Shown: positions 1-64,000 of the stretch, in pieces | How positions within the stretch are numbered: position 1 is the first letter of the stretch | Layout: each line of letters begins with the position of its first letter | Made by a program: the position numbers and the translations under genes | Assembly (NCBI GenBank): GCA_049973045.1 | Contig: JBMFJZ010000005.1 | Location: 71,966 to 135,965 of the forward strand | Source of the DNA: Bacteroidota bacterium | Lineage (GTDB): Bacteria > Bacteroidota > Ignavibacteria > 0-14-0-80-59-12 | Length of the DNA stretch: 64,000 bases | Direction: 5' to 3' | Notes under the pieces: generated by a model | What the model saw: only the letters and a program-made list of their open reading frames with translations | Told to the model about the DNA's origin: nothing | Database searches by the model: none

Positions 1-560
1 AAATCAATCTCCGTTGCGTTTACAATGAGAAGCGAAGAAGCTTTGTAACGGAAGAAAAAGTAGTTATATGCCTCATTCAAGTCACGTAGGTACTGTTCAG
101 AAATATTTCGCTCAAAATTTCGACCTCGCTTCCTGATGTTTTCCATAAGACGTTCAACACTTGACTGGAGATAAATCACCAAGTCTGGCGTAGGGATGTT
201 TTTCTCCAGGTATCCGATAATGTTCTCGTAGAGCTTCAGCTCTTCATCCTGAAGATTGAGATAGGCAAAAATTTTATCTTTTTCAAACATGTAGTCAGTT
301 ACTACGAACTGATGGAACAAATCGGCTTGAAACAACTCCTGTTGTTGTCTATATCGGCTCAGGAGAAAAAACATTTGTGTCTGAAAGGCATATCGCTCAG
401 GATCTTCATAGAACAGTGGAAGGAAGGGATTCTCTTCAAATTTTTCCAGGATCACCTTCGCGTTAAGACGTTCCCCCAGCATTGCAGCAAGGCTTGTTTT
501 TCCTACCCCGATATTCCCTTCAATCGCTATGTAGCGGATTTCGCTTTCTATGAGTGTCAC
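1..560 (-). CDS. deoxynucleoside kinase, N-terminal ~186 aa (gene runs off the left window edge)
   Basis: Absent from the ORF track because it is open to the edge. Hand translation of the minus strand from GTG at 560 gives VTLIESEIRYIAIEGNIGVGKTSLAAMLGERLNAKVILEKFEENPF..., with the P-loop GNIGxGKT typical of dNK/dGK family kinases. The + strand ORF 312..563 is its antisense shadow. Confidence 0.75.
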   Translation of the reverse strand, partial: MTLIESEIRYIAIEGNIGVGKTSLAAMLGERLNAKVILEKFEENPFLPLFYEDPERYAFQTQMFFLLSRYRQQQELFQADLFHQFVVTDYMFEKDKIFAYLNLQDEELKLYENIIGYLEKNIPTPDLVIYLQSSVERLMENIRKRGRNFERNISEQYLRDLNEAYNYFFFRYKASSLLIVNATEID

Positions 561-578
561 TAAAATCTCTGCCGCTTA

Positions 579-1085
579 TCAGACAAATGGCACCAGAGGC
601 GCCACAAATGGACGTACCCAATGCTTATCTTCACAGTGCAGAAGAAGCTCACGTACAGGAAGTCGAAGTTCCGGATGCATGATCTGAGGTGCAATATCTG
701 CAAGCGGAACAAGTACAAACCGACGTCGGTGCATCTCTGGATGTGGGATAGAGAGGACCTCCGTAGTTATGATGAGGTCATCGTATAGCAAGATATCAAT
801 GTCGATTTCACGCGGTCCCCAGCGCGGCGACGCTGTTCGGCCTACTGAAACCTCAATTGCTTTCACTGTGGAAAGGAGACACAGCGGTTGCATCCCTGTC
901 TCAAATGCGAGGACAAGATTCAGAAAGCTCGGTTGAGAAATCGAACTCACAGGCTCGGTTTCATAGACAGGTGAGATTTTAAGGATATGGCAAGAGGGCA
1001 AATTTGAGAGAGCGATGATTGCCCTGCGCAAATAAAGCAGGCGGTCGCCTAAGTTTGAGCCAACGGAGAGAAAAACATGTGCCAT
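579..1085 (-). CDS. folK: 2-amino-4-hydroxy-6-hydroxymethyldihydropteridine diphosphokinase (HPPK)
   Basis: 168 aa with HPPK signatures VFLSVGSNLGDR, YETEPV, REIDIDILLYDD and IPHPEMHRRRFVLVPL. Confidence 0.9.
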   Translation of the reverse strand: MAHVFLSVGSNLGDRLLYLRRAIIALSNLPSCHILKISPVYETEPVSSISQPSFLNLVLAFETGMQPLCLLSTVKAIEVSVGRTASPRWGPREIDIDILLYDDLIITTEVLSIPHPEMHRRRFVLVPLADIAPQIMHPELRLPVRELLLHCEDKHWVRPFVAPLVPFV

Positions 1086-1086
1086 G

Positions 1087-1470
1087 TCAAGATCGCGTTT
1101 CGGAGAATTCAGCCTCGACGTAATCGATCACTCCTTTGATCGGTACATGACGCTTTCGCACCCTGACAACCACCCGATTCACCTTGCTGAATTCCCTCAA
1201 AAGCTCCTTCGCAATTGTCCGTGCTACTGTTTCGATCAAATAATACTTCCTGCCGGTAACGATATTTTCAATGAAGCTGTACACGCGCTCATAATTAACC
1301 GTCTGTTTAAGGCTATCCGACTCAGCCGCGGGAACAAAATCACAGTAGAGATCGACATCAACCTCAAATTTCCCACCAAGATTTTGTTCATCAGATATCG
1401 TCCCATGGTATGCATAAAACGTAGCATTCCGTAAACGAATTACGCTATAGTCAATTGTCATCGCATACAA
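1087..1470 (-). CDS. folB: dihydroneopterin aldolase
   Basis: 127 aa with a FolB-like core (FYAYHG..DEQNLGGKFEVDVDL). It ends 1 nt before folK, the classical folB-folK arrangement. Confidence 0.8.
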   Translation of the reverse strand: MYAMTIDYSVIRLRNATFYAYHGTISDEQNLGGKFEVDVDLYCDFVPAAESDSLKQTVNYERVYSFIENIVTGRKYYLIETVARTIAKELLREFSKVNRVVVRVRKRHVPIKGVIDYVEAEFSETRS

Positions 1471-1560
1471 GCCATGAAATTGTGCAAAATATATTCATTT
1501 GCCTGAGAAGAAGCAAGCGGGAAATTGTTCTTCTGTCCAATGGAAACCTCTCGTGCCCAA

Positions 1561-3267
1561 TCAGGACTGAGACTTCTCGATCTTCGCCCACGTATCTCGC
1601 AACGTCACAGCCCTGTTGAATATAAGTTTTCCGTCTCTTGAGTCATAGTCCACGCAAAAGTAGCCGAGCCTTTCAAATTGAAATCGATCCTGGGGTTTTG
1701 CTTTCGCTAAAAACGGTTCCGCTTTACATCCGTTGAGAATCTCTAAAGAATCTGGATTTATGTGCTCCCTCCAGTCATCTCCGCTCGGATCTTTTACGTT
1801 GAATAGTCTGTCATACAGTCTGGCTTCTATGTCAATTGCATGTTCGGCAGAAACCCAGTGAATCGTTCCTTTCACTTTGCGTGAGCTGGCAGGCGTTCCA
1901 CTTCGGGTTTCCGGATCATAAGTGCAATGTACTTCTATCACCTCTCCTGTATTCGCGTCTTTTACCACGCCGACGCATTTTATTATATATGCATAACGAA
2001 GCCGAACCTCAGCACCCGGGGAGAGTCTAAAATATCCTTTAGGCGGATTTTCACGGAAGTCATCACGTTCAATGTAAAGGACCCTTGAGAATGGAACTTT
2101 GCGCGTGCCCATGGAGGGATCTTCAGGATTGTTCACCGCGTCAAGTTCCTCTGTAATTCCTTCGGGGTAATTGTCGATCACAAGCCTTAAAGGACGAAGC
2201 ACAACCATTGCACGCTGCGCGCGCTTATTCAAGTCATCCCGTAGGCAATCTTCCAGAACTGATACATCGATCATGCTATCGGCTTTTGAAACACCAATAC
2301 GCTCTGCGAACATTCTGATAGATTCCGGCGTGTATCCCCGGCGACGCAATCCGGAAATTGTAGGCATACGTGGATCATCCCATCCGTTTACGTATCCTTC
2401 CTGAACCAATTGTAGAAGCCGCCTCTTACTCATCACAGTGTATGTTAAGTTTAGCCTGGCAAATTCAATTTGCCTCGGATGGTGAATGCCAAGTTCATCA
2501 AGGAACCAATTATACAGGGGGCGGTGGTCTTCAAATTCGAGAGTACAAATGGAATGTGTGATGCCTTCGATTGAATCAGACTGCCCATGCGCCCAGTCGT
2601 ACGTTGGATAAATGCACCACTCGTCACCCGTGCGATGATGCTTGGCATGAAGAATGCGGTACATTACCGGGTCACGCATATTCAGATTCGGAGATGACAT
2701 ATCGATTTTTGCCCTGAGTGTCTTTGAACCATCAGGGAACTCCCCTTTGCGCATTCGTTCAAATAAATCAAGATTCTCTTCTATGCTGCGGTTACGATAT
2801 GGGCTTTCTTTGCCAGGCTCAGTTAGCGTTCCACGGTATTCCCGAATTTCGTCAGGACTAAGATCACACACATAAGCCTTGCCCTTCTTGATTAACTGGA
2901 CTGCATACTCATACAGCTTCTCAAAATAGTCTGAGGCATAGTACAGCCTATCACCCCAGTCGAACCCGAGCCATTTCACATCGTTTTTAATTGACTCAAC
3001 ATACTCTATATCCTCCTTTGTAGGATTTGTATCGTCAAACCGCAAATTGCATAGCCCACCATAATCTTCTGCAAGTCCAAAATTAAGACAAATAGATTTT
3101 GCGTGGCCTATGTGCAAATACCCATTTGGCTCAGGAGGAAACCGGGTGTGAACCTTCGTGTATTTACCTGACTTCAAATCTTCATCTATGATCTCGCGAA
3201 TGAAATTCCTTCGCTCAGTGGCTTCACGTCTCGAATCTTGCACCTTTTGATTCTTGCTTTTGTCCAT
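1561..3267 (-). CDS. glnS: glutamine--tRNA ligase
   Basis: 568 aa with class I HIGH region [17 protein letters not shown], a KMSKS-type VMSKR motif and a GlnRS-type C-terminal anticodon-binding region. Confidence 0.93.
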
Positions 3268-3271
3268 GCTC

Positions 3272-4723
3272 TTACTTCAGTCTTTGAATTGCAAGATCAA
3301 TTCTTCGCAACGTCTCATCTTTTCCGAGAATATAAAGTATGTCGAACAATCCCGGACCTTCGCCTTTACCTGAAACCGCGAGTCTTAAAGGATGTATCAG
3401 CTCACCCTTCCCAACTTTCAGCCTATCTGCCACAAGCTGCAATGCTGCTTCATAGTCGGACTTCTGTGGATCTGAAAGTTTAGCAAATTCTTCTGAAACA
3501 GCTTTTAAATATCCTGCACTTTCTTTTTTCCAGCGTTTCTTAACCGTTGCTTCATCGTATTCTACTGGTTCCTTGAAGAAATAAGGACTTTTTTCCAAGA
3601 ATTCACGGACGAACGACACACGATCGCGCATCACTGTTATTACTTTCAATAAATATTCATCGTCAAAACTCTTTGTATTTAGCGACGACTTGCTGAGATG
3701 TTCTTTCAGCATCGCAAGAACTTCGACATCGGGCTTACGCCGAAGGTGCTGGAAATTTAGCCAATTAAGCTTCTCAATGTTAAAGATTGCACCCGATTTA
3801 TTGACTCGTTCAAGCGAGAATTCTCTTTGTAGCTCATCAAGGGTAAGAATTTCTCTGTCATCTCCCGGATTCCAACCGAGCAGTGCAACAAAATTAACAA
3901 GAGCCTCTTTTAAATAACCTTTCGCGCGATACTCTTCGACCGCAACATCACCTTGTCTTTTGCTCAACTTAGACCTATCGGGATTAAGGAGAAGTGGAAG
4001 GTGTGCAAACTGAGGCTTCTCCCACCCGAAGAACTCGTATAAAAGAACATGTTTGGGTGTACTCGATAACCACTCCTCTCCGCGTATTACATGCGTTATT
4101 CCCATGAGATGATCGTCGACAACATTTGCCAGATGATACGTCGGATAACCGTCAGATTTCAACAGGACCTGATCATCAAGAGTATCGCTTTGGAATTCGA
4201 TTTCCCCGCGGATGAGATCATGGAAACGGACGATCGAGGATTCAGGCATTTTCATTCGAATGGCATAAGGGACACCTGAGTCTATCTTCTGCTGGATTTC
4301 GGTTGCGCTCAGCCGTAAGCAAGTGCGATCATACTTCGATGGGATGCCACGCCGCTGTTGCTCCCTGCGCATGGTCTCCAGACGCTCCTCAGAGCAAAAG
4401 CACCGGTAGGCTTTCCCCTGCTCGAGGAGCATTTGTGCATATTGGCGATATAATTCAAGTCGCTCGGACTGAATGTACGGTCCAAAGGCTCCTCCTTTGT
4501 CGGGACCCTCATCGTACTCAATGCCTGCCCATCGGAGGGTTTCGATAAGATTCTCAACAGCGCCCTTAACATATCGAGTACGGTCAGTATCCTCAATTCG
4601 GAGAATAAACGAGCCACCATATTTCCTTGCGAAAAGGAAATTGTACAATGCTGTACGCAATCCGCCCACGTGAAGATAGCCCGTAGGGCTTGGGGCAAAC
4701 CGCACACGTACTTTGCCAGTCAT
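3272..4723 (-). CDS. gltX: glutamate--tRNA ligase
   Basis: ORF 3272..4792. HIGH region is [19 protein letters not shown] and the KMSKS-type motif is KLSKRQG. The start is more likely MTGKVRVRF at 4723 than the upstream 23-aa extension. Confidence 0.92.
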
Positions 4724-4837
4724 AGAAGCATTCCCCCGCTCACTCAGCAAAAAGCCGCGGCAACTGCGCGGCAACAGAAAATATACAAACACCCTTACGG
4801 AAATGCAAAGGAGGCAGAAAATCGATCGAAGCCGAAA

Positions 4838-5830
4838 TTATACTATCAGCCGAAACACTCTGTATGCAATCGCTGCAATTATACCGGAGCCGGGAATGGT
4901 TAAAATCCATGTTACGACAATGTTCCCGACAGTTCCCCAGTTTACTCTATTTGGCTTCTCAGCAGCGCCAACGCCAACAATGGCTGTTGAGATAACGTGG
5001 GTGGTGCTGATAGGAGCACCCAGCAGAGTATTCAGCAAAATGACAATGGCTGAAGACGTTTCTGCACTGAAGCCATGGACTGGGTGCAATTTCACAACCC
5101 TGATCCCCATTGTCCGAATGACGTTCCACCCGCCGGTGTACGTCCCCAACCCCATGAAGAAAGCTGATCCAAGTATAACCCACTTCGGTACTTCAAACGT
5201 TGGGATAAGTTTTCCTGCCACAAGCGCCATCGTAATAATCCCCATAGCATTCTGAGTATCATTTGCTCCGTGGCTCAACGCCATGAAAGCGGCGGAAAGA
5301 ATCTGCGCTCTTCGAAATGTTTGATTCGCTGTGTAGGGTTTCGCATACCTCGCCAGTCTCATCATAGCTACAAGCATCAAGAAGCCGAAGAAAAAACCAG
5401 CCACCGGAGAAATGATCATCGCAGTTACGACCAAACTGATACCTTTCATTTCCAGTGCACCGGAGCCATGACTGGCGATAACAGCTCCAACAATTCCCCC
5501 AACGAGTGCGTGGGTTATGCTAATTGGAATGCCGCTGTGCGTTGCCACAGCCGACCACCCAATAGCACCAACAAGAGAGGCGATTACAATGTAAAAATCG
5601 ACAACCGCAGGATCAACGAGCCCTTTGCCAATTGTCTTGGCAACTTGAGTGGTGATAAATGCGCCAAGAATATTCATCAAAAAAGCCATGAAGATGGCCT
5701 GGCGTGGCGTTAGTGCCCTCGTCGAGACACTCGTTGCGATAGAATTGGCGCAGTCATTCATGCCATTGTAAAAATCATACGTCCAGGCAAGAAGCACGAT
5801 AACGATGATTGGTAGAAAAGTAAGAGACAT
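4838..5830 (-). CDS. inorganic phosphate transporter, PiT family
   Basis: 330-aa polytopic membrane protein with the duplicated PiT signature (GMNDCANSIATSVSTRAL and SHGANDTQNAMGII). Confidence 0.9.
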   Translation of the reverse strand: MSLTFLPIIVIVLLAWTYDFYNGMNDCANSIATSVSTRALTPRQAIFMAFLMNILGAFITTQVAKTIGKGLVDPAVVDFYIVIASLVGAIGWSAVATHSGIPISITHALVGGIVGAVIASHGSGALEMKGISLVVTAMIISPVAGFFFGFLMLVAMMRLARYAKPYTANQTFRRAQILSAAFMALSHGANDTQNAMGIITMALVAGKLIPTFEVPKWVILGSAFFMGLGTYTGGWNVIRTMGIRVVKLHPVHGFSAETSSAIVILLNTLLGAPISTTHVISTAIVGVGAAEKPNRVNWGTVGNIVVTWILTIPGSGIIAAIAYRVFRLIV

Positions 5831-5862
5831 AGGACTCTAATCGGTGTTCGGTAAGCTGATCC

Positions 5863-6486
5863 TCACACCCCTTTCACAATGATTCCCTCGATGAGGTTCG
5901 CTATATCTTCGCACTGGTCAATAGCATCTTCCAGAGCTTCGTAGATTTCCTTCATCCGCACAAAATTGAATGCATCGACATGGTTTGTAACCAGTTCCTC
6001 AATTGCGGTACGGAACGCAAAGTCACCCTCGTTCTCCAACCTATTAATCTCAATACAATATGAGAGAATGCGGTCAGCGTGTCTCGGATCCCTCAATTCG
6101 CGCACAGCCTTTTGGATAGTAAGAGTCGACTTCATAATGATTTCTGCCATGTGCTCCATGTGCTTAGTTGGCTGCGTCACGTGGTAGATCCGAGCCTTGC
6201 CGATCGCTGCCTCGATAAGATCAACTATTTCATCGATGCCGTGGGTTAGTGCAAGAATGTCTTCTCGATCCAGCGGCGTAATAAAACTTCGATTAAGCTT
6301 GCTGATAATTTCATGGGCTGTGATATCGGCTTCATGCTCCAGTTCACCAAATGTCTCAGCATGTTCTTGAAGATGAACAAAATCCCTTGATGCCTTTTGC
6401 AAAAGTTTACCCGCTTCAACCAACTCACTAGTCTGGCGGTCAAAGAGATCAAAAAATCCCTTGTCCTTTGGAATCAATGACATCAT
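5863..6486 (-). CDS. DUF47 / PhoU-like phosphate-transport accessory protein
   Basis: 207-aa all-helical protein (EHEADITAHEI...DREDI...ENEGD) immediately upstream of the PiT gene. This is the usual DUF47-Pit pairing. Confidence 0.8.
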   Translation of the reverse strand: MMSLIPKDKGFFDLFDRQTSELVEAGKLLQKASRDFVHLQEHAETFGELEHEADITAHEIISKLNRSFITPLDREDILALTHGIDEIVDLIEAAIGKARIYHVTQPTKHMEHMAEIIMKSTLTIQKAVRELRDPRHADRILSYCIEINRLENEGDFAFRTAIEELVTNHVDAFNFVRMKEIYEALEDAIDQCEDIANLIEGIIVKGV

Positions 6487-6532
6487 TCCTCCACCTAAGA
6501 CAACCTTAAGAATTATCCATCCAATCAGTTCA

Positions 6533-7774
6533 TTATAGCGAGAAATCTATGCTCAGCGAAATTGCGTAACCATCGTACTTATTATATTCATCGTTCGACC
6601 AATTTCGAACATAGGAAGAACCTACAGCAATCGTCATCGAGGATGAACCAACGTTGATGTCACGGCTCAAAACAATTTCAAGGGTGCGCCTGACATCTTC
6701 CCGCTGCGGCGCGATTTGACTTCCATCTAAAGAAAGAGCAGGGCGGGAGTAAGCTTTGGTAATATACTCACCTCCGATATCAGCAGAAATATCCCAGGCA
6801 ACCCGCATGTGTACACCGCCGCTGAATTCATGACTCTGATACATATACCGATCGTCGTAAATATCTTCATCTGCACCAAAACCGCAGGGCTGCTGTGAAA
6901 TGTAGCGGGCTGCGTTCACCGGGTTCGTTCGACGATGATATGCGGCGAAGAAAGAGTAGCGCCCCTGGCGCCAATACTGAGCAATACCCCCTCCAAACAC
7001 AACCTGCGATACCGAAGGAGACTCAACTGCTGCAATGAAAATCTTTTCTTGACCTGCCTGCGGATTCATGAATCCCCCCTTCCCTTTCCCTCGCCCTTTT
7101 CCAGGCTGCTTGAACCTTGTTGTATCGTAGGTTGTCGTCAGATAAGCTTTGTAGCCTGCCCCAGCATCAACGAACAACCGCGTTGCACCACCGATGCCGA
7201 ACATCCCTTGAATGGCAACGTTATTTTCAAGATTGTTTACCTCTGGGACGTTTGTAAAATTTTTGTAGATAATCGTGTAGATCCCTCGCAAGGCTGACTT
7301 CGCCCCAACTGCATATCGGAGTTCAACCGTCCCAGAGCCCAGGTAGTGGTCGTAGAGATCGAAGGTCGTTTTGTCGAAGCGCCCAAGGCCCTTCAAGGAA
7401 ACCATTAGCAGATGAAACGTCGTATCAACTAACCCAGCCCGGGGTTCCTCCTCGTCCTCCTCATCATCCTCCTTGCCAAATGTAAACATAGAAGAAAGAT
7501 TCAAGGCATGAAGTTGAAAATCATGGTCGGCATATGTCCGAAATGCCGTATAGCTCCCCGTATAGCTGGTGGTGACAGTCCACGAGTTGCCGCCGAAATC
7601 TTTTCCCAAGTTGAGGCTTGCTAATCCGACAAGATCGGGTGACTTCTCATAATTTCCGAGGACATTCGCATCATACTGTGTGAAGACCGATGCGCCTACA
7701 TTGATCTGTGCAAAACCGGTCGTTGCACACAGAAACAGTGCTACCGTCAGATGTTTCATCTTCAGCTCCATCAC
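6533..7774 (-). CDS. predicted outer-membrane beta-barrel protein (first gene downstream of the GT2 synthase)
   Basis: 413 aa with signal peptide MKHLTVALFLCATTGFAQ and alternating beta-strand pattern throughout. It has an acidic loop EDDEEDEEE and a Gly/Lys loop GKGRGKGKGG. Its start overlaps the GT2 stop (ATGA at 7771..7774). Confidence 0.55.
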   Translation of the reverse strand: MMELKMKHLTVALFLCATTGFAQINVGASVFTQYDANVLGNYEKSPDLVGLASLNLGKDFGGNSWTVTTSYTGSYTAFRTYADHDFQLHALNLSSMFTFGKEDDEEDEEEPRAGLVDTTFHLLMVSLKGLGRFDKTTFDLYDHYLGSGTVELRYAVGAKSALRGIYTIIYKNFTNVPEVNNLENNVAIQGMFGIGGATRLFVDAGAGYKAYLTTTYDTTRFKQPGKGRGKGKGGFMNPQAGQEKIFIAAVESPSVSQVVFGGGIAQYWRQGRYSFFAAYHRRTNPVNAARYISQQPCGFGADEDIYDDRYMYQSHEFSGGVHMRVAWDISADIGGEYITKAYSRPALSLDGSQIAPQREDVRRTLEIVLSRDINVGSSSMTIAVGSSYVRNWSNDEYNKYDGYAISLSIDFSL

Positions 7775-9048
7775 TTTGGTTGTGGTTCTGTTTCAAATCG
7801 AACAGTCTTTACCCATGTTCGCTTTTCCCGACGGATGAGGTCAAGATACAGCGCCTTGCCAACAACATAGATCCAGAGCTGACAGTAGGTAAAATACATC
7901 AAGATGATAAGCCCTATCTGTTTCAAGTTGTCTTCACGATCATAAGAAAGAGCAAGTAAAATTTCCAGAATGAAAAGTACAAATGCAAGAATCCAAACTG
8001 CGGTATATGGACCTGGCAGTGGAATGGCAACTAATCCAGCAACGCTCAAGATGAAAAGAATATCCGAGATAACAATTGCAAAGAAGAACACGTAGTAGAG
8101 CGAGAGGAGATAGAGGACCTCTACGGCAAGAAATTTGTTTTTGAACTGCGGGATTTCTTTAAAGAATTTTAGTGCGACGTAGTTATTGCCGCGTACCCAG
8201 CGCGTTCGCTGCTTCCTCCACACCTCCCATGTTTCCGGCTCTTGCTCATACGTAACTGCATACGGAATAACTTTAATTTTGTAACCCTTCATGTACACAC
8301 GTATGCTCAGCTCCGAATCTTCTGTGATTGCTTCTTCATCCCATCCCCCGAGCTGTTCGAGGAGCGAGCGTCGGATTACAAAGTTTGTCCCCGGAAGCGT
8401 AGAAACCTTGAACAGCTTCCATCTCCCCGCTTGAAGAATTGACTGAAAACTCAGTGTCTCGACATTAATGAAACGCGTCAGCAGGTTTCGATACCGATTC
8501 CTTGTGCGGAACTTTCCCAAGACTGCGCCAAGCTCTTGATGGAGAATCATTTGAGTCACAAGATACCGTAGTGCTGACGGCTCTGGAGTATTGTCCGCGT
8601 CATATACGGCAATGTATTCAGCATTAGTATGCTTGAGTCCAATATTCAATGCGCGGGATTTCCCCTTCCCTCCCTCTTCCTCAGGAACAATAAGATGGCG
8701 CACGCGAGCATCGCGCCAAGCCATCTCCTCCACAATTACCCCCGTCTCATCTGTTGAACCATCATTGACCACAATAACCTCATATCGATCGGATGGGTAG
8801 TCAAATGCCAGCATAGCCTCAAGCGTACGGCGAATAACCTTCTCTTCATTATGTGCCGGGATCAAGATAGCAACCCGTGGAAAATCGAATTTCATGGCGT
8901 CGATCGCCTTTTTCTCCCTCACGGAATGAACAAAATGAAAATACCCAGCAAGTGTGAGCACTAACTGGTATGCAATCATGAACCAGATGAGGATGACCGC
9001 AACGACAAAGAGGATGCTGAGATCAAGTTGTAGAGCTGTTTCCGTCAT
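7771..9048 (-). CDS. processive family-2 glycosyltransferase (PgaC/IcaA/cellulose-synthase-like)
   Basis: 425 aa with an N-terminal TM helix, GT2 motifs ILIPAHNEE, VVNDGSTDET and YDADN, the Q(R)xRW-type motif QRTRWVRGN, and C-terminal TM helices. Confidence 0.85.
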   Translation of the reverse strand: MTETALQLDLSILFVVAVILIWFMIAYQLVLTLAGYFHFVHSVREKKAIDAMKFDFPRVAILIPAHNEEKVIRRTLEAMLAFDYPSDRYEVIVVNDGSTDETGVIVEEMAWRDARVRHLIVPEEEGGKGKSRALNIGLKHTNAEYIAVYDADNTPEPSALRYLVTQMILHQELGAVLGKFRTRNRYRNLLTRFINVETLSFQSILQAGRWKLFKVSTLPGTNFVIRRSLLEQLGGWDEEAITEDSELSIRVYMKGYKIKVIPYAVTYEQEPETWEVWRKQRTRWVRGNNYVALKFFKEIPQFKNKFLAVEVLYLLSLYYVFFFAIVISDILFILSVAGLVAIPLPGPYTAVWILAFVLFILEILLALSYDREDNLKQIGLIILMYFTYCQLWIYVVGKALYLDLIRREKRTWVKTVRFETEPQPK

Positions 9049-9054
9049 AGGTCT

Positions 9055-12000
9055 TTACAAAAGGGAACGGTAGCGCATGCGAACAACAAGATACAGTATG
9101 AGCAATAGCCCACCTGAAACCAGTCCAAACATGACAATGATGGATGAAGACCAAAAGCTGGTAAAATCAACTCCATATGAGACCGTGCTTTGTGCAACTA
9201 TGAGAACCGTGTGCTCACCTGGAGGAAGCACAAGTGCATATCGACCGTCTCCTTTGAGCGCTTTGAAACTGCTCTCACGTCCGTCGACAAAAAGTGCATA
9301 CGGTTCCTTCGTGAGGGTCACAATGCATCGAGTATCCGAGCGATATCGAAGTTCGACGCTCCGCTGCGAACTCCGTGCAGAAAGTAACTCACCGGTGATG
9401 GAAAGAATGCGCGTCTCAAGAATATCTGGCTGAAACGGGCTCACCACCGAGGGTACCTCACGAATCCGATACGATCCGATCGGGAGAAGAAATTTCCCAT
9501 TTCCAATCGATACCATCCGCTCGTCGCCGCGCCAGATTTCCTGCGTGCCGGCAGCAAGTTGGAGAACAATCGGCGTTGCCGTGTTTACTTCCCAGCCATC
9601 ATCGACCTTTTTTACACTGGTTCGGGCAGCATAGGCATATGGAAGGAGCGACAGATCCTGAGGATTCACACTTGATTCTGCATAGATAACTGCACGCTTT
9701 GCTCCGCACGCAGCAGAATGCACAAGCCAGTAGCTTTCTGTCCCCGTCTGAATCCGAGTCGGGAATGGAGTGATAACAGTATCCGGACGAAATGAAAGTA
9801 TATTGAGATCAAGAGCAAAATCATCGGAATCAAGAAGCGCCCTGTAACGATTGGCAATAGCTTCATATCGCCTCGGATCGTGGGACCACATTGATTCAGG
9901 GTCCTCAATCAGAAGCGTGAATGGATACTTTGCCCTGAGAGGGAGAATTTCTCTAACATCAACACCGAAATTGTTGCGAAGCTCAGGAGCATCCAGATTA
10001 TCCATGACTGTGACAACGATCCGAAATCCTGCTTTGGAATTGCGTATTGAATCAGCCAGCGAGAGAAAAACCTCATGGAGGTTAGTAACCATGCGGACAC
10101 GGTACGTTGTGAAGTCAGATAAGGAGCTCGGATTACTACGCCAGTAGTGTGGGGAACTTGGTTCGAAAAGCTCAATCGGATCAAAGCCATAGGTTCTCCT
10201 GAATTGGTTTCTCGCCGATGGATGCATCGGAGTCATGAGTTTCGGATCTCTCATACCTTGCCCAGCTTCAAAGTAGAGCTCAGCAATGTTCACCCCATCC
10301 CAATCATAGGATACAAGAAGTTTCCGATAGTATTCGAGTGCAGCATCAAGACACGCTCGGTCCGTAAGAGCCACTGGATACCTCCATGAGGGGCGGACGT
10401 CCTCCCCCTTGTAATTTTTCTCCCGCCACTCAGGATGTTCAGTCCAGAATTTCTGGCTCACCTGTGGAGGCTCAAGCCAAGCATACACAAGGATCCCATT
10501 GGCATGGGCAAGTCGGACCAGCCGCGCGTAATCATACGTATACCTCTGATACTCATGCCACCCTGCAACATAAATCACGCGAATCCCCTTAGATGCCCAC
10601 TGCGACACAAGCTGCTCAATGCTAACCGTGTGTCTAAATCCCGGATCAAAATACATTTCGAGTTGTTCACGCCGAACGATGGGACGCAACAGGAGAAATC
10701 GCTCCACATGATAAATAAGATAAGGATACCGGCTGAAGCCACCGTTGCTCATCGGGTCGAATCTCGTTCCAAAGAAAATAAAGCTGCCTCTCCCGTACCT
10801 CCTTCCAATAACCACCGGGGTCTCAGTCTTGTCATCTGTAACCATGATTTCATCGTCGTTCATCGTTTCGAACTTGTTCATCACTTCACTGCGTTGCCAT
10901 CGGAGAAGTTCATCGGGAAATAGCCGGTCTCGAACCCTGTCAATGCGAATCGTTGATTCAAGAAAATGCACGCCGAGTTCCGCAGCAACGGGATTGCGAA
11001 AATCGGTGATGAGGTTCCCCCCTTGTTCCACATACGCCCGCAGCGTCTCAATTTGATCATCGGTCAGTGAGTCAGCAACGTTGTACGGCACGAGGACAAG
11101 ATTATGGTCGCCAAGCTCAATTGTGGTTATCGAGGAGACAGCAAGACTGTCAAGAGGTATGTTAAGAACGAGAAACGCCGACGCAAGGCTTGACTGATCA
11201 TTTTTCGCTCCGCCGGCAGCCCTGGGATCGTAGAGCAGCAAAACGTTTGCCGGAACCTGTGGTTCTTTCGTTCCAAAAATCCGCTGTGCGAGGTTGGAAA
11301 TCCGATATGTCAATTTCTCCCAGAATGAAAGTGCGCGCTCTCGGTACTCCGTCGGTTCCGCTACATATATCCATCCCGGCTCGAGTTTGATTTCCCTTGT
11401 GACTGATTTTTTTAGTCGCTCCAATGAAACTTCGCGTCGGGCAACTTGTCCTTTCTCATCGAGAAAAACCTCCCGAAGATACTGCTCATTCAGCGACAAT
11501 GTGATAGGAGCGCTCCCGCTGAGAATCACACGATCAGCAAACTTCACGATGTTCGTGCTGTCCCGTAAGTCAATGTACGTGTATCCAAGCGACTGAATAC
11601 CATCAACAAGCCGCGCAAGCAAATCCAGATCAAGGAACGGATGGAAAAAGGCTGTGGCAAACCCATCGCGCACTGCAAGATTCACTTTCGCATACGAAAT
11701 GAGCCGATCAACTGCCTCTTCTTCTTTTTGCTTATCTGGCTCAAGTGGAATGTAGCCAAGGTTCTCTGGATAAATTCGCTGTCCGTATATATCCTTGAAA
11801 ATCACGTACGGGAAGTACTGGCTGTAATCCAGACGTTCCAGCACAAGCCGTTGCTCAATCGCTGTGCTAAAATGCTCCGCGAACACGGAGTAGTCAAGCA
11901 TCGATGCACTATAGTGGGGAGTCTCCCACAAAAGCGGATACACACCATTCTTCATGCACTCGTTGATTGCGTCACGCAGCTTTTTCTCAACATATTCCTT

Positions 12001-13041
12001 TGAATCGACAGGAAGAATTTTATCCCGACTTTCATCCCAGTATTCATAATCGACGGCTGTCTCTCCCTTATACTGATGTGTGGTGCCGTGTAACACGACC
12101 GTTCCGCCTCGTTCCATCATGTAATGAAGAGCATCAACGTAGTCAGGTTTATCTGACATCGCCACGCGCGTTCCAGTCGCAGGATTCACGTAGAAAGGGA
12201 TAACACCAACAAGAAAAGGAATATGTCGAGCATAGAGAAGATCAGCAACATTTCTTAGTTGAGCAGGATCAGAAAATGGATTTGTATCTTCAATCCGAAT
12301 AATGGCTGAGTGAAATTCGGGGTGATCTTCGCCAAGGATGTCATGTAGCATATCAGCGAACAGAAGGTATCGATCTGCCTCAGTTGCATAGGAAAACGGC
12401 GAATCGGCAACATACCAAAATGGTGCGCCGTTAGAGGAGTAAGAATTGCTCCTGATGATGTAGGGAATCGTCACGTGCTTCCGTGTTGATGTGGCTGTCG
12501 CTAACACCTGACATCGATTCGGATCGACTATCCTGATCACGTTTGCGTTCGGTTCCGTCTTTCTGAAGCGAGTCCCTTTTCCATCAACGACGTCGTAAAC
12601 GGAGCTTGTGTCGAACCTCACATATGTAAATCCAAATCGCTTTCTGAGATCGAACACACTGGCAAATTTCTCCATTCCAGTGTTCAACCAGATGAGAGGC
12701 TTTGTCGCTTCATAAGCATCCTTCAGGAATTTCTGCGGAGGGACATCCTTTTTTGTAAAACCTATGTAGAATGTAAAATCATATTGTGATATCTCACCGG
12801 GCTTGTACAAGTTCACCGCCTGGATTGTCACATTTGTCTGAAAATGACCGAGGAGCTGGCGAAGCTGCCTTGCATCACCCAAGCCCCCGTTCAGTGGGGA
12901 ACTTCCTGCTTCATGGAGGATCAAGACTTTCTTCAAATTCTCCTCACGTCCTGCTAAGCGGGACGAGCTTCCGGCTACAAGCACGAGAATAAGCAGGAGA
13001 ACGATTCGACCCACTGCTTTTTTCACGCTAAACATTTTCAT
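9055..13041 (-). CDS. 1328-aa exported multidomain protein: DUF2334-type polysaccharide deacetylase-like domain + glycoside-hydrolase-like TIM-barrel region + C-terminal TM anchor
   Basis: Signal peptide at the N-terminus. DUF2334-like block: IIRIEDTNPF..ARHIPFLVGVIPFY..VVLHGTTHQY. Later GH-like block: GIRVIYVAGWHEY..NGILVYAWLEPPQV..EHPEWREKNYKG..DWDGVNIAELYFE. Terminal hydrophobic helix: IIVMFGLVSGGLLLILYLVV. Confidence 0.6.
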   Translation of the reverse strand: MKMFSVKKAVGRIVLLLILVLVAGSSSRLAGREENLKKVLILHEAGSSPLNGGLGDARQLRQLLGHFQTNVTIQAVNLYKPGEISQYDFTFYIGFTKKDVPPQKFLKDAYEATKPLIWLNTGMEKFASVFDLRKRFGFTYVRFDTSSVYDVVDGKGTRFRKTEPNANVIRIVDPNRCQVLATATSTRKHVTIPYIIRSNSYSSNGAPFWYVADSPFSYATEADRYLLFADMLHDILGEDHPEFHSAIIRIEDTNPFSDPAQLRNVADLLYARHIPFLVGVIPFYVNPATGTRVAMSDKPDYVDALHYMMERGGTVVLHGTTHQYKGETAVDYEYWDESRDKILPVDSKEYVEKKLRDAINECMKNGVYPLLWETPHYSASMLDYSVFAEHFSTAIEQRLVLERLDYSQYFPYVIFKDIYGQRIYPENLGYIPLEPDKQKEEEAVDRLISYAKVNLAVRDGFATAFFHPFLDLDLLARLVDGIQSLGYTYIDLRDSTNIVKFADRVILSGSAPITLSLNEQYLREVFLDEKGQVARREVSLERLKKSVTREIKLEPGWIYVAEPTEYRERALSFWEKLTYRISNLAQRIFGTKEPQVPANVLLLYDPRAAGGAKNDQSSLASAFLVLNIPLDSLAVSSITTIELGDHNLVLVPYNVADSLTDDQIETLRAYVEQGGNLITDFRNPVAAELGVHFLESTIRIDRVRDRLFPDELLRWQRSEVMNKFETMNDDEIMVTDDKTETPVVIGRRYGRGSFIFFGTRFDPMSNGGFSRYPYLIYHVERFLLLRPIVRREQLEMYFDPGFRHTVSIEQLVSQWASKGIRVIYVAGWHEYQRYTYDYARLVRLAHANGILVYAWLEPPQVSQKFWTEHPEWREKNYKGEDVRPSWRYPVALTDRACLDAALEYYRKLLVSYDWDGVNIAELYFEAGQGMRDPKLMTPMHPSARNQFRRTYGFDPIELFEPSSPHYWRSNPSSLSDFTTYRVRMVTNLHEVFLSLADSIRNSKAGFRIVVTVMDNLDAPELRNNFGVDVREILPLRAKYPFTLLIEDPESMWSHDPRRYEAIANRYRALLDSDDFALDLNILSFRPDTVITPFPTRIQTGTESYWLVHSAACGAKRAVIYAESSVNPQDLSLLPYAYAARTSVKKVDDGWEVNTATPIVLQLAAGTQEIWRGDERMVSIGNGKFLLPIGSYRIREVPSVVSPFQPDILETRILSITGELLSARSSQRSVELRYRSDTRCIVTLTKEPYALFVDGRESSFKALKGDGRYALVLPPGEHTVLIVAQSTVSYGVDFTSFWSSSIIVMFGLVSGGLLLILYLVVRMRYRSLL

Positions 13042-13093
13042 CTTTCAGTTTGCATTCATTAATGTTCAATTCCTGAAGTTGTCAGGAACAGGC

Positions 13094-14353
13094 TTACAAT
13101 TCGGCCCTGCCTATGGGATGGGGTGTCGCCCTCACATAAATATCCGATCCATGAAACTCCCCCGGGCGCCTTGAGCGTAAACCGAATTCGTATCGAAGTG
13201 CTTCCACGATTCTTTCAGAGGCGCGCCCATCTCCATACGGGTTCACTGCTGAAGCCATACGGCGATACTCCTTTTCATCAGTGAGAAGATGATACGACTC
13301 TTTGAAAATCTTATCCTCAGCAAGACCCACCAATTTCGCTGTTCCTGCCATCACCGCCTCAGGTCGCTCAGTGAGATGACGCATCACAAGGACAGGTTTC
13401 CCAAGAGAAGGTGCCTCTTCTTGAATGCCACCAGAATCTGTGATTACAAAATAGCTGAGATTCATCAAATTGACGAAGTCCAGGTATTCAAGCGGTTCAA
13501 CGAGATAAACATTCGGTATGTCACCCAATTCCTTGAAAACTACTTCACGGACAATAGGGTTAAGATGAACTGGAAAGGCGAACATGACATCTTTTGCTGC
13601 AGGAGAATTAGCTAACCTGCGAATCGCCCGACAGGCAGCACGCATTGGTTCACCCCAGTTTTCCCGACGATGGCTCGTGATAAGAATAAGTCGACGATGG
13701 TTTCTCTGAACCTCACGCACGATGTGGAGCACTCTTTTATCAGCTCGCCGCGGCGAGTAGTCTGTCTTGAGCGCCATATGGAGAGCATCAATAACGGTGT
13801 TACCCGTAACATAGATGCGCTTTGGTTGTACGTTTTCAGCGAGCAGCGCACGCTTCGCTGCAAGAGTTGGTGCAAAATGGTAGTCTGCTATCACAGTTGT
13901 CAATCGACGGTTTATCTCTTCAGGAAATGGGTTGAATTTATCTTCTGTGCGCAGTCCTGCTTCTACATGTCCAACAGGAATACGGTGGTAGAACGCCGCA
14001 AGGCTTCCCAGAAACGTCGTCGACGTGTCCCCCTGGACGAGCACGACATCAGGTTTCAGTGTTGAGAACAACTTCCCTAAGCGCTCTATGGCACGAGCGG
14101 TGATTTGCTCCAGCGTTTGCTCTGGCAACATAATGTTAAGATCATGCTCAGGATGAATCTTGAAAACATTCAGGACTTGATCAAGCATCTGGCGATGTTG
14201 CGCAGTTGCAATGGGGACAACAGTAAATTCATTTGAGCGTTGCTGGAGAGCTTTGATGACTGGAGCAAGTTTGATAGTATCAGGTCTGGTTCCAAAAACT
14301 ACGGCAGCAGTAATCAACCAAAACTCCGCGAAAAACTGGTTAAAATATATCAT
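13094..14353 (-). CDS. wecB: UDP-N-acetylglucosamine 2-epimerase (non-hydrolysing)
   Basis: ORF 13094..14521. The family core starts at VVFGTRPDTIKLAPV and continues with ..VLVQGDTSTT..HVEAGLRT..DSGGIQEEAPSLGKPVLV. The first 56 aa of the ORF look like a non-coding extension, so the start is probably MIYFNQ at 14353. Confidence 0.88.
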   Translation of the reverse strand: MIYFNQFFAEFWLITAAVVFGTRPDTIKLAPVIKALQQRSNEFTVVPIATAQHRQMLDQVLNVFKIHPEHDLNIMLPEQTLEQITARAIERLGKLFSTLKPDVVLVQGDTSTTFLGSLAAFYHRIPVGHVEAGLRTEDKFNPFPEEINRRLTTVIADYHFAPTLAAKRALLAENVQPKRIYVTGNTVIDALHMALKTDYSPRRADKRVLHIVREVQRNHRRLILITSHRRENWGEPMRAACRAIRRLANSPAAKDVMFAFPVHLNPIVREVVFKELGDIPNVYLVEPLEYLDFVNLMNLSYFVITDSGGIQEEAPSLGKPVLVMRHLTERPEAVMAGTAKLVGLAEDKIFKESYHLLTDEKEYRRMASAVNPYGDGRASERIVEALRYEFGLRSRRPGEFHGSDIYVRATPHPIGRAEL

Positions 14354-14581
14354 GTTAGGCTTCGAGAAGCAAAGAAGCGAACCAATGATGCTTAAGAGAT
14401 GTAAGTTCGCCTTAGAGCGAACTTTTCTGCGGGCTGTTGCGAGCTTTTTCTTATTCCTCAGTGGTCCCGATAAGCCGGGACTACCTACTTCAGCAATCTG
14501 AGAATCTCCAACTGGTCGCACAGACTCGTGCTACATTTGCCACGACAAAGTCCGCCATAGGCGAACCAATGTAGTCTCGGC

Positions 14582-17500
14582 TCATCTTTGTTCTTCAGGG
14601 TACGGAGGCAGATATGGTGGTCGAGGAGGCAAGACTTTCGGATGTTCGCGGATTTCTTTTAGAAGCACCTCAACGGCTTTTTCAAGCTGTGGATCGTGCC
14701 CCTCCATCACCAGGGTTGGTGACTCATCTACAACAATGTCTGGATCGACGCCATGGTTTTCAATAATCCATTCGCTCCTCAGTCCATAAATGGAAAACTC
14801 CGGCACTGTCACATAGCCGCCGTCAACAAGAGGGCGGTATCCACGTATGCCGCGAACTCCACCCCATGTCCGCTCACCGATAAGCGGACCCAGACCATAT
14901 TTCCTGAAATAATACGGAAAGATATCTCCATCTGATGCAGAGTATCCATTGATAAGACATGCCATATAGCCGTAGAAAACCTGTTCAGGAATTGTCTCGT
15001 TCGCTCCATTCCGTGACATTGACATGCCAACAAGGATTCGGCGCAAGCGTTCAAGTATCATCTCATCAACAAATCCCCCACCATTGTACCGAACATCGAT
15101 GATCAAGCCCTCTTTCCGGATCTGAGGATAGTATTGTTCGACAAATGCATTCAACCCGTCAGCACTCATATCAGGCAGATAAATGTAGCCGATTTTCCCG
15201 CCCGAGAGTGAATCAACTTTTTCTCTGTTGCTTGTGACCCAGGAGAGATACCGCAAACCGAATTCACTTTCAATCGGTTTGACGATAACCTTTCTGGAGC
15301 CCTCAGTCGTTGCCTTTGTATTGACTGTGAGTGTGACCGTTTGTCCAACCGTGTTTACAAAGAAACTATAGGGATTAGCGGGTGCCTTCACCGGGGCGCC
15401 ATTGACCGCAAGAAGATATTCCCCCTCTTTCACGTCGATGCCCGGTTCTGTGAGGGGGGAACGACGGTTCTCTTTGAAATTTTCTCCTGGATAAATCTTC
15501 GCAAAGCGATAATACCCAGATTCAGGGTCAAGCGCAAAATCAACACCCAGCATCCCTACATTGACAGGGTGAAGGTCTGGCATAGCTCCACCACCAACAT
15601 ATGTATGCGAGTTCCCCAACTCTCCGATCATCTCTCCAATAACGTAGGTCAAATCATATCGGTCAAGGACATGTGGAAGAAGTACTTCATATTTTTTCCT
15701 TGTGGCTTCCCAATCGATGCCATTCATCGCTGGTGAGTAGAAGAAATCCCGTTCAAGCCGCCATGCTTGATCGAACATTTCACGCCACTCCTCTCTCGGA
15801 TCAACGCGCATTTTCATGAAGTCCAGGTTCAATGCCCCGTCTCCAACTTTGTATGATTGAGGCTTTGAGTCGATGATCCCAAACGTTTTTCCACTCTTGT
15901 AAATGATCTTGTTTCCATCAGCGGAGAGGTCATAGGCATCGACCGGGGAGAGGAGCGTTGTCTCTTTCCGTTCAACAAAGTCGTAGCAATGAAGTGCAGG
16001 CTCTTCGCCGGAGGCGTTTCCGGAAAGACCCATCGTCGGGGCTGTTATATAATAGATTCGACCCCTTGCTGCATTGAGCGACCGGATGTTGCCTGGCTTG
16101 ATTGGAACATTCACAACTCGCTTATCAATCCCTTCGAGATCGATCCGAATTGTTTTCGGCTTTTGTCCGCCGGCGGACTTCTCCTTTCCCTCACCTGTTT
16201 TCACTGCTGCCTCATCGCTCCGTGGAGCAAAGGGAGAAAGGCTATCCACTTGCAGAGTAGCAACATAAATGCCGGTCGTTTTCGTATACGAATAACTTGC
16301 ATCGAAATTTCCAAGCACTGCATTATAGTTTCGGTCGGAGAGGAAATATAGATACTTCCCTTCGGGATCGAATACCCCGGACCGGCTGTTCGTGAAGCCT
16401 GTTGTCACCGGGTGAATCTTCTTGTCATCCAGTGAGTAAAGATAGATCGCTGTGAAGGTATTGTCATGATGCTTATCGTAAACAATCCACTTGCTGTCTG
16501 GAGACCAACCGTAGTTTTGAATTTCCCAGTAACGATCCTGGTCGACAAAGGTTACTTGCTTCGTGTCAATATCGACGTAGTACAAACGGAGGCTTTTATC
16601 AGCAAAGAGAAGCTTCTTACTATCGGGTGACCAAACTGGAGGGTAGCGGTACACTTTACCATCGAGGGTAACACGAATCTCCTGAGCGCCTTCTTCATCT
16701 GGTTTCAGATACAACTCATCTTCACCGCTGCGATCGGAGAAATATGCAATCCATTTCCCGTCTGGAGACCATGTCGGATATTTTTCATTAACACCGGATG
16801 TCTTTGTCAGGTCGCGAGTATTCCCTTCTTTCTCCGGCACTGTGAAGATATCTCCGCGAGCTTCAAATAGCGCTCGCTTTCCATCTGGAGAGAGTGTAAA
16901 GCCTGTTATGAACTTGCTTGCATCGACCCACTGCGGCTGTGCTTCAACAAAATCCCCAAGAACTTGAACATCCACTTTCCTCTCTTGCTCCGTTGCTAAA
17001 TCAAGGACGTAGAGATAGCCTCCGTTCTCAAACACAATTGCATCGGGACCAAGACTGGGCCAATTCACATCGTAGTCTGTGAAGTGAGTAACCTGACGAG
17101 TAATTCTGGTCTTAATATCGTAGGCATAAATATTCATTCGGTGAGCGCTATCACGATCTGAAGTGAAGTAGATCGTTTCCTTGTACCACATTGGTGATGT
17201 ATCAGTTCCCTTCCAATCTGTGATGCGTTCTTCCTTCTTTGTCTTAAGATCATAGATGAAAATATCTTGCTGCAGTCCGCCGTAGTAGCGTTTCCATGTG
17301 CGGAAGTTGCGGAAAATCCGGTTGTAGGCAATCTTGCTTCCATCTGGCGAGAACGATGTTAACCCCCCTTTCGGCAGCGGGAACTGGACTTCCAGACCTC
17401 CTTCGATACTAATGCTGAAAAGTCTCCCAAACCAATTAGAAAACGTATTCTCACGCGACAGGAAAAGAATCCGCTTACCATCAGGATACCAGGTGATAAC

Positions 17501-17926
17501 TTCATTGTTGGGACCCATCCTTTCGGGAATTTTCGCAACATCCGGGTGAAACGTGAGCTGTTTTGGAGTTCCCCCTTCAGATGGCATCACGTAAACATTA
17601 AAATTCCCATCATATTGACCAGTGAAAGCAATCTTCGAACCGTCGGGCGAAAACTTCGGGAAGAGCTCAAGACCCGGATGGGATGTCAATCGGCGTGCCA
17701 CACCTCCTTGACTTGAGACAATCCACAAGTCACCAGCGTACGAAAAGACAATGCGATCCTTGTAAATGTCAGGGAACCGAAGGAGCCGCCCCTCTTTTCC
17801 GCTAAGGGGAGCGGGATTTTCAAGTTGAGCTGGAGCAGTTCCAGCTTGAGCTGCGAGCGCCAGCAGCAGAGCGCAAATCCGCCACTGGCGGATAAGGAAG
17901 TCAACAAAGTGTTTCAGGAATTTCAT
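14582..17926 (-). CDS. tricorn protease homologue (S41B peptidase with TolB-like propellers and PDZ)
   Basis: 1114 aa with a signal peptide and the N-terminal block FPDIYKDRIVFSYAGDLWIV..HPGLELFPKFSPDGSKIAF. FSPDG/WSPDG propeller repeats recur, and the C-terminal S41 core contains GYSASDGDIFPYYF. Confidence 0.85.
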   Translation of the reverse strand: MKFLKHFVDFLIRQWRICALLLALAAQAGTAPAQLENPAPLSGKEGRLLRFPDIYKDRIVFSYAGDLWIVSSQGGVARRLTSHPGLELFPKFSPDGSKIAFTGQYDGNFNVYVMPSEGGTPKQLTFHPDVAKIPERMGPNNEVITWYPDGKRILFLSRENTFSNWFGRLFSISIEGGLEVQFPLPKGGLTSFSPDGSKIAYNRIFRNFRTWKRYYGGLQQDIFIYDLKTKKEERITDWKGTDTSPMWYKETIYFTSDRDSAHRMNIYAYDIKTRITRQVTHFTDYDVNWPSLGPDAIVFENGGYLYVLDLATEQERKVDVQVLGDFVEAQPQWVDASKFITGFTLSPDGKRALFEARGDIFTVPEKEGNTRDLTKTSGVNEKYPTWSPDGKWIAYFSDRSGEDELYLKPDEEGAQEIRVTLDGKVYRYPPVWSPDSKKLLFADKSLRLYYVDIDTKQVTFVDQDRYWEIQNYGWSPDSKWIVYDKHHDNTFTAIYLYSLDDKKIHPVTTGFTNSRSGVFDPEGKYLYFLSDRNYNAVLGNFDASYSYTKTTGIYVATLQVDSLSPFAPRSDEAAVKTGEGKEKSAGGQKPKTIRIDLEGIDKRVVNVPIKPGNIRSLNAARGRIYYITAPTMGLSGNASGEEPALHCYDFVERKETTLLSPVDAYDLSADGNKIIYKSGKTFGIIDSKPQSYKVGDGALNLDFMKMRVDPREEWREMFDQAWRLERDFFYSPAMNGIDWEATRKKYEVLLPHVLDRYDLTYVIGEMIGELGNSHTYVGGGAMPDLHPVNVGMLGVDFALDPESGYYRFAKIYPGENFKENRRSPLTEPGIDVKEGEYLLAVNGAPVKAPANPYSFFVNTVGQTVTLTVNTKATTEGSRKVIVKPIESEFGLRYLSWVTSNREKVDSLSGGKIGYIYLPDMSADGLNAFVEQYYPQIRKEGLIIDVRYNGGGFVDEMILERLRRILVGMSMSRNGANETIPEQVFYGYMACLINGYSASDGDIFPYYFRKYGLGPLIGERTWGGVRGIRGYRPLVDGGYVTVPEFSIYGLRSEWIIENHGVDPDIVVDESPTLVMEGHDPQLEKAVEVLLKEIREHPKVLPPRPPYLPPYPEEQR

Positions 17927-18040
17927 AGAAAGCTCCTTTCCGGCCCGCCGTCGGCGGACGCCCTCCGGCGGATCCCATTTAATTATTAATTAATCGAGCC
18001 TTGCACCTACCTACTCCGATAAATGTATCATATCATCTTC

Positions 18041-18454
18041 TCAGTTATCCACTTCAATTTTATTTTTCACCTTCATCACAATTTTTCTCGCAAACTCTAT
18101 TGCTTCCAGAGCATCTTTTTCTCTATAAGTTTTGTATGGTACGGCTGGTGTTGCAAGAGCATCGGGATATCTTGTGGGAATATAGTACCGATCAAGAATC
18201 ATCCCCATCTCTATAAACTCTGTGAAGTCATTATCATATTGAGTGCATATTTGCGCAAGTTGTTGAATAGAGTGTTCCCAAATTAACCTTTTCTTATGAT
18301 AGATTACGAACGCTTTGAGCGCTACCTGAGCTGTTTGTTCTGCCATGAAACATACATCTGAATAAAATTTCTGTTGCAGATTACTCTCTGCAACTTTAAG
18401 GTTGTGTTCAGCTTGGTCTAGCCACCGCAGTGCCTCCTCCTTAGTTAGTTTCAT
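18041..18454 (-). CDS. HEPN domain protein (toxin-like partner of the upstream nucleotidyltransferase)
   Basis: 137-aa helical protein (WLDQAEHNLKVAE...AEQTAQVALKAF...) whose start overlaps the stop of the MNT gene by 14 nt. Confidence 0.75.
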   Translation of the reverse strand: MKLTKEEALRWLDQAEHNLKVAESNLQQKFYSDVCFMAEQTAQVALKAFVIYHKKRLIWEHSIQQLAQICTQYDNDFTEFIEMGMILDRYYIPTRYPDALATPAVPYKTYREKDALEAIEFARKIVMKVKNKIEVDN

Positions 18455-18776
18455 ATACAGTCCTCCCTTCCTTTAAGACTTGTTCTATAAAAGGATTCCC
18501 TGAGGCAATCATGCTTTGAAATTCTTCGGGCGTGTAAACAAAGACATCTACCTGTCCCAAATCGTAATCAATGAGCTTTGCAACTTCTATCAATCTCTCA
18601 AGGAACCTTTTATCTGTCTTCTTTATAACGACAAAATCAAGGTCGCTGTATTCGTCAGTTTCTCCTCTCACATACGAGCCAAATGCAATTATCTTTTCTG
18701 GTTCGTACCGCTTTATGCTTTCAATGACTCGCTCAACTCTGCCCATGTTACCATCTCTTAATTTTCTTTGCTTCAT
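18441..18776 (-). CDS. minimal nucleotidyltransferase (MNT) domain protein
   Basis: ORF 18441..18803, with the likely start MKQRK at 18776. It carries the NTase motif AFGSYVRGE..SDLDFVV. Confidence 0.75.
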   Translation of the reverse strand: MKQRKLRDGNMGRVERVIESIKRYEPEKIIAFGSYVRGETDEYSDLDFVVIKKTDKRFLERLIEVAKLIDYDLGQVDVFVYTPEEFQSMIASGNPFIEQVLKEGRTVYETN

Positions 18777-19026
18777 TTTACCACCTTTACTCCCCACTAT
18801 CAACTATCCACTACCCACCATCAACTACTACGAATCCACCCGCTCACCCTGTTTTTGTTTGCTATTTATTGGTCGACTTGCGGAATCAACCGCACGGGAA
18901 AAATTATCCAATCTTACCTTCATATGCAAGAGGGGTATCCGCTTAGATAACCTCTGCAAAGTAGTTCTTTTTCATCGTGATGAGCTTCCTTGAATTTCAC
19001 TCCTGCCATTTCTAATTTGGTCACGT

Positions 19027-20220
19027 ATGGGAACGAAGAAAGTCATACTTCGCCCCAAGGAAGCACGCCGTATCACAAATGGTCACCTGTGGGTTTTCAG
19101 CAATGAGGTGCAATCCGTCGAAGGGAACCCACGAGCGGGGGACGTTGTCGATCTCCATGCTGCAGGGGGTGAGTTCATCGGTCGGGGTTTTTATCACCCC
19201 CACTCTTTGATAACAGTACGTCTGCTGACGCGTGAGGCAGAAGAGATTGACTTCGGTTTCTTCGAGCGACGCATTTCAGCAGCGGCTGCACTCCGAGCAC
19301 GACTATATCCAAATGAGACTACCTATCGGCTTGTACACGGAGAAAGCGATTTTCTTCCCGGACTTGTCATAGACCGTTACAATGATATTTTCGCAATTCA
19401 GACATACTCCGCGGGGATGTATAACCGAATCACGCTGATCGCCGATGTTCTCCAGTCCGCCATAGGAGGGTTTCACCCCCTCTCAATTATTGAGCGGAAT
19501 GAATCACCTTTGCTCGGACTCGAACTTTTGCCAGAGCGGTCAGGGATTCTGCGGGGAAAAGAGACCTCAACGACAATTACGGAGCATGGAATCCTTTACC
19601 GGCTCGATGTGTTAAAGGGGCAAAAAACCGGTTTTTTCCTGGATCAAAGAGAAAATCGATATGCTTTTCGGCGATATGTTCAAGGCTGTCGCGTGCTCGA
19701 TGCATTTACAAACGATGGTGGATTTGCTTTAAACGCTGCAATGGCAGGGGCACGAGAGGTAATTGGCTTGGACATTTCAGAATTGGCTATTGAACGCGCC
19801 AAGCACAATGCGCGTTTGAACCGTGTCGCCGATCGGTGCACCTTCCTTGTTGCCGATGTATTTGAAGAGCTCCCGAAACTCGTGCGCGAAGTAGCCCATC
19901 AGGGCAAGTTCGATGTCATCAACCTCGATCCGCCGGCTCTCACAAAAAGCAAGAAAAATCTTGGAGCTGCTAAACACGCTTACAAAGAATTAAACTCAAT
20001 GGCTCTGCAACTCTTATCATCGGGTGGAATACTCGCAACATCCTCATGTTCGCATCATGTGGACGATCAGCTATTCTTCGAGACCATTGTCTCAGCAGCA
20101 CGCCAAGCACACCGCCAGATTCGGCTTCTCGATTGGCGCGGTGCCTCCCCGGACCATCCCGTGCTGAGCACAATGCCAGAAACTCGCTATTTGAAATTTG
20201 CTGTGTTCGTCGTAGATTGA
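19027..20220 (+). CDS. rlmI: class I SAM-dependent rRNA (cytosine-C5) methyltransferase, RlmI-like (PUA + MTase)
   Basis: 397 aa with N-terminal PUA-like ITNGHLWVFSNEV and Rossmann MTase motifs VLDAFTNDGGFAL and VINLDPPAL. Confidence 0.8.
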   Translation: MGTKKVILRPKEARRITNGHLWVFSNEVQSVEGNPRAGDVVDLHAAGGEFIGRGFYHPHSLITVRLLTREAEEIDFGFFERRISAAAALRARLYPNETTYRLVHGESDFLPGLVIDRYNDIFAIQTYSAGMYNRITLIADVLQSAIGGFHPLSIIERNESPLLGLELLPERSGILRGKETSTTITEHGILYRLDVLKGQKTGFFLDQRENRYAFRRYVQGCRVLDAFTNDGGFALNAAMAGAREVIGLDISELAIERAKHNARLNRVADRCTFLVADVFEELPKLVREVAHQGKFDVINLDPPALTKSKKNLGAAKHAYKELNSMALQLLSSGGILATSSCSHHVDDQLFFETIVSAARQAHRQIRLLDWRGASPDHPVLSTMPETRYLKFAVFVVD

Positions 20221-20302
20221 ATGCGGTGAACCTTCAGATGACCGGAAATTTAAAATTGGAAGGTACCGACCATTTGCCAGCGCAACTAATGGAGTCCGTT
20301 CG

Positions 20303-21049
20303 ATGAAAAAACACAAATTGACCATCCATGAAATAAAGATATTCCTTCTGCTTGTTCTGGGGGTAATCCCAATTTTTGTTTCCATGCCCTCAGCATCAAG
20401 TAGCCCTATGACAAACAGCTCTGAGAACAGCGCGCAGGACACAACTGTCTTTTTTACTCCAGCTGACAGCGCGTTTTTTGTCAATCAACCTCGCTTCAAG
20501 GTAGAGAAGCTAAATGCCTGGGGTATAAATATTCTCTTTTCTGAAAACGGATACGGAGCCGGAGTTTTCTACCGCCGGCGCTTAACAAGCGAACTCTATG
20601 GCAATGTTTCAATCGGACTCTCGTCTGTAAAAGACACGAGAGAAGTTGAATACATTGACCCGTTCACTGGAGAAACATTTGTGCCGGGGAAAATCAATCG
20701 ATTTCTCATGCTACCGGTGGCACTTGCGGTCCAGTACGAACTGTTCCAGAACGTGATCATGCCAAATTTCAGACCTCATATAGATGCAGGCATTGGACCC
20801 ACGCTTATTTACTCATCCCCTTATGACCGTGAGTTCTTCTCAAGTTTGAAATATGGTCAAGCCCACTACACATTTAATGCGTTTATTGGTGCAGGAGCCT
20901 TTTTCGGTTCCGATGTTCGCAGCCTCTCAGGAATTAGTGTTCGGTATTATCTGATCCCATATACGAGAGGGATCGAAAGCCTCCAGGGGAAACCGATGAA
21001 ACAATTCGGCGGATTATTTCTTTTGCTTGATCTCGGCTTGTTCTTTTAA
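20303..21049 (+). CDS. hypothetical exported / outer-membrane protein
   Basis: 248 aa with an N-terminal hydrophobic signal-like segment and beta-rich alternating pattern, ending in a hydrophobic tail. No recognisable catalytic motif. Confidence 0.4.
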   Translation: MKKHKLTIHEIKIFLLLVLGVIPIFVSMPSASSSPMTNSSENSAQDTTVFFTPADSAFFVNQPRFKVEKLNAWGINILFSENGYGAGVFYRRRLTSELYGNVSIGLSSVKDTREVEYIDPFTGETFVPGKINRFLMLPVALAVQYELFQNVIMPNFRPHIDAGIGPTLIYSSPYDREFFSSLKYGQAHYTFNAFIGAGAFFGSDVRSLSGISVRYYLIPYTRGIESLQGKPMKQFGGLFLLLDLGLFF

Positions 21050-21148
21050 GATACCGGCATCCCCTCTTGCATTTTAGACTTGCTTTCGCCACCTCTTTGA
21101 CTGTTTCGGTCTTTTTTCTTAATATGTTAATTTAGAATAAGTTAAATC

Positions 21149-21994
21149 ATGTCACCAATAGAAATCAATGGAATCCAAATTGGAAGCAATGAACCTCTGG
21201 TTCTGATCGCCGGACCATGTGTTGTAGAAGGGAAAGAGATTACATTCCGTACAGCGGATGCTATACAACGTGCTGTCAGTAAATACAATATGCCATTCAT
21301 CTTCAAATCGTCCTATAAAAAAGCAAATCGGACAAGTGGAAGATCATTCTCGACGATTGGAATTCAGGAGGCGCTTAAAATTCTCTCAGATGTGCGGCGT
21401 GAATTCGGTATTCCAATTTTGACAGACATCCATAATGAGCAAGAAGCTGCTCTGGCCGCAGAAGTTGCTGATGTTTTGCAGATTCCTGCATTCCTTTGTC
21501 GGCAAACGGATCTCCTCCAAGCCGCAGGACGTACCGGACGTGCTGTAAATATTAAAAAGGGACAGTTCATGGCACCTGAGGATATGGTGTTGCAAGCTGA
21601 GAAAGTTGCCTCGACTGGTAACACCAGAGTAATGCTAACAGAGCGAGGGACAACCTTCGGTTATCATAATCTCGTTGTGGACATGCGATCGCTTGTTATC
21701 ATGCGGCGATTCGGATACCCGGTTGTTCTGGATGCAACACACTCCATACAGCTTCCGGGAGCAGAAAAAGACCACTCAGGCGGTGAGCCAGAATTCATTT
21801 TCCCAATTGCCCGGGCTGGAGTAGCAGCAGGCTGTGACGCTATCTTCATTGAAACACATCCTGATCCACCTCATGCGCTCAGCGATCCAGCTACTCAACT
21901 TCCTCTTGAGAAACTCCCGTTGTTTCTCTCTCAAATCTCGGCACTGGCACAGCAAGTACGTGAGTTAGGCATTCTCATCAAACAGACTGGATAG
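21149..21994 (+). CDS. kdsA: 3-deoxy-8-phosphooctulonate (Kdo-8-P) synthase
   Basis: 281 aa with KdsA core LIAGPCVVE..FKSSYKKANRTS..NIKKGQF..VLDATHSIQ. Confidence 0.92.
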   Translation: MSPIEINGIQIGSNEPLVLIAGPCVVEGKEITFRTADAIQRAVSKYNMPFIFKSSYKKANRTSGRSFSTIGIQEALKILSDVRREFGIPILTDIHNEQEAALAAEVADVLQIPAFLCRQTDLLQAAGRTGRAVNIKKGQFMAPEDMVLQAEKVASTGNTRVMLTERGTTFGYHNLVVDMRSLVIMRRFGYPVVLDATHSIQLPGAEKDHSGGEPEFIFPIARAGVAAGCDAIFIETHPDPPHALSDPATQLPLEKLPLFLSQISALAQQVRELGILIKQTG

Positions 21995-21999
21995 CAATC

Positions 22000-22530
22000 G
22001 TGATTTCACTAAGTGAACGTAAGAAGAGGGCTTTAGCAAAGGCAAAGCGAATCAAACTCTTCCTACTCGATGTAGATGGAGTTCTCACTGACGGTTCCCT
22101 CCTGTACGGGGCTGACGGCTCAGAGTTCAAGGTCTTCAATATTCATGACGGCTATGGCATCCACCAGATGATTCAGGCAGGAATTCGTGTGGGCATCATC
22201 TCGGGGGCAAAATCTGAGATCGTCAGACGGCGTGCAGCAGAACTCGGTATCGTTGACGTGTACGAGGAGTTCTTGGATAAGCTGAAACCATATGAAAAAC
22301 TCAAGTCCACCTATGGATACTCAGACGAAGAAGTAGCATATATGGGAGATGAGCTCTTTGACATTCCACTTCTTAAGGCCGTTGGGTTTAGCGCAGCACC
22401 AGCCAATGCGCGTGCGGAGGTTAAATCGGTTGTTGACTTTGTTACCCGCGCAAGGGGAGGAGATGGTGCCGTTCGCGAGGTCATCGATTTTATCTTGCAC
22501 GCACAGGGAAAAGGATACAAAGGAAGTTAA
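22000..22530 (+). CDS. kdsC: Kdo-8-phosphate phosphatase (HAD family)
   Basis: 176 aa with a GTG start and HAD motifs LFLLDVDGVLTDG and YMGDELFD. It lies between kdsA and kdsD. Confidence 0.88.
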   Translation: MISLSERKKRALAKAKRIKLFLLDVDGVLTDGSLLYGADGSEFKVFNIHDGYGIHQMIQAGIRVGIISGAKSEIVRRRAAELGIVDVYEEFLDKLKPYEKLKSTYGYSDEEVAYMGDELFDIPLLKAVGFSAAPANARAEVKSVVDFVTRARGGDGAVREVIDFILHAQGKGYKGS

Positions 22531-22584
22531 TGCTCGCTTCGGACCCGCCAAAGAGAACATCCCCGATCAAGGCGAGGGACTAAT

Positions 22585-23637
22585 ATGAACGAGGAGAAAG
22601 GTCTCCAACAAGGACCGAATGGCGCTAAGGGCGCCGTGGTGCAAGACACTCACTCGACAGAATCAGCAATTGCTGCCGGAAAGCGGGTGATACGAATAGA
22701 ATCTGAAGCCGTCTCTGCACTTGAGTCGCATATCGACGAGCGCTTTGCACAGGCTGTAGAATTGATTTATCGATCAAAGGGGCGCGTGGTAGTAACGGGA
22801 ATGGGGAAATCTGGCGCCATTGCACGGAAGATCGTTGCAACTTTGAACTCAACAGGTACGCCTTCGTTGTTTCTTCATCCATCCGATGCTGTCCATGGGG
22901 ACCTTGGGATGGTCCGCAGCGAAGATGTTGTCATCTGTATCTCTAAGAGCGGAAACACTCAGGAGCTACAGGAGCTTCTCCCAATGTTCAGACGAATTGG
23001 CGTCCCGATTATCTGCATGGTTGGGAATCTCTCTTCCAAGCTTGCGGAGAGTGCAGACGTCGTACTTGATGTCAGTGTCCATGAAGAGGCATGTCCACTC
23101 GACCTAGCGCCAACGGCTTCCACCACAGCAGCCTTAGCAATGGGAGATGCGCTGGCTGTAGCTTTGCTGGAGCGTAGAAATTTCACTGCCGAAGATTTTG
23201 CTCGTTTTCATCCCGGCGGTATACTGGGGAAACGCCTCCTTCTCAAGGTTGAAGAAATGATGGTTAGTGGCAGCGCGGTTCCAATTGTCCACAAGAATGT
23301 CCTCCTCAAAGATGCCATAATTGAGATGACCTCAAAACGACTTGGAGCAACCTGTGTTGTAGATGAGAGAGGAATTCTCGTAGGCATTATCACCGACGGC
23401 GACTTGCGAAGGCTTCTCCAACGAACTACTGACGTGGTGAACCTCCGTGCCGAAACTGTCATGACAACAAAACCGAAAGTCATTGCAAAGGATGCTCTCG
23501 CTGTCACTGCACTCCAGGTTATGGAATCTTTCAATATTACACAGCTCGTTGTAGTTGACGACGCTCATCATCCAATCGGGATGATCCATCTTCATGACCT
23601 TGTGAAAGCTGGACTTGGGGGAGATAGCACCGGATGA
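22585..23637 (+). CDS. kdsD: arabinose-5-phosphate isomerase (KpsF/GutQ family; SIS + tandem CBS)
   Basis: 350 aa with SIS motif VVVTGMGKSGAIARK and a C-terminal CBS pair. Confidence 0.9.
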   Translation: MNEEKGLQQGPNGAKGAVVQDTHSTESAIAAGKRVIRIESEAVSALESHIDERFAQAVELIYRSKGRVVVTGMGKSGAIARKIVATLNSTGTPSLFLHPSDAVHGDLGMVRSEDVVICISKSGNTQELQELLPMFRRIGVPIICMVGNLSSKLAESADVVLDVSVHEEACPLDLAPTASTTAALAMGDALAVALLERRNFTAEDFARFHPGGILGKRLLLKVEEMMVSGSAVPIVHKNVLLKDAIIEMTSKRLGATCVVDERGILVGIITDGDLRRLLQRTTDVVNLRAETVMTTKPKVIAKDALAVTALQVMESFNITQLVVVDDAHHPIGMIHLHDLVKAGLGGDSTG

Positions 23638-24200
23638 ACAACAGTCTAAGCCAGAGGCTTATCCGCCTATGGCGGAGAAATGTTCCTCTCATTCTCACGG
23701 CAATTTTTCTTTTGAGCTGCGAAAGCCGTTTGAAGCCAGCCGTCTCAAGCGACATACCAACAGGTGTCCCTCCATCGCAGGAGAGCTGGGGAATAACAGT
23801 AGCCTTTGCGGATTCAGGACAGACACGCGCCATTCTCCGGGCGGGCCACGTGGCAGTTTACCCAAACACCGAAATAACAATCCTCAACCATGGGATCAAG
23901 GTCGATTTTTTCGATCGAGAGGAACATCATACATCTGTTCTCACGGCTGATTCCGGTCAGGTGGACGATCGAACACACGATCTTAAGGCATTCGGCAATG
24001 TCATTGTGATTTCGGATAGCGGTGTGACACTTCGCACAAATCAGCTTGGATGGGACAATGCTCGCCGCTTGATCCATACGAATTCCTATGTCAAAATTAC
24101 AAGCCCAACTGAAGAAATCGAGGGTCAGGGCTTCGAGTCCGATGAAAGCTTGACGAACTACCGTATTTTCCATGTCACAGGTCGAGCAACGGTAAAGTGA
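23634..24200 (+). CDS. lptC: LPS export protein LptC-like
   Basis: 188 aa with a single N-terminal TM helix and a beta-rich periplasmic part. It overlaps kdsD by 4 nt and sits in the conserved kdsD/kdsC-lptC-lptA-lptB position. Confidence 0.6.
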   Translation: MNNSLSQRLIRLWRRNVPLILTAIFLLSCESRLKPAVSSDIPTGVPPSQESWGITVAFADSGQTRAILRAGHVAVYPNTEITILNHGIKVDFFDREEHHTSVLTADSGQVDDRTHDLKAFGNVIVISDSGVTLRTNQLGWDNARRLIHTNSYVKITSPTEEIEGQGFESDESLTNYRIFHVTGRATVK

Positions 24201-25576
24201 TGCAGCGCACTCGAAGCAGAAACTTTTCCGACCGCTTGAAAGTTGTATCTGTACTGTTCATGCTTTGTTCAGTAATGGATAGTCAAGCGAAGGATGAGGA
24301 ACCAGTTATACTCGAACACGCCGACAGTCTGGTGGGACGCACAGTGAATGGAGAGTCTGTACGAGAATTAATTGGCAACGTTGTCCTGCGGCAAGGCACA
24401 ACTCTTCTACGGTGTCAGCGTGCGGTTCAGTATTTTCAAACTAATCGGATCGATCTTGAGGGAAGTGTTATCGTCACGAACGACACTCTGACATTGATAA
24501 GTCCATCAGCAAACTATGACAGCCGAACGAGAATTGCCACAACGGTAGCGGGCTTAACATTTATTGACGCTGGCAGGCGACTTACAGCAAACCGAGGTTC
24601 ATACAATGCTGAATCTGAAATAGCGCAGTTTGATGGGAATGTTGCGCTTTCGGATTCCGCTTCAAAAGTTGAATCAGACCAGCTCACCTACTACCGAAAA
24701 GAGAAACGATTCATTGCCCAGGGAAATGTAATTGTCTCAAACCCTGCAGATCGAGTGTGGGTTGTTGGAGAAGAGCTCATTCATCGCGAAACTCCATATT
24801 CCAGCCGCATGAACTACCAGCCGGTCTTGATGCGCATAGATACAACTGAAAAGGGACGCATCGATACACTCTTCGTGCAAAGCAAGATGATGGAGGTTGT
24901 GGGTGATTCCGCTCGGAGGTATATTGCCCGCGATAGCGTCCGGATAACCAGAGGAGGACTGGCAGCACGGTGCGTCCTTGCGGAATTTGATCCAGATGCA
25001 GATACAATCTCTCTAACAGGGAATCCGGTCCTTTGGTACGAGCGTACTCAGGCGCGGGGAAATCTTGTGAAGGTCTTGCTTCACAATCACCACCCATCGG
25101 ATGTGCTCATCCTTGGCGATGCCATCGCTATCTCAGAAACTGATACTACGCACCGCGAACGCCGTGACCAATTAGGTGGAGCAAAGATTGAGCTGAAATT
25201 CCTCCACGACTCATTGCGTTCAGTAACCGCCTTTGGAAATGCAATGAGCTTTTCATTTCTCTTTGATGAAGGAAAACCAAATGGTGTCAACCAGACCACC
25301 GCTGATCGGATCACATTGGAATTAGCATACGGAACCAAAGAAAATCAAAGGCAAGGAGCCTTGAAGCGTGTAATCGCTGTCGGTGGGGTGCAAGGAAATT
25401 ATTACCCAGAAAATATGGTAAGAGGCAACGTTCAGGAATATCGCTTGCCTAACTACTTCTGGGAAACGAAAAGACCTGAGCTTCACGCACCCCCATTACT
25501 CCTTGCACGGCTAAACAGACATATAAGTAGTCAAGGTGCCCCTGTACTTTCTCGGGATGGCAAAGGAACCCCATGA
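24197..25576 (+). CDS. OstA/LptA-family periplasmic LPS transport protein (enlarged, 459 aa)
   Basis: Signal peptide and repeated OstA-like beta-jellyroll pattern. It has 4-nt overlaps with both lptC and lptB. Confidence 0.55.
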
Positions 25577-26379
25577 GTCATGGCGTGCATCAGTTGTATT
25601 CTGAGTCGGAAACCAGGCATCCCGCTGTAAGCGGGACGGGGAATGAACTTGAACTTCGTGCCGAACATCTCTCAAAGCGATATAGGAAACGCTTCGTTGT
25701 TAATAACGTAAGCTTGTATGTACGTCAAGGAGAGGTGGTTGGCTTACTAGGTCCGAATGGTGCCGGTAAAACAACTACATTCTATATGATCGTCGGGCTA
25801 ATCCGCCCATTTTCCGGGAACGTATTTCTGGGAAGAGAAAATATTACGCGACTTGCGATGTACAAGCGTGCAAGGCTCGGCATTGGTTACCTTTCACAGG
25901 AAGCCTCGATCTTCCGTAAGCTTACTGTGCGCGAAAATATCATGGCGGTTTTAGAACAACTTCCTCTTGACAAACATCAGCGCGAAGAGCGTTGTGACGA
26001 GCTTCTCAGAGAGTTCGGTATTGAAGCCGTTCAAGGGAGCAAAGGATATATGCTCTCAGGAGGTGAGCGGCGCCGAACTGAAATCGCACGCACCGTGGCA
26101 TCAAACCCTAAGTTTATCCTTCTCGACGAGCCATTTGCGGGCATCGACCCGATAGCTGTTGAAGACCTGATGAAACTTGTCCACAATCTCAAACATCGCG
26201 GGATTGGCGTGCTCATCACAGACCATAATGTTCACGAGACGCTGTCAATCACAGACCGGGCATATCTCCTTTACGATGGTCGTATCCTCAAGTCAGGTAC
26301 ATCTGAATCGCTTGCAGGTGATGCGGAAGCCCGAAAGCTCTACCTGGGAGAAAAATTTCGCCTCGATCGATATGAATAA
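25573..26379 (+). CDS. lptB: LPS export ABC transporter ATP-binding protein
   Basis: 268 aa with Walker [10 protein letters not shown], signature LSGGERRR and Walker [13 protein letters not shown]. Confidence 0.92.
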
Positions 26380-26445
26380 CTCAATCATTTACTCCCCTCA
26401 GGAGAAAATCATGTATCGATACAAAAATAATAACGGTGAACGGAC

Positions 26446-27462
26446 ATGGTTGTTGTAATAGAGCAGAACGCTTCCGAAGAAGTCATCCAGCATGTCACAA
26501 AGGTTCTCCGAGAATTCGGATTCGATGTTCATCGGTCGACTGGAGTAAATCAGACAGTCCTTGGAGCCATTGGCGTCAAGCCGGATTTCGATATTCGTCA
26601 GATCGAGGTTCTGCCCGGCGTTGCGGCAGTCTATCGGATCACTGAACCCTACAAACTTGCGAGCCGGACATTTCGCCCGGAAGGCACTGTCGTGGACGTC
26701 AACGGCGTGAAGATCGGCTCAACAGCAATCGTGGTGATGGCAGGTCCGTGTTCCGTTGAAAGCGAGGAACAGGTTTTCACCATTGCCAAACATGTTGCGG
26801 ATCTGGGGGTGAAGATTCTGCGTGGAGGGGCATTCAAACCGCGAACCTCCCCGTACTCATTCCAGGGTTTGGGGGAAAAGGGGTTGCAACTTTTGCGCGC
26901 AGCGGCAGACACCTACCACCTGTCTGTCATCACAGAGGTAATGGACTCAAGTCAGATATCACTCGTCGAAAAATATGCAGACGTCCTTCAAGTTGGGGCT
27001 CGAAACATGCAGAACTTCACGTTCCTCAAGGACCTGGGGAAAGCATCAAAACCGGTCATGTTAAAAAGAGGAATGGCAGCAACTATTGAAGAATGGCTGA
27101 TGGCTGCAGAATATATTCTTTCTGGAGGCAATCACAACGTTATTTTGTGCGAGCGCGGCATTCGGACATTTGAAACAGCAACTCGGAACACGCTTGACCT
27201 GAGTGCTATTCCAGTTGTCCATAAGAAAAGTCATCTGCCAGTTGTCGTCGACCCAAGCCACGCAACTGGGATGCGCGATAAAGTGATTCCAATGGCACGT
27301 GCTGCAGTCGCAAGCGGTGCCGATGGAATTATGGTTGAAGTGCACAACGAACCAGAAAAAGCTAAGTCCGATGGTCCACAGTCACTCTATCTCGAACAAT
27401 TCACTCAACTCATGAAAGAGGTGCGACTTATTGCGGAGGCAATTGGACGCCATATCGTATAA
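26446..27462 (+). CDS. 3-deoxy-7-phosphoheptulonate (DAHP) synthase, class I-beta with N-terminal ferredoxin-like regulatory domain
   Basis: 338 aa with KdsA-related core [39 protein letters not shown], preceded by a ~70-aa regulatory domain. Confidence 0.88.
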
Positions 27463-28594
27463 CGCCAAGCATCCTTCGAGAAAATTTTCTAGACCTGAAC
27501 GTATTGCTATCATCGGTTTGGGTCTGATAGGCGGATCAATAGCACTCGCTTTTAAACGCTCCTCACCGAACATTCTGATCCATGGATTCGATACACCAGC
27601 CGTTCTCCAGCGTGCACGCCGTGCGGGAGCAATTGACGTAGCTGCTTCTATACTTGAAGACGCATGTCGATTCGCAACTGTGGCAATCATCGCAACACCC
27701 TTAGAAAAGTCACTCCAAGTATTTTCACAAGTTGCCCGCTCCATTCCTCCCGGAGGAATCATCACCGATGTCGGCAGTGTGAAAGTCCCAATCGTGAAGG
27801 AGGCGTCACGTCTTCTACCTGAGGACCGTTTCTTTATCGGCGGACACCCGATGGCAGGCTCAGAGCGACGTGGATTTGAAAATGCCGATCCACTCCTTTT
27901 CCAAAACGCAGTCTATGTCCTTACACCAACTCCGGATACACCACGAGCAGCCCTCAAGAGGCTCCTGAACCTCATCGAGCAGCTCAGGGCTAGAGTAATG
28001 ATCATGTCTGCTGAAGAACACGATCGAATTGCGGCTCTTGTGAGTCATCTTCCTCAGCTCGCAGCAGTCGGATTGGTCAATATGGTGAGTGGTGCAACGC
28101 GAAACATGTCACTTGCAAGGCAACTTGCTGCTGGTGGATTTCGAGACATGACACGTATTGCATCAAGTCCGTTTGAACTCTGGGGTGAGATTCTTTCCCA
28201 GAATCAGAGCGAAGTTCGCCGTGCTCTGCGCGCCTATCGATCAATTCTCAAAGCTATGGAACAGGCTACAGGATGTGATTCCGCAAGGAAGAAGAAGCTT
28301 GCCCGGTTCTTTCGCCGAGCTGAAAGGACCCGGCAGAGAATCCCGCTTGATATGAAAGGATTTCTTCATCCGCTGAGCGATATTTTTCTTGCTGTGGACG
28401 ACCAGCCAGGTGCGATCAACCGCTTCACAGGTGTCCTTGCACAAAAGAAGATCAATATAAGCGATATCCTGCTGCTTCGAGTGCGAGAGGGCGAGCAAGG
28501 AACTTTCAAGCTCTCATTCGCCACGGAACGAGACGCGGAAAGAGCAGCGGAAGCACTTAAAGCAGCAGGGTACGCAGTGTGGAGAAATCGGTGA
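27431..28594 (+). CDS. tyrA: prephenate dehydrogenase with C-terminal ACT domain
   Basis: 387 aa with Rossmann motif IAIIGLGLIGGSIA, the block GGHPMAGSE and a C-terminal ACT-like ~80 aa. The start codon is uncertain because the ORF overlaps the DAHPS gene by 32 nt. Confidence 0.85.
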   Translation: MRRQLDAISYNAKHPSRKFSRPERIAIIGLGLIGGSIALAFKRSSPNILIHGFDTPAVLQRARRAGAIDVAASILEDACRFATVAIIATPLEKSLQVFSQVARSIPPGGIITDVGSVKVPIVKEASRLLPEDRFFIGGHPMAGSERRGFENADPLLFQNAVYVLTPTPDTPRAALKRLLNLIEQLRARVMIMSAEEHDRIAALVSHLPQLAAVGLVNMVSGATRNMSLARQLAAGGFRDMTRIASSPFELWGEILSQNQSEVRRALRAYRSILKAMEQATGCDSARKKKLARFFRRAERTRQRIPLDMKGFLHPLSDIFLAVDDQPGAINRFTGVLAQKKINISDILLLRVREGEQGTFKLSFATERDAERAAEALKAAGYAVWRNR

Positions 28595-28660
28595 AAACAA
28601 TTTGTTCTTGTTTTAGCAAGGATTTTGAAAGTTACATGACCAATGCATGCAAAGTCCGTC

Positions 28661-28915
28661 CTAACGGGACGGATGGGACTTATGAGACGAGTCTGTAGTC
28701 TTCTTTGTCTCCGATGTGGAAGCGCTCTTGCCTTTATTCTTATAATCAGTGATATAAAAACCTGAACCCCGAAAAATTAAACCGGCTCCAGAGATCACAC
28801 GATAGAGTTTGGCTTTCCCACACTTTGGGCATGTTTTAAGAGGCTCAGCGGAAATACTCTGCAATTCTTCAAATTCGTATCCACACGCTTTACATCGATA
28901 CTGATACATTGGCAT
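28661..28915 (-). CDS. FmdB-family zinc-ribbon protein
   Basis: 84 aa starting MPMYQYRCKACGYEFE...CPKCG, with two CxxC pairs. Confidence 0.8.
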   Translation of the reverse strand: MPMYQYRCKACGYEFEELQSISAEPLKTCPKCGKAKLYRVISGAGLIFRGSGFYITDYKNKGKSASTSETKKTTDSSHKSHPSR

Positions 28916-28929
28916 TACAACACCTCATC

Positions 28930-28957
28930 ATTTTAAAACTAATCCGCCTCCGGCGGA
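28930..28957 (-). terminator. possible intrinsic terminator downstream of coaD
   Basis: Hairpin tccgcc-tcc-ggcgga (28943..28957). On the minus strand it is followed by TTAGTTTTAAAA. The stem is short, so this is tentative. Confidence 0.35.
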
Positions 28958-28990
28958 GAGGCCTACAAAAGTTCCATAGCAACCTACATT

Positions 28991-29527
28991 TCACTGTATT
29001 AAATCAATAGAGATTCTATTGCTCCAAGATACCCCTTTCAATTTAAGAGCGCGGATCTTCTCCTTGAGTTTCTTCTCGACAATCGGAGGAACGAAGTTGC
29101 TCACATCTCCTCCAAGCCATGCTATTTCCCGCACGATACTCGAGTTAAGATAAGTGAAATTTTCATGCGGCATCAAGAACACAGTTGAAATTTCGTTTGC
29201 TAACTTTCGGTTCATGAGCGCCATCTGAAACTCGTATTCGAAGTCAGAGATGGCACGCAGCCCTCGAACAATAGCAATTGCTTTCTTGGAGCGCGCATAC
29301 TCAACAAGGAGTCCATCGAAGCAATCAACAGCGACCTTATTCTTGTACTTTGCGGTCACAGCACGGATCATCGACATTCGCTCCTGTTCTGAGAACATTG
29401 GCGATTTTGCAGCATTTGCCGCAATTGTGACGATCACCTTATCAAAAATCTCAATCGCACGTTCAAGCACATCAAGATGCCCATTCGTGATTGGATCAAA
29501 TGTACCCGGATAAATTGCAATACGCAT
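28991..29527 (-). CDS. coaD: pantetheine-phosphate adenylyltransferase
   Basis: ORF 28991..29554, with the likely start MRIAIYPGTFDPITNGHLDV at 29527 (the T/HxGH nucleotidyltransferase motif). Confidence 0.9.
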   Translation of the reverse strand: MRIAIYPGTFDPITNGHLDVLERAIEIFDKVIVTIAANAAKSPMFSEQERMSMIRAVTAKYKNKVAVDCFDGLLVEYARSKKAIAIVRGLRAISDFEYEFQMALMNRKLANEISTVFLMPHENFTYLNSSIVREIAWLGGDVSNFVPPIVEKKLKEKIRALKLKGVSWSNRISIDLIQ

Positions 29528-29534
29528 TGTCTCC

Positions 29535-30107
29535 TCACTCTGTATTCTGTTCAAGATGGAAGAAGGTTACTGATGTTTCCCCGAAATGCTTTGTGATGAT
29601 GAAGCGGAAGCCAGGAATAGTCCCGCAATAAGTGCTGCTGGATAACAGCTGAACTTTTGAAGGATGTTTCATGATCATCCAGCTACCTGCACCGACAATA
29701 GAGGCAAGCTTTATCGGAAGAGCCTCTAACGCATTATAGGCGTATGGGGGATCAACGAAAACAAGGTCAAATGGCTCTTTCAATTGCGAAATAACCAACT
29801 CTGCATTAGCATGAAGAAGCTTCCCTCGTGACTCCGCATGAAGTGCTTTCAGATTTGCCTCGATGATGCGCAGAGATTCAACGGAAGCATCGACAAAGGT
29901 AACATGGCTCGCACCGCGGCTGAGAGCTTCCAGACCAAGCGTCCCACTACCCGCAAAAAGATCAAGCACACGAATTCCTTCGAAGTCAATTCTCGTCGCA
30001 AGGACATCGAAGATTGTTTTCTTCACCCGGTCGGTTGTTGGACGCACTGCACGCGTTCTTGGCGCCTGAATACGACGACCCTTGAATTCTCCAGCGATGA
30101 TCCTCAT
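29535..30107 (-). CDS. rsmD: 16S rRNA (guanine966-N2)-methyltransferase
   Basis: 190 aa starting MRIIAGEFKGRRI, with VLDLFAGSGTLGLEALSRGA and VFVDPPY. Confidence 0.88.
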   Translation of the reverse strand: MRIIAGEFKGRRIQAPRTRAVRPTTDRVKKTIFDVLATRIDFEGIRVLDLFAGSGTLGLEALSRGASHVTFVDASVESLRIIEANLKALHAESRGKLLHANAELVISQLKEPFDLVFVDPPYAYNALEALPIKLASIVGAGSWMIMKHPSKVQLLSSSTYCGTIPGFRFIITKHFGETSVTFFHLEQNTE

Positions 30108-31066
30108 GGGAGTAATTCCATGGCTCGAAGCCCAAGCCCAATTCCCCCTGCAACCATCGGTCCATTCCCAATTCTCTGCCTGAGGGCTCCCGAAGCCTTG
30201 AGATAGCGCAACGGGTCAAGCAGAGTTACATCTGTTTTCCAGATGGACCGAAACGCTTGAACCTGTCCTTCCGTCGCCCTCTCCCCATGTAGAATAACAG
30301 TCCACTCAATGTGCATTGACCGAAAATTATTCAGAAGCACTCTGACGATTTCGTGCGCAATTTCATCTTCCGCCCGCGACTCAGGAAGGACCTGCCGAAT
30401 GTAGGCAAAAGTCCTACCATCACGGAGAATAGAGATGTCAATTCGCTGAGCACCCACACCGACCAGGACAACTAGAGTTCCTGCAGTCCTCGCTGGGTGG
30501 AAAAGCGCCAACAGCTCAGATTGGCTATACTTCCTGAGGAACTCTGATCGAAAGAAATATTCCGCGCCGAAATGTGTTGTGTCAATCGCACTGAGTGAGA
30601 TATGCCTATCGAGCAAAAGCGAACGAAGCGCATCAATCCATCTTTTTCGGAAAGCGACAAGAAGGATCAGCTTAGCATGCTTCTCAGGCAAGTGATTCAG
30701 CACTGTTGTGTTCGTGACATACTCTTCAGGAGATTCGACGAAATGTCCCAGCTCCCAGAGTATATGGGATTGAAGAGCGTAATGCGAGAGGCTTTCGTCC
30801 ACGGGGACAGTACCTGAAAAAACGACGTCGCTGCTCAATGCAACAACTGCTGAATCGGCTTTCCTGCCGAGTTGACCGAAAACCTGATCAAAAGCGTCAC
30901 TAAGGGCAGAGGAATCCATCACACCATCATGGATAACTGGAGACGATGAATAAACCTGCGCGTACGATAAGATCGCTATAGTCTTAGATGTCCCCTCCAT
31001 TTCCGTAGCAAGGATACGGTTCGGGAAAACCATAAACACATATTGACGTTTGCTCTTGGAGAACAC
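30104..31066 (-). CDS. hypothetical protein, possibly PilM-like (actin-fold pilus/competence assembly protein)
   Basis: 320 aa with no catalytic motif recognised. Its length, its position next to comEA and the C-terminal GGIGLGLRA resemble PilM-type proteins. This is a weak call. Confidence 0.3.
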   Translation of the reverse strand: MFSKSKRQYVFMVFPNRILATEMEGTSKTIAILSYAQVYSSSPVIHDGVMDSSALSDAFDQVFGQLGRKADSAVVALSSDVVFSGTVPVDESLSHYALQSHILWELGHFVESPEEYVTNTTVLNHLPEKHAKLILLVAFRKRWIDALRSLLLDRHISLSAIDTTHFGAEYFFRSEFLRKYSQSELLALFHPARTAGTLVVLVGVGAQRIDISILRDGRTFAYIRQVLPESRAEDEIAHEIVRVLLNNFRSMHIEWTVILHGERATEGQVQAFRSIWKTDVTLLDPLRYLKASGALRQRIGNGPMVAGGIGLGLRAMELLP

Positions 31067-31071
31067 TTTTG

Positions 31072-31539
31072 TTAGTGGAGTTTCAGGTACGGTCGCAATC
31101 GCTCGAAAGTTTTTGTGCCAATTCCTTTAACGCTCTTTAACTCCTCGAGCGTTCGAAAACCTTTATGAGCGGCTCGATAGTCGAGAATACGTTGAGCCAT
31201 CACTTCTCCGATGCCGGGAAGCATTTTCAGCTCATCTTTTGTGGCGGTATTAAGGTTGATGCTTGCTGGCGCAGGGAGCTTTTTCTTTGAACGAGATGAA
31301 GTGAACTGTGTCTGCCTTTCCATTCCCTGGGTGCTATCGCGTAATGCATTAAGTGAATCCAGGAGAGCTGAGCGGTGAGCAAATTCCGAATCTGCTGCTG
31401 CATAACTGAAGCTTGGAGATGTTTCATGCGTTAGATGGAGCAACTTCAATGTAGCTCCGAGCAGAAAAAGACCTAAGAGAACAAAAAGCAATCGGCGTTC
31501 ATTCGGTGTGAAACCAAGTTGCTTCATCCAGTTAGCCAC
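31072..31539 (-). CDS. comEA: ComEA-family helix-hairpin-helix DNA-binding protein
   Basis: 155 aa with an N-terminal TM helix and the C-terminal block INLNTATKDELKMLPGIGEVMAQRILDYR..LKSVKGIGTKTFERL. Confidence 0.85.
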   Translation of the reverse strand: MANWMKQLGFTPNERRLLFVLLGLFLLGATLKLLHLTHETSPSFSYAAADSEFAHRSALLDSLNALRDSTQGMERQTQFTSSRSKKKLPAPASINLNTATKDELKMLPGIGEVMAQRILDYRAAHKGFRTLEELKSVKGIGTKTFERLRPYLKLH

Positions 31540-31550
31540 GCAGGGATCTC

Positions 31551-32738
<1,188 letters not shown>

Positions 32739-33461
32739 TCATCCGCCTCCAGCGGACTCTGATCCCTCATTTCCACCCGAGGCGGACGACACGTGGTCAT
32801 CTCTCGGTTCATCTGAAACAACGACCTTAGCGTGGCGCAAGACTTTCTCGCCAATCATATACCCACGCTCAAGCTCTTCAATGATTGTGTGAGGAGGAAG
32901 GTCATTTCGAGGAATCGTCATGAGCGCATCATGGAAGTCAACATTAAATTCCTTCCCAACAGATTCGAACGGCTTCACTCCTTGTGATTCAAGGAATTTC
33001 ATGAACTTCGCGAAAACAAGATCAAGGCCTTTCAAGAGAGAGGCAAAGTCATTCGATTCCCGCGCCGCTTTCAGAGTGCGTTCAAGATCATCAACAATAG
33101 GCAAAAATTGTAAAATAAGTTGCTGCGTTACAAATCGAGTAATCTCAGCAAACTCATTTGTAGTACGCCGCTTGAAGTTTTCAAAATCAGCGGCTTTGCG
33201 GAGATAAAGATCCTTGTATTTCTCAACCTCGGCTTGAAGATCTGAAATCTTTTGCTTAAGAGTCTCTAATTCTGCAGCAGTCTCATCTATAGCCTCTGTC
33301 CGGCTTTCGGAGAATTCTGCTGGCTGAGACACTTCCTGTCCGCCTTTTGGCAGATTATCAGGTTCGACAGTCTGATTGACGTTTTTCTCTGTCGCTTTCG
33401 GCGCCATTTCCAATTCGTCAGTGCTCATATCAATAACTAACTCATGATTGAAGAAAGACAT
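32739..33461 (-). CDS. grpE: nucleotide exchange factor GrpE
   Basis: 240 aa with the GrpE core YLRKAADFENFKRR...G..V.RHAKVVV. An alternative start MSTDE at 33428 would remove the 25-nt overlap with hrcA. Confidence 0.9.
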   Translation of the reverse strand: MSFFNHELVIDMSTDELEMAPKATEKNVNQTVEPDNLPKGGQEVSQPAEFSESRTEAIDETAAELETLKQKISDLQAEVEKYKDLYLRKAADFENFKRRTTNEFAEITRFVTQQLILQFLPIVDDLERTLKAARESNDFASLLKGLDLVFAKFMKFLESQGVKPFESVGKEFNVDFHDALMTIPRNDLPPHTIIEELERGYMIGEKVLRHAKVVVSDEPRDDHVSSASGGNEGSESAGGG

Positions 33462-34489
33462 TCAGCGATGTAACGAACAGTTGGAATGACTTTACTATAG
33501 CGCATTCGTTTAGGTCCGAGCACACCGACGGTTCCCACAGTCTCCCCAGCCTTGTACAAAGCTGTGACCATACTATAGGGTTCCAGTCGTCGCACAGGAT
33601 GCTCTCTTCCAATTGTTGCCCATGCTTCAACTTTAGCCATTTCAGACTTTGAGGGCTCGCGAGGGATGCTCTGCTCGAAGACCTCCACAATGTTTTCCTC
33701 ATTTTCCAGAAGAGCTACGACATCACGGACCGTCTCCGGGTCGTGGAATTCTGGCTGAGAAAAGATGTTCTGCTGTCCGGCAATATGGACACGCATTCGC
33801 CCGGGGAGATCAGCAAAGATTTTATCCGCATGCTGAGCAAATTGATCAAAAATCTCCACCTCAAGATATCGCACGCTCTTAATCCGTTCCGCGAATGTGC
33901 TTCGTATTTCGTCAAGTCGTAACCCCCAAAGGCGCTCATTGAGAAGACCGGCGATCCTCTGAATCCGGTCATGCGGGACTTCTGAAGCAATTTCCATCAT
34001 GATGGTTTTCACAAGCCCCGACCGAACAGAAAGGACGATAAAAAGCCTGTTGCTCGCAATTGGGATGATTTCCAGATGCTCAAAGATACCGCTTCCTAAG
34101 TGTGGGAGAAAGATGATAGCGAGCTGACGAGAAATTCTTCCGAGTATTTGTGATGACTCCCATAGAAGCTCATTATAGTCGCTGATTTCTCTGAGAGTCT
34201 TTTCGATCCTCCGTTTTTCGCTCTCAGGGATTTCCTCAGCGTGCATAAGTTCATCAACGTAGAAGCGATATCCTTTGTCTGTTGGGACTCTGCCGGCGGA
34301 GGTATAAGGATGTTCAAGAAGCCCCATTGCTTCGAGTTCCGCCATTATGTTTCTGATGGTTGCGGGGCTTACCTTGAGTTTCGATCGCTTCGAGAGGAAT
34401 TCGGAACCGACTGGAATAGCTGTCGCGATAAAATAACGGACAATATCTCGAAGAACGATTCTCTGCCGTTCTGAAAGTATTTGTGCCAT
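33437..34489 (-). CDS. hrcA: heat-inducible transcription repressor HrcA
   Basis: ORF 33437..34534, with the likely start MAQILSERQRIVLRDIV at 34489. It has a winged-helix N-terminus (PVGSEFLSK...SPATIRNIMAELE) and the HrcA C-terminal domain. Confidence 0.88.
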   Translation of the reverse strand: MAQILSERQRIVLRDIVRYFIATAIPVGSEFLSKRSKLKVSPATIRNIMAELEAMGLLEHPYTSAGRVPTDKGYRFYVDELMHAEEIPESEKRRIEKTLREISDYNELLWESSQILGRISRQLAIIFLPHLGSGIFEHLEIIPIASNRLFIVLSVRSGLVKTIMMEIASEVPHDRIQRIAGLLNERLWGLRLDEIRSTFAERIKSVRYLEVEIFDQFAQHADKIFADLPGRMRVHIAGQQNIFSQPEFHDPETVRDVVALLENEENIVEVFEQSIPREPSKSEMAKVEAWATIGREHPVRRLEPYSMVTALYKAGETVGTVGVLGPKRMRYSKVIPTVRYIAECLSSIMS

Positions 34490-34540
34490 TCTCTCTTCTC
34501 GCCACCCCTTTGAGGGTATCACCGCGTAGTACACAATAAA

Positions 34541-34569
34541 AAAATACTCACTTTGATGTAGTTTGTCAA
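34541..34569 (-). promoter_or_regulatory. candidate sigma70-like promoter for hrcA-grpE-dnaJ
   Basis: Minus strand reads TTGACA (34569..34564), then 17 nt, then TATTTT (34546..34541). It lies ~50 nt upstream of the preferred hrcA start. FCB-group promoters may follow a different consensus, so this is tentative. Confidence 0.35.
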
Positions 34570-34616
34570 GCAGTTGATTTTTATTTCCTTGTATGCTATA
34601 TTAGTTTTGTTGCCGT

Positions 34617-34688
34617 TCCACAGTAGCTCAATGGTAGAGCATCCGGCTGTTAACCGGAGGGTTGCAGGTTCGAGTCCTGCCTGTGGAG
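34617..34688 (+). tRNA. tRNA-Asn (anticodon GTT)
   Basis: Hand-folded cloverleaf. Acceptor stem is tccacag/ctgtgga and D arm is gctc-aatggta-gagc. Anticodon arm is tccgg-ctGTTaa-ccgga with a 5-nt variable loop. T arm is gcagg-ttcgagt-cctgc and the discriminator is g. 72 nt, CCA not encoded. Confidence 0.9.
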
Positions 34689-34694
34689 CTGTGG

Positions 34695-34727
34695 AGGCGA
34701 CCCGCCGGTCGCCTTTAGTGTTTTATT
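34695..34727 (+). terminator. intrinsic terminator after tRNA-Asn
   Basis: Perfect 8-bp GC-rich stem aggcgacc-cgcc-ggtcgcct (34695..34714) followed by ttagtgttttatt. Confidence 0.6.
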
Positions 34728-34783
34728 CTGTTAATCCACCGAAGGCGTAGTCTCTACCATTCTCGCACAATCGGAATTATATT

Positions 34784-35389
34784 TCACAATTTATCAGGGT
34801 TTTCATCATCCATAGCCCATTTCAACGGGTTTTCGTAAATGTATTGGCGGATGCGGTTTAATCCCTCATCCTCGCGGATGACCCGGTCGTGGTAACGGGA
34901 TTGCCAGATGGTGAGGCCTTTTGTTTTCCTCATTTCATTTATTTGTTTGGTCACAGCCGATTTGTATGATCGTATGATGGTCGATAATGTTCCGCGACGG
35001 GGTTTGCCGAATCGTTCGATTGGATGATTTTGTGCAATATCGGATTGTCGTAATGGTTGCAACGATTGTAATAATTGTAGAGACACGGCGTGCCGTGTCT
35101 CTACAACCATATTATTATCCATTTCATTTATCACAATGATCCCATGCACGTGGTTAGGCATTATTACAAATTCATCCAATGAAACGTGTGGAAAATGAAC
35201 CGGTATTTCCAACCAACATTGTTCGGCAATCCGTCCACAATCGGATAATTGCATTCCTCCATTAACGATGCGACCAAACAAACATTCACGGTTCGTGGTA
35301 ACGATGGTAACAAAGTACGCACCTGGTTGTCCGTAATCATACCCCTGCATGCGTGTGGTTTCTATGCGGTATCTGTTTCTGAATAACAT
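34784..35389 (-). mobile_element. IS200-like / REP-associated tyrosine transposase (RAYT)-like Y1 HUH protein gene
   Basis: 201 aa with GAYFVTIVTTNRE (beta1), the HUH motif MPNHVHGIIVI, and SYKSAVTK...WQSRYHDRVIRDE...IRQYIYENPLKW (Tyr helix). No IS ends or tnpB are visible. Confidence 0.8.
35084..35115. repeat. perfect 15-bp-stem palindrome with GTAG head inside the RAYT-like CDS
   Basis: ttGTAGagacacggc-gt-gccgtgtctCTACaa, which encodes ..VVETRHAVSLQ.. in the minus-strand ORF. Confidence 0.9.
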
Positions 35390-35424
35390 GTTGAAAATTA
35401 ATGGTTTTTATTTTCCCCGTTGTT

Positions 35425-35880
35425 CTACCGCTGTGCAGTGTTTTCCCAGCGCTTCTGTTTTGGATTAGAAGAAAGGGGTTCATAGTCATATTTATTTAAA
35501 ATATCCTTCATTTTATCATGCACAAGATTTAAAACATCTTTCATTTCTGCTTTTCCACCGAGTTCAATAAGTGACCCTAAAATGGGTATTACAAATTTAT
35601 CCTCAGGGGTTCTCAAGCCCTTTTTCAACCTGCTTTTCACTCGCCTTTTTCGAACTTCAGCCGACACTCTTTCACTAAAAATCGTCTGCCATTCCTTCTG
35701 AAGTGATTTCACCCTTTCTCTGAAAGATTTTAGCCGCTCACCATTTTCAATAAGGGACTTTGCCTTATCAAAATCCCGGGTTTTAAGGAGTTTTCTCCTT
35801 CATTGCTGATGATATTGAAGACCTCTTCAATCTCCTCAAGCAAAATCTCAAAGGCGGTGTTTACTTCGTTTTTGTCCATA
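35425..35880 (-). pseudogene. frameshifted (and probably 3'-truncated) gene for a coiled-coil + Mrr_N-like winged-helix protein
   Basis: ATG at 35880 opens MDKNEVNTAFEILLEEIEEVFNIISNEGE. Near 35790 the frame shifts by one nt in an A-run, and the sense continues as KLLKTRDFDKAKSLIENGERLKSFRERVKSLQKEWQ... into ORF 35425..35712. The product ends abruptly at ..KQKRWENTAQR, where Mrr_N-type domains normally continue. Confidence 0.6.
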
Positions 35881-35962
35881 AAATACCTCCTCCTTCTATT
35901 GTTTTAATCTCCTCGTCTGTTAAACTATAAAGTTTATAAACCAGCTGGTCAATTGGGGCTTC
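35881..35962 (-). pseudogene. orphan 3' end of a methyltransferase gene (copy A)
   Basis: Minus strand translates as ..IDQLVYKLYSLTDEEIKTIEGGG. This is the same tail as the 1275-aa MTase (IDKLVYKLYDLTEEEIRIIEGG), and no upstream gene body is present. Confidence 0.65.
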
Positions 35963-35965
35963 AAG

Positions 35966-36688
35966 TTATTTGACTTTTTGTTTTTGAAACAGTATAGCTC
36001 CCATATATGTTTTAACATTTTCAATCTCAATATCTGGATAGTTGAGTTTGAAAGATTTAATAAGTTTGTTTTCGTTTAATGGCGGATGTTTTTCAAAAAT
36101 GAAATCTAAAAAGTTCCTGATTTTATCATCTTCCGAATAAACCATAAAAAATGGCATTATTATGTTAAAAAACATCTCTATTTTTCTTTGAGCTCCCACT
36201 CCCTCAAAATTCATTATTTTCTTTACCGCGTCTTTTGGATTTTTATTATTCAATTCTGCCTTAATACCCTCTAAAAAGAAATTTACTATTCCTTCATCTA
36301 TTGTATTTGATAGAAGAATTGAGATACCTTTGATTCTTTTTTCGGGAAAATTTTCCGGTCTTATGCCCTTATAGTTCCATACGGATTTATCGGTTTTTAA
36401 AGAAAAATCAAAATCCTTTGGCAATCCTTCTTTATCATTTGTAAAGCCTGCTCTGTATAAAAGGGCTTTTTCTATTATCGTTTTCTCTTTCAATCTTCTT
36501 ATTTCAGAGTAAGGAGTAATGAGTGCAAGTTCTAAAAAATTTACTTTGTTATGAGGATATCCAAGTGAAAGCAAAATTTCCCTGTATAGTGCTTCATCAG
36601 GCAGAGCAATTTTCAAAAGATTCTGCATTCGCTGTTTTTTTAATTCAAGCCATCTTGTGCCGAGTTGGTTCAGGTTGATATTTTTCAT
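35966..36688 (-). CDS. DUF2851-like protein, apparently N-terminally truncated
   Basis: 240 aa. EALYREILLSLGYPHNKVNFLELA and RPENFPEKRI resemble the C-terminal half of DUF2851 proteins (from memory). The first ~16 aa (NLNQLGTRWLELKK) are a junction sequence that recurs at 38528..38550. Confidence 0.4.
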   Translation of the reverse strand: MKNINLNQLGTRWLELKKQRMQNLLKIALPDEALYREILLSLGYPHNKVNFLELALITPYSEIRRLKEKTIIEKALLYRAGFTNDKEGLPKDFDFSLKTDKSVWNYKGIRPENFPEKRIKGISILLSNTIDEGIVNFFLEGIKAELNNKNPKDAVKKIMNFEGVGAQRKIEMFFNIIMPFFMVYSEDDKIRNFLDFIFEKHPPLNENKLIKSFKLNYPDIEIENVKTYMGAILFQKQKVK

Positions 36689-36707
36689 TCCACCTTATTA
36701 AATAATT

Positions 36708-37433
36708 TCAAGCATTTAAAGAAACTTTGTGTGGATATTCGTTATATATTTTACCGTTTAATTTCCTTCCGTTTTTATGGTTAAAGACACCACCCCATTG
36801 CTTGAAAAAGAAAGAAATACCATTTTTTCTGCATTGACGGTAGATTTCCATAACCCACTCTTTTTTCATTGGTCGGGCACCTGGACCCGACTCCCCACCT
36901 ACAATTACCCAATCAATTCCCTTTGTTGGGAATTCAGAAATCGGTCCTAAAAGCGGTTCAAAAGAAATAAATTTAATCTTTGCTGGTGTCTGAAGGAGAT
37001 GATTAATTCTGTAAATGTAATCCGAGTTTTCCACAGAAACACCCATCCATATATTATCTGTCCATTCAACATGATTACAAACTTCAAGAAGTCGCTCTGA
37101 CCTTTTGGTTAAAACCTGAAATGTCAGATGTTTTGCTTTGTTCATCACTTTAAAAACCTCTTTTATGAAATCAAGTGGAACATCTTCGTGGAAAAGGTCT
37201 GACATGGAATTGACAAAAACGAAAGCAGGACCTTTCCAACGAAAAGGAACAGAAAGAAGGTCAGGATGCAAAGTCACTTCAAAACCGTTTTTGTATCTCG
37301 GATTTCCCATAAGCTGAAGACGCTTTGCGAAACGCTCAGCATAACAATTTTTGCACCCTGTACTTATTTTAGAACAACCTGTTACAGGATTCCAAGTGTA
37401 ATGTGTCCATTCTATTTTTGATTTTCCAGCCAT
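36708..37433 (-). CDS. DUF5131 / phage Gp37-Gp68 family protein (three-Cys motif)
   Basis: 241 aa starting KIEWTHYTWNPVTGCSKISTGCKNCYAE (C-x6-C-x2-C), then VFVNSMSDLFHE, WMGVSVE, FISFEPLLGPI, DWVIVGGESGPGARP and FFFKQWGG. Confidence 0.8.
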   Translation of the reverse strand: MAGKSKIEWTHYTWNPVTGCSKISTGCKNCYAERFAKRLQLMGNPRYKNGFEVTLHPDLLSVPFRWKGPAFVFVNSMSDLFHEDVPLDFIKEVFKVMNKAKHLTFQVLTKRSERLLEVCNHVEWTDNIWMGVSVENSDYIYRINHLLQTPAKIKFISFEPLLGPISEFPTKGIDWVIVGGESGPGARPMKKEWVMEIYRQCRKNGISFFFKQWGGVFNHKNGRKLNGKIYNEYPHKVSLNA

Positions 37434-37436
37434 AGT

Positions 37437-38342
37437 TTATCCCAACTTTTTTAATATATCATTGGCAATTTTTAATGCAGTTTTTGATGCCTTTTCATTT
37501 GCACATGCAAAAATGAGCAAGTAAATAGGATTTCGTTTGGAATTATAAAGTGCGCGTGGTTCTGATACAGCATAAAAGATTTCTTTTAACCTTTTGCAAA
37601 AATAATTGCCAATTTTAGTAATAGGAACTTTTTCTACATTCGTTTCAGGTCCAAAAAGTGTTTCTTTTTTGCTAACTTTATAAAATTCATTATACCATTC
37701 CTCCGTTCCAAAAAGTTTATTTAATCTCTCTCGTCTTTTATTGTCTATATTTCCATCTCTTTTAAGCAAGCGGTTTACGGCTACTCCTAAAGGGAACAAT
37801 ATCCAGCAGTCAATAGCCTTTGTTTTTGCTATCATTTCAAGGGTTTTCCATTCTACTTGCATTCCGTATGGGTCCAAAAAGACAAGAGCACGTTTTTTAC
37901 TCCAATCAGTAATCCTACAAAGTTTTTGAAGATATGAATTAGCGTCTTCATTTACAATTTTTGTTCTATCTTTTATATGTGAGAATTCTTTTTTTAAATT
38001 TTCTAATTCTTCACATTTTCCTTTATCCAATTCAATAAAGATAAATTCATCAAATGTTTCACCAGTTTTGTTATACATAGATTGTAAAGCAATTCGTGGA
38101 GAACCATCTAAAAATTTCCGAGTTTCTTCTTCAAAGAAAACGGCAAGATATCCTTTTTCCTCTGTATCTACTGCTCTATACCCTGGACCGGCGAAGGCGT
38201 CTATATAGATAATCTTATAATACCTCGCTTTTTCATTGCCCTTCATAATTGTTAGATAAGCATTTAAATATTTTTTCAAAGCTTCAAGTTTTTCTTCAGT
38301 CCAATCTCCTCCGAATGAATTTTTCTTTCTTACCATACTCAT
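37437..38342 (-). CDS. three-Cys-motif partner protein TcmP-like (SAM-MTase-like motif I)
   Basis: The track ORF 37437..38582 is a read-through of upstream remnant DNA, and the real start is probably MSMVRKKNSF at 38342. Key blocks are GGDWTEEKLEALKKYL and IYIDAFAGPGY (a D-x-F-A-G-x-G MTase motif-I look-alike). It ends 3 nt before the DUF5131 gene. Confidence 0.7.
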   Translation of the reverse strand: MSMVRKKNSFGGDWTEEKLEALKKYLNAYLTIMKGNEKARYYKIIYIDAFAGPGYRAVDTEEKGYLAVFFEEETRKFLDGSPRIALQSMYNKTGETFDEFIFIELDKGKCEELENLKKEFSHIKDRTKIVNEDANSYLQKLCRITDWSKKRALVFLDPYGMQVEWKTLEMIAKTKAIDCWILFPLGVAVNRLLKRDGNIDNKRRERLNKLFGTEEWYNEFYKVSKKETLFGPETNVEKVPITKIGNYFCKRLKEIFYAVSEPRALYNSKRNPIYLLIFACANEKASKTALKIANDILKKLG

Positions 38343-38456
38343 TACACACTCCTTGCTTTTTCTAATCTTGTTTTTTACAATGTGCGAATGATTATTCGCC
38401 CCTACCCAATATACTTCTTTTCGTTCTTGTTCTGTCAAGCCAAGGGCATCAAAAAC
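38340..38456. repeat. ~115-bp duplicated junction module, copy A (degenerate REP-like hairpin + RBS + ATG)
   Basis: Aligns by eye at roughly 90 percent identity to 39295..39406. It contains gcgaatgattattcgcccctac (38384..38405), in which the left arm of the hairpin is partly mutated. Confidence 0.8.
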
Positions 38457-38578
38457 AATATCATCAAGGGCTTTTCTATCGGGTAATGGATTTTTTCGCA
38501 GGCTACCTTTATCTCCCTTTTTCAGTCCAAGCCATTTTGTGCCGAGTTGGGGTAGGTTAAAAATAATTTCGTCATTCC

Positions 38579-38980
38579 TCAAATTTCATATCCTAAACTC
38601 TTTAAAAATTTTTCACATTCTTTTATAAATTCTTCGGCCTTTTCAATTATTTCCGATGTCCTTTCTAAACTCTGCATAAAAATAATTTCATAATCACCTT
38701 TTTGTCTTTCACTAAACGCTTCAATTATGTAACTATACAATTTTTCAGGTAACAATCCGGTTTTTATAAACTCTTTTCCAAAGAAGGAAATAACCGCTGT
38801 ATGTTTACTAAATTTTAAATCTTTTGTAAGCAAAATTGCGGTGGCACAGTAAAACATAGAATAGTATGCCCGTGATCCCGCAAAATCATAATCTCCTGCA
38901 TCTCTTAATAATTTCGCTGAATTTAAACTTCTCTCTGCTTTTTGAAGGAGTGCTTTTATTTCTTCTTGATACTTTTTCAT
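38579..38980 (-). CDS. HEPN domain protein
   Basis: 133 aa (AERSLNSAKLLRDAGDYDFAGSRAYYSMFYCATAILL..FSKHTAVISFFGKEF) with a 4-nt overlap with the upstream MNT gene. Confidence 0.75.
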   Translation of the reverse strand: MKKYQEEIKALLQKAERSLNSAKLLRDAGDYDFAGSRAYYSMFYCATAILLTKDLKFSKHTAVISFFGKEFIKTGLLPEKLYSYIIEAFSERQKGDYEIIFMQSLERTSEIIEKAEEFIKECEKFLKSLGYEI

Positions 38981-39297
38981 ATTTCTATTCCTTCTCCTTT
39001 CACGCTTTGCAAAAATGGGGTATTAAAGGAGTTAAAAATTGCATCAGGGTAGTCTATGAGAGAGATGACCACATCATTTTCCAAAGAAATATTAGAGACA
39101 GTGGTGTATATTTTTTCCTTTTCCTCTTTAGTAAGTTCTTCGCGCACCAATAATAACAAGTCGATATCGGAGAATTCTTTCTCTTCTCCCCTTGCATAAG
39201 AGCCAAAAAGGATAAGTTTTACAAATTTAAATCCCAATATCGCGATTATTTCCCTTTTCAGCTCATTTAGAATTTTATTTTTTCTTTCCTTATCCAT
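38977..39297 (-). CDS. minimal nucleotidyltransferase (MNT) domain protein
   Basis: ~106 aa with an ATG at 39297 (the track starts at GTG 39300). NTase motif is LFGSYARGEE..SDIDLLLLV. Confidence 0.75.
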   Translation of the reverse strand: MDKERKNKILNELKREIIAILGFKFVKLILFGSYARGEEKEFSDIDLLLLVREELTKEEKEKIYTTVSNISLENDVVISLIDYPDAIFNSFNTPFLQSVKGEGIEI

Positions 39298-39406
39298 CAC
39301 ACACTCCTTGCTTTTTCTAATCTGTTTTTTTACAGGGGCGAATGATTATTCGCCCCTACCAAATACTTTTCGCTCTTCTTCCGTCAAGCCAAGGGCATCA
39401 AAAAAC
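39295..39406. repeat. ~115-bp duplicated junction module, copy B, with an intact GTAG-headed REP-like hairpin
   Basis: ggggcgaat-gatt-attcgcccc followed by tac (39335..39359). On the minus strand this reads GTAGGGGCGAATAATCATTCGCCCC. Downstream on the minus strand lie AAGGAG and then the ATG of the MNT gene. Confidence 0.85.
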
Positions 39407-39415
39407 TTTTTATCT

Positions 39416-39658
39416 CTAACTTACTTCAATTATTTTTATCTCTTCCTCTGTTAAATCATATAGTTTATAAACCAGTTGGTCAATTTCTTCTTCAAGTTCT
39501 TTTACTTTTGCCTCATTCCCCTCTTTTAGAGGGGTGTCTTCAACTACCCCGTCCGCCTTTGGCGTCCACCCCTTCACAGAAGGGGAATTGAGGGAGAGGA
39601 TTTGATCTACAAGGTTTTCTATTTCACTGACTATCGGATGGGTTATTTCATTGCTTGT
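39416..39658 (-). pseudogene. orphan 3' end of a methyltransferase gene (copy B) carrying extra GC-rich hairpins
   Basis: Minus strand translates as ..VSEIENLVDQILSLNSPSVKGWTPKADGVVEDTPLKEGNEAKVKELEEEIDQLVYKLYDLTEEEIKIIEVS*. The intact MTase C-terminus reads QQIENLVSQILSLTQSPDYETNPQKQAKVKELEKEIDKLVYKLYDLTEEEIRIIEGG. Confidence 0.75.
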
Positions 39659-39678
39659 TATTTATGATTAGGGAACAT

Positions 39679-40179
39679 TTAAAACTTCCAACCTTCCCTT
39701 CTAAAGAAATCAATTAGACTGATGCATTCAATACCAAAATTTCGGCAGACAGCGGGTATCCTATTAGGTTTTGTTGGAGATTCCTCAGAGATAACTATAT
39801 ATTTGTTTCTCATATGCTCAAATTTACCTCTTTCTTCCTCATTTTTCACAATAGCAAGTGCAATCAACCACGGGTCAGCATTTGGCTCATCAGGTTTATC
39901 TGACTTTGATAAGAATGGATAGTTCTTCAAGGTTTCTTGAACTTTTTCTACCTGGTTTTTATCTGGTTTTTTAAACATTCTTTTTCTGAGCTTATCACGT
40001 GCCCATTTTTTAAGTTCATCATCCCCTTTTTCAATTTCTTTTTTTACTTCAATCGGCGCTATTAGTCTTTCGTTTTTACAAAGTTCATCTATTCTTTTCC
40101 ATAATCCAGAGAAGATATCTTTGGGGTATTTTTCTTTCATATCAATCAAACTGCTTGTATCAATGCAGTAAATATCCAC
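39679..40179 (-). CDS. DUF4411 family PIN-like protein
   Basis: 166 aa starting MDIYCIDTSSLIDMKEKYP and ending NRIPAVCRNFGIECISLIDFFRREGWKF, the typical DUF4411 layout. It starts 13 nt after the ImmA/IrrE gene. Confidence 0.75.
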   Translation of the reverse strand: MDIYCIDTSSLIDMKEKYPKDIFSGLWKRIDELCKNERLIAPIEVKKEIEKGDDELKKWARDKLRKRMFKKPDKNQVEKVQETLKNYPFLSKSDKPDEPNADPWLIALAIVKNEEERGKFEHMRNKYIVISEESPTKPNRIPAVCRNFGIECISLIDFFRREGWKF

Positions 40180-40192
40180 ATATTACTCCAGC

Positions 40193-41329
40193 TTATAACC
40201 CTGCGGATTCTGCCACCTTTTTCAAGCTATCCAACTTCAGGGATAAATACTCTATAGCCTCTGCAGTAGTTATAAAACCGCTCTTCTTTGAATTCATTAC
40301 AAGTGATATGAATTTTTTTCCCTTCTCCTGCAGGCATTTCTTATATGAAGGCAAATAAAAGCTAACACCTTTTTCTTTTTCATACTGGCTTCTAATTTTT
40401 GATACGGCATTTTCATATTCTTCCCATGTCACTAAATTCAATGTTCTGAACCTCGTAAGCATTGCATGTTTGCTAACCCTGAATTTATTTGATAAATTAT
40501 TTAATACTTCTAAACCAGCTCTTTTAAATATAAAGTCCTGATATTCCTTTTCTGTTTTTAAAACATCTTGCGGGATTAAAAGTTCCGACGCAAATTCATT
40601 ACACCAGTTTTCTACATCCATGTTTTGATTAGTTAAAGTTTGCTCATTTGCATAAATTTCTGGTATTTCCAATAGAATATGTGCGTATTCATGAAAAAGC
40701 GTAAAGATTCTTGCAAGGATATTATCAGTGGTGTTCAAAACAATTAGAGGTGGTTCTTTATCCATAAGAGAAAACCCTCTTGCATCCTCAAGAGGAAATC
40801 TAAATTGAAAAACTAAAATATTTAAATTTTCTATAGCTTTCCTCCATTCGTTAAATGCCATATAGGCATTTTTAAATTCAAATTGTTTCTCAATTGAGAT
40901 GCTAATCCTGTCCCTTTCTCGTCGTGCAATAACCGATGGGTCCTCACTTATGGAAGCTGAAGTAATGTCTGGTTTAGTAGAAACGTCAAGGTTTTTCATC
41001 AATTCGTTTGCAACTGACTGGTAATATCTGGCTTTTCTTATGGCTAATCTTAATTCTTTTGATAAATACTTCTCACTTTTGGGCATAATGCGGAAGGATG
41101 TGGAATATGATGGTTCTACAGGTGGTTCTGAAAGAAGAAAAACCGACGTAGGTCTCTTGAAAAGATGAGAAAGAAGTTCAAGTTGTCTGAAGGTAGGTTT
41201 TCTTTCCCCTACCTCTATTTTTTCATAGGTCTTTATTTTTCTGGTTATTTCTTCAATGCTAAACCCTGCACTCTCTCTTGCCCATTTAATAACTTCTGGA
41301 TTAACACTAATTTCAAATGACCTTGGCAT
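40193..41329 (-). CDS. XRE-type HTH + ImmA/IrrE family zinc metallopeptidase fusion
   Basis: 378 aa with an N-terminal HTH (IKWARESAGFSIEEITRKI...TFRQLELLSHLFKRP) and the HExxH motif FTLFHEYAHILL. Confidence 0.8.
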   Translation of the reverse strand: MPRSFEISVNPEVIKWARESAGFSIEEITRKIKTYEKIEVGERKPTFRQLELLSHLFKRPTSVFLLSEPPVEPSYSTSFRIMPKSEKYLSKELRLAIRKARYYQSVANELMKNLDVSTKPDITSASISEDPSVIARRERDRISISIEKQFEFKNAYMAFNEWRKAIENLNILVFQFRFPLEDARGFSLMDKEPPLIVLNTTDNILARIFTLFHEYAHILLEIPEIYANEQTLTNQNMDVENWCNEFASELLIPQDVLKTEKEYQDFIFKRAGLEVLNNLSNKFRVSKHAMLTRFRTLNLVTWEEYENAVSKIRSQYEKEKGVSFYLPSYKKCLQEKGKKFISLVMNSKKSGFITTAEAIEYLSLKLDSLKKVAESAGL

Positions 41330-41345
41330 AGATAACTCTCCTCTT

Positions 41346-42083
41346 TTATTTATTTGATCTAAAATACACTGCTTTGTCTAATTGCCTGAATAAAAATGAT
41401 ATAAAACTTAATATATCCAAACAATCTTCCTTAAATATTGGCCAGTGGAGTGCTGGTTCATGAGCTGTTGGGTTTCTGATTGCACTCATTAAACCAGCTG
41501 ACAAAAATTTAATACCATTTTGAAAATCCTTTTCTGTTTGAGTTTCACATTTTGTTATCTTTAAAACACCTTCTGGTGCCCAAACTTCCATCATTAATGC
41601 TTGTCCATCTTTATCGCTTTTTGATTTTTCTTTTACTAATTTGTTGTACACTTTTACAGCTTCAAATACTGCATGAAAATAATTTCCTTCCTTATATAGT
41701 TTCAGGCAATGCTTGAATATGAGTGGGTGAAAATTCCTCTGATAGAATTCACGTATTGATTCATCAAGGGATAAGTTTATTCCCCCTTCTTTTAAAATTT
41801 CGTCAATCTTTCTAATCTTCGTTTCAGGAGTTATTAATCTCAAAAATCTTATTAGATGCTGATTCCTTTCATCATTATTCATCTCTTGCTTTGCTAATGT
41901 AAGTATCCAATCATAAATTAACTTCGCTCGTCCTGAGGTAGTCGCCTCATTTGGAAATTCTTCAACATTAAACTTAAAAACCGATTTAGCAGCGCGATTT
42001 ATTTCATTAATTGAAGCGTCATATTTTAGCAAATCACCTACCTGTATTGCTATTAATCTATAATTCATACTTCCCTCCTTCAA
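41346..42083 (-). CDS. TIGR02391-family protein (C-terminal RNPxAH domain)
   Basis: 245 aa whose C-terminus (GIKFLSAGLMSAIRNPTAHEP...LDILSFISFLFRQLD) matches the TIGR02391 signature. The start (42083 or 42068) overlaps the MTase stop. Confidence 0.7.
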   Translation of the reverse strand: MKEGSMNYRLIAIQVGDLLKYDASINEINRAAKSVFKFNVEEFPNEATTSGRAKLIYDWILTLAKQEMNNDERNQHLIRFLRLITPETKIRKIDEILKEGGINLSLDESIREFYQRNFHPLIFKHCLKLYKEGNYFHAVFEAVKVYNKLVKEKSKSDKDGQALMMEVWAPEGVLKITKCETQTEKDFQNGIKFLSAGLMSAIRNPTAHEPALHWPIFKEDCLDILSFISFLFRQLDKAVYFRSNK

Positions 42084-45000
42084 TTATCCTTATCTCTTCC
42101 TCTGTTAAATCGTAAAGTTTATAAACCAACTTATCTATTTCTTTTTCAAGTTCTTTAACTTTTGCTTGTTTTTGTGGGTTTGTTTCGTAGTCCGGAGATT
42201 GGGTGAGGGAGAGGATTTGGGAGACAAGGTTTTCTATTTGCTGGACTATGTGCTGGTTTTGAGGGGTGATTTTCTTTATCGGCAGTTTCCCAATATAATA
42301 TTCATCAAAATCCATTGTCCTTATCGCTCTATTATAAACAAACCAGTAATAAAACCATTCTGCCAGCCGTGAGTTCAAAATTCCAAGTATATATTCATAT
42401 GAAAATATGTTGTCAGTTAAAAATGTATTCATGACTGTGTCAAGAGTTAGGAAACCATCTTTGTCATAAGTTGCCATTATGATTATCCTATCAAATGGGT
42501 TCATAACATGAGCAACAATTCTTTGAGAAATTATTTTTGGTCTCATTAGTGCCTGAATTTTTTTATTTTTTAACTCAGTTTTATCCAATTTTATATAATC
42601 AATCTTTCCATATATTTTATACTTACCAATGTTTTTACCTTTCAATATTATAACTTCTCCCTTATCTATGACTCTTTTCTGAAATGGCAATCCCCTAAAA
42701 GTTCTTGAAATTGATGATAATGGAAGAGAGTTTTCTTTAATTTTATAAAGAATACTTTTCTTAAAGTCATCCAGGTAGATAGGTATGATATTAAAATTAC
42801 AAGAGTCGCTAAGTGACACCTTGCCTAAGTATTTAATATTTTTTTCCCAGCCTTCAAATGTGAAGAATTCATAATCCGTTTGTTGAATATTACTTTTAAA
42901 AATAATGATTACCTGTTCTAATAAAACCTCTTCAAATGCCTTGCTCACATCCACAATGTCTATAAGAAGGTTTCTATTTAATACAAAACTTCTTGTTTTT
43001 TCCCATCCTTCTACGTAAGTAAGACTTTTGGGAACTATGTAGGCTACTATGCCTTTGAGATTGGTAATGTGAGTAGCTCTTTCAATAAAGAAAGATGCTG
43101 AATTTTTTCTGGAGTCAAAATACTTGTAATTGGCTACGAGTTTATTTCTATTACTTAAAATTCCACTATACGGTGGGTTGGCAATTACAATATCAAAACC
43201 GCCAGGAATAATTACAGGTTCAAATGCTGTTTCAATGGTTACAGAGGGCTGAAGCTGTGCAGAGGGCTGAAACTGTGCAGAGGGCTGAAGCCCTCTGTTG
43301 AGGGGAGGTAGATTGTGCTTTAGATGATTGTTCTCTGTATATCTGATGGCGTTGTAAAGGTGGTCTTCACTTTCAAGATAAGTATGGCTGTATCCGTCTG
43401 ACCATATTTTTGTTTGTCTTCCTTTGCCTTCAACAGACAGCTTTAGCTGTCTGGCAAGATAAAACGAAGAATATCCTTTTAACTGGCGAACAATCTCCTG
43501 TAACTCTTCTTCTTCACAAACAACTACACAGTGAACATGGTCCGAAAGCACATTACCCGCAAGCACCCTGTATCCAGCATCTTTGATTTTTTTATTCAAT
43601 GCCTCACATACAATCTTTCTCATTTCATCTGTTAAGATCACCGGCTCCCCAATTTTTATTCCGTATTCTACAACTTCTTCTTTTACCCTGCTGTTGTGTG
43701 TTACCCATGTCACAAGATATGCTTTCCATTTTTTCTCAATCTTCTTTTTATGAAAAACCTCTGAAAAATAAACCTCAAAGTCAAATTCTTTATGTCCCTT
43801 TGTGATTTCAAAAATTAGTTTCTCAATCTCTCTTTTTAATTCTTGCTTTTTTGTAGGGTTTGTTTCACTAAAATACTTTTGTTTTAATTCTTCAAGTTTT
43901 TTAAATGCATTGGCATTAAATAAATCTTTTTCAACTTCCAAAAGCGAATCCCCACAGACAACCTTATAATCAAGGTTCGGAAGTGGCTTTATGTTATAAA
44001 AATCTTCTTCATCTACAATCATAGAAAGCCAGAACCTGAGTTTGCAGATTTCAACTGAACCTGCGTCAATGTCAACACCATAAAGTGAGTTTTCTATACA
44101 ATGGCGCTTGAGTTCATAGGATGTCAATTTACTGCCTGACTCTTGCCCCACTCCCTGTGCAGGTCCCTCTGCAACCCCCCGCTTAAGCAGGGGGTTGAAT
44201 GATAAGGAGTTGAGATAAACAGAAAGCAGGATTCTCAACTTTACAATCTCGTGCATCATACCTATTGGAAAGGCACCAGAGCCAACTGCTGGGTCACATA
44301 CTTTTATATCAGCAAGCAATCTATCAATTTCTTTTGCATTTTCTATTATGCTTTCAGGTATCTTATGTTCATACTTTGTTTCTTTCTGCTCACCTCTTTC
44401 AATCTTGTTTCTCTTTTCAAGGGCTGTTCGCTCATTTTCTAAAATCAAATCTGCATATTTCACAAATTTTTCTATATCTTCTTTCTTTACTTTTCCTTTT
44501 AGTTCCGTTTCAAGATAATTTATTAAACTCTCCTGACACATATAATGCACAATCTCTCTTGGTGTATAATAAACACCGTATTCTTTGTTAAATTTTGTTT
44601 CCTCTCCTTTTTTACCTGATTTCAAAACCTTTACATACTCATCAAAGTTATCTGGACGAATAGCGTTCAGTTTCTCATAGATTTTTCCAAGTAGTTCCGG
44701 GTCAAGGGCAACCTCTTTTTCAAGAGGTTCTTCCTCATTAACCGTGAAATTATATCTATCAAAAATATCAAGTATTCCGTCTCCAATATCACCTTCTTTT
44801 GTTCTATTTGAATTTGAGAAAAGTTCATTCGGTAAAAGAATATCTACATTAACCCAATTAAAACCGTTTATCGGATCAAAGAGACCACCATTTAAGAAAG
44901 GTATTTTACAATTAAATCTGCTGTAATAATGGTCATCTGCACTTCTATCTGTTCTTAATGCTTCGTAAAAAAGTGGTTCAAGGATATCGTTATAAAAGTT

Positions 45001-45885
45001 TTTGTAATCTCCAAACTCTTTATGGAATAATCTTCTTATAAAATCCTTTGGACCTGTTCCCCAAGGGTTTCCTCTTCCAACACCAAACCAACCTTTCTTT
45101 TGTAAAAAATAAAGAAAGACAATTTGACCAAGGAGTTTTTTAGCAAAATAAGCACTGTTTATGTTTTTCTTTGAAAATTCGTTTTTCAGAGGGCTAAAGC
45201 CCTCTGTTGAATACTTTTTGCCATCTGGTGAAAGTAATTTATCCAGCGCATCTTTTGTTCTTATAAACAAATTCCTATATTTTTCAAAGAATTCCCTGGT
45301 AACAACCTCAACATCAAAAGCTTTTTCTAAATCCTCAAGTGAAGGTTTCCATTCATCTTTTTCAAGAATTGGTAAAAAACTACTCTGTGCGGTATGGCTT
45401 TTCTCATTTTTGCCGACTAAAAATGACCATCTTTTTGCAGGTGTGAATTCTTCTTTGACTTTGATTTTTCCTGCGGGGGTCTCTTCAAATCTATAATCCA
45501 TCTTGACAAGAGAAAAACGCCAATCTTCACTATCAGGAGAGATAAAGGCAACGAGTGCCGCGTCTTTTAACTTTCCACCTCTACTCCCTTTCAAATACCA
45601 GGCAATAAAGTTTCTTTGCATTGTCCTTGCCCGCTCAAGAGAGGTCTCTTTTCTTAATAGGACAATCAATAGGTCAATTTCTTTGTCATCATAGGAATAT
45701 TTGCCAATCCTTTCTAAAGAGTTTATGTATAGCTTGAAGGCGTCGGGGATATAGTTTCCTTGATAAGAGAAGGGCTTTTCCTCAAATGTTTTTAAAAGCT
45801 CCTTCAGAAATTTGGTAAATTGCTTTTTATCAAAAGGGTTTTCAAAAGTTTCAATTATCAGATTTTTTGCCTGTTCTTTATTCAT
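42058..45885 (-). CDS. 1275-aa gamma-class N6-adenine DNA methyltransferase (Eco57I/PglX/MmeI-like N-terminal region, TaqI-like C-terminal TRD) with an embedded Y1 transposase domain
   Basis: Family hallmarks IVFLYFLQKKGWFG, IPFLNGGLFDP and YGVYYTPREIV. Motif I is VCDPAVGSGAFP, followed by LYGVDID. Motif IV is GGFDIVIANPPYSG. The C-terminal tail is IDKLVYKLYDLTEEEIRIIEGG. No PD-(D/E)xK nuclease motif was recognised. Confidence 0.85.
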   Translation of the reverse strand: MNKEQAKNLIIETFENPFDKKQFTKFLKELLKTFEEKPFSYQGNYIPDAFKLYINSLERIGKYSYDDKEIDLLIVLLRKETSLERARTMQRNFIAWYLKGSRGGKLKDAALVAFISPDSEDWRFSLVKMDYRFEETPAGKIKVKEEFTPAKRWSFLVGKNEKSHTAQSSFLPILEKDEWKPSLEDLEKAFDVEVVTREFFEKYRNLFIRTKDALDKLLSPDGKKYSTEGFSPLKNEFSKKNINSAYFAKKLLGQIVFLYFLQKKGWFGVGRGNPWGTGPKDFIRRLFHKEFGDYKNFYNDILEPLFYEALRTDRSADDHYYSRFNCKIPFLNGGLFDPINGFNWVNVDILLPNELFSNSNRTKEGDIGDGILDIFDRYNFTVNEEEPLEKEVALDPELLGKIYEKLNAIRPDNFDEYVKVLKSGKKGEETKFNKEYGVYYTPREIVHYMCQESLINYLETELKGKVKKEDIEKFVKYADLILENERTALEKRNKIERGEQKETKYEHKIPESIIENAKEIDRLLADIKVCDPAVGSGAFPIGMMHEIVKLRILLSVYLNSLSFNPLLKRGVAEGPAQGVGQESGSKLTSYELKRHCIENSLYGVDIDAGSVEICKLRFWLSMIVDEEDFYNIKPLPNLDYKVVCGDSLLEVEKDLFNANAFKKLEELKQKYFSETNPTKKQELKREIEKLIFEITKGHKEFDFEVYFSEVFHKKKIEKKWKAYLVTWVTHNSRVKEEVVEYGIKIGEPVILTDEMRKIVCEALNKKIKDAGYRVLAGNVLSDHVHCVVVCEEEELQEIVRQLKGYSSFYLARQLKLSVEGKGRQTKIWSDGYSHTYLESEDHLYNAIRYTENNHLKHNLPPLNRGLQPSAQFQPSAQLQPSVTIETAFEPVIIPGGFDIVIANPPYSGILSNRNKLVANYKYFDSRKNSASFFIERATHITNLKGIVAYIVPKSLTYVEGWEKTRSFVLNRNLLIDIVDVSKAFEEVLLEQVIIIFKSNIQQTDYEFFTFEGWEKNIKYLGKVSLSDSCNFNIIPIYLDDFKKSILYKIKENSLPLSSISRTFRGLPFQKRVIDKGEVIILKGKNIGKYKIYGKIDYIKLDKTELKNKKIQALMRPKIISQRIVAHVMNPFDRIIIMATYDKDGFLTLDTVMNTFLTDNIFSYEYILGILNSRLAEWFYYWFVYNRAIRTMDFDEYYIGKLPIKKITPQNQHIVQQIENLVSQILSLTQSPDYETNPQKQAKVKELEKEIDKLVYKLYDLTEEEIRIIEGGKYEL
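43201..43740 (-). mobile_element. in-frame IS200/IS605-type Y1 (HUH) transposase domain inside the MTase ORF (aa ~716-895)
   Basis: The ORF carries YLVTWVTHNSRV, LSDHVHCVVV (HUH), LKGYSSFYLARQL, KIWSDGYSHTYL and YNAIRYTENNH. These are collinear with IS608 TnpA blocks YHIVWCPKYRRKV, DKDHIHILA, AKGRSSRILRQEF, TLWTNSCFISTV and VKQYIENQ (from memory). Confidence 0.75.
43242..43297. repeat. 18-nt tandem repeat (2.5 copies) ending in a perfect 9-bp palindrome, at the 3' junction of the Y1 insert
   Basis: cagagggctgaagctgtg / cagagggctgaaactgtg / cagagggct-ga-agccctctg. It encodes RGLQPSAQFQPSAQLQPS. Confidence 0.9.
44172..44197. repeat. GC-rich near-perfect palindrome in-frame in the MTase ORF
   Basis: caaccccccgctt/aagcagggggttg with one mismatch. 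It encodes ..FNPLLKRGV.. and lies within a ~60-nt GC-rich patch between motif I and YGVDID. Confidence 0.85.
45187..45206. repeat. second copy of the cagagggct-NN-agccctctg palindrome, in-frame in the MTase ORF
   Basis: cagagggct-aa-agccctctg followed by ttga, the same flank as the 43278..43297 copy. It encodes ..STEGFSPLKN.. Confidence 0.9.
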
Positions 45886-45888
45886 TGC

Positions 45889-46224
45889 TTATATCTCGCT
45901 TATTATTTGATTTATAATTTCATATAGTTTGGGTAGCCTTTCTTTTATTACTTTCCATACAACCCTGTAATCTACCCCAAAATATTCATGGATCAATAAA
46001 TTTCTCATTCCTACTACACTTTTCCATCTGATTTGAGGATATTTTTTTCTTATTTCTCTGGGAATCTGCTTTGAAGCCTCACCAATTATCTCAAGACTTC
46101 TAACAAAGGCCCTTTTAAGTTCTTCATTTTGAATAAAGTTTTCATAACTCAAGTCCTTAGTTCTTTCTATTAAGTATTCGCACTCAGTTTTTATGTCGGA
46201 CAAATAATCCCTTATTTCCCTCAT
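45889..46224 (-). CDS. DUF86 / HepT-type HEPN toxin
   Basis: 111 aa with the Rx4HxY motif [13 protein letters not shown]. It has a 4-nt overlap with mntA and ends 3 nt before the MTase start. Confidence 0.85.
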
Positions 46225-46514
46225 ATATATTGCACCTCTTGAAGGATGATTCTCCCGATGTATGGTTTGAGTGCAGATTTCATGACAAGGTCAATCTTGA
46301 CTTTTAGTTTTTTAGACAGAAAATCCTGAATCTCAATGAAAGTCCATAAATCTGGCACCTCATAGAAATCAATTAAGATATCAAGGTCACTTCTTTTTTT
46401 CTGTTTGCCTTTTAAATAAGAACCAAAAATTCCAATCTCTTTTACTTTATATTTTTCTCTAAGTAATGGCTTTAGTTCTAATAACTTCTTTTTTTTCTCT
46501 TCAATTGTTTTCAT
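46221..46514 (-). CDS. MntA-type nucleotidyltransferase antitoxin
   Basis: 97 aa with the motif [23 protein letters not shown]. Its start overlaps the helicase stop by 14 nt. Confidence 0.85.
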
Positions 46515-49500
46515 TGCTTCCCCTTGCTAAATAAAGTGATAAAATAACTTCCCTTTTTCCTTCTGTTATAGCAGAAGTCTCTGCATAATGGCTTTTAAGA
46601 AAAGCAGGTGAAATCTCTCTTTGTAGGGTCCCAATAACTTTTAATGGATTTTGAATGTCTGTTCCAAGTTTATTCAAGGTTTTTAAAGCTCTCTGAACTG
46701 TCTTTTTAGGTAATGAACCTTCTTCAAGTCGGTTTATCACCTTTTTAAGATATTCTTCCTGGTCATCTGTAAGTTGCTTGCTATTTTTCTGTGTCACTTT
46801 AAGGATTTTAAGAAGTTTTGTTGAGCTATCTCTACCTTTCTTAGAACGGATTTCTATCATCTCCTCAATTGTGGCATTAAAAAAAGCAGTTTTGTTTTTA
46901 TCAAGGAGTTCGTAATATTTTTCAAGTGGTAGTTTTGCTCTTTTTTCATCTGGGGAACTTTCAAGAATCTTTGCAGATGTCAAAAAGTCAAGTTCTATCG
47001 TGGATTTGTTACTTGATAAAAAGAATTTCATAAGGTTTCCTTTTCTAAAGAAAGTAAGCAAAGACTCTGGCGCTGCTATAGTTTCTGAGTCTCGCGAAAA
47101 AATCTTTGCTGAGCGGGCTTTCTTGGGAAGACGCTTTATTTTTTCAAAAAGTTCAGGATTCTTATCTCTTATATCTTCAATAATTCTTAAATACTTAAGT
47201 TCACTTTCTTCTTCCTCGTCTTCTGTAATGGTTTTCTTTGATAGCAGTTTGTCAAATAATTCATGGGAAGATACAGGTTCTCCCTCTGTAAGGATTGAAG
47301 AATCACCACCAAGCAATGTTAAAAATGCCTCTATTTTTGAGCGGGCAATATTTGTAAGTTCAATTTCAGAATCTGATTGTTTCGTTGGGAAAAAGTTGAA
47401 AGCATAGATTTTATCAAACTTTGTATCTATACGATTTATCCTTCCTACTCTTTGCATTAACCTTGTAGGATTCCATGGGATATCATAATTTATGACGATG
47501 TTTGAGCGATGAAGATTTACTCCTTCAGAAAGAACTTCGGTTGAAACGAGGATTCTATAATCGTCTTTAATGTTCCTTACCCTTGCATCAAAGTTTTCTA
47601 TAACTTTATCCCGAACTATCTCTGGAGAATTGCCATGGAAAAGTAGTGCTATATCGCCAAATTCTTTATTTATATTTTTAGTTAAATATTCTGCTGTCTC
47701 TTTTGATTCTGTAAATATAATTAGCTTGTTGTTCTTAAGAAGGCTATTATTTTTTAAATTGTGCGCTAGGGTTTCTAATTTGGGGTCTCTTCTTACTTTC
47801 TCCCACATTGATTTAATATCTCTAAGGTTTTGAAGGTCATCTTTGAGGGCTGTTTCAAAATCAGGTTTGAATTCTTTCGCATCATACTTTTCTGCTTTTC
47901 CTTCATCAATTAACTTCTGGACTTCCTCATCATCTCCCTGCTCTAGGAGTTCAAAAATTTTGTTAATATATTTCTTGCTTACGTAAATATTCCCTTTTTC
48001 ATATTCCTTAATGAACATCTCATAAGATTTTATAAATCTATCAATGCTTTTTCTAAAGGCATAAAAACTGCTCTCCAGACGCTTCACAAGCAGAACCTTC
48101 ATAAATCCACCCATATTCCTTTGAGACTGTGCTTCAAAATCTGAAATTCCTTTTTTTAAGTAGAGCAAAGGAGTATAACGGATATACTTAAATTCTTGCG
48201 TTATTAACCTAACAGTTTCCATGAAGATTCCATCTTCTTCATCGCTTAGTTGATAATATAAAGGTTTTGGGTCTTCTACATTCGGGAATTTGACATTATT
48301 TCTTTTTAAATCATCTTCAAAGTATTTTTCAATTTCTGTTCTTGTTCTTCTAACCATTAAATATTTCAAAACCTTATCCCGTATTTCTTTTGCATTACTT
48401 CTTGTTATATCAAGGAATTTATTATAATCTTTCTGGCGGTTGACTTTTTTTAACCTCCCCTCAAGTCTTCCGAAGAATTCTTCAAGATTTGTAACTCCGG
48501 GGATAGTGCTTTTTTGGGTATTCTGAAAGAGTTTAATCTGTGCAAGGATATCTTTTGGTGAGTTATTATAAGGGGTAGCGGAGACCAAAATTACTCTTTT
48601 TCCGCGACAAATTTCAGCAATATCTTCATAACTAATTGTTGTTTCTGTCCTAAAACGATGTGCTTCATCTATAATAATATTTTTGTACTCTCTCTGCTCT
48701 ATTAACTCTTTTGCACAATCAAGTTTACCAACAGAGATAAACTCAGCGGGAATATGAAAATCGGAAAAGACATTTGGCCAGGAACCTGGATTATTTCTAT
48801 TAAGCAGTGCTGGTGGTGCAATAACAAGTGTTCTTCCATCAAGTTGTCCTGCAAGCATAGTGGCAACATAAGTTTTCCCAAGTCCCACTACATCAGAAAT
48901 AAAAACACCGCCATACTCTTCAAGTAATTTCTTGGCGTTTAAAACTGCTTGTTCTTGATATTCAAGCTTCTTAAAACCCTCGGGTAAATATTTTATGAAC
49001 ACCTCATCCGTAAGACTCAGTTCATTTTTGAAATACTCATATAAAAATTTCAGATACAATTCGTAAGGGGTTATGTCTTGCCTCAGCCAGCTTTTTGTTT
49101 GAATTGTCTGAATATATTTTTCGCTTATATCAACTGCATCTCTCCATAATTCTTCAAATTTCTGTTTAGCAAAATCGTAGTCAGCTCGGCTCTTTAATTC
49201 AACGTTGAACTCAAGGCTATCAATTAGTCCTGATTGTGTAAAATTACTGGAGCCGGTGATAATCCTACCAACGTCTCTATCTCCCTCCATAAAGGTCATT
49301 ATATATAACTTAGCGTGAACGTGCTGGGAAGGGTACGCTCTTGTTTCTAACTTACCACTTTTTAACCATTCGATAAATTTACAGATCCCTTCTTCCACTT
49401 TTTGGCTATCTTCTGATTCTTCCATTTCTTTTTCTACCAGATTTTCAAAGACCTCTTTTGCTTCGGCATGGGAAAATCGAATTTGCTTGTTTTCACTTGC

Positions 49501-49722
49501 TGCAGTTTTAATCAAATCATATGTTTCTCTTGATGTAGAAATTCCTATAAGAATCCTTATCTTTTGAGTTTTCTCTAATGATTTATAAATGGCATAAAAC
49601 CCGCTTGTATAAAAATAACCCACGAGGCAGTCAAAAAAGCGCGAGTCCTTAATTAGCACCTCAAATCTTTCTTTAAGGGCGTGGCCAGGTTCATTTGTTA
49701 TAAACGTTAGATCACTGTCCAT
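46501..49722 (-). CDS. PLD-like nuclease domain + SNF2-family helicase fusion
   Basis: ORF 46501..49824, with the likely start [13 protein letters not shown] at 49722. The N-terminal PLD-like signature is HVHAKLYIM...[15 protein letters not shown]2/DEAH motifs are [43 protein letters not shown] and QRVGRINRI. Confidence 0.85.
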
Positions 49723-50134
49723 TTTTCGACTCCATGAGCCCCCTCGAAGCACATGAAATGGTTCAACCGTAGTTTGTGTTGATCTCACTGACATCAAATT
49801 CAAATTTTTCTTCAGCCTTTGCAACTAGAAAAATATCATTGACGGGATTAGGCATTTCCCCCTTCACCAGCAACTGCCAAACGACAAAACCTAACAAGAT
49901 AATACAAAATAAATCGGCATTTATCAAGGCGTTTTTACGAAAAATCAGCAAAAATTTCTCCAAGTGCGAGCGGAGATAGTGGGTTATACCTCGACGTTGT
50001 CGGAATGATGAAGTAAGCCCCAAACGTTTTACATATCCTAAATCTTGTAAAGGAAGTCCTGAATAACTAAATTTGTTACAAGAAAAATTTCTTGCATCTA
50101 CGAAGTGGCATAGACAATTTTCAGGAGCTAACAC

Positions 50135-51595
50135 ATGAGCGAGCCTCTTATATTTGAGCAAAGCAAACCCGGTCGGCGCGGAGCATCACTGCCCGCACTT
50201 GACGTCCCGGAAAAACCTATTGATTCTCTTCTGCCAGCATCTGTGCTTCGAACAAAGAAACCTAAACTTCCAGAAGTGAGCGAAAGTGAGGTTGTCAGGC
50301 ATTTCATACGCCTCTCGATATTAAATTACCACATCGACAAAGGGATCTATCCTCTTGGTTCCTGCACCATGAAGTATAACCCAAAGATGAACGAAGTGGC
50401 GGCTTCCTTGCCTGGCTTCCTGAATCTCCACCCACTGACCCCGGTAAATCACGCCCAGGGAGCTCTCAAAGTCATGTATGAGCTCGGAGAGATGCTCAAG
50501 GAAATCGTGGGCATGGCAGGCATCAGTCTGCAGCCAGCAGCGGGTGCTCACGGCGAGTTGACCGGGCTTTTGATGATCAGAAAATATTTCGATGTGCGCA
50601 GCGAGCGCCGAACAAAAATCCTCGTTCCAGATTCAGCCCACGGAACAAACCCGGCAAGCACAACAATCGCTGGCTTCACTGTAGTGAGCATCAAGTCCAA
50701 TAAGGCTGGAACCGTAGACCTTGATGACCTGAAGCGAAATCTGAGCGAGGACGTTGCAGGAATCATGCTGACAAACCCGAACACACTCGGGATATTCGAG
50801 CGTGACATTGTTGAAATTGAAAAGCTCATCCATGGTGCTGGTGCCTTGATGTACATGGACGGAGCAAATCTGAATGCGCTCCTTGGAATTGTGCGACCGG
50901 GTGACATGGGCTTCGATGTGGTCCACATTAATTTGCACAAGACATTCTCCACTCCCCACGGCGGAGGTGGTCCGGGGGCTGGACCTGTTGCCGTAAGCGA
51001 GCGACTCGAACCATTCCTCCCAAAGCCAACTATTGAAAAGCACAACGAGAGCTTTGTCCTCAATTGGAATCGACCTCACTCCATCGGAAAAATGCAAACA
51101 TTCTTCGGAAATTTTGGGATACTCCTCCGCGCCTACACATATATCCGCTTCAACGGCGCCGAGGGACTGCAGAAGGTAAGTCGAAATGCTATACTCAATG
51201 CAAACTACCTGCTGAGCCGACTGAAAGACGCTTTTGAGCTCCCTTATACGACTCAGCCTCTGCACGAATTTGTTCTCTCTGCCTCACGACAGAAAAGAAA
51301 AGGCGTACGCGCCCTGGACATTGCTAAACGCCTTCTCGATTATGGGCTTCATGCTCCGACAACATACTTCCCTTTGATCGTGCCTGAAGCTCTCATGATA
51401 GAACCTACAGAGACGGAAACGAAGGAATCTCTTGATCGATTTGCCGATGCGCTCCTCTCAATCAACAAGGAAATCGATACAGAAAAGGAGGTCGTTCTCC
51501 ATGCCCCTTATACTACCCCTGTGCGGAGACTGGATGAAGTCCGCGCAGCTAAACAGCTTAATGTCCGCTATTTCTCAGAGGAGGATAAGTCATGA
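50135..51595 (+). CDS. gcvPB: glycine dehydrogenase (aminomethyl-transferring) subunit 2
   Basis: 486 aa with [18 protein letters not shown] and the PLD-lysine region [22 protein letters not shown]. Confidence 0.93.
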
Positions 51596-52020
51596 GCGAA
51601 AATACCTTTGTTCCTTCCGATGATAGACTGAGGTCTATTCTGACCTCAGCAAAGACAATAGCCGTTGTAGGCCTTTCCGACAAACCGGAGCGCGATAGCT
51701 ACATCGTTGCCGAGTATCTTCTTAACAATGGCTATACAGTCTTCCGGGTCAATCCAAAGGCAACCAGCATTCTTGGCATGCAAACTTACCCGAATCTCCG
51801 TTCGGTTCCTCACAGCATAGACATCGTTGATGTGTTTCGCCGTCCAGAAGCAGTACCTCCTATTGTCGATGAAACTATTGAGATCGGCGCCCCAATTCTA
51901 TGGCTGCAACTTGGCGTGATTAACGAAGAGGCTGCACAGCGCGCCCTTTCCCACGGTATCACAGTCATCATGAATCGATGCATCAAGATTGAGCACAACC
52001 GCCTTTTCAGCATCAGATGA
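51592..52020 (+). CDS. CoA-binding domain protein (YccU/YneT-like)
   Basis: 142 aa with [20 protein letters not shown] and [10 protein letters not shown]. Confidence 0.8.
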
Positions 52021-53414
52021 ACCCCCGTTGCTCCATCATGGCTCTGCCGAGGGTAGCGACGTATCTCGTTGCTGCATTCCTTTTCTTTCTTACGCGCGCT
52101 GCCTCAGCACAGGAGAGAACTCTCCATGCCCAATTAGCTGAACCATTTACGCCGGATACACTCGCACATGTTGTTGACACTGTTCTCGTCAAGGGCAATA
52201 AGGTAACCGAATCGAGCATCATCCTCCGCGAAATGTCTCTCCGCAGGGATTCTCTAATCACCATTGAGAAGCTTCGATATAATCAGGAGCGGATATACAG
52301 CCTTGGATTATTCACGCAAGTCGATCTTCTCTATGACAAAACGAAGGTGCGCACTCCGTTAATCGTCTCTGTGCGGGAACGATGGTACATCTTCCCTGTC
52401 CCCATAATTGGCTTGGAGGACCGCGACTGGAAGAAGTTGTACTATGGTTTAGGATTTCTCCATGATAATTTCCGCGGAAAGAATGAAAAGTTATGGCTCG
52501 GTTTTGCTCTTGGTTATGACCCCTGGGTAGAGATTACCTACAAAAATCCCTGGATGAATAGATCGAACCTATTTTCAGAATTTGAGCTTGAATATTCCGT
52601 GCAGAAAAATAAAAGCCTCATCGCTCAGGGCGCGGGAAGTAACTTTGATCAGCACCTGTTCAGCGGATCAATTCTCATTGGTAAACGATTTGGCTTATTC
52701 ACTTCACTTGGCGTGCGGCTGGAGTATCTGCGAGTATCAGTAACACAGCCTTCCGCCGGCAGGACAATCTCGCCGAGTGGAATCGATAATCTCATCAGCG
52801 CAACGATCGGTGGTTCATACGACACGCGCGACCTTAAAGAATACGCGTCGGAGGGAACATTTATCAGTGCCTCAGGCACCTACGGGCGATTCCTCGAGAA
52901 CACCTCTACCGATAATGCCATTTCATCCCACCTCTGGGTGGGACAAGTTTCTGGTGATGCTCGGCATTATCAACGCCTTTCCCCGGCACTCACCCTTGCA
53001 GGTCGAGCATTCGGAGCGTTGACTGCTGGAAATGCTGTTCCACCGTACAGGCATGTCTTCTTCGGATACAAGGAGCGCATCCGCGGGTATTTTTACAAGG
53101 TGCTTGAAGGAGAGAATCTCTTCGGAAGCTCGGTTGAACTCCGATTAAAGCTCCTTCAGCCACATTATATTCACGTGGAGGAAATTCCCATCCCGCAGTT
53201 CGATACCTGGCGCATTGCTATGGACATATCTTTATTTTCTGACATCGGCACAGTATGGTTCCGCAATGAACAATTTCTCACGAAGAGATTCTTTCTCGGC
53301 TACGGTGCCGGGATTCATCTTGAACTTCCGTACAGCATCATCCTTCGCCTTGAATACGCTCTGAATCAGTCTATGAAGGGGGAGTTCATCTTCGATGTGG
53401 GTGCATCCTTTTGA
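52017..53414 (+). CDS. BamA/Omp85-family outer membrane protein (single POTRA + surface-antigen barrel)
   Basis: 465 aa with a signal peptide, a POTRA-like segment VDTVLVKGNKVTESSIILREMSL...ERIYSLGLFTQVDL and a C-terminal barrel ending ..GEFIFDVGASF. The start is possibly at 52038. Confidence 0.75.
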   Translation: MNPRCSIMALPRVATYLVAAFLFFLTRAASAQERTLHAQLAEPFTPDTLAHVVDTVLVKGNKVTESSIILREMSLRRDSLITIEKLRYNQERIYSLGLFTQVDLLYDKTKVRTPLIVSVRERWYIFPVPIIGLEDRDWKKLYYGLGFLHDNFRGKNEKLWLGFALGYDPWVEITYKNPWMNRSNLFSEFELEYSVQKNKSLIAQGAGSNFDQHLFSGSILIGKRFGLFTSLGVRLEYLRVSVTQPSAGRTISPSGIDNLISATIGGSYDTRDLKEYASEGTFISASGTYGRFLENTSTDNAISSHLWVGQVSGDARHYQRLSPALTLAGRAFGALTAGNAVPPYRHVFFGYKERIRGYFYKVLEGENLFGSSVELRLKLLQPHYIHVEEIPIPQFDTWRIAMDISLFSDIGTVWFRNEQFLTKRFFLGYGAGIHLELPYSIILRLEYALNQSMKGEFIFDVGASF

Positions 53415-53435
53415 TTCATCCAGCAGGGGGAACTC

Positions 53436-54206
53436 ATGAATTGCCCCTACTTCTACGTCCCCAGGGATCGCATCAGAGAACTCGTCGGCGGCGGGCTCAT
53501 TCTGGATGGCGACGAGTACCGTCATCTGCGTTCGTCGCTGCGGAAACGAATTGGCGATATAATTGAGGTGACCGATGGCACAGGTTGGATTTACCTGGCA
53601 AAGATTAAAGCGTTTTCGAAGGGGAGTGCATTGTGCACCGTTCTTGAAGCACGAGAGGAAAAACCGCAGCTACAGGTTCAACTCAGCATATGCCTGGGGC
53701 TTCTACATCAACCAGCGCGATTTGACGTTGCAGTAGAGAAGCTCACCGAACTTGGAGCATCTAAAATCGTCCCTCTGATAACGGAGCGGAGTGTCATCTC
53801 GCCGAAAGCGGGGCGGGTGAATCGCTGGAAAGGAATTGCGATCTCTGCGCTGAAACAATCTCGCAGAACAATCCTGCCTGTGATTGATGAGCCAAGACCC
53901 CTGACATCGATTCTTCAAGAAGGAAATCCACATACACTTCAAGTTGTTTTACACGAGAAGGCATCAAGCGAAGCTACTCTAACAGAAATCATACGGAGCG
54001 CCTTCAGGCGCGAAGAGCACTCTGAGCTGAGGCTATTTATCGGACCCGAAGGGGGATTTAGCGATGATGAAATTCGCACGATGCAACTTGTGAGCCGTGT
54101 TCACATTGCTTCACTTGGGGAGTTCCGTCTCAGGAGTGAAACGGCTGCTATCGTAGCAGCGGCGATAGCTCTGCAAACAATCGAAGAAATATATGCGAAG
54201 CGGTAG
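53436..54206 (+). CDS. rsmE: 16S rRNA (uracil1498-N3)-methyltransferase
   Basis: 256 aa with a PUA-like N-terminus (L.GDEYRHLRSSLR) and the SPOUT C-terminus (KLTELGASKIVPL...IGPEGGFSDDEI). Confidence 0.88.
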   Translation: MNCPYFYVPRDRIRELVGGGLILDGDEYRHLRSSLRKRIGDIIEVTDGTGWIYLAKIKAFSKGSALCTVLEAREEKPQLQVQLSICLGLLHQPARFDVAVEKLTELGASKIVPLITERSVISPKAGRVNRWKGIAISALKQSRRTILPVIDEPRPLTSILQEGNPHTLQVVLHEKASSEATLTEIIRSAFRREEHSELRLFIGPEGGFSDDEIRTMQLVSRVHIASLGEFRLRSETAAIVAAAIALQTIEEIYAKR

Positions 54207-54258
54207 GCGGTTCTGAAGGGAGAAAACGAGGCGAGTTAGGGACTGATAATCAAATCAA

Positions 54259-54906
54259 TCAAAACGCAAATGTCCCTTCAACGATTTGCAGAATTTCCTC
54301 CCTGGCACGCCGAGCATTTTCCAGCATTTCCTTAGCTTCCCCTGCAATTCTCTTTGCCTCTTCAGCATCATCAAATAAGCTCAGGTTGATTCGCACATTC
54401 AGAGCTGCGCTCTCAGAGGCTGCGAGAAACATCAGCGCGCTCACACCGGCATCGCTCACCGAATTGCGGTTTCCCTTTAAAGCTGCAGTCAGGCTCAGAG
54501 ACATTCCGTGAAGCGATTCCTGCATTACGGAGAGCGGAACGTTAACCGCCCTCCGAAGAGCTTTCTGGATCGCCTCCTGGCGCTCGCGTTTCTGTTCATC
54601 CGTCTCTTTTGGCAATCTATAGGCATCCATAACCTCATTGAACGCAGAAGTATCCTCATCTATGAGGTGCTTGAGTTTATCACGAAGAGTTTCGGCTTTC
54701 GCCAGAACTTCCCGCATCTCTGGCTCCACTTCAGCATACTTTTTCTTCCCAATGGTCAACTGGCAAACCATCGCGACAAGCGATGCACCAAGAGCTCCTG
54801 AAAGGGCGGCGACACTACCACCTCCCGGAGCTGGAGAGGATGAAGATAAATCCATGAGGAAGTCGTTAATCGTCTGTGTCTGAATCATTGGTGACATCAT
54901 TTTCAA
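54259..54906 (-). CDS. formiminotetrahydrofolate cyclodeaminase-family protein
   Basis: 215 aa with SSSSPAPGGGSVAALSGALGASLVAMVCQLTIGKKKY, the cyclodeaminase/cyclohydrolase family signature. Confidence 0.85.
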   Translation of the reverse strand: MKMMSPMIQTQTINDFLMDLSSSSPAPGGGSVAALSGALGASLVAMVCQLTIGKKKYAEVEPEMREVLAKAETLRDKLKHLIDEDTSAFNEVMDAYRLPKETDEQKRERQEAIQKALRRAVNVPLSVMQESLHGMSLSLTAALKGNRNSVSDAGVSALMFLAASESAALNVRINLSLFDDAEEAKRIAGEAKEMLENARRAREEILQIVEGTFAF

Positions 54907-55937
54907 TCTTGCTCCAGTAGATACTCGATGACCTTTTTCTTCGGGTCAAACGGTTCAAGTTGAGAAAGGCCTAGATGTTCAATTGCAATCTGAATCAATT
55001 GCTCCTCCGATGCAGCCGAATTCCCTCTCGAATAGAATCGTCCTGCCATGAGAAGTGCCTCTTTCGGGATAAGTCCAACGATCTCGCTGCCTGTAACTTT
55101 CAACCCAAGTTTCTCTGCTTCTTTCTTGACTTCCTCGAAAGCGACATGTGGCGGCGTAATACGATAATTCACAACATTGATAGAAACCTGTGCAATATGA
55201 TGAGCCTCAAGGTAAACGCCTATCGCCTTTATAGCTTTCAGCGATCCCGGGATCATGACTTTTTCTCCATGCTCGTCATGTACAATTTTTCCTTGTTTGT
55301 CTCTCAACGGCCTACCGCTTTCACGAATTCTCAGGGCGATTTCATGGGCAAGCTTTGAGTCCGGTGTATTCAGGTTAACATTGTATGCTATAAGAAACTC
55401 GCGCGCTCCAGTGACTGTTGCACCAGATTTTGCGTTGAATTCCGGCAATCCGATATCAGGGGCCCAATCAGGATCAGCTAATTTAGCTGGCAATCCCTCG
55501 TATTCGCCTTTCCGAATCGCAGCAAGGTTGCGGCGTTCTTCTTTGGTGGCTGCTTCCTCGTAAAGATAAATTGGGATTCTCAGTTCATTCCAGACCCTTC
55601 GACCGTAGCTGAGCGCAATCTCAACGCATTCTTTCATGGTCACGCCACGGACCGGGACGAACGGGACAACATCTGCAGCGCCAATACGAGGATGTTCCCC
55701 CTTGTGTTTTCTCATGTCAATCTTTTCCGCCGCGACAGCCGTTGCACGGAACGCTGCTTCTCCCACCATTTCTGGCGTACCGACAAACGTGATAACCACT
55801 CGGTTGTAATCAGGATTGGGATCGACGTTCAGCAACTTAACCTGCGGAGTGCTACTGATCGCTGCCGCGAGCGAATTGATGACCTCTTGATTTTTCCCCT
55901 CACTAAAGTTAGGCACGCATTCAACGACTTTGTCCAT
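54903..55937 (-). CDS. ftcD: glutamate formimidoyltransferase
   Basis: 344 aa starting VECVPNFSEGKNQEVI and containing HPRIGAADVVPFVP. It has a 4-nt overlap with the cyclodeaminase gene. Confidence 0.88.
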   Translation of the reverse strand: MDKVVECVPNFSEGKNQEVINSLAAAISSTPQVKLLNVDPNPDYNRVVITFVGTPEMVGEAAFRATAVAAEKIDMRKHKGEHPRIGAADVVPFVPVRGVTMKECVEIALSYGRRVWNELRIPIYLYEEAATKEERRNLAAIRKGEYEGLPAKLADPDWAPDIGLPEFNAKSGATVTGAREFLIAYNVNLNTPDSKLAHEIALRIRESGRPLRDKQGKIVHDEHGEKVMIPGSLKAIKAIGVYLEAHHIAQVSINVVNYRITPPHVAFEEVKKEAEKLGLKVTGSEIVGLIPKEALLMAGRFYSRGNSAASEEQLIQIAIEHLGLSQLEPFDPKKKVIEYLLEQD

Positions 55938-55954
55938 GATTCAACCTTTCTTTC

Positions 55955-57205
55955 TCAAAATTCAAGTAGCACACCATTTTTGACAACACGCCAGACATGA
56001 TTTCCACCAAATTCATATGGAAGATACAGATAGTTAGGAATATCAAGCAATACCAAATCAGCGCGCTTGCCAAGCTCAATGCTGCCAATAGATTTGCTCA
56101 TACCGAGAGCGGCAGCAGCATTCAATGTGCTCGCAGTGATAACTTCTTCAGGAGTCATCTTCATCTGTGTACAGGCGATTGTCATCATCAATGGCATTGA
56201 AAATGCCATGCACGATCCGGGATTATAGTCTGTTGCGATTGCGACCGCGGCGCCTGCATCGATCAGGGAACGAGCCGGGGCATAGCGGTGCGCAAGAAAA
56301 AAAGATACACCTGGCAGCAGAACGGCTATTGTTTGGCTCTTAGCAAGAGCATCAATTTCCTCCTGAGTGATATGCTCAAGATGATCAACTGATACGGCGT
56401 TGAACTCCACTGCCAGGAACACAGCCCCGGTCGGTGCAAGTTCATCAGCATGAAGCTTAATGCCGAAGTCGAGCTGCGAGGCTCGCTGGAGGATTTTTCG
56501 TGTTTCCTCGGAAGTGAAATAGCCTTCGTCGCAAAATACATCAACGAAGTCAGCAAGCTCTTTTCGAGCGATATATGGCAGCATACGACTGACGATTTCA
56601 TCCACATATCTTTCTCGGCACGGTTGAAATTCCGGTGGAATAGCATGAGCGCCGAGAAAGGTATTCACAATTGTCATCGGATGTTCCATGGTCAGGTCGT
56701 GCGCAACCTGAAGCATCTTCAGTTCATCTTCCTCTGTAAGCCCGTAGCCGCTTTTGATCTCAGCTGTGGTAGTTCCGTATCGAAGCATCGTGTCAAGCCG
56801 TCGGGCAGCAATTGAGCGGAGCGTCTTTCGACTCGCTTGACGGGTCGCTGCCACAGTCCGCAGAATCCCTCCACCTCGTTCAGCAATTTGTTGGTAGGTA
56901 AAGCCCTGGCACCGCAGCGCGAACTCATCTTCCCTGCTCCCAGCGAAGATTAGGTGCGTGTGCGCATCGACAAATCCGGGCATGATAACTTTCCCTGTAG
57001 CATCAAGAACCTCAGGCGCTTCCCCAGAGATGTTAAGCGAGGATGCGTCAGATGAAGTACCAACCCATGCAATCGCTCCATCATCTATGAGCACTGCACC
57101 ATTTTCTATTACTCCGATGTCTCGCATTTCGTGCCCGCGCTTTGCGCGTGCACCGTGCGCATCAACAGTCACAACCTGAGCAGCATTGATGATCAAAAGC
57201 TTCAT
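55955..57205 (-). CDS. hutI: imidazolonepropionase
   Basis: ORF 55955..57256, with the likely start MKLLIINAAQVVT at 57205. Amidohydrolase motifs are PGFVDAHTHLIF, KLHADE and ATDYNPGS. Confidence 0.9.
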   Translation of the reverse strand: MKLLIINAAQVVTVDAHGARAKRGHEMRDIGVIENGAVLIDDGAIAWVGTSSDASSLNISGEAPEVLDATGKVIMPGFVDAHTHLIFAGSREDEFALRCQGFTYQQIAERGGGILRTVAATRQASRKTLRSIAARRLDTMLRYGTTTAEIKSGYGLTEEDELKMLQVAHDLTMEHPMTIVNTFLGAHAIPPEFQPCRERYVDEIVSRMLPYIARKELADFVDVFCDEGYFTSEETRKILQRASQLDFGIKLHADELAPTGAVFLAVEFNAVSVDHLEHITQEEIDALAKSQTIAVLLPGVSFFLAHRYAPARSLIDAGAAVAIATDYNPGSCMAFSMPLMMTIACTQMKMTPEEVITASTLNAAAALGMSKSIGSIELGKRADLVLLDIPNYLYLPYEFGGNHVWRVVKNGVLLEF

Positions 57206-57465
57206 TGAACGCCCCGTATTCACAAAGTCGCCAAAGTCCGCCCCCTGTTTACACACGCGCAGGCTCTGGCAGACTCAAGGGTCAATTTCCACTGTCACTT
57301 CGTTTAATTGCAAAAGCCAAATTTACTTTACACTTGTTCCAGCTTTGTTCTGCATTGGGTCAGAACAGAACAATTTAGTGAATTAATCAGAGATGAGCAA
57401 AAGTGAATTGCGTTAGCTGAATAGCTTCTTCCCCGCCAGCGTTCGCGGGAGGTCACTTCACCATT

Positions 57466-59286
57466 TTAACGCTCGATCATAAATCCTTCCGTTCGCCTGA
57501 AGTTCGGGGTCATCAACGTAATTGTATAAATCCCCGGTTGAAGCCCTGTAACATCCATGCGCACAATATGCTCTCCCTCTGCACGGTATCCGCTTAGAAT
57601 CTCGCGAACGATGTTCCCTTGGCCATCCCGAAGCTCCAGGCGCACAACCGCTGAGGTATCAAGCTGATAGCCAAAGAAAAATTCACTCGCTCCTGTCCAG
57701 AATGGCTTGGAAAGATTGTTCTCAACTTGAAAGAGCGAAGCAATGCGTACAATTGTCGGAATCACTATTGTGACGGTATTGGACAGAGTACTTTCATTTG
57801 CTAAGCGGTCAAGAGCGGTGACGCCATAGGTGTATCGCAGCGCACCGGGTTTACCTAAATCGTCGATGAAGCTTGTCTCGACCCGCGCGGTGATCCACCG
57901 GATATTCGACGGATCATTGATCTGCTGATTCATGCCCCGGAAGCGATACACTACAAAACGCGATGCTGTCTCACCGTCTGAAGCCTGATTAGGCAGTTGC
58001 CAGGAAAGTCGTACATGCGTTCTGTTCTCGACCCGAGCTACAAGATTCATCGGAGGTTGCGGAGCGACGCTATCTTTCCACGGCATCGGTGGAACAAGTG
58101 CAGGAAGCATGTAGCGTTGTGCAACAACACTATCGCCTGCAATATTTCGATAGCGGAAAAAGCAATTACCGAGTGAACCTAAAGCACGACTTGTATCAAT
58201 TATTTCTCCGACTTCCTTCAGTACCTGCGGTCGGTATGTCCCCACGCCAAGATAGACAGCCCGTTTGGACGAATTTTCAATCCAGTCACGGGCAAGCACA
58301 CCGAAGCGAGGGTTACTTTCCAATGTCCAATAAATTTGTGGGATTATGTAATCAAGTCCGCCGGATTCCTTCAGCCACTGCCGCGCATCTTGAAAAGCTT
58401 CTACATATCCTTGCCAGCCTGATGCCCCGGGAAGATTCTTGTAGATGCCAATAGGGGCAGCACCGACCTTCACCCACGGTTTCAGCCGCATAACGCTGTC
58501 ATGAACAGCCCTTACAAATGCAGTCAGATTTTCGCGCCTCCATTGATCAAGAGGTTCTCCACGTCCATAAATGGCGTACGTCAAGCTATCATCAAACTCT
58601 TTCCCGGGATAGCGAAGATAGTCAAAATGTATTGCATCAATATCGTATCGCCGAACCATCTCCAGTACAACATCGACAAGGTAAGACCTTACCTCAGGAA
58701 GTCCCATGTCGAGCCAGTATTCCGGATTTACCACCGCACCCGCACTATTTCGATTTTCCCAGAGGCGAACCCATTCTGGGTGGCGCCGGATAATATGGGG
58801 AGGAGAGGTGCTGACAGGGGGCTGCTTACCATCAGCGACCTTGCACACATTCCACCAGGCATGGAATTCAAGTCCATGCCTATGCGCTTCATCAACAGCA
58901 AACTGTAGTGGGTCGTATCCGGGATCCTTGCCAAGGAAGCCTGTGAGTGAGACTGCCCACGGTTCGTACTGAGATGGGTACATAAGGTCGCCGCGAGCAC
59001 GAACCTGAAAAACAACAGCATTAAAATGCAGTGCAGTTAATGTATCGTAAATGCGCTCAAGTTGCTCTTGCTGCTCGGAAGCGCTTAACGCGCGGTCGGG
59101 CCAATCTGCTCCGTACACCGTAGTAAGCCAAACTGCGCGGAATTCCCGCTTCGGTGAAACATTGATTGCTTCATTTTCAATCTGAGCGCTAACAGAGCTC
59201 AAAAGCAAAACAAGCTCAAAGAAAGAAATAAGGATGAAAAGTCGGGATAGATACTTCTGGGGTAAGAATCTTCGGGGCTCTTCCAT
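57466..59286 (-). CDS. glycoside-hydrolase-like family 10 (DUF187/YngK-like) protein with FN3-like and T9SS-type C-terminal domains
   Basis: 606 aa with a signal peptide and the blocks REFRAVWLTTVYGADWP, HGLEFHAWWN and HPEWV. The C-terminal ~80 aa resemble a secretion-system sorting domain (GIYTITLMTPNF). Confidence 0.7.
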   Translation of the reverse strand: MEEPRRFLPQKYLSRLFILISFFELVLLLSSVSAQIENEAINVSPKREFRAVWLTTVYGADWPDRALSASEQQEQLERIYDTLTALHFNAVVFQVRARGDLMYPSQYEPWAVSLTGFLGKDPGYDPLQFAVDEAHRHGLEFHAWWNVCKVADGKQPPVSTSPPHIIRRHPEWVRLWENRNSAGAVVNPEYWLDMGLPEVRSYLVDVVLEMVRRYDIDAIHFDYLRYPGKEFDDSLTYAIYGRGEPLDQWRRENLTAFVRAVHDSVMRLKPWVKVGAAPIGIYKNLPGASGWQGYVEAFQDARQWLKESGGLDYIIPQIYWTLESNPRFGVLARDWIENSSKRAVYLGVGTYRPQVLKEVGEIIDTSRALGSLGNCFFRYRNIAGDSVVAQRYMLPALVPPMPWKDSVAPQPPMNLVARVENRTHVRLSWQLPNQASDGETASRFVVYRFRGMNQQINDPSNIRWITARVETSFIDDLGKPGALRYTYGVTALDRLANESTLSNTVTIVIPTIVRIASLFQVENNLSKPFWTGASEFFFGYQLDTSAVVRLELRDGQGNIVREILSGYRAEGEHIVRMDVTGLQPGIYTITLMTPNFRRTEGFMIER

Positions 59287-59304
59287 TGCACTTCACGGCA
59301 GCAG

Positions 59305-60405
59305 TTAGGTGTGAATGAATTGAGCTCGAAGAAATTCGATGCTTGCACGAATTTCATCCATCCCAACATCCGAAACAACTTCAACCGCTCCAACACTTCG
59401 GGGGAGAACAAACGTTAGGGCACCACCTCGAACTTTCTTATCCAATCGCAAAGGCTTTAAGATATTCCGCATATGGATATGTGAAAGATCAATCTTCAAT
59501 GAAAGTCGAGATACGAGATTAACTAATCGGTCGAGCAGCGAACCATCCGTAAGACCTCTTTGGACCGCCAGATAGGTTTCGCCCAGCATCCCAATAAGAA
59601 CTGCTTCACCGTGTCGCATCCTTGAGTACCGCGTTGCAGCTTCAAGTCCATGAGCAACGGTATGCCCGAAGTTCAATACCATTCGGCGCCCTGCTTCCCG
59701 TTCATCAGCAGCAACAACCTCCGCTTTTATAGCAACGCACCGAGGGATAAGCCATGCCAATGCCTCCAGTGACGACGCAAGGATCGCATCAAGCTGAGTC
59801 TCCACAAAATCAAGAATAGTTTCACTGGCAATGATCCCATACTTGACGACTTCTCCCAAGCCGCTGATGATTTCGCGCCTTGACAAAGTTGTTAAGGTTG
59901 CGAGATTGGCAAAGACGAATTGCGGCTGATAGAAAGCTCCGATGAGATTTTTCCCAAGCCTGTGGTCGATGCCAACTTTCCCCCCTACTGAACTATCGAC
60001 TTGTGCGAGCAACGTTGTGGGGACTTGAACATATGGCAGACCGCGCATATATGTTGCAGCTACAAATCCAGCTAAGTCGCCTATGACACCTCCTCCAAGT
60101 GCTACAACAAAGGAATCGCGCCCGATGCCTTTTCGGAGCATAGAGGTAACAACATTACTGTAGCGGCGCAGCGATTTTTGGCTTTCACCAGGAGGTATGA
60201 TGATAGTCTCAACCTGAATATTATGATCCTTCAAGGCATTGCGAACAGGGAGGAGATATTTTCCTGCGACGTTACTATCTGAAATAACAACCGCAGTAAG
60301 GGGCAATTTTGCACTTCTTGCCATCTCGCCAAGCGATGCAAATCCCTCGCTGACAACAAAAACTGGGTAGCTTCGCTCGCCAAGCTGCACAAGAACACGT
60401 TCCAT
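59305..60405 (-). CDS. aroB: 3-dehydroquinate synthase
   Basis: 366 aa with ALGGGVIGDLAGFVAATYMRG and DSSVGGKVGI, plus metal ligands in LNFGHTVAHGLE. Confidence 0.92.
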   Translation of the reverse strand: MERVLVQLGERSYPVFVVSEGFASLGEMARSAKLPLTAVVISDSNVAGKYLLPVRNALKDHNIQVETIIIPPGESQKSLRRYSNVVTSMLRKGIGRDSFVVALGGGVIGDLAGFVAATYMRGLPYVQVPTTLLAQVDSSVGGKVGIDHRLGKNLIGAFYQPQFVFANLATLTTLSRREIISGLGEVVKYGIIASETILDFVETQLDAILASSLEALAWLIPRCVAIKAEVVAADEREAGRRMVLNFGHTVAHGLEAATRYSRMRHGEAVLIGMLGETYLAVQRGLTDGSLLDRLVNLVSRLSLKIDLSHIHMRNILKPLRLDKKVRGGALTFVLPRSVGAVEVVSDVGMDEIRASIEFLRAQFIHT

Positions 60406-60407
60406 GG

Positions 60408-60956
60408 TTATTCCACAAGACGTCGTAGCTTTCGAGCAATCTCATCCACCGTAATCCCGACCTTTTTCCCATCGGTGGAAACAACAACATCAGCCTGCTT
60501 ATAGAAAACCTCTCGTAATGCAAGAGTAGATTGAATCTTAGACATCAACTCGCGATCTGAAAGCGGTCGCCCATCGGGATGACGAAGAAGAGGCCTATCC
60601 AATCTGTACCTCATGCGTCGGAAAATTTGCTGTGGACTGCTCTTGAGATAGACAAGCACCCCTGTTGATTTGATGGTCTCTAAGTTCTCGATCTTTGTTA
60701 TTGTTCCACCCCCAAGTGAGATCACAGTTGAGCTTTTCTGTTTTAATTCTTCAATCACCGCCTTTTCTAATTCCCGGAAATACCCTTCACCATTTTCCGC
60801 AAAAATATCGGACACGGTTCTCTGTTCCCGTTCCTCAATATGTTTGTCCAGATCAATAAAATCGTATCCAAGTACGTTTGCCAGAATGGGACCGATTGTA
60901 CTTTTACCACTTCCCATAAAACCTGTAAGGTAAACAAGCGATTTACGTTTACTCAT
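60408..60956 (-). CDS. aroK: shikimate kinase
   Basis: 182 aa with P-loop LTGFMGSGKSTIG and the blocks DLD, FRELE and ISLGGG. Confidence 0.9.
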   Translation of the reverse strand: MSKRKSLVYLTGFMGSGKSTIGPILANVLGYDFIDLDKHIEEREQRTVSDIFAENGEGYFRELEKAVIEELKQKSSTVISLGGGTITKIENLETIKSTGVLVYLKSSPQQIFRRMRYRLDRPLLRHPDGRPLSDRELMSKIQSTLALREVFYKQADVVVSTDGKKVGITVDEIARKLRRLVE

Positions 60957-61890
60957 GTTTCACCCACACTGAAACAAGTCGTTTAAGTCGTGACTCACCG
61001 ACAGTCGTGAAGTTCATGAATGCCAAACCAAGGAGAACAAGAGCGCTACCGCCAATATCTGAGGGGGTAACTCGCTCTTTCAACCAGATCGCACCCACAA
61101 ATAGAGAAATTACAGGTACAAGGAATGCGACCATCGAAAGTCGAACTGCATCAATACGTTTCAATAGCCACGTGTATGCAACAAATCCAAATGCTGAGGC
61201 AAGGACACCGAGGTAAAGCGCCACTGCAAGTGCCTCAAGAGAGACGAGAATCTGTGGTCGGGGATCAAATAAAAAGCTCAGGACCAACAGCGCAATCCCC
61301 CCAACAAGATCCATAGCAGCAACAAGGACAAGTGAGTTAATGCGTGCACCAAATCGTTTTGCCAAGACTTGAGCAAATCCAACACTCGCTGCGCTTAAAA
61401 CCATTGCGCCGTCGCCTAAAGTAGTTGAATAGCGCCCCTTGCTTACGAATTGATCAGAAAAAATTATTGTGATACCAAGGAACCCAACAAACAGAGCAAG
61501 TGCTTTGCCCAACGTTGCCTGTTCAGTGCGAAAGAATACCCATGCAAAAAGTGCGATGAAGAACGGATTCGTCCCGTTAAGCACTGCAGCAACACCAGAT
61601 GTCGTAAACTGAATGCCCCAGAAAACCAAGGCATAAGGGATCATGATCCAGAAAAGGCCTAACATACAGAGAAAAAGGAGCGTACGAGGTTCCCGGGGCA
61701 TTTTGATACGTTGCCAGCGGGTTAAAGGCAAAAGGACGAGCACCGCTATGAGATTGCGAACTGAAGCAAGCATAAATGGAGTAAAACTCCTCAAGCCAAC
61801 CACATAAAGGGGCCACGTAAACCCCCATATAAGAGTCATCGAAAGAAATAAAACGAGAGCCAGCCCTCGGTCGATTTGCTGCGGTTTCAT
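60949..61890 (-). CDS. DMT-superfamily (EamA-like) transporter
   Basis: 313 aa with ~10 predicted TM helices in two EamA-like halves. Confidence 0.75.
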   Translation of the reverse strand: MKPQQIDRGLALVLFLSMTLIWGFTWPLYVVGLRSFTPFMLASVRNLIAVLVLLPLTRWQRIKMPREPRTLLFLCMLGLFWIMIPYALVFWGIQFTTSGVAAVLNGTNPFFIALFAWVFFRTEQATLGKALALFVGFLGITIIFSDQFVSKGRYSTTLGDGAMVLSAASVGFAQVLAKRFGARINSLVLVAAMDLVGGIALLVLSFLFDPRPQILVSLEALAVALYLGVLASAFGFVAYTWLLKRIDAVRLSMVAFLVPVISLFVGAIWLKERVTPSDIGGSALVLLGLAFMNFTTVGESRLKRLVSVWVKHE

Positions 61891-62020
61891 ACCTTAAATC
61901 GTCGCTGAAACTTAGTAAAGTTCACACCTGCTTGCAAATGACACGTCGCACGACTCCTCCTTTATTTCAGCGGAACTGAGCGTATTCGGCTATTAACAAA
62001 AAACAATACTCCCATCGCCT

Positions 62021-62683
62021 TTAGAGAGCGAACCCTCCATACAGATTAAATGTGATTCCATCGATATTGATTCTGCCTCGAACGGGATAAGCACCGTATC
62101 TAGGAGACCTGTTCGTCGTATCGAACTGAGGATCGCGGAATTTCATTTCTCCACGAAGGAAAAAATGTTCCGTCAGAAAATAGTCCATCCCTCCAACAAC
62201 ATGGATACCATAGGCTTTGCTGACTGATATCGATTCAGATTGTCCGTAAATGCGCCACCCAAGGTAGAAACCGACACCCCCTCCCATGAACAAACGTATT
62301 CGTTCATTTCGAATTGGAATCTGGAAATAAGTTGTCAGCTCAATTGGAGAAAACTTAAAGCCCTCGCGTAGACGAGTTAACGGGGAACGCTCAGCAGTCT
62401 TCTCCATGTACTCAGCGGAAACGCCGAACGTCACATTGTATCCTGGTAAGTGATACTGAAGAGATGCTCCGATGCCCAAAATGCTGTTCAGCGTGAGGTA
62501 CTGCGAACGGACATCTTCATCCGGTGCATCTGGAGATGGAAACAACTTTGCAGACGTTGTGTAACTTCCATTGACCAGTATATTGAGTCGAGACACAGCC
62601 TGGTCATACTGTGCCTGTGCTGGGACGGTCAGGATAAAAATGGCGCTATGGAGCGCCAGAGAACAAATCCATTTCCTTTGCAT
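62021..62683 (-). CDS. small outer-membrane beta-barrel protein (OmpW/porin-like)
   Basis: 220 aa with signal peptide ..LTVPAQAQ and an alternating beta pattern. Confidence 0.5.
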   Translation of the reverse strand: MQRKWICSLALHSAIFILTVPAQAQYDQAVSRLNILVNGSYTTSAKLFPSPDAPDEDVRSQYLTLNSILGIGASLQYHLPGYNVTFGVSAEYMEKTAERSPLTRLREGFKFSPIELTTYFQIPIRNERIRLFMGGGVGFYLGWRIYGQSESISVSKAYGIHVVGGMDYFLTEHFFLRGEMKFRDPQFDTTNRSPRYGAYPVRGRINIDGITFNLYGGFAL

Positions 62684-62693
62684 AGTTCATCCG

Positions 62694-64000
62694 TCATTCC
62701 CGGAAGAACTTGTCGCGATTATCGATGATGTTTGCCTTCTCCTTTACGTTATCAAGCCACGCATTGAGGAACGTAGCCTTAGCTGACTGAAGGAGCTGTT
62801 CACGAAGCATATTGCTCTGGGAAGCATAGGCAGAGCTATCATATGGCGTCCGCATGAGAAGTTTTACAAGGTAATATCCGCGGTCACCTCGAATTGGATT
62901 CGGGACAACGTTTAACGGAATGACCATCAACGAGCCAACGAAGCGTTCATCGCGACCGGGAACGCCTTCGACAGCAGAAAGTGGGGTGATAACTCCGGTG
63001 CTATCTAATCGGAGCCGGGGGTCAATTGTTGGCACAAGGGCAAGTTCATTTGAAGTCCCAAGCTGCCCTCTGAGCTCCTCAGCATACTTTTTGGTCTTCG
63101 CCATTTTCTTTTCGAAAATGACCGCTGACTTCACTTGGTCTTTTACTTCTGAATATGGCTTAACGCCAGCCTCTTTTGCCTCCGAGATTTCACAAACGAC
63201 ATAGGCATTACGGATAGTAAAGGGATCGCTGATCTTCCCCGGTTTTCCACCGAATGCAAATCGCGAGATCTCCGGTTCAAGTCCGATTCCAGGAATAATT
63301 CCCTTCTCAGTAAATGGGGGAGTCTCTCTCACCTGATAGCCGAGCGATTTCGCAGCCTTATCAAAACCATCCTGCCGAGCGACGTAGGCAAAATCTGATG
63401 CACGCTGCGAAATATCCTGACGTGTTTGGCTGCTCATCATCACACGAAGGACAATATCAGCAAGCCTGTATTCCGTACGACTCCTTCCTGTCACTTTGAT
63501 TATGTGAAAACCGAATGGCGTCTCGACAGGTCCAATGATTTCCCCGATGCGTCCTTTGAATGCCGCTTCTTCAAAAGCTTTCACCATCCTTCCTTTCCCA
63601 AACCATCCAAGATTGCCTCCTCGCTGGGCTGAACCGGGGTCCTGCGAATACTTACGCGCTAATTCCGAGAATTCCATGCCGCGGCGTGCCTCTGCAGCAA
63701 TCTCACGCGCCCGCTGCTTCACTGCAGCACTGTCGGAACCACTAGGCCTGAGGAGAATGTGACTTGCTTGAATGAACTCTTCTTTTCCTTGCCGCTCACC
63801 AAGGACTTTTATCACGTGAACACCATCATAATCAAGGATAGGACCGAGAACAGCCCCCACAGATGCAGTGGCAACGCTGTCCTGCTTCGCTGTACTGATC
63901 GAGCCAAGATTGAACCAGAGAGTATCGGTAACAGGCGTCTCTGAATATTCTTTCGCTAGTTCAAGAAAATCTCCACCTGAGTTTACTCGTGCGATAATAT
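62694..64000 (-). CDS. PpiD/SurA-like parvulin peptidyl-prolyl isomerase (N-terminus beyond right edge)
   Basis: The track ORF begins at 63860, but the frame stays open to the window end (hand translation IIARVNSGGDFLELAKEYSE..LGSISTAK..). There are two parvulin-like blocks (ASHILL..FSELARKYSQDPGSAQRGGNLGWFGKGRMVKAFEEAAF). Confidence 0.8.
   Translation of the reverse strand, partial: IIARVNSGGDFLELAKEYSETPVTDTLWFNLGSISTAKQDSVATASVGAVLGPILDYDGVHVIKVLGERQGKEEFIQASHILLRPSGSDSAAVKQRAREIAAEARRGMEFSELARKYSQDPGSAQRGGNLGWFGKGRMVKAFEEAAFKGRIGEIIGPVETPFGFHIIKVTGRSRTEYRLADIVLRVMMSSQTRQDISQRASDFAYVARQDGFDKAAKSLGYQVRETPPFTEKGIIPGIGLEPEISRFAFGGKPGKISDPFTIRNAYVVCEISEAKEAGVKPYSEVKDQVKSAVIFEKKMAKTKKYAEELRGQLGTSNELALVPTIDPRLRLDSTGVITPLSAVEGVPGRDERFVGSLMVIPLNVVPNPIRGDRGYYLVKLLMRTPYDSSAYASQSNMLREQLLQSAKATFLNAWLDNVKEKANIIDNRDKFFRE

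Follow-up and report, generated by a model that had tools for sequence, protein, structure and literature searches.

Type ISP enzymes (LlaGI, LlaBIII) carry a nuclease, an SF2 motor, a gamma-class N6-adenine methyltransferase (MTase) and a TRD in that order, act at asymmetric sites and couple cleavage to translocation, and in Nuc, BfiI and SauUSI a complete HKD active site is built from two copies. Class 1 DISARM (DrmD, DrmMI, DrmA, DrmB, DrmC) brings together a SNF2 helicase, an N6-adenine MTase and a PLD nuclease, as does the locus described here. MANTIS, or Gao_RL (Gao_29), is a Type-2 DUF499-centred BREX-related system (MtsA-D) with R-M-like logic and hemimethylation at asymmetric sites; it resembles our locus in fusing an N-terminal HKD/PLD nuclease to an SF2 helicase-like ATPase (MtsD) and in having an N6-adenine MTase that sets specificity (MtsC). 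MtsC/MtsD and SauUSI serve as mechanistic precedents below, and in MANTIS, loading of the MTase onto DNA depends on the AAA+ protein MtsA (bioRxiv 10.64898/2026.09.23.753747). We describe here a near-obligate pair of a PLD(HKD)-SNF2 helicase and a PglX/MmeI-like N6-adenine MTase, which would represent a widespread, apparently unnamed restriction-like defence.

The window, 64,000 nucleotides of a Bacteroidota contig, contains seven minus-strand open-reading frames enclosed in a 15 kb island of low GC (33% vs 48%). A tRNA-Asn adjoins the island edge, and the island runs 4.5 kb beyond the seven genes to include five extra co-oriented genes; both features were overlooked in the original prediction. 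From the open-reading frame coordinates, helicase and MntA overlap by 14 nt and MntA and HepT by 4 nt, HepT and the MTase are separated by 3 nt, the MTase and TIGR02391 protein overlap by 26 nt (TTG start) or 11 nt (ATG start), and gaps of 16 and 13 nt precede the HTH-M78 and DUF4411 genes, respectively. This matches exactly the gene order and junction lengths first predicted, the domain identities are borne out by Pfam, PADLOC and NCBIfam, and the quoted motifs (HAK..., NPPY etc.) are all found in the translations. Promoter and terminator scans of the locus gave results no better than chance, so the operon structure is predicted from gene spacing.

In ~70 of the 74 genome-contig loci having upstream DNA, the helicase is the immediate upstream, same-strand neighbour of the MTase, and about half of the gaps measure 25 nt or less. 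With the helicase as query, 62 of 65 metagenome loci had the MTase next downstream. The pair is spread over more than 15 phyla, archaea included (among them Kryptoniota, WOR-3, Ignavibacteria, Desulfobacterota, Aminicenantes, Planctomycetota, Chloroflexota, Bacteroidota, Patescibacteria, Atribacterota, Bacillota and Thermotogota, plus a halobacterial MAG), and one of them (L084) is a bare helicase-MTase pair amid housekeeping genes. No third conserved gene accompanies the pair, with no other gene in more than 3 of 48 loci. The reduced, two-component R-M-like core of PLD-SNF2 helicase and MTase/TRD that had been proposed is therefore upheld by neighbourhood conservation in both search directions.

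The MTase (42058..45885, minus strand, 1275 aa) is a PglX/MmeI-like gamma-class N6-adenine DNA MTase with a TaqI_C-type TRD, and is the predicted modification and specificity arm. It contains the Pfam domains Eco57I, N6_Mtase and TaqI_C, its family profile matches CamA, M.BseCI, PglX/BrxX and TaqI in the PDB, and the predicted structure of a homologue has PglX/BrxX and MmeI as its best full-length Foldseek matches and resembles BpuSI too. Motifs I and IV are invariant across the family and residues 1-715 are conserved (55-86% core identity), yet the TRD (residues 900-1200) is hypervariable, at 16-33% identity. A model of the N-terminal domain (pLDDT 85) gave zero PDB matches at E<1e-3 in the fold search, and within the family we saw no conserved (D/E)xK motif or catalytic triad in this domain. 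The claim that the MTase has no recognisable nuclease thus stands for the N-terminal domain, although a divergent nuclease there could have escaped the fold search, but an embedded HUH/Y1 domain (described below) had been missed.

The helicase-nuclease (46501..49722, minus strand) is 1073 aa long from the ATG at 49722. Its open-reading frame was called from a TTG start (46501-49824), but orthologues align from the ATG, which is also the end coordinate originally given and is therefore the better start. It contains PLDc_2, SNF2-rel_dom, ResIII and Helicase_C domains (Pfam), its best PADLOC match is 'HKD+Snf2' C3a139 (2e-43), and the DrmD, PLD_Helicase and HmaA models match only partially. Because the MTase N-terminal domain shows no nuclease fold, the helicase-nuclease is likely the restriction arm of the core. 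Each protein carries one HKD half-site, so two copies would be needed for a full active site.

The MTase matches PADLOC REase_MTase_IIG (PDLC03596) at E=5.6e-285, a hit on one gene that would be enough for standard tools to report 'RM type IIG'. Were it a self-sufficient Type IIG enzyme, the PLD-SNF2 protein would be a separate neighbour, for example a SauUSI-like modification-dependent enzyme (SauUSI shares its PLD-helicase layout) or an accessory, and the overall fold of an MTase homologue, which is akin to MmeI and BpuSI and also to PglX, fits this. We consider it unlikely, as the two genes are linked on the same strand across phyla and in both search directions, often overlapping or within 25 nt, the MTase N-terminal domain gave neither a nuclease fold match nor a conserved catalytic triad, Pfam MmeI_N and MmeI_hel were not found in it, and no modified-base reader domain is recognisable by Pfam in the helicase.

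A BREX/DISARM-like mode of action, in which methylation marks self and exclusion comes from helicase remodelling or a replication block instead of HKD cleavage, or needs unlinked host factors, also appears improbable. The MTase family is structurally similar to PglX/BrxX over its full length, pairs of SNF2 and PglX-like MTase proteins also occur in BREX type 3, DISARM class 1, ARMADA and BR systems, and MtsD of MANTIS has no measured nuclease activity so far. However, across 52 helicase orthologues the HxK, GSSN, GLGKT, DEAH and QRVGRINR motifs are invariant or nearly so, and the catalytic H, K and GSSN of the HKD motif never vary, a pattern expected of a phosphodiesterase that is catalytically active.

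Between the helicase and MTase genes, the slot is occupied here by an MntA-type nucleotidyltransferase, the antitoxin (46221..46514, minus strand; NTP_transf_2 2e-16), and a HepT-type HEPN RNase toxin (45889..46224, minus strand; HepT-like 3e-29). Downstream of the pair, all on the minus strand, lie a TIGR02391/Hypoth_Ymh HEPN-family protein (41346..42083 with TTG, or to 42068 with ATG; Pfam 2e-33, TIGR02391 7e-29, PADLOC PD-Lambda-3_B 2.5e-23), an HTH + M78 (ImmA/IrrE) protein resembling the RosmerTA antitoxin RmrA (40193..41329; HTH_3 and Peptidase_M78, PADLOC RmrA models down to 1e-20) and a DUF4411 protein (39679..40179; DUF4411 4e-34, without a match in the PADLOC search), presumably the toxin that partners the RmrA-like protein. 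MntA occupies the slot in no genome-contig loci other than L005, L013, L019, L022 (a partial match) and L085, and in 2 of 80 metagenome loci; the Ymh protein follows the pair in L013 and L058 alone, and RmrA-like and DUF4411 genes follow the MTase in L018. Elsewhere the slot holds SLFN_AlbA_2, NYN, AbiEii, Bro-N, DUF559, PemK, PIN or TumE genes. The downstream cassettes are bounded by scars: a 3'-end remnant of a homologous MTase gene (39424..39644, minus strand; its translation ends in AKVKELEEEIDQLVYKLYDLTEEEIKIIEVS and a stop) holds an 88-nt repeat 88% identical to the MTase 3' end at 42078-42165, and a second remnant of this repeat family (35893..35980, minus strand; translating to IDQLVYKLYSLTDEEIKTIEGG) is 81% identical to the 39424-39511 copy. 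Such remnants, present in this window and 9 other loci, mark the points of cassette addition.

That all seven genes form one composite system, with the HEPN and toxin-antitoxin proteins as obligate effectors or regulators of the core, would suit their tight, overlapping spacing and the recurrence of HEPN/MNT modules within R-M operons, an established theme (PMC3710099). It is nonetheless highly improbable, and this part of the original prediction fell: of 160 loci, just a few have the accessory genes alongside the pair, what fills the slot differs greatly between loci, bare two-gene loci occur and MTase 3'-end scars separate the cassettes. MntA-HepT, the Ymh HEPN protein and RmrA-like/DUF4411 are variable cargo rather than components of one system.

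The overlooked domain in the MTase is an in-frame IS200/RAYT-like Y1 (HUH) transposase element (43204..43743, minus strand; aa 715-894, between FSEVFHKK and GGFDIVIANPPY), with boundaries set by insert-free homologues 84% identical in the core. Its 180 aa sit directly before the NPPY motif, match Pfam Y1_Tnp (3e-11) and NCBIfam REP_Tyr_transpos (4e-15), retain the catalytic HVH and RY motifs intact and have a GC of 0.41 vs 0.34 in the remainder of the gene; the domain may be active. Its right (3') end carries a hairpin of three 18-nt repeats CAGAGGGCttcaGCCCTCTG (43242..43296, minus strand; ssDNA fold -12.6 kcal/mol, z=-3.45), with counterparts of different stem sequence in L003, L085 and L084. 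A solo in-frame copy of this hairpin (45188..45205, minus strand; MTase aa ~227, ssDNA fold z=-5.12) is identical at 24 of 25 nt, flanking bases counted, and a 28-aa GC-rich palindromic (REP-like) in-frame insertion (44119..44202, minus strand; hairpin 44172-44197, z=-3.89) occupies 'site A', which in some orthologues holds a full RAYT; we take both as REP-like offshoots of the Y1 element. The identical insertion site is filled by Y1 in at least 60 other, distant Eco57I-type MTase clusters, and Y1 similarities do not follow those of the host genes, which together suggest an in-frame, homing-like mobile element, most likely selfish and site-specific, translated within its host protein without destroying it. 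We found no description of such an element in the literature. The nearest comparisons are other in-frame selfish insertions (inteins, the ShiLan HNH element of phage methylases and Rickettsia palindromic elements) and the IS200/IS605 TnpA and RAYT/REP systems, but the window element uses a Y1/HUH enzyme in place of HNH or LAGLIDADG, lacks splicing motifs and its own start codon, showed a right-end hairpin only, and inhabits cellular Eco57I-type MTases.

An insertion of 180 aa just before the catalytic NPPY might impair this MTase copy. Three foreign in-frame segments in one gene, along with decayed DUF2851 and Mrr_N pieces and MTase remnants elsewhere in the island, would fit a decaying locus, a relic whose MTase was inactivated by the Y1 and REP-like insertions. 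We give this little credence, as the 1275-codon frame is unbroken with every MTase motif present, the intact helicase-nuclease would be toxic without protection, and at least 60 divergent MTase clusters keep the same insertion architecture together with an intact motif I and NPPY.

The explanation we favour, and hold to be fairly probable as a whole, is that two genes, not seven, make up the functional unit, an ATP-dependent, R-M-like defence module. The MTase, in which a family-specific N-terminal domain is followed by a helical domain, a gamma-class N6-adenine MTase and a swappable TaqI_C-type TRD, would recognise a short target and methylate adenine, marking self DNA. MmeI, PglX, MtsC and Type ISP enzymes suggest by analogy that this target is probably asymmetric and carries the methyl mark on one strand only. 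At unmodified sites the MTase would bring in the helicase-nuclease, which would translocate on dsDNA with ATP and then cut, most plausibly on the encounter of two complexes or two protomers, in line with models for Type ISP and MANTIS/SauUSI. As an MtsA-type loader is missing at the window locus, the analogy with MANTIS may fail. Methylation, cleavage and defence are likewise predictions for every member of the family. The inter-gene slot, holding MntA-HepT here, is a recurrent cargo site. In this reading the Ymh HEPN gene and the RmrA-like/DUF4411 pair are independent toxin-antitoxin/abortive-infection cassettes that arrived through recombination at the MTase gene's conserved 3' end; such cargo would give layered defence and/or addiction.

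Among named systems, MANTIS/Gao_RL, class 1 DISARM, ARMADA and Type ISP come closest, and each needs parts missing here. DrmA/DrmB and PglZ/BrxC/BrxL are absent, as had been predicted, and so are DUF499 and DUF3780 (all NCBIfam equivalog scores far under their cut-offs). Compared with MANTIS, the DUF499 AAA+ loader (MtsA) and DUF3780 protein (MtsB) are missing from the island and 160 related loci, and the MTase is of a ~1100-aa PglX/MmeI-like type that brings N-terminal and helical domains of its own; the helicase matches MANTIS-type models partially (PADLOC PLD_Helicase 2e-27; NCBIfam phospholipD_antiphage 1e-41, with a score of 143 vs a cut-off of 1100). Matches to class 1 DISARM are also partial (PADLOC DrmD 2e-37, DrmMI 1e-17; NCBIfam DrmD equivalog score 145 vs a cut-off of 610), DrmA (a YprA-type helicase) and DrmB (DUF1998) have no counterpart at the window locus, and the PLD, separately encoded in DISARM, is here fused to the SNF2 protein. 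The MTase shares its overall architecture and the IPFLNGGLF, YYTP and NPPY hallmarks with BREX PglX/BrxX and Type IIG/IIL enzymes (MmeI, BpuSI), but scores 84 against a PglX equivalog cut-off of 500, stands without PglZ/BrxC/BrxL partners and lacks an MmeI-type N-terminal nuclease (Pfam, fold search). Type ISP enzymes, to which we saw no sequence-level PDB match, have an Mrr/PD-(D/E)xK nuclease where the window pair has HKD, but the order of activities is the same, here divided over two polypeptides.

Seven co-oriented open-reading frames occupy positions 39679-49722 on the minus strand, and both these frames and every junction between them came out as the original prediction had read them. 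Profile searches likewise upheld all of its domain calls: a PLDc_2 plus SNF2/Helicase_C helicase, whose start we place at the ATG at 49722 because orthologues align from there, an MntA-type nucleotidyltransferase, HepT, a methyltransferase (MTase; Eco57I, N6_Mtase and TaqI_C), a TIGR02391/Ymh protein, an RmrA-like HTH plus M78 protein and a DUF4411 protein. The genes lie in an island of ~15 kb with a GC content of 32-36%, against ~48% in both flanks, bounded at its left edge by a tRNA-Asn gene (34617-34689, plus strand, beside hrcA/grpE) and on the other side by a gcvP-like gene. tRNA genes are classical sites where genomic islands integrate; a repeat scan of the island returned internal MTase 3'-end remnants and no att-like pair of direct repeats joining the tRNA-Asn edge to the far edge. 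The island extends past the range first described, with further cargo, decayed pieces and a RAYT-like gene. Promoter and terminator scans gave chance-level results, and the -35/-10-like sites at 49927-49899 and 39483-39455 are suggestive only.

The conserved unit in this island is two genes, the helicase (46501-49722) and the MTase (42058-45885, 1275 aa). Seeding with the MTase gave 80 loci from one-genome-per-species contigs, 74 with upstream sequence, and in ~70 of these 74 the helicase stands immediately 5' of the MTase on the same strand, with gaps of ≤25 nt in about half of the loci. Seeding with the helicase in metagenome contigs gave 65 loci with usable downstream DNA, 62 of which have an MTase start downstream of the helicase (gap ≤30 nt in 47 of the 62). 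A conserved third gene, sought upstream and downstream, was not found, none being common to more than 3 of 48 loci, and one locus (L084) consists of the bare pair amid housekeeping genes. The reduced two-component core that had been proposed is thus supported from both search directions. Core loci occur in >15 phyla, a halobacterial MAG among them, and the proteins remain 50-80% identical between phyla, which implies that the pair has spread horizontally.

Little or no variation occurs among 52 helicase orthologues in HxK and GSSN of the one HKD motif, or in GLGKT, DEAH and QRVGRINR. In PADLOC the helicase is matched best by an unnamed 'HKD+Snf2' model. Restriction is likely to be the task of this HKD-SNF2 protein. 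Its partner holds a gamma-class N6A MTase and a target recognition domain (TRD) in a single polypeptide. MTase residues 1-715 share a mean identity of 55-86% across the family, the TRD region (900-1200) falls to 16-33% and conservation returns over the last ~70 residues; a conserved core with a variable TRD is the pattern expected of swappable specificity domains.

Searched against the PDB, the MTase family profile matched CamA, M.BseCI, PglX/BrxX, TaqI and BsaXI over the C-terminal half only, and phmmer with the MTase found no match among PDB sequences. An insert-free homologue, 74% identical to the MTase over a conserved N-terminal stretch that makes up 56% of the query, has an AlphaFold model (pLDDT 78) that over its full length resembled PglX/BrxX and MmeI most closely. 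The first 205 residues of the window MTase form a confidently modelled fold (pLDDT 85, pTM 0.83) for which Foldseek returned no PDB match at E<1e-3, only noise with TM <0.3, which we read as 'no known nuclease fold' and not as proof of inactivity. No profile match to MmeI_N and no conserved (D/E)xK motif was found in the MTase. Since its N-terminus matches no PDB fold and carries no conserved (D/E)xK, a Type IIG-style nuclease cannot be recognised in the MTase, despite its match to the PADLOC model REase_MTase_IIG (PDLC03596, E=5.6e-285); the tool thus assigns a IIG model to a protein in which the fused endonuclease of Type IIG was not found. The original prediction of an MTase devoid of a recognisable nuclease holds for the N-terminus and overlooks the inserted Y1/HUH domain, the sole nuclease-type fold in the MTase and one missing from ~95% of family members.

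The larger claim, of a seven-gene composite system, was not borne out. MntA/HepT accompany the pair in a few of the 80 genome loci, in locus L085 and in 2 of 80 metagenome loci, Ymh in two of the genome and none of the metagenome loci, and RmrA/DUF4411 in one to two loci per set (genome and metagenome). The slot between the helicase and MTase genes is widened to 0.2-2.1 kb in roughly one in two genome loci and one in five metagenome loci, and its contents vary: among ~29 genome loci (L005-L079), SLFN_AlbA_2 with HATPase_c_4 occurs in ~10, NYN in 4, AbiEii with DUF6922 in 3, MntA/HepT in 3-5, Bro-N in 2, and DUF559, PemK, PIN and TumE in 1 each. The slot resembles cargo sites within Type I R-M loci, and the embedding of HEPN/MNT and Ymh genes in R-M operons has been documented as a theme (PMC3710099). 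In the window, the MntA-HepT arrangement of a type VII toxin-antitoxin (TA) module is present (NTP_transf_2 2e-16, HepT-like 3e-29, 4-nt overlap) with predicted activity, and a candidate RosmerTA is suggested by matches to RmrA models down to 1e-20, the adjacent DUF4411 partner matching no PADLOC model. Remnant copies of a homologous MTase gene's 3' end lie at 39424-39644 (translating to a product that ends in AKVKELEEEIDQLVYKLYDLTEEEIKIIEVS and a stop) and at 35893-35980, and together with a duplicated boundary segment (38320-38455 paired with 39275-39404) they mark off the cargo cassettes from one another; extra MTase 3'-end copies also lie downstream in nine other loci (for example L013, L024, L032 and L132). 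This suggests that the remnants are scars of cassette gain through recombination at the conserved MTase gene end. Rare accessories, a variable slot and 3'-end scars therefore make the 'seven-gene operon' a core with accreted passengers, and slot and scars together offer a concrete picture of how a defence island may grow.

A second tight cluster, outside the range of the original prediction, spans 36708-39300 on the minus strand, and comprises an MNT/HEPN pair (38977-39300 and 38579-38980) and TcmP plus DUF5131 (36708-38582), the latter two assigned by PADLOC to its candidate system PDC-M41A/B (1e-113 and 1e-115). TcmP/DUF5131 also stand directly after the MTase in one related locus (L080), and TcmP-like sequence follows it in two others (L035 and L056). 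The TcmP frame (37437-38582, minus strand; 381 aa from a TTG start) opens with an 80-aa extension like the C-terminal tail of an MTase (DDIVFDALGLTEQERKEVYW), followed by a GGGGCGAATnATnATTCGCCCC palindrome, and the true start is probably the Met at ~38342. A short Mrr_N-like frame (35425-35712, minus strand) and a DUF2851 fragment (35966-36688, minus strand, covering only profile positions 146-284 of 375) look decayed, at what would be the old end of the island.

The most unexpected part of the locus is the Y1 element embedded in the MTase, which the original prediction did not mention. The Y1_Tnp/RAYT-like HUH domain covers MTase aa 715-894 (43204-43743), carries HVH and RY motifs and matches Pfam Y1_Tnp (3e-11; 43.7 bits, cut-off 23) and REP_Tyr_transpos (4e-15), scoring under the NCBIfam equivalog cut-offs (55.9 vs. 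80 and 35.8 vs. 55) and only weakly matching an IS200 transposase in the PDB. It enters in frame at FSEVFHKK / GGFDIVIANPPY, where homologues with 84% core identity and no Y1 have FSEVFHQK-GGFD; the empty site reads ...AAAAG / GGTGGTTTTGA. The insert has a GC content of 0.41 vs. 0.34 in the rest of the MTase gene and ends in three hairpin-forming 18-nt repeats (z=-3.45); a near-identical solo hairpin lies at 45188-45205 (MTase aa ~227), and a further palindromic in-frame insert at aa 562-589. Of the features sought in the element, the right-end hairpin is present and neither a left-end hairpin nor a start codon of its own was found. Intein-like splicing was rejected, both junctions lacking Cys/Ser/Thr and the HN motif being absent, as was a target-site duplication, an 'EK...EK' repeat being found in some elements and not in the window.

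An exhaustive search with the Y1 domain returned 412 relatives (E≤0.001). Among the best 150 cluster representatives, 61 are at least 400 aa long; BLASTP aligns all 61 to the window MTase at 24-47% identity, in most of them the Y1 domain lies after motif I and before NPPY, and the 35 longest all match PADLOC Type IIG MTase models (PDLC03609, 03604 and 03596). The embedded position is constant, between 'AFDWxxEFPxVF' and 'GGFDVVIGNPPY', 60 of 65 embedded copies retain HUH and Tyr, and an alignment of 35 embedded homologues, with a mean column identity of 23%, shows no change at H, H or Y. Carriers are scattered amid insert-free nearest neighbours. The window Y1 is 66% identical to that of an MTase whose flank is 43% identical, whilst it shares only 43-60% identity with the Y1s of its own MTase family, where flanks share 56-62%; element similarity does not follow host similarity, which we count as evidence of mobility. 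At the right-end hairpins stem sequence varies and palindromy is kept.

Stand-alone Y1 relatives also exist (for example P0124), one of them between yidC and mnmE. In the window, a free-standing RAYT-like Y1 gene (34784-35389, minus strand; REP_Tyr_transpos 70 bits, under the cut-off of 80) separates the tRNA from the island, its frame itself interrupted, without a shift, by a hairpin at 35075-35106 with a 14-bp stem (VVETRHAVSLQ), and a further REP-like hairpin is found at 34692-34717. Classical RAYTs with translated REP arrays stand in frame at a second MTase site (site A, aa ~560) in 9 of 176 family sequences, two near-identical pairs among them (L019/P0119 and L029/P0028; the other carriers are L076, P0006, P0013, P0046 and P0116), and at helicase aa ~885 in 4 of 52 members (L042, L059, L063 and L079), which stay single frames of 1287-1312 aa. 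The flanking arrays translate to TDIPVCES / SQTGMSVL / VTQAFLP / HRQDACD, and in locus L020 the array alone is left at the helicase site.

Jointly this evidence points to in-frame, site-specific, homing-like HUH elements. The MTase Y1/HUH domain may represent an undescribed class of mobile element, a reading we hold to be evenly balanced: an IS200/RAYT-type transposase in frame in Eco57I/PglX-type MTase genes, always where the 'EFPxVF' helix meets the 'GGFDVVIGNPPY' catalytic strand, translated within the host enzyme and spreading in a homing-like manner between unrelated MTase families. A bolder variant is that defence systems may have turned the embedded domain to their own use, as a nuclease or sensor specific for hairpins or ssDNA. 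The searched literature yielded no account of Y1 domains within MTases, its incomplete coverage being no proof of novelty; among precedents, the ShiLan HNH element of phage methylases comes closest (PMC11855218). If mobile, the Y1 element would be an HUH-based counterpart of inteins and homing endonucleases, and would raise the question of why it favours restriction-modification MTases, the loss of which kills the host.

We infer all activities of the core, the cargo and the Y1 element from sequence. The MTase, through its TRD, would recognise a short site and methylate its adenine; at an unmodified site it would recruit the helicase-nuclease, which would then translocate with ATP. As each polypeptide has one HKD half-site, two copies should be needed to cleave, and cutting may be collision- or dimer-based, in line with Type ISP, SauUSI and the MANTIS model. 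Each TA/HEPN passenger probably works on its own, serving in abortive infection or addiction. If the core defends, it would be the smallest methylation-based system to pair a PglX-like MTase with an SNF2 motor, in a group that includes BREX type 3, DISARM, ARMADA, MANTIS and other BR systems, and many loci auto-annotated as 'Type IIG' would really be two-subunit ATP-dependent systems. Because it has neither AAA+ loaders nor YprA helicases, a defensive core would also be a tractable model for asking how a PglX-like enzyme passes unmodified sites to a translocating nuclease.

Pairs of SNF2 and PglX-like MTase are common to BREX type 3, DISARM class 1, ARMADA and MANTIS/Gao_RL, and the MANTIS effector MtsD carries an HKD nuclease at its N-terminus, joined to an SF2 motor (PMC12839542; PMC12458937; bioRxiv 10.64898/2026.09.23.753747). 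MANTIS/Gao_RL (BR type-2) is the closest system, since MtsD has the same HKD-SF2 fusion as the core helicase, and both systems add an N6A MTase; however, the MANTIS DUF499 AAA+ ATPase (MtsA) and DUF3780 (MtsB) are absent from the island and the flanks of 160 related loci, and at 143 against a cut-off of 1100 (NF042964) the core helicase is not an equivalog. As originally predicted, the island encodes neither DrmA (YprA-like helicase) nor DrmB (DUF1998) of class 1 DISARM, all its frames belonging to other families, nor PglZ, BrxC, BrxL or BrxA/B of BREX type 1. All NCBIfam equivalog scores of the core genes lie far under their cut-offs, the helicase reaching 145 bits against 610 for DrmD (NF038317) and the MTase 84 against 500 for PglX (NF033452). 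Each of the named relatives depends on further components, be it DUF499 with DUF3780, PglZ/BrxC, or DrmA/DrmB or a different YprA-type helicase; none of these occurs in the window island or related loci. The expectation that the locus matches no named system agrees with the searchable literature, in which no name for the two-gene family was found, its coverage being incomplete and novelty not proven. The core appears on sequence grounds to be a minimal, split helicase-nuclease/MTase system of putative R-M-like activity that tools wrongly label Type IIG; functionally, it would resemble a Type ISP enzyme split into two, with Mrr replaced by HKD.

What the first reader, a model, noticed from the sequence alone, without database searches (positions are those of the whole stretch)
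43201..43740. Complete IS200/IS605-type Y1 (HUH) transposase domain embedded in-frame in the catalytic domain of a defence-type N6-adenine methyltransferase
Seen: in ORF 42058..45885, the segment FDFEVYFSEVF (aa ~701-711) and motif IV GGFDIVIANPPYSG (aa ~895-908) are separated by ~180 aa that are not MTase-like. These residues contain every block of an IS200/IS608 TnpA: YLVTWVTHNSRV (cf. YHIVWCPKYRRKV), LSDHVHCVVV (HUH), LKGYSSFYLARQL, KIWSDGYSHTYL and YNAIRYTENNH (catalytic-Tyr helix, cf. YIENQ). From memory, in Eco57I/PglX/MmeI-like enzymes the F-x-E-V-F segment leads almost directly into GGFDxVxxNPPY, so this looks like an insertion into a loop just before the catalytic NPPY. The frame is open across both junctions. 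The distal junction is the tandem-repeat/palindrome element at 43242..43297, reminiscent of the subterminal hairpins of IS200/IS605 and REP elements. Inference, option (i): a tnpA-only Y1 element landed in-frame and persists as a tolerated passenger, in an intein-like manner. Option (ii): a true domain fusion equips the MTase with a ssDNA-nicking HUH module, which would be a new effector architecture for an R-M/BREX/DISARM-like system. I know of no described defence methyltransferase with an embedded Y1 transposase domain.
Basis: partly seen in the sequence, partly recalled or inferred. Interest (0 to 1): 0.85.

Follow-up and report, generated by a model that had tools for sequence, protein, structure and literature searches.

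The report
REP-type transposase nested inside a methyltransferase
A complete single-strand-DNA transposase domain of the REP-associated (RAYT) kind, together with its DNA hairpin, sits in frame inside a restriction-modification methyltransferase gene, and the same arrangement recurs at the same spot in dozens of unrelated bacteria with no description found in the literature searched.

Summary
ORF 42058..45885 (minus strand, 1275 aa) is an Eco57I/Type IIG-like N6-adenine methyltransferase. It carries exactly 540 nt (43204..43743, 180 codons) that its closest uninterrupted homologue (about 80% identical) lacks.

The insert is a full Y1/HUH domain. Pfam Y1_Tnp scores 47.8 bits against a cut-off of 23. 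H783-V-H785 and Tyr849 are present, and the predicted fold matches the ISDra2 transposase TnpA.

It is closer to the REP-associated (RAYT) kind than to a classic IS200/IS605 transposase. Its free-standing relatives are flanked by REP hairpin arrays of the same family as the in-frame hairpin at 43278..43297. A second copy of that hairpin forms a 27-nt in-frame insert at 45187..45206.

The case is not unique. Of the best 150 cluster representatives of this Y1 lineage, 72 lie inside long proteins, and 68 of those are Eco57I-type methyltransferases. Where both methyltransferase motifs are visible, the domain ends about 3 to 65 residues (usually 3 to 6) before FDxVxxNPPY. The catalytic residues are conserved as well as in free-standing copies.

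Presence is patchy among host genes. Host and Y1 trees disagree, and one nested and one free copy share 87% nucleotide identity.

A domesticated role is not excluded. No description was found in the literature.

The parts
42058..45885 (-). Host gene: a 1275-aa Eco57I/Type IIG-like gamma-class N6-adenine DNA methyltransferase with a TaqI_C specificity domain
   Evidence: ORF. Pfam gives Eco57I (in two stretches), N6_Mtase, MmeI_Mtase and TaqI_C. PADLOC gives REase_MTase_IIG at 946.6 bits.
43204..43743 (-). In-frame insert of 540 nt (180 codons): a RAYT-like Y1/HUH domain plus a hairpin-encoded linker and a conserved tail (..AFEPVIIP)
   Evidence: Absent from the L001 gene, whose flanks are about 80% identical. 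Pfam Y1_Tnp hit. The structure model has pLDDT 85-97 over the Y1 part. Foldseek matches ISDra2 TnpA 2xm3 with TM-score (target) 0.67.
43531..43539 (-). HUH motif H783-V784-H785
   Evidence: Both histidines are present in all 72 nested representatives. In the 78 free ones the first is present in all 78 and the second in 76.
43339..43341 (-). Predicted catalytic Tyr849, in Y-T-E-N-N853-H-L-K-H
   Evidence: It aligns to the tyrosine of ISDra2 YIESQH. It is conserved in 65 of 72 nested representatives; five of the other seven are alignment gaps, apparently truncated sequences.
43278..43297 (.). REP-like hairpin CAGAGGGCT-GA-AGCCCTCTG, lying 3' of the Tyr helix and translated as NRGLQPS
   Evidence: It belongs to the same family as the REPs flanking the free relative P0124 (CTCAACAAGGGGCTTTAGCCCCCTG).
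43242..43291 (.). Tandem 18-nt repeat (2.8 copies) that reiterates the distal hairpin arm. It encodes the disordered QPSAQF/QPSAQL linker.
   Evidence: Tandem Repeats Finder (TRF). pLDDT is below 50 at model residues 365-376.
43434..43453 (.). Second palindrome, CAGACAGCT-TT-AGCTGTCTG, inside the Y1 coding sequence (peptide RQLKLSV)
   Evidence: It matches the REP arrays that flank the free relative P0121. In P0021 the internal copy is the exact reverse complement of the 3' copy.
45187..45206 (.). Solo copy of the REP hairpin (19 of 20 nt identical to 43278..43297). It forms most of a 27-nt in-frame insert (peptide KYSTEGFSPL) that all 15 aligned homologues lack.
44134..44208 (-). Small in-frame insert (25 aa) at 'site A', containing a GC-rich palindrome at 44172..44197. 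In six homologues the same loop holds a different, complete RAYT flanked by inverted hairpins.
44266..44295 (-). Methyltransferase motif I (DPAVGSGAFP), intact
43168..43203 (-). Methyltransferase motif IV strand (GGFDIVIANPPY), intact and directly downstream of the insert
46501..49824 (-). Partner gene: a PLD (HKD) nuclease fused to an SNF2 helicase. It is the conserved neighbour of this methyltransferase family.
   Evidence: Pfam and PADLOC. The same neighbour is present in L001, L002 and L005.

Best explanation
The 540-nt segment is a RAYT-like (REP-associated, IS200/IS605-superfamily) Y1/HUH single-strand DNA transposase module. It carries its cognate REP-like hairpin and is nested in frame in the loop just before the motif IV (NPPY) strand of a Type IIG/ISP-like N6-adenine methyltransferase.

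Shown:
- The module is a discrete unit that also exists free-standing between REP arrays.
- It occupies the same position in many unrelated Eco57I-type methyltransferase genes.
- Close relatives of the host gene have a clean empty site.
- The Y1 tree and the host tree disagree.
- The HUH motif and the tyrosine are under purifying selection in nested copies.

Inferred:
- The module behaves like a selfish passenger that does not splice.
- It is transcribed and translated from the host gene's signals as an extra globular domain on a loop. The model's strand order places that loop away from the SAM/adenine pocket.
- It is tolerated because the methyltransferase still works.
- It is hard to lose because imprecise deletion would kill a methyltransferase that protects the cell from its partner PLD-SNF2 nuclease.
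- The domain would bind REP hairpins in single-stranded DNA and cut and rejoin them through Tyr849, with a metal held by H783/H785.
- That activity would account for the solo hairpin copies found in frame elsewhere in the same gene.

How the module reaches this particular site is not known.
For: Identity of the domain: Pfam Y1_Tnp above its cut-off, with REP_Tyr_transpos as the best NCBIfam model. The insert profile hits the TnpA structures 2EC2 and 2XM3 with HUH and Tyr aligned. In the AlphaFold model the Y1 part has pLDDT 85-97. By Foldseek it matches ISDra2 TnpA, while the rest matches PglX, M.TaqI and CamA.

Empty site: the Thermodesulfovibrio homologue P0001 lacks exactly 540 nt, and the locus is syntenic.

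Recurrence: 14 of 20 genome loci are nested just upstream of GGFDxVIGNPPY, in phyla from Aminicenantes to Bacteroidota and CPR (candidate phyla radiation) bacteria. In the exhaustive HMM search, 72 of the top 150 representatives are nested. Of these, 64 show methyltransferase motifs and 4 more have an Eco57I hit by Pfam.

Mobility:
- Nested and free copies are interleaved in the Y1 tree with supported nodes. P0025+L017 has 100% support and L009 with the P0021 group has 99%, although their hosts differ.
- Inserted hosts are scattered among uninserted ones.
- Y1 and host distances are discordant in both directions, with Mantel r=0.37.
- Nested L007 and free L008 share 87% nucleotide identity over about 500 nt with sharp ends, and dN/dS is 0.19.
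- Free loci hold no methyltransferase remnants.

REP link: the free relatives P0124 and P0121 are flanked by arrays of the same hairpins. Hairpin stems differ between lineages while pairing is kept, and in L008 the hairpin survives a change of reading frame. The same hairpin occurs in multiple copies on some low-GC metagenomic contigs, once within a tandem intergenic array.

Catalytic residues: HUH in 72 of 72 nested representatives and Tyr in 65 of 72 (five of the other seven are gaps), as good as in free copies.

A second, unrelated RAYT lineage, flanked by inverted hairpins, sits in frame in another loop of the same methyltransferase family.
Against: - No left-end hairpin is seen at the 5' junction. 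The nested copy is therefore not a complete two-hairpin element, and no insertion mechanism or target motif could be defined.
- The module boundaries coincide with the boundaries of the Y1 open reading frame. That also suits an ordinary domain fusion spread by recombination between methyltransferase genes.
- The host genes are themselves mosaic. Their upstream and downstream flanks correlate only at r=0.18, which weakens the incongruence argument.
- In several lineages, such as Saprospiraceae, the DNA hairpin has decayed but the domain and its catalytic residues persist. Those nested copies form one clade. This points to long vertical retention and a possible host function.
- The lineage is also found fused to other restriction-modification proteins (a Type ISP enzyme and a Type I HsdS subunit), which hints at a functional tie.
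- Only the copies inside this gene were found in the 64-kb window. REP dispersal in this genome is therefore not shown.
- Nothing here tests enzymatic activity.
Confidence: 0.6

Rival explanations
1. Domesticated functional fusion. The nested HUH domain has become a working part of the restriction-modification enzyme. It might recognise or nick hairpins in single-stranded DNA to guide methylation or restriction. It might catalyse rearrangements of restriction-modification genes at the in-frame hairpins, giving phase or specificity variation. Or it might carry out the unknown housekeeping role of RAYTs while being expressed with the methyltransferase.
For: - Catalytic residues are as conserved in 72 nested representatives (each standing for a 50%-identity cluster) as in free copies.
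- dN/dS is 0.19.
- Nested lineages whose DNA hairpin has decayed still keep HUH and Tyr, and they form a clade with 83% support.
- About half of this Y1 lineage's diversity is nested.
- The same lineage is fused to a Type ISP enzyme and to a Type I HsdS subunit, with repeats between the target-recognition domains.
- RAYTs in general are regarded as domesticated single-copy genes (PMC5581495).
Against: - Homologues about 80% identical, in the same two-gene module, work without the domain.
- Presence is patchy and discordant with the host phylogeny.
- Near-identical free copies sit among housekeeping genes with no methyltransferase nearby.
- A second, unrelated RAYT lineage and solo hairpins also colonise loops of the same gene family. 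That pattern looks like tolerance of insertions, not design.
- The linker to the methyltransferase is a low-confidence repeat.
Confidence: 0.3
2. Ancient fusion with repeated escape. The nested state is ancestral for this Y1 lineage, and the free-standing RAYT genes are copies that left decaying methyltransferase genes. The window copy would then be a vertically inherited domain, and uninserted relatives would have lost it by precise deletion.
For: - The C-terminal tail (..AFxPxIx) that abuts GGFD in nested copies is also present at the end of free proteins.
- P0127 and P0369 are Y1 proteins that still carry decayed methyltransferase fragments.
- Nested copies are about half of the top 150 representatives.
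Against: - Free copies are flanked on both sides by REP arrays, as classic RAYTs are.
- Many independent precise losses would be needed within the window-type methyltransferase clade.
- This explanation addresses the direction of change, not the mechanism, and it still requires a mobile module.
Confidence: 0.07
3. Artefact or dead relic: an assembly chimera, or a decaying pseudodomain with no activity.
For: No read data were available. The window's exact protein is not on record in the collection.
Against: - The same junctions occur in dozens of independent assemblies.
- The insert is an exact multiple of three with no stop codon.
- HUH, Tyr and other signature residues are intact and the fold is confidently predicted.
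Confidence: 0.03

Closest known systems
RAYTs / TnpA_REP (REP-associated tyrosine transposases; Nunvar 2010, Bertels & Rainey 2011, Ton-Hoang 2012; review of families in PMC5581495)
   Same: It has a Y1/HUH domain whose best-scoring curated model is REP_Tyr_transpos. It is associated with short GC-rich palindromes. Its free-standing relatives are single genes set between REP arrays among housekeeping genes.
   Different: Here the gene has no start or stop codon of its own and is translated as an internal domain of a methyltransferase. Its REPs are read in frame. The score is below the NCBIfam cut-off (61.6 against 80 bits). The RAYT survey paper contains neither 'fused' nor 'fusion'.
IS200/IS605 TnpA (IS608, ISDra2; PDB 2XM3/2XMA, 2EC2)
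   Same: It belongs to the same Pfam family, and HUH and the catalytic tyrosine align. The fold matches with TM-score (target) 0.67. A subterminal hairpin lies near the 3' end, with about 45 nt between the hairpin and the junction.
   Different: No left-end hairpin, no second copy and no tnpB are seen. The NCBIfam IS200 model is below its cut-off (39.9 against 55 bits). The domain is embedded in a host protein and is not carried by an autonomous insertion sequence.
Inteins and homing elements in conserved catalytic motifs
   Same: It is an in-frame selfish insert next to a highly conserved catalytic motif of a gene that is costly to lose. It occupies the same site in distantly related hosts, its distribution is patchy, and empty sites exist.
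   Different: It has no splicing signatures. The insert begins with Lys, ends with Pro, and is followed by Gly. It therefore stays in the mature protein. The enzyme is a Y1 transposase, not a homing endonuclease.
Rickettsia palindromic elements (Ogata et al. 2000, recalled from memory)
   Same: Short palindromic repeats are inserted in frame in protein-coding genes and are translated as extra surface peptides. The window has this at 45187..45206 and 44134..44208.
   Different: Here the enzyme thought to mobilise the repeats is itself nested in frame, and the hosts are restriction-modification genes.
Type IIG / Type ISP restriction-modification enzymes and BREX PglX
   Same: The host has the Eco57I gamma-class methyltransferase core with a TaqI_C specificity domain. 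Its structure resembles PglX/BrxX and M.TaqI. Other hosts of the nested domain are MmeI-like enzymes or Type IIG enzymes with an HSDR_N domain.
   Different: In the window the nuclease-motor (PLD-SNF2) is a separate gene. The BREX and DISARM marker models are far below their cut-offs, and their partner genes are absent.

Membership tests
IS200/IS605-superfamily Y1 (HUH) transposase domain (Pfam PF01797) | Profile match above the curated cut-off | tested here: met
   47.8 bits for the insert alone and 43.7 bits in the whole protein, against a cut-off of 23.
IS200/IS605-superfamily Y1 (HUH) transposase domain (Pfam PF01797) | HUH metal-binding motif and a single catalytic Tyr on the C-terminal helix | tested here: met
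   H783-V-H785 and Y849. They align to the ISDra2 residues and are conserved across 150 relatives.
IS200/IS605-superfamily Y1 (HUH) transposase domain (Pfam PF01797) | HUH fold (beta-alpha-beta-beta-alpha-beta-alpha) | tested here: met
   The secondary-structure order in the model fits, with pLDDT 85-97. Foldseek matches 2xm3 with TM-score (target) 0.67.
Autonomous IS200/IS605 insertion sequence | Subterminal hairpins at both ends, more than one copy, and its own start and stop codons | tested here: not met
   Only 3'-side and internal hairpins are present, with none at the 5' junction. The window holds a single copy. The insert has no start or stop of its own. The NCBIfam IS200 model scores 39.9 against a cut-off of 55.
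RAYT (REP-associated tyrosine transposase) | Match to the curated RAYT model | tested here: inconclusive
   NF047646 is the best-scoring model but is below its cut-off (61.6 against 80 bits).
RAYT (REP-associated tyrosine transposase) | Flanked by or associated with REP palindromes of one family | tested here: met
   Hairpins lie at 43278..43297, 43434..43453 and 45187..45206. The closest free relatives are flanked by arrays of the same hairpins.
RAYT (REP-associated tyrosine transposase) | Cognate REPs dispersed through the same genome, with a single RAYT copy per genome | not testable with these tools
   Only 64 kb of the genome is available, and no copies were found outside the gene. The hairpin occurs in multiple copies on some low-GC metagenomic contigs.
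Eco57I / Type IIG gamma-class N6-adenine methyltransferase | Motif I (DPxxGSGxF), motif IV (NPPY), Eco57I profile and TaqI_C specificity domain | tested here: met
   PADLOC REase_MTase_IIG scores 946.6 bits. Methylation activity itself was not tested.
BREX PglX | PglX model above its cut-off, with PglZ, BrxC and the other partner genes nearby | tested here: not met
   NF033452 scores 83.9 bits against a cut-off of 500. The neighbours are a PLD-SNF2 gene and a HepT/MNT (HEPN ribonuclease / nucleotidyltransferase) toxin-antitoxin pair, and no BREX genes were found among the neighbours scanned.
DISARM DrmMI | DrmMI together with DrmA, DrmB and DrmC | tested here: not met
   Only weak partial DrmMI and DrmD hits were found. 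No DrmA or DrmB is present in the island.
Intein | N-terminal Cys/Ser, C-terminal His-Asn, and a Cys/Ser/Thr nucleophile at +1 | tested here: not met
   The insert runs K..KIEKK ... PVIIP and is followed by G895. No intein family appears in the Pfam scan.
IStron / group I intron carrying an IS605-type gene | A ribozyme adjacent to the transposase gene | tested here: not met
   An Rfam scan of 41500..46600 at E<=1 found only a chance snoRNA match.

The most novel reading that the evidence does not exclude
The nested Y1 domain is more than a tolerated passenger and defines something new, in one of two ways.

(a) It is a site-specific 'homing domain': a transposase module that targets the loop next to NPPY in Eco57I-type methyltransferase genes, and occasionally other restriction-modification specificity genes. 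It would use these horizontally mobile, addictive genes as vehicles. That would explain how REP/RAYT systems, otherwise inherited vertically, reach new genomes.

(b) It is an integrated catalytic module that gives restriction-modification enzymes a hairpin-directed ssDNA nicking or joining activity. Such an activity could, for example, drive programmed rearrangement at the in-frame hairpins.
Probability: 0.3. Interest if true: 0.9.

Novelty: new variant of a known kind. Interest (0 to 1): 0.74.

Why it matters
RAYTs are a long-standing puzzle. They are single-copy, apparently domesticated transposases whose maintenance and horizontal spread are unexplained (PMC5581495). A large RAYT lineage that lives half of the time as a translated internal domain of restriction-modification methyltransferases gives that question a concrete handle. 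The nested copies ride on genes that are themselves mobile and hard to delete.

It also adds a third way for selfish DNA to occupy a protein-coding gene without destroying it, beside inteins and in-frame palindromic elements.

For restriction-modification enzymology, it identifies two permissive loops in the gamma-class methyltransferase fold. It also supplies natural enzymes that join a sequence-specific HUH ssDNA-linking domain to a DNA methyltransferase, which could interest protein engineers who use HUH tags.

For annotation, such genes are currently labelled either 'transposase' or 'methylase', and both labels mislead.

Tried and rejected
- Intein: rejected, because the junction residues are wrong.
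- IStron or other ribozyme-mediated removal: rejected, because Rfam finds nothing.
- BREX or DISARM membership of the host: rejected.
- Conserved non-transposase methyltransferase subdomain: rejected, because close homologues lack the segment entirely.
- One-off accident or assembly chimera: rejected, because the arrangement recurs.
- Phage carriage: one scan of viral contigs gave only a single weak hit.
- Left-end hairpin or conserved target motif at the 5' junction: I looked across 17 nested loci. I found only a Lys-rich linker and no shared DNA motif.
- Hairpins flanking the whole restriction-modification module, which would make the module transposon cargo: none were found.
- The window's own protein in the assembly index: not on record.
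- Literature: eight accepted searches combined RAYT, Y1, IS200, HUH, methyltransferase, restriction-modification, Eco57I and Type IIG terms. None returned a paper on a Y1 domain inside a methyltransferase. That is absence from this library, not proof of absence.
- Mantel test: it gave weak correlations, but the host's own two halves also correlate weakly. I do not rest the mobility argument on that test alone.
Full report
**1. What is in the window**

The ORF at 42058..45885 lies on the minus strand and encodes 1275 aa. Pfam finds an Eco57I methyltransferase domain split into two stretches, N6_Mtase, a weak MmeI_Mtase match and a TaqI_C specificity domain. Between the Eco57I stretches it finds Y1_Tnp (PF01797) at aa 750-852. 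Scanned alone, the insert scores 47.8 bits (E=2e-12) against a cut-off of 23.

NCBIfam ranks REP_Tyr_transpos first (61.6 bits, cut-off 80) and IS200 second (39.9 bits, cut-off 55). Motif I (DPAVGSGAFP) and motif IV (GGFDIVIANPPY) are intact.

The 18-nt tandem repeat (2.8 copies) and the palindrome at 43278..43297 are real and non-random.

**2. The empty site**

A homologue search returned thousands of relatives, most of them 1050-1130 aa long and without the Y1 domain. The best is P0001 from Thermodesulfovibrio sp. 3907-1M, at 80% protein identity in the multiple alignment. It sits in the same gene arrangement: a PLD-SNF2 helicase, a nucleotidyltransferase, then the methyltransferase.

Aligning the two genes as DNA gives flanks about 80% identical. 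It also shows one window-specific block of exactly 540 nt at 43204..43743. In P0001 and the other uninterrupted relatives, EVFHxK runs straight into GGFDxVIANPPY.

The same alignment shows two more window-specific in-frame inserts:
- 27 nt around the palindrome at 45187..45206. That palindrome is identical at 19 of 20 nt to the one beside the Y1 domain.
- 75 nt at 44134..44208, containing another GC-rich palindrome.

**3. The insert is a complete HUH/Y1 domain**

Five nested copies align with the following invariant: H-V-H, the tyrosine, the following N-N..K-H, and a C-terminal tail AF.P.I. A profile of these copies hits solved IS200/IS605 transposases (2EC2, and ISDra2 2XM3/2XMA). The HUH motif and the YIESQH tyrosine are in register.

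An AlphaFold2 model of aa 500-1010 has mean pLDDT 79.8. The Y1 part scores 85-97 and has the expected beta-alpha-beta-beta-alpha-beta-alpha order. The QPSAQ repeat linker scores below 50. Foldseek matches the methyltransferase part to PglX/BrxX, M.TaqI and CamA, and the inserted part to ISDra2 TnpA with TM-score (target) 0.67.

The catalytic residues are H783, H785 and Y849, with N853 four residues after the tyrosine.

**4. It resembles a RAYT with its REPs more than a classic IS200 element**

A profile search with the insert alone found almost only free-standing proteins of 140-230 aa, many labelled RayT. The free relatives closest to the window copy lie among housekeeping genes. One example is the order uvrB, Y1, queH.

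These free relatives are flanked on both sides by arrays of short palindromes:
- P0124 is flanked by CTCAACAAGGGGCTTTAGCCCCCTG. This is the same sequence context as the window's CTCAACAGAGGGCTTCAGCCCTCTG, and the differences in the stem keep the two arms paired.
- P0121 is flanked by CAGACAGCTAAAGCAGTCTG. This matches the palindrome inside the window's Y1 coding sequence at 43434..43453.

The recurrent peptide NKGLQPLV, found after the Tyr helix in many copies, is the translation of the perfect palindrome AACAAGGGGTTGCAACCCCTTGTT. Stem sequences differ between lineages while pairing is kept. In the free copy L008 the hairpin survives even though the reading frame over it has changed. The constraint is therefore on the nucleic acid, not on the peptide.

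The window's hairpin sequence occurs in multiple copies on some low-GC metagenomic contigs. On one of them it lies inside a 138-nt tandem intergenic array.

**5. The nested state is widespread and site-specific**

A scan of species-representative genomes gave 20 convincing loci. Fourteen lie inside long ORFs just upstream of GGFDxVIGNPPY. They come from Aminicenantes, Leptonemataceae, Methylomirabilis, Ignavibacteria, Saprospiraceae, Bacteroidales, Dojkabacteria and others. Six are free-standing.

Pfam confirms the architecture Eco57I / Y1_Tnp / Eco57I. It also shows that the hosts belong to at least three subfamilies: the window type, the MmeI-like type with MmeI_hel, and a type with an HSDR_N domain.

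An exhaustive HMM search of 1.84 billion cluster representatives found 1392 relatives at E<=0.001, and 347 at E<=1e-10. Among the best 150:
- 78 are free-standing;
- 72 lie in longer proteins;
- 64 of those 72 show methyltransferase motifs;
- 43 of those have motif I before the domain and FDxVxxNPPY usually 3-6 residues after it (range 3-65);
- four more have an Eco57I hit by Pfam;
- one is fused to a Type ISP specificity domain;
- one is fused to a Type I HsdS subunit, with hairpin-encoded peptide repeats around the Y1 domain and between the target-recognition domains.

In nested copies HUH is present in 72 of 72 and Tyr in 65 of 72. Five of the other seven are alignment gaps, apparently from truncated sequences. 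This is no worse than in free copies.

**6. Evidence that the module moves**

In a bootstrapped neighbour-joining tree of the Y1 domains, nested and free copies are interleaved. Some supported clades join copies from different host subfamilies:
- P0025 (window-type host) with L017 (Dojkabacteria host), 100% support;
- L009 (HSDR_N-type host) with P0021, P0017, L007 and the free copy L008, 99% support;
- L010 with the free copy P0125, 85% support.

In the host tree the window methyltransferase groups with uninserted genes. Inserted genes are scattered among uninserted ones.

Across 46 nested proteins, Y1 and host distances are discordant in both directions. For example, one pair has hosts 83% identical with Y1 domains 41% identical. 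Another pair has Y1 domains 57% identical with hosts 28% identical. The Mantel correlation is r=0.37. A caveat applies: the two flanks of the host genes also correlate poorly with each other (r=0.18), so the hosts are mosaic themselves.

Nested L007 and free L008 share about 87% nucleotide identity over about 500 nt. The similarity starts at the codons for DW(K/Q)AYHITW and stops just after RAF(A/S)P, so the unit is discrete. Their dN/dS is 0.19. Free loci carry no methyltransferase remnants within 4 kb.

**7. A second lineage uses another loop**

Six homologues (P0006, P0013, P0028, P0046, P0116 and P0119) carry a different, classic RAYT (..NLPHW.., HVHLLIEP, YIxxNPxKANL). It lies between motif I and the LYGVDID strand.

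In P0006 this RAYT is bracketed by CACAGACATTCCTGTCTGTG and CACAGACAAGAATGTCTGTG. These are the same hairpin in inverted orientation, and they are translated as NTDIPVCE and QTRMSVLH. P0046 also has a solo hairpin insert at the window's site. The window itself has a small palindromic insert in that other loop.

This methyltransferase family therefore has two permissive loops that REP/RAYT DNA colonises repeatedly.

**8. Context**

The gene lies in a block of about 15 kb with roughly 33% GC, inside a window that averages 44.7% GC. Other genes in the block are:
- the PLD-SNF2 partner;
- a HepT/MNT (HEPN ribonuclease / nucleotidyltransferase) toxin-antitoxin pair wedged between the two restriction-modification genes;
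- a Hypoth_Ymh protein;
- an ImmA/IrrE-HTH protein;
- a DUF4411 protein.

The host is not BREX or DISARM by their marker models.

**9. Interpretation**

Shown:
- a complete Y1 domain with RAYT-like features and its hairpin is nested in frame;
- a clean empty site exists in a close relative;
- the arrangement recurs at one site in many hosts;
- trees are discordant and modules are sharply bounded;
- catalytic residues are conserved.

Inferred:
- the domain is active on its hairpins;
- the methyltransferase still works;
- the module persists as a selfish, non-splicing passenger, protected by the cost of damaging a protective methyltransferase.

Not explained:
- how it reaches this site;
- why no left-end hairpin is present;
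- why restriction-modification genes are the preferred hosts.

A domesticated role stays open. Lineages with decayed hairpins keep the catalytic residues, and the lineage is tied to three kinds of restriction-modification proteins.

**10. Novelty**

Every component is known: RAYTs and REPs, IS200-type HUH enzymes, Type IIG methyltransferases, and in-frame palindromic elements. Eight literature searches returned no paper on a Y1/RAYT domain nested in a methyltransferase. A term search of the main RAYT survey found neither 'fused' nor 'fusion'. Public annotations call such proteins 'transposase' or 'methylase'.

I rate it a new variant of a known kind, with high interest because it is widespread and testable.

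Noticed in passing
window 35000..50000: A block of about 15 kb at roughly 33% GC sits between flanks of 46-50% GC. It holds the restriction-modification pair and several other defence-type genes, so it looks like a horizontally acquired defence island.
   Followed up: partly
window 45889..46514 (-): A HepT-like HEPN ribonuclease (45889..46224) and its MNT nucleotidyltransferase (46221..46514) are wedged between the PLD-SNF2 gene and the methyltransferase gene. The relative L001 has only the nucleotidyltransferase, L004 has both genes, and L002 and L005 have neither.
   Followed up: partly
window 39679..42083 (-): Downstream of the methyltransferase lie three further genes. One is a Hypoth_Ymh protein resembling PD-Lambda-3_B and Aga_HEPN. 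One is an HTH plus ImmA/IrrE (Peptidase_M78) protein matching PADLOC RmrA. One is a DUF4411 protein. They may form further defence or toxin-antitoxin modules.
   Followed up: partly
window 44134..44208: A 75-nt in-frame insert with the palindrome CAACCCCCCGCTTAAGCAGGGGGTTG lies in the loop after motif I. In six homologues the same loop holds a complete, different RAYT flanked by inverted hairpins. P0070 and P0017 also carry short inserts there.
   Followed up: partly
P0364 (768 aa): This Type I HsdS specificity subunit has the same Y1 lineage at its N-terminus. The repeated peptide GKTGFIPSPVP(K/Q)LP..TTEIE appears before and after the Y1 domain and again between the two target-recognition domains. 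Repeats there might promote shuffling of those domains.
   Followed up: no
P0335 (431 aa): This protein has the Y1 domain flanked by repeats of the hairpin-encoded peptide (R/M)GLSPL, followed by a Type ISP C-terminal specificity domain. It is a third kind of restriction-modification host.
   Followed up: no
L082 2657..3173; also L109, L118, L123: In low-GC metagenomic contigs the window's hairpin sequence lies inside tandem or regularly spaced repeats of about 138-191 nt. In L082 the 138-nt unit is intergenic and also contains a second palindrome, which resembles BIME-like composite REP clusters. No Y1 gene was found in the fetched flanks.
   Followed up: partly
L017 2279..6295 and P0025: In these nested copies the Y1 domain or its linker has been expanded by long low-complexity repeats. 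L017 has STSQSPQ-type repeats and P0025 has a 60-aa D/T/S-rich block between the LKGYSS helix and KLWA. The module therefore tolerates further in-frame repeat growth.
   Followed up: no
L004 1145..5120: In the P0070 locus the nested-Y1 methyltransferase is split. A 1080-aa ORF is followed by a separate 224-aa TaqI_C ORF, which suggests a frameshifted or decaying copy.
   Followed up: no
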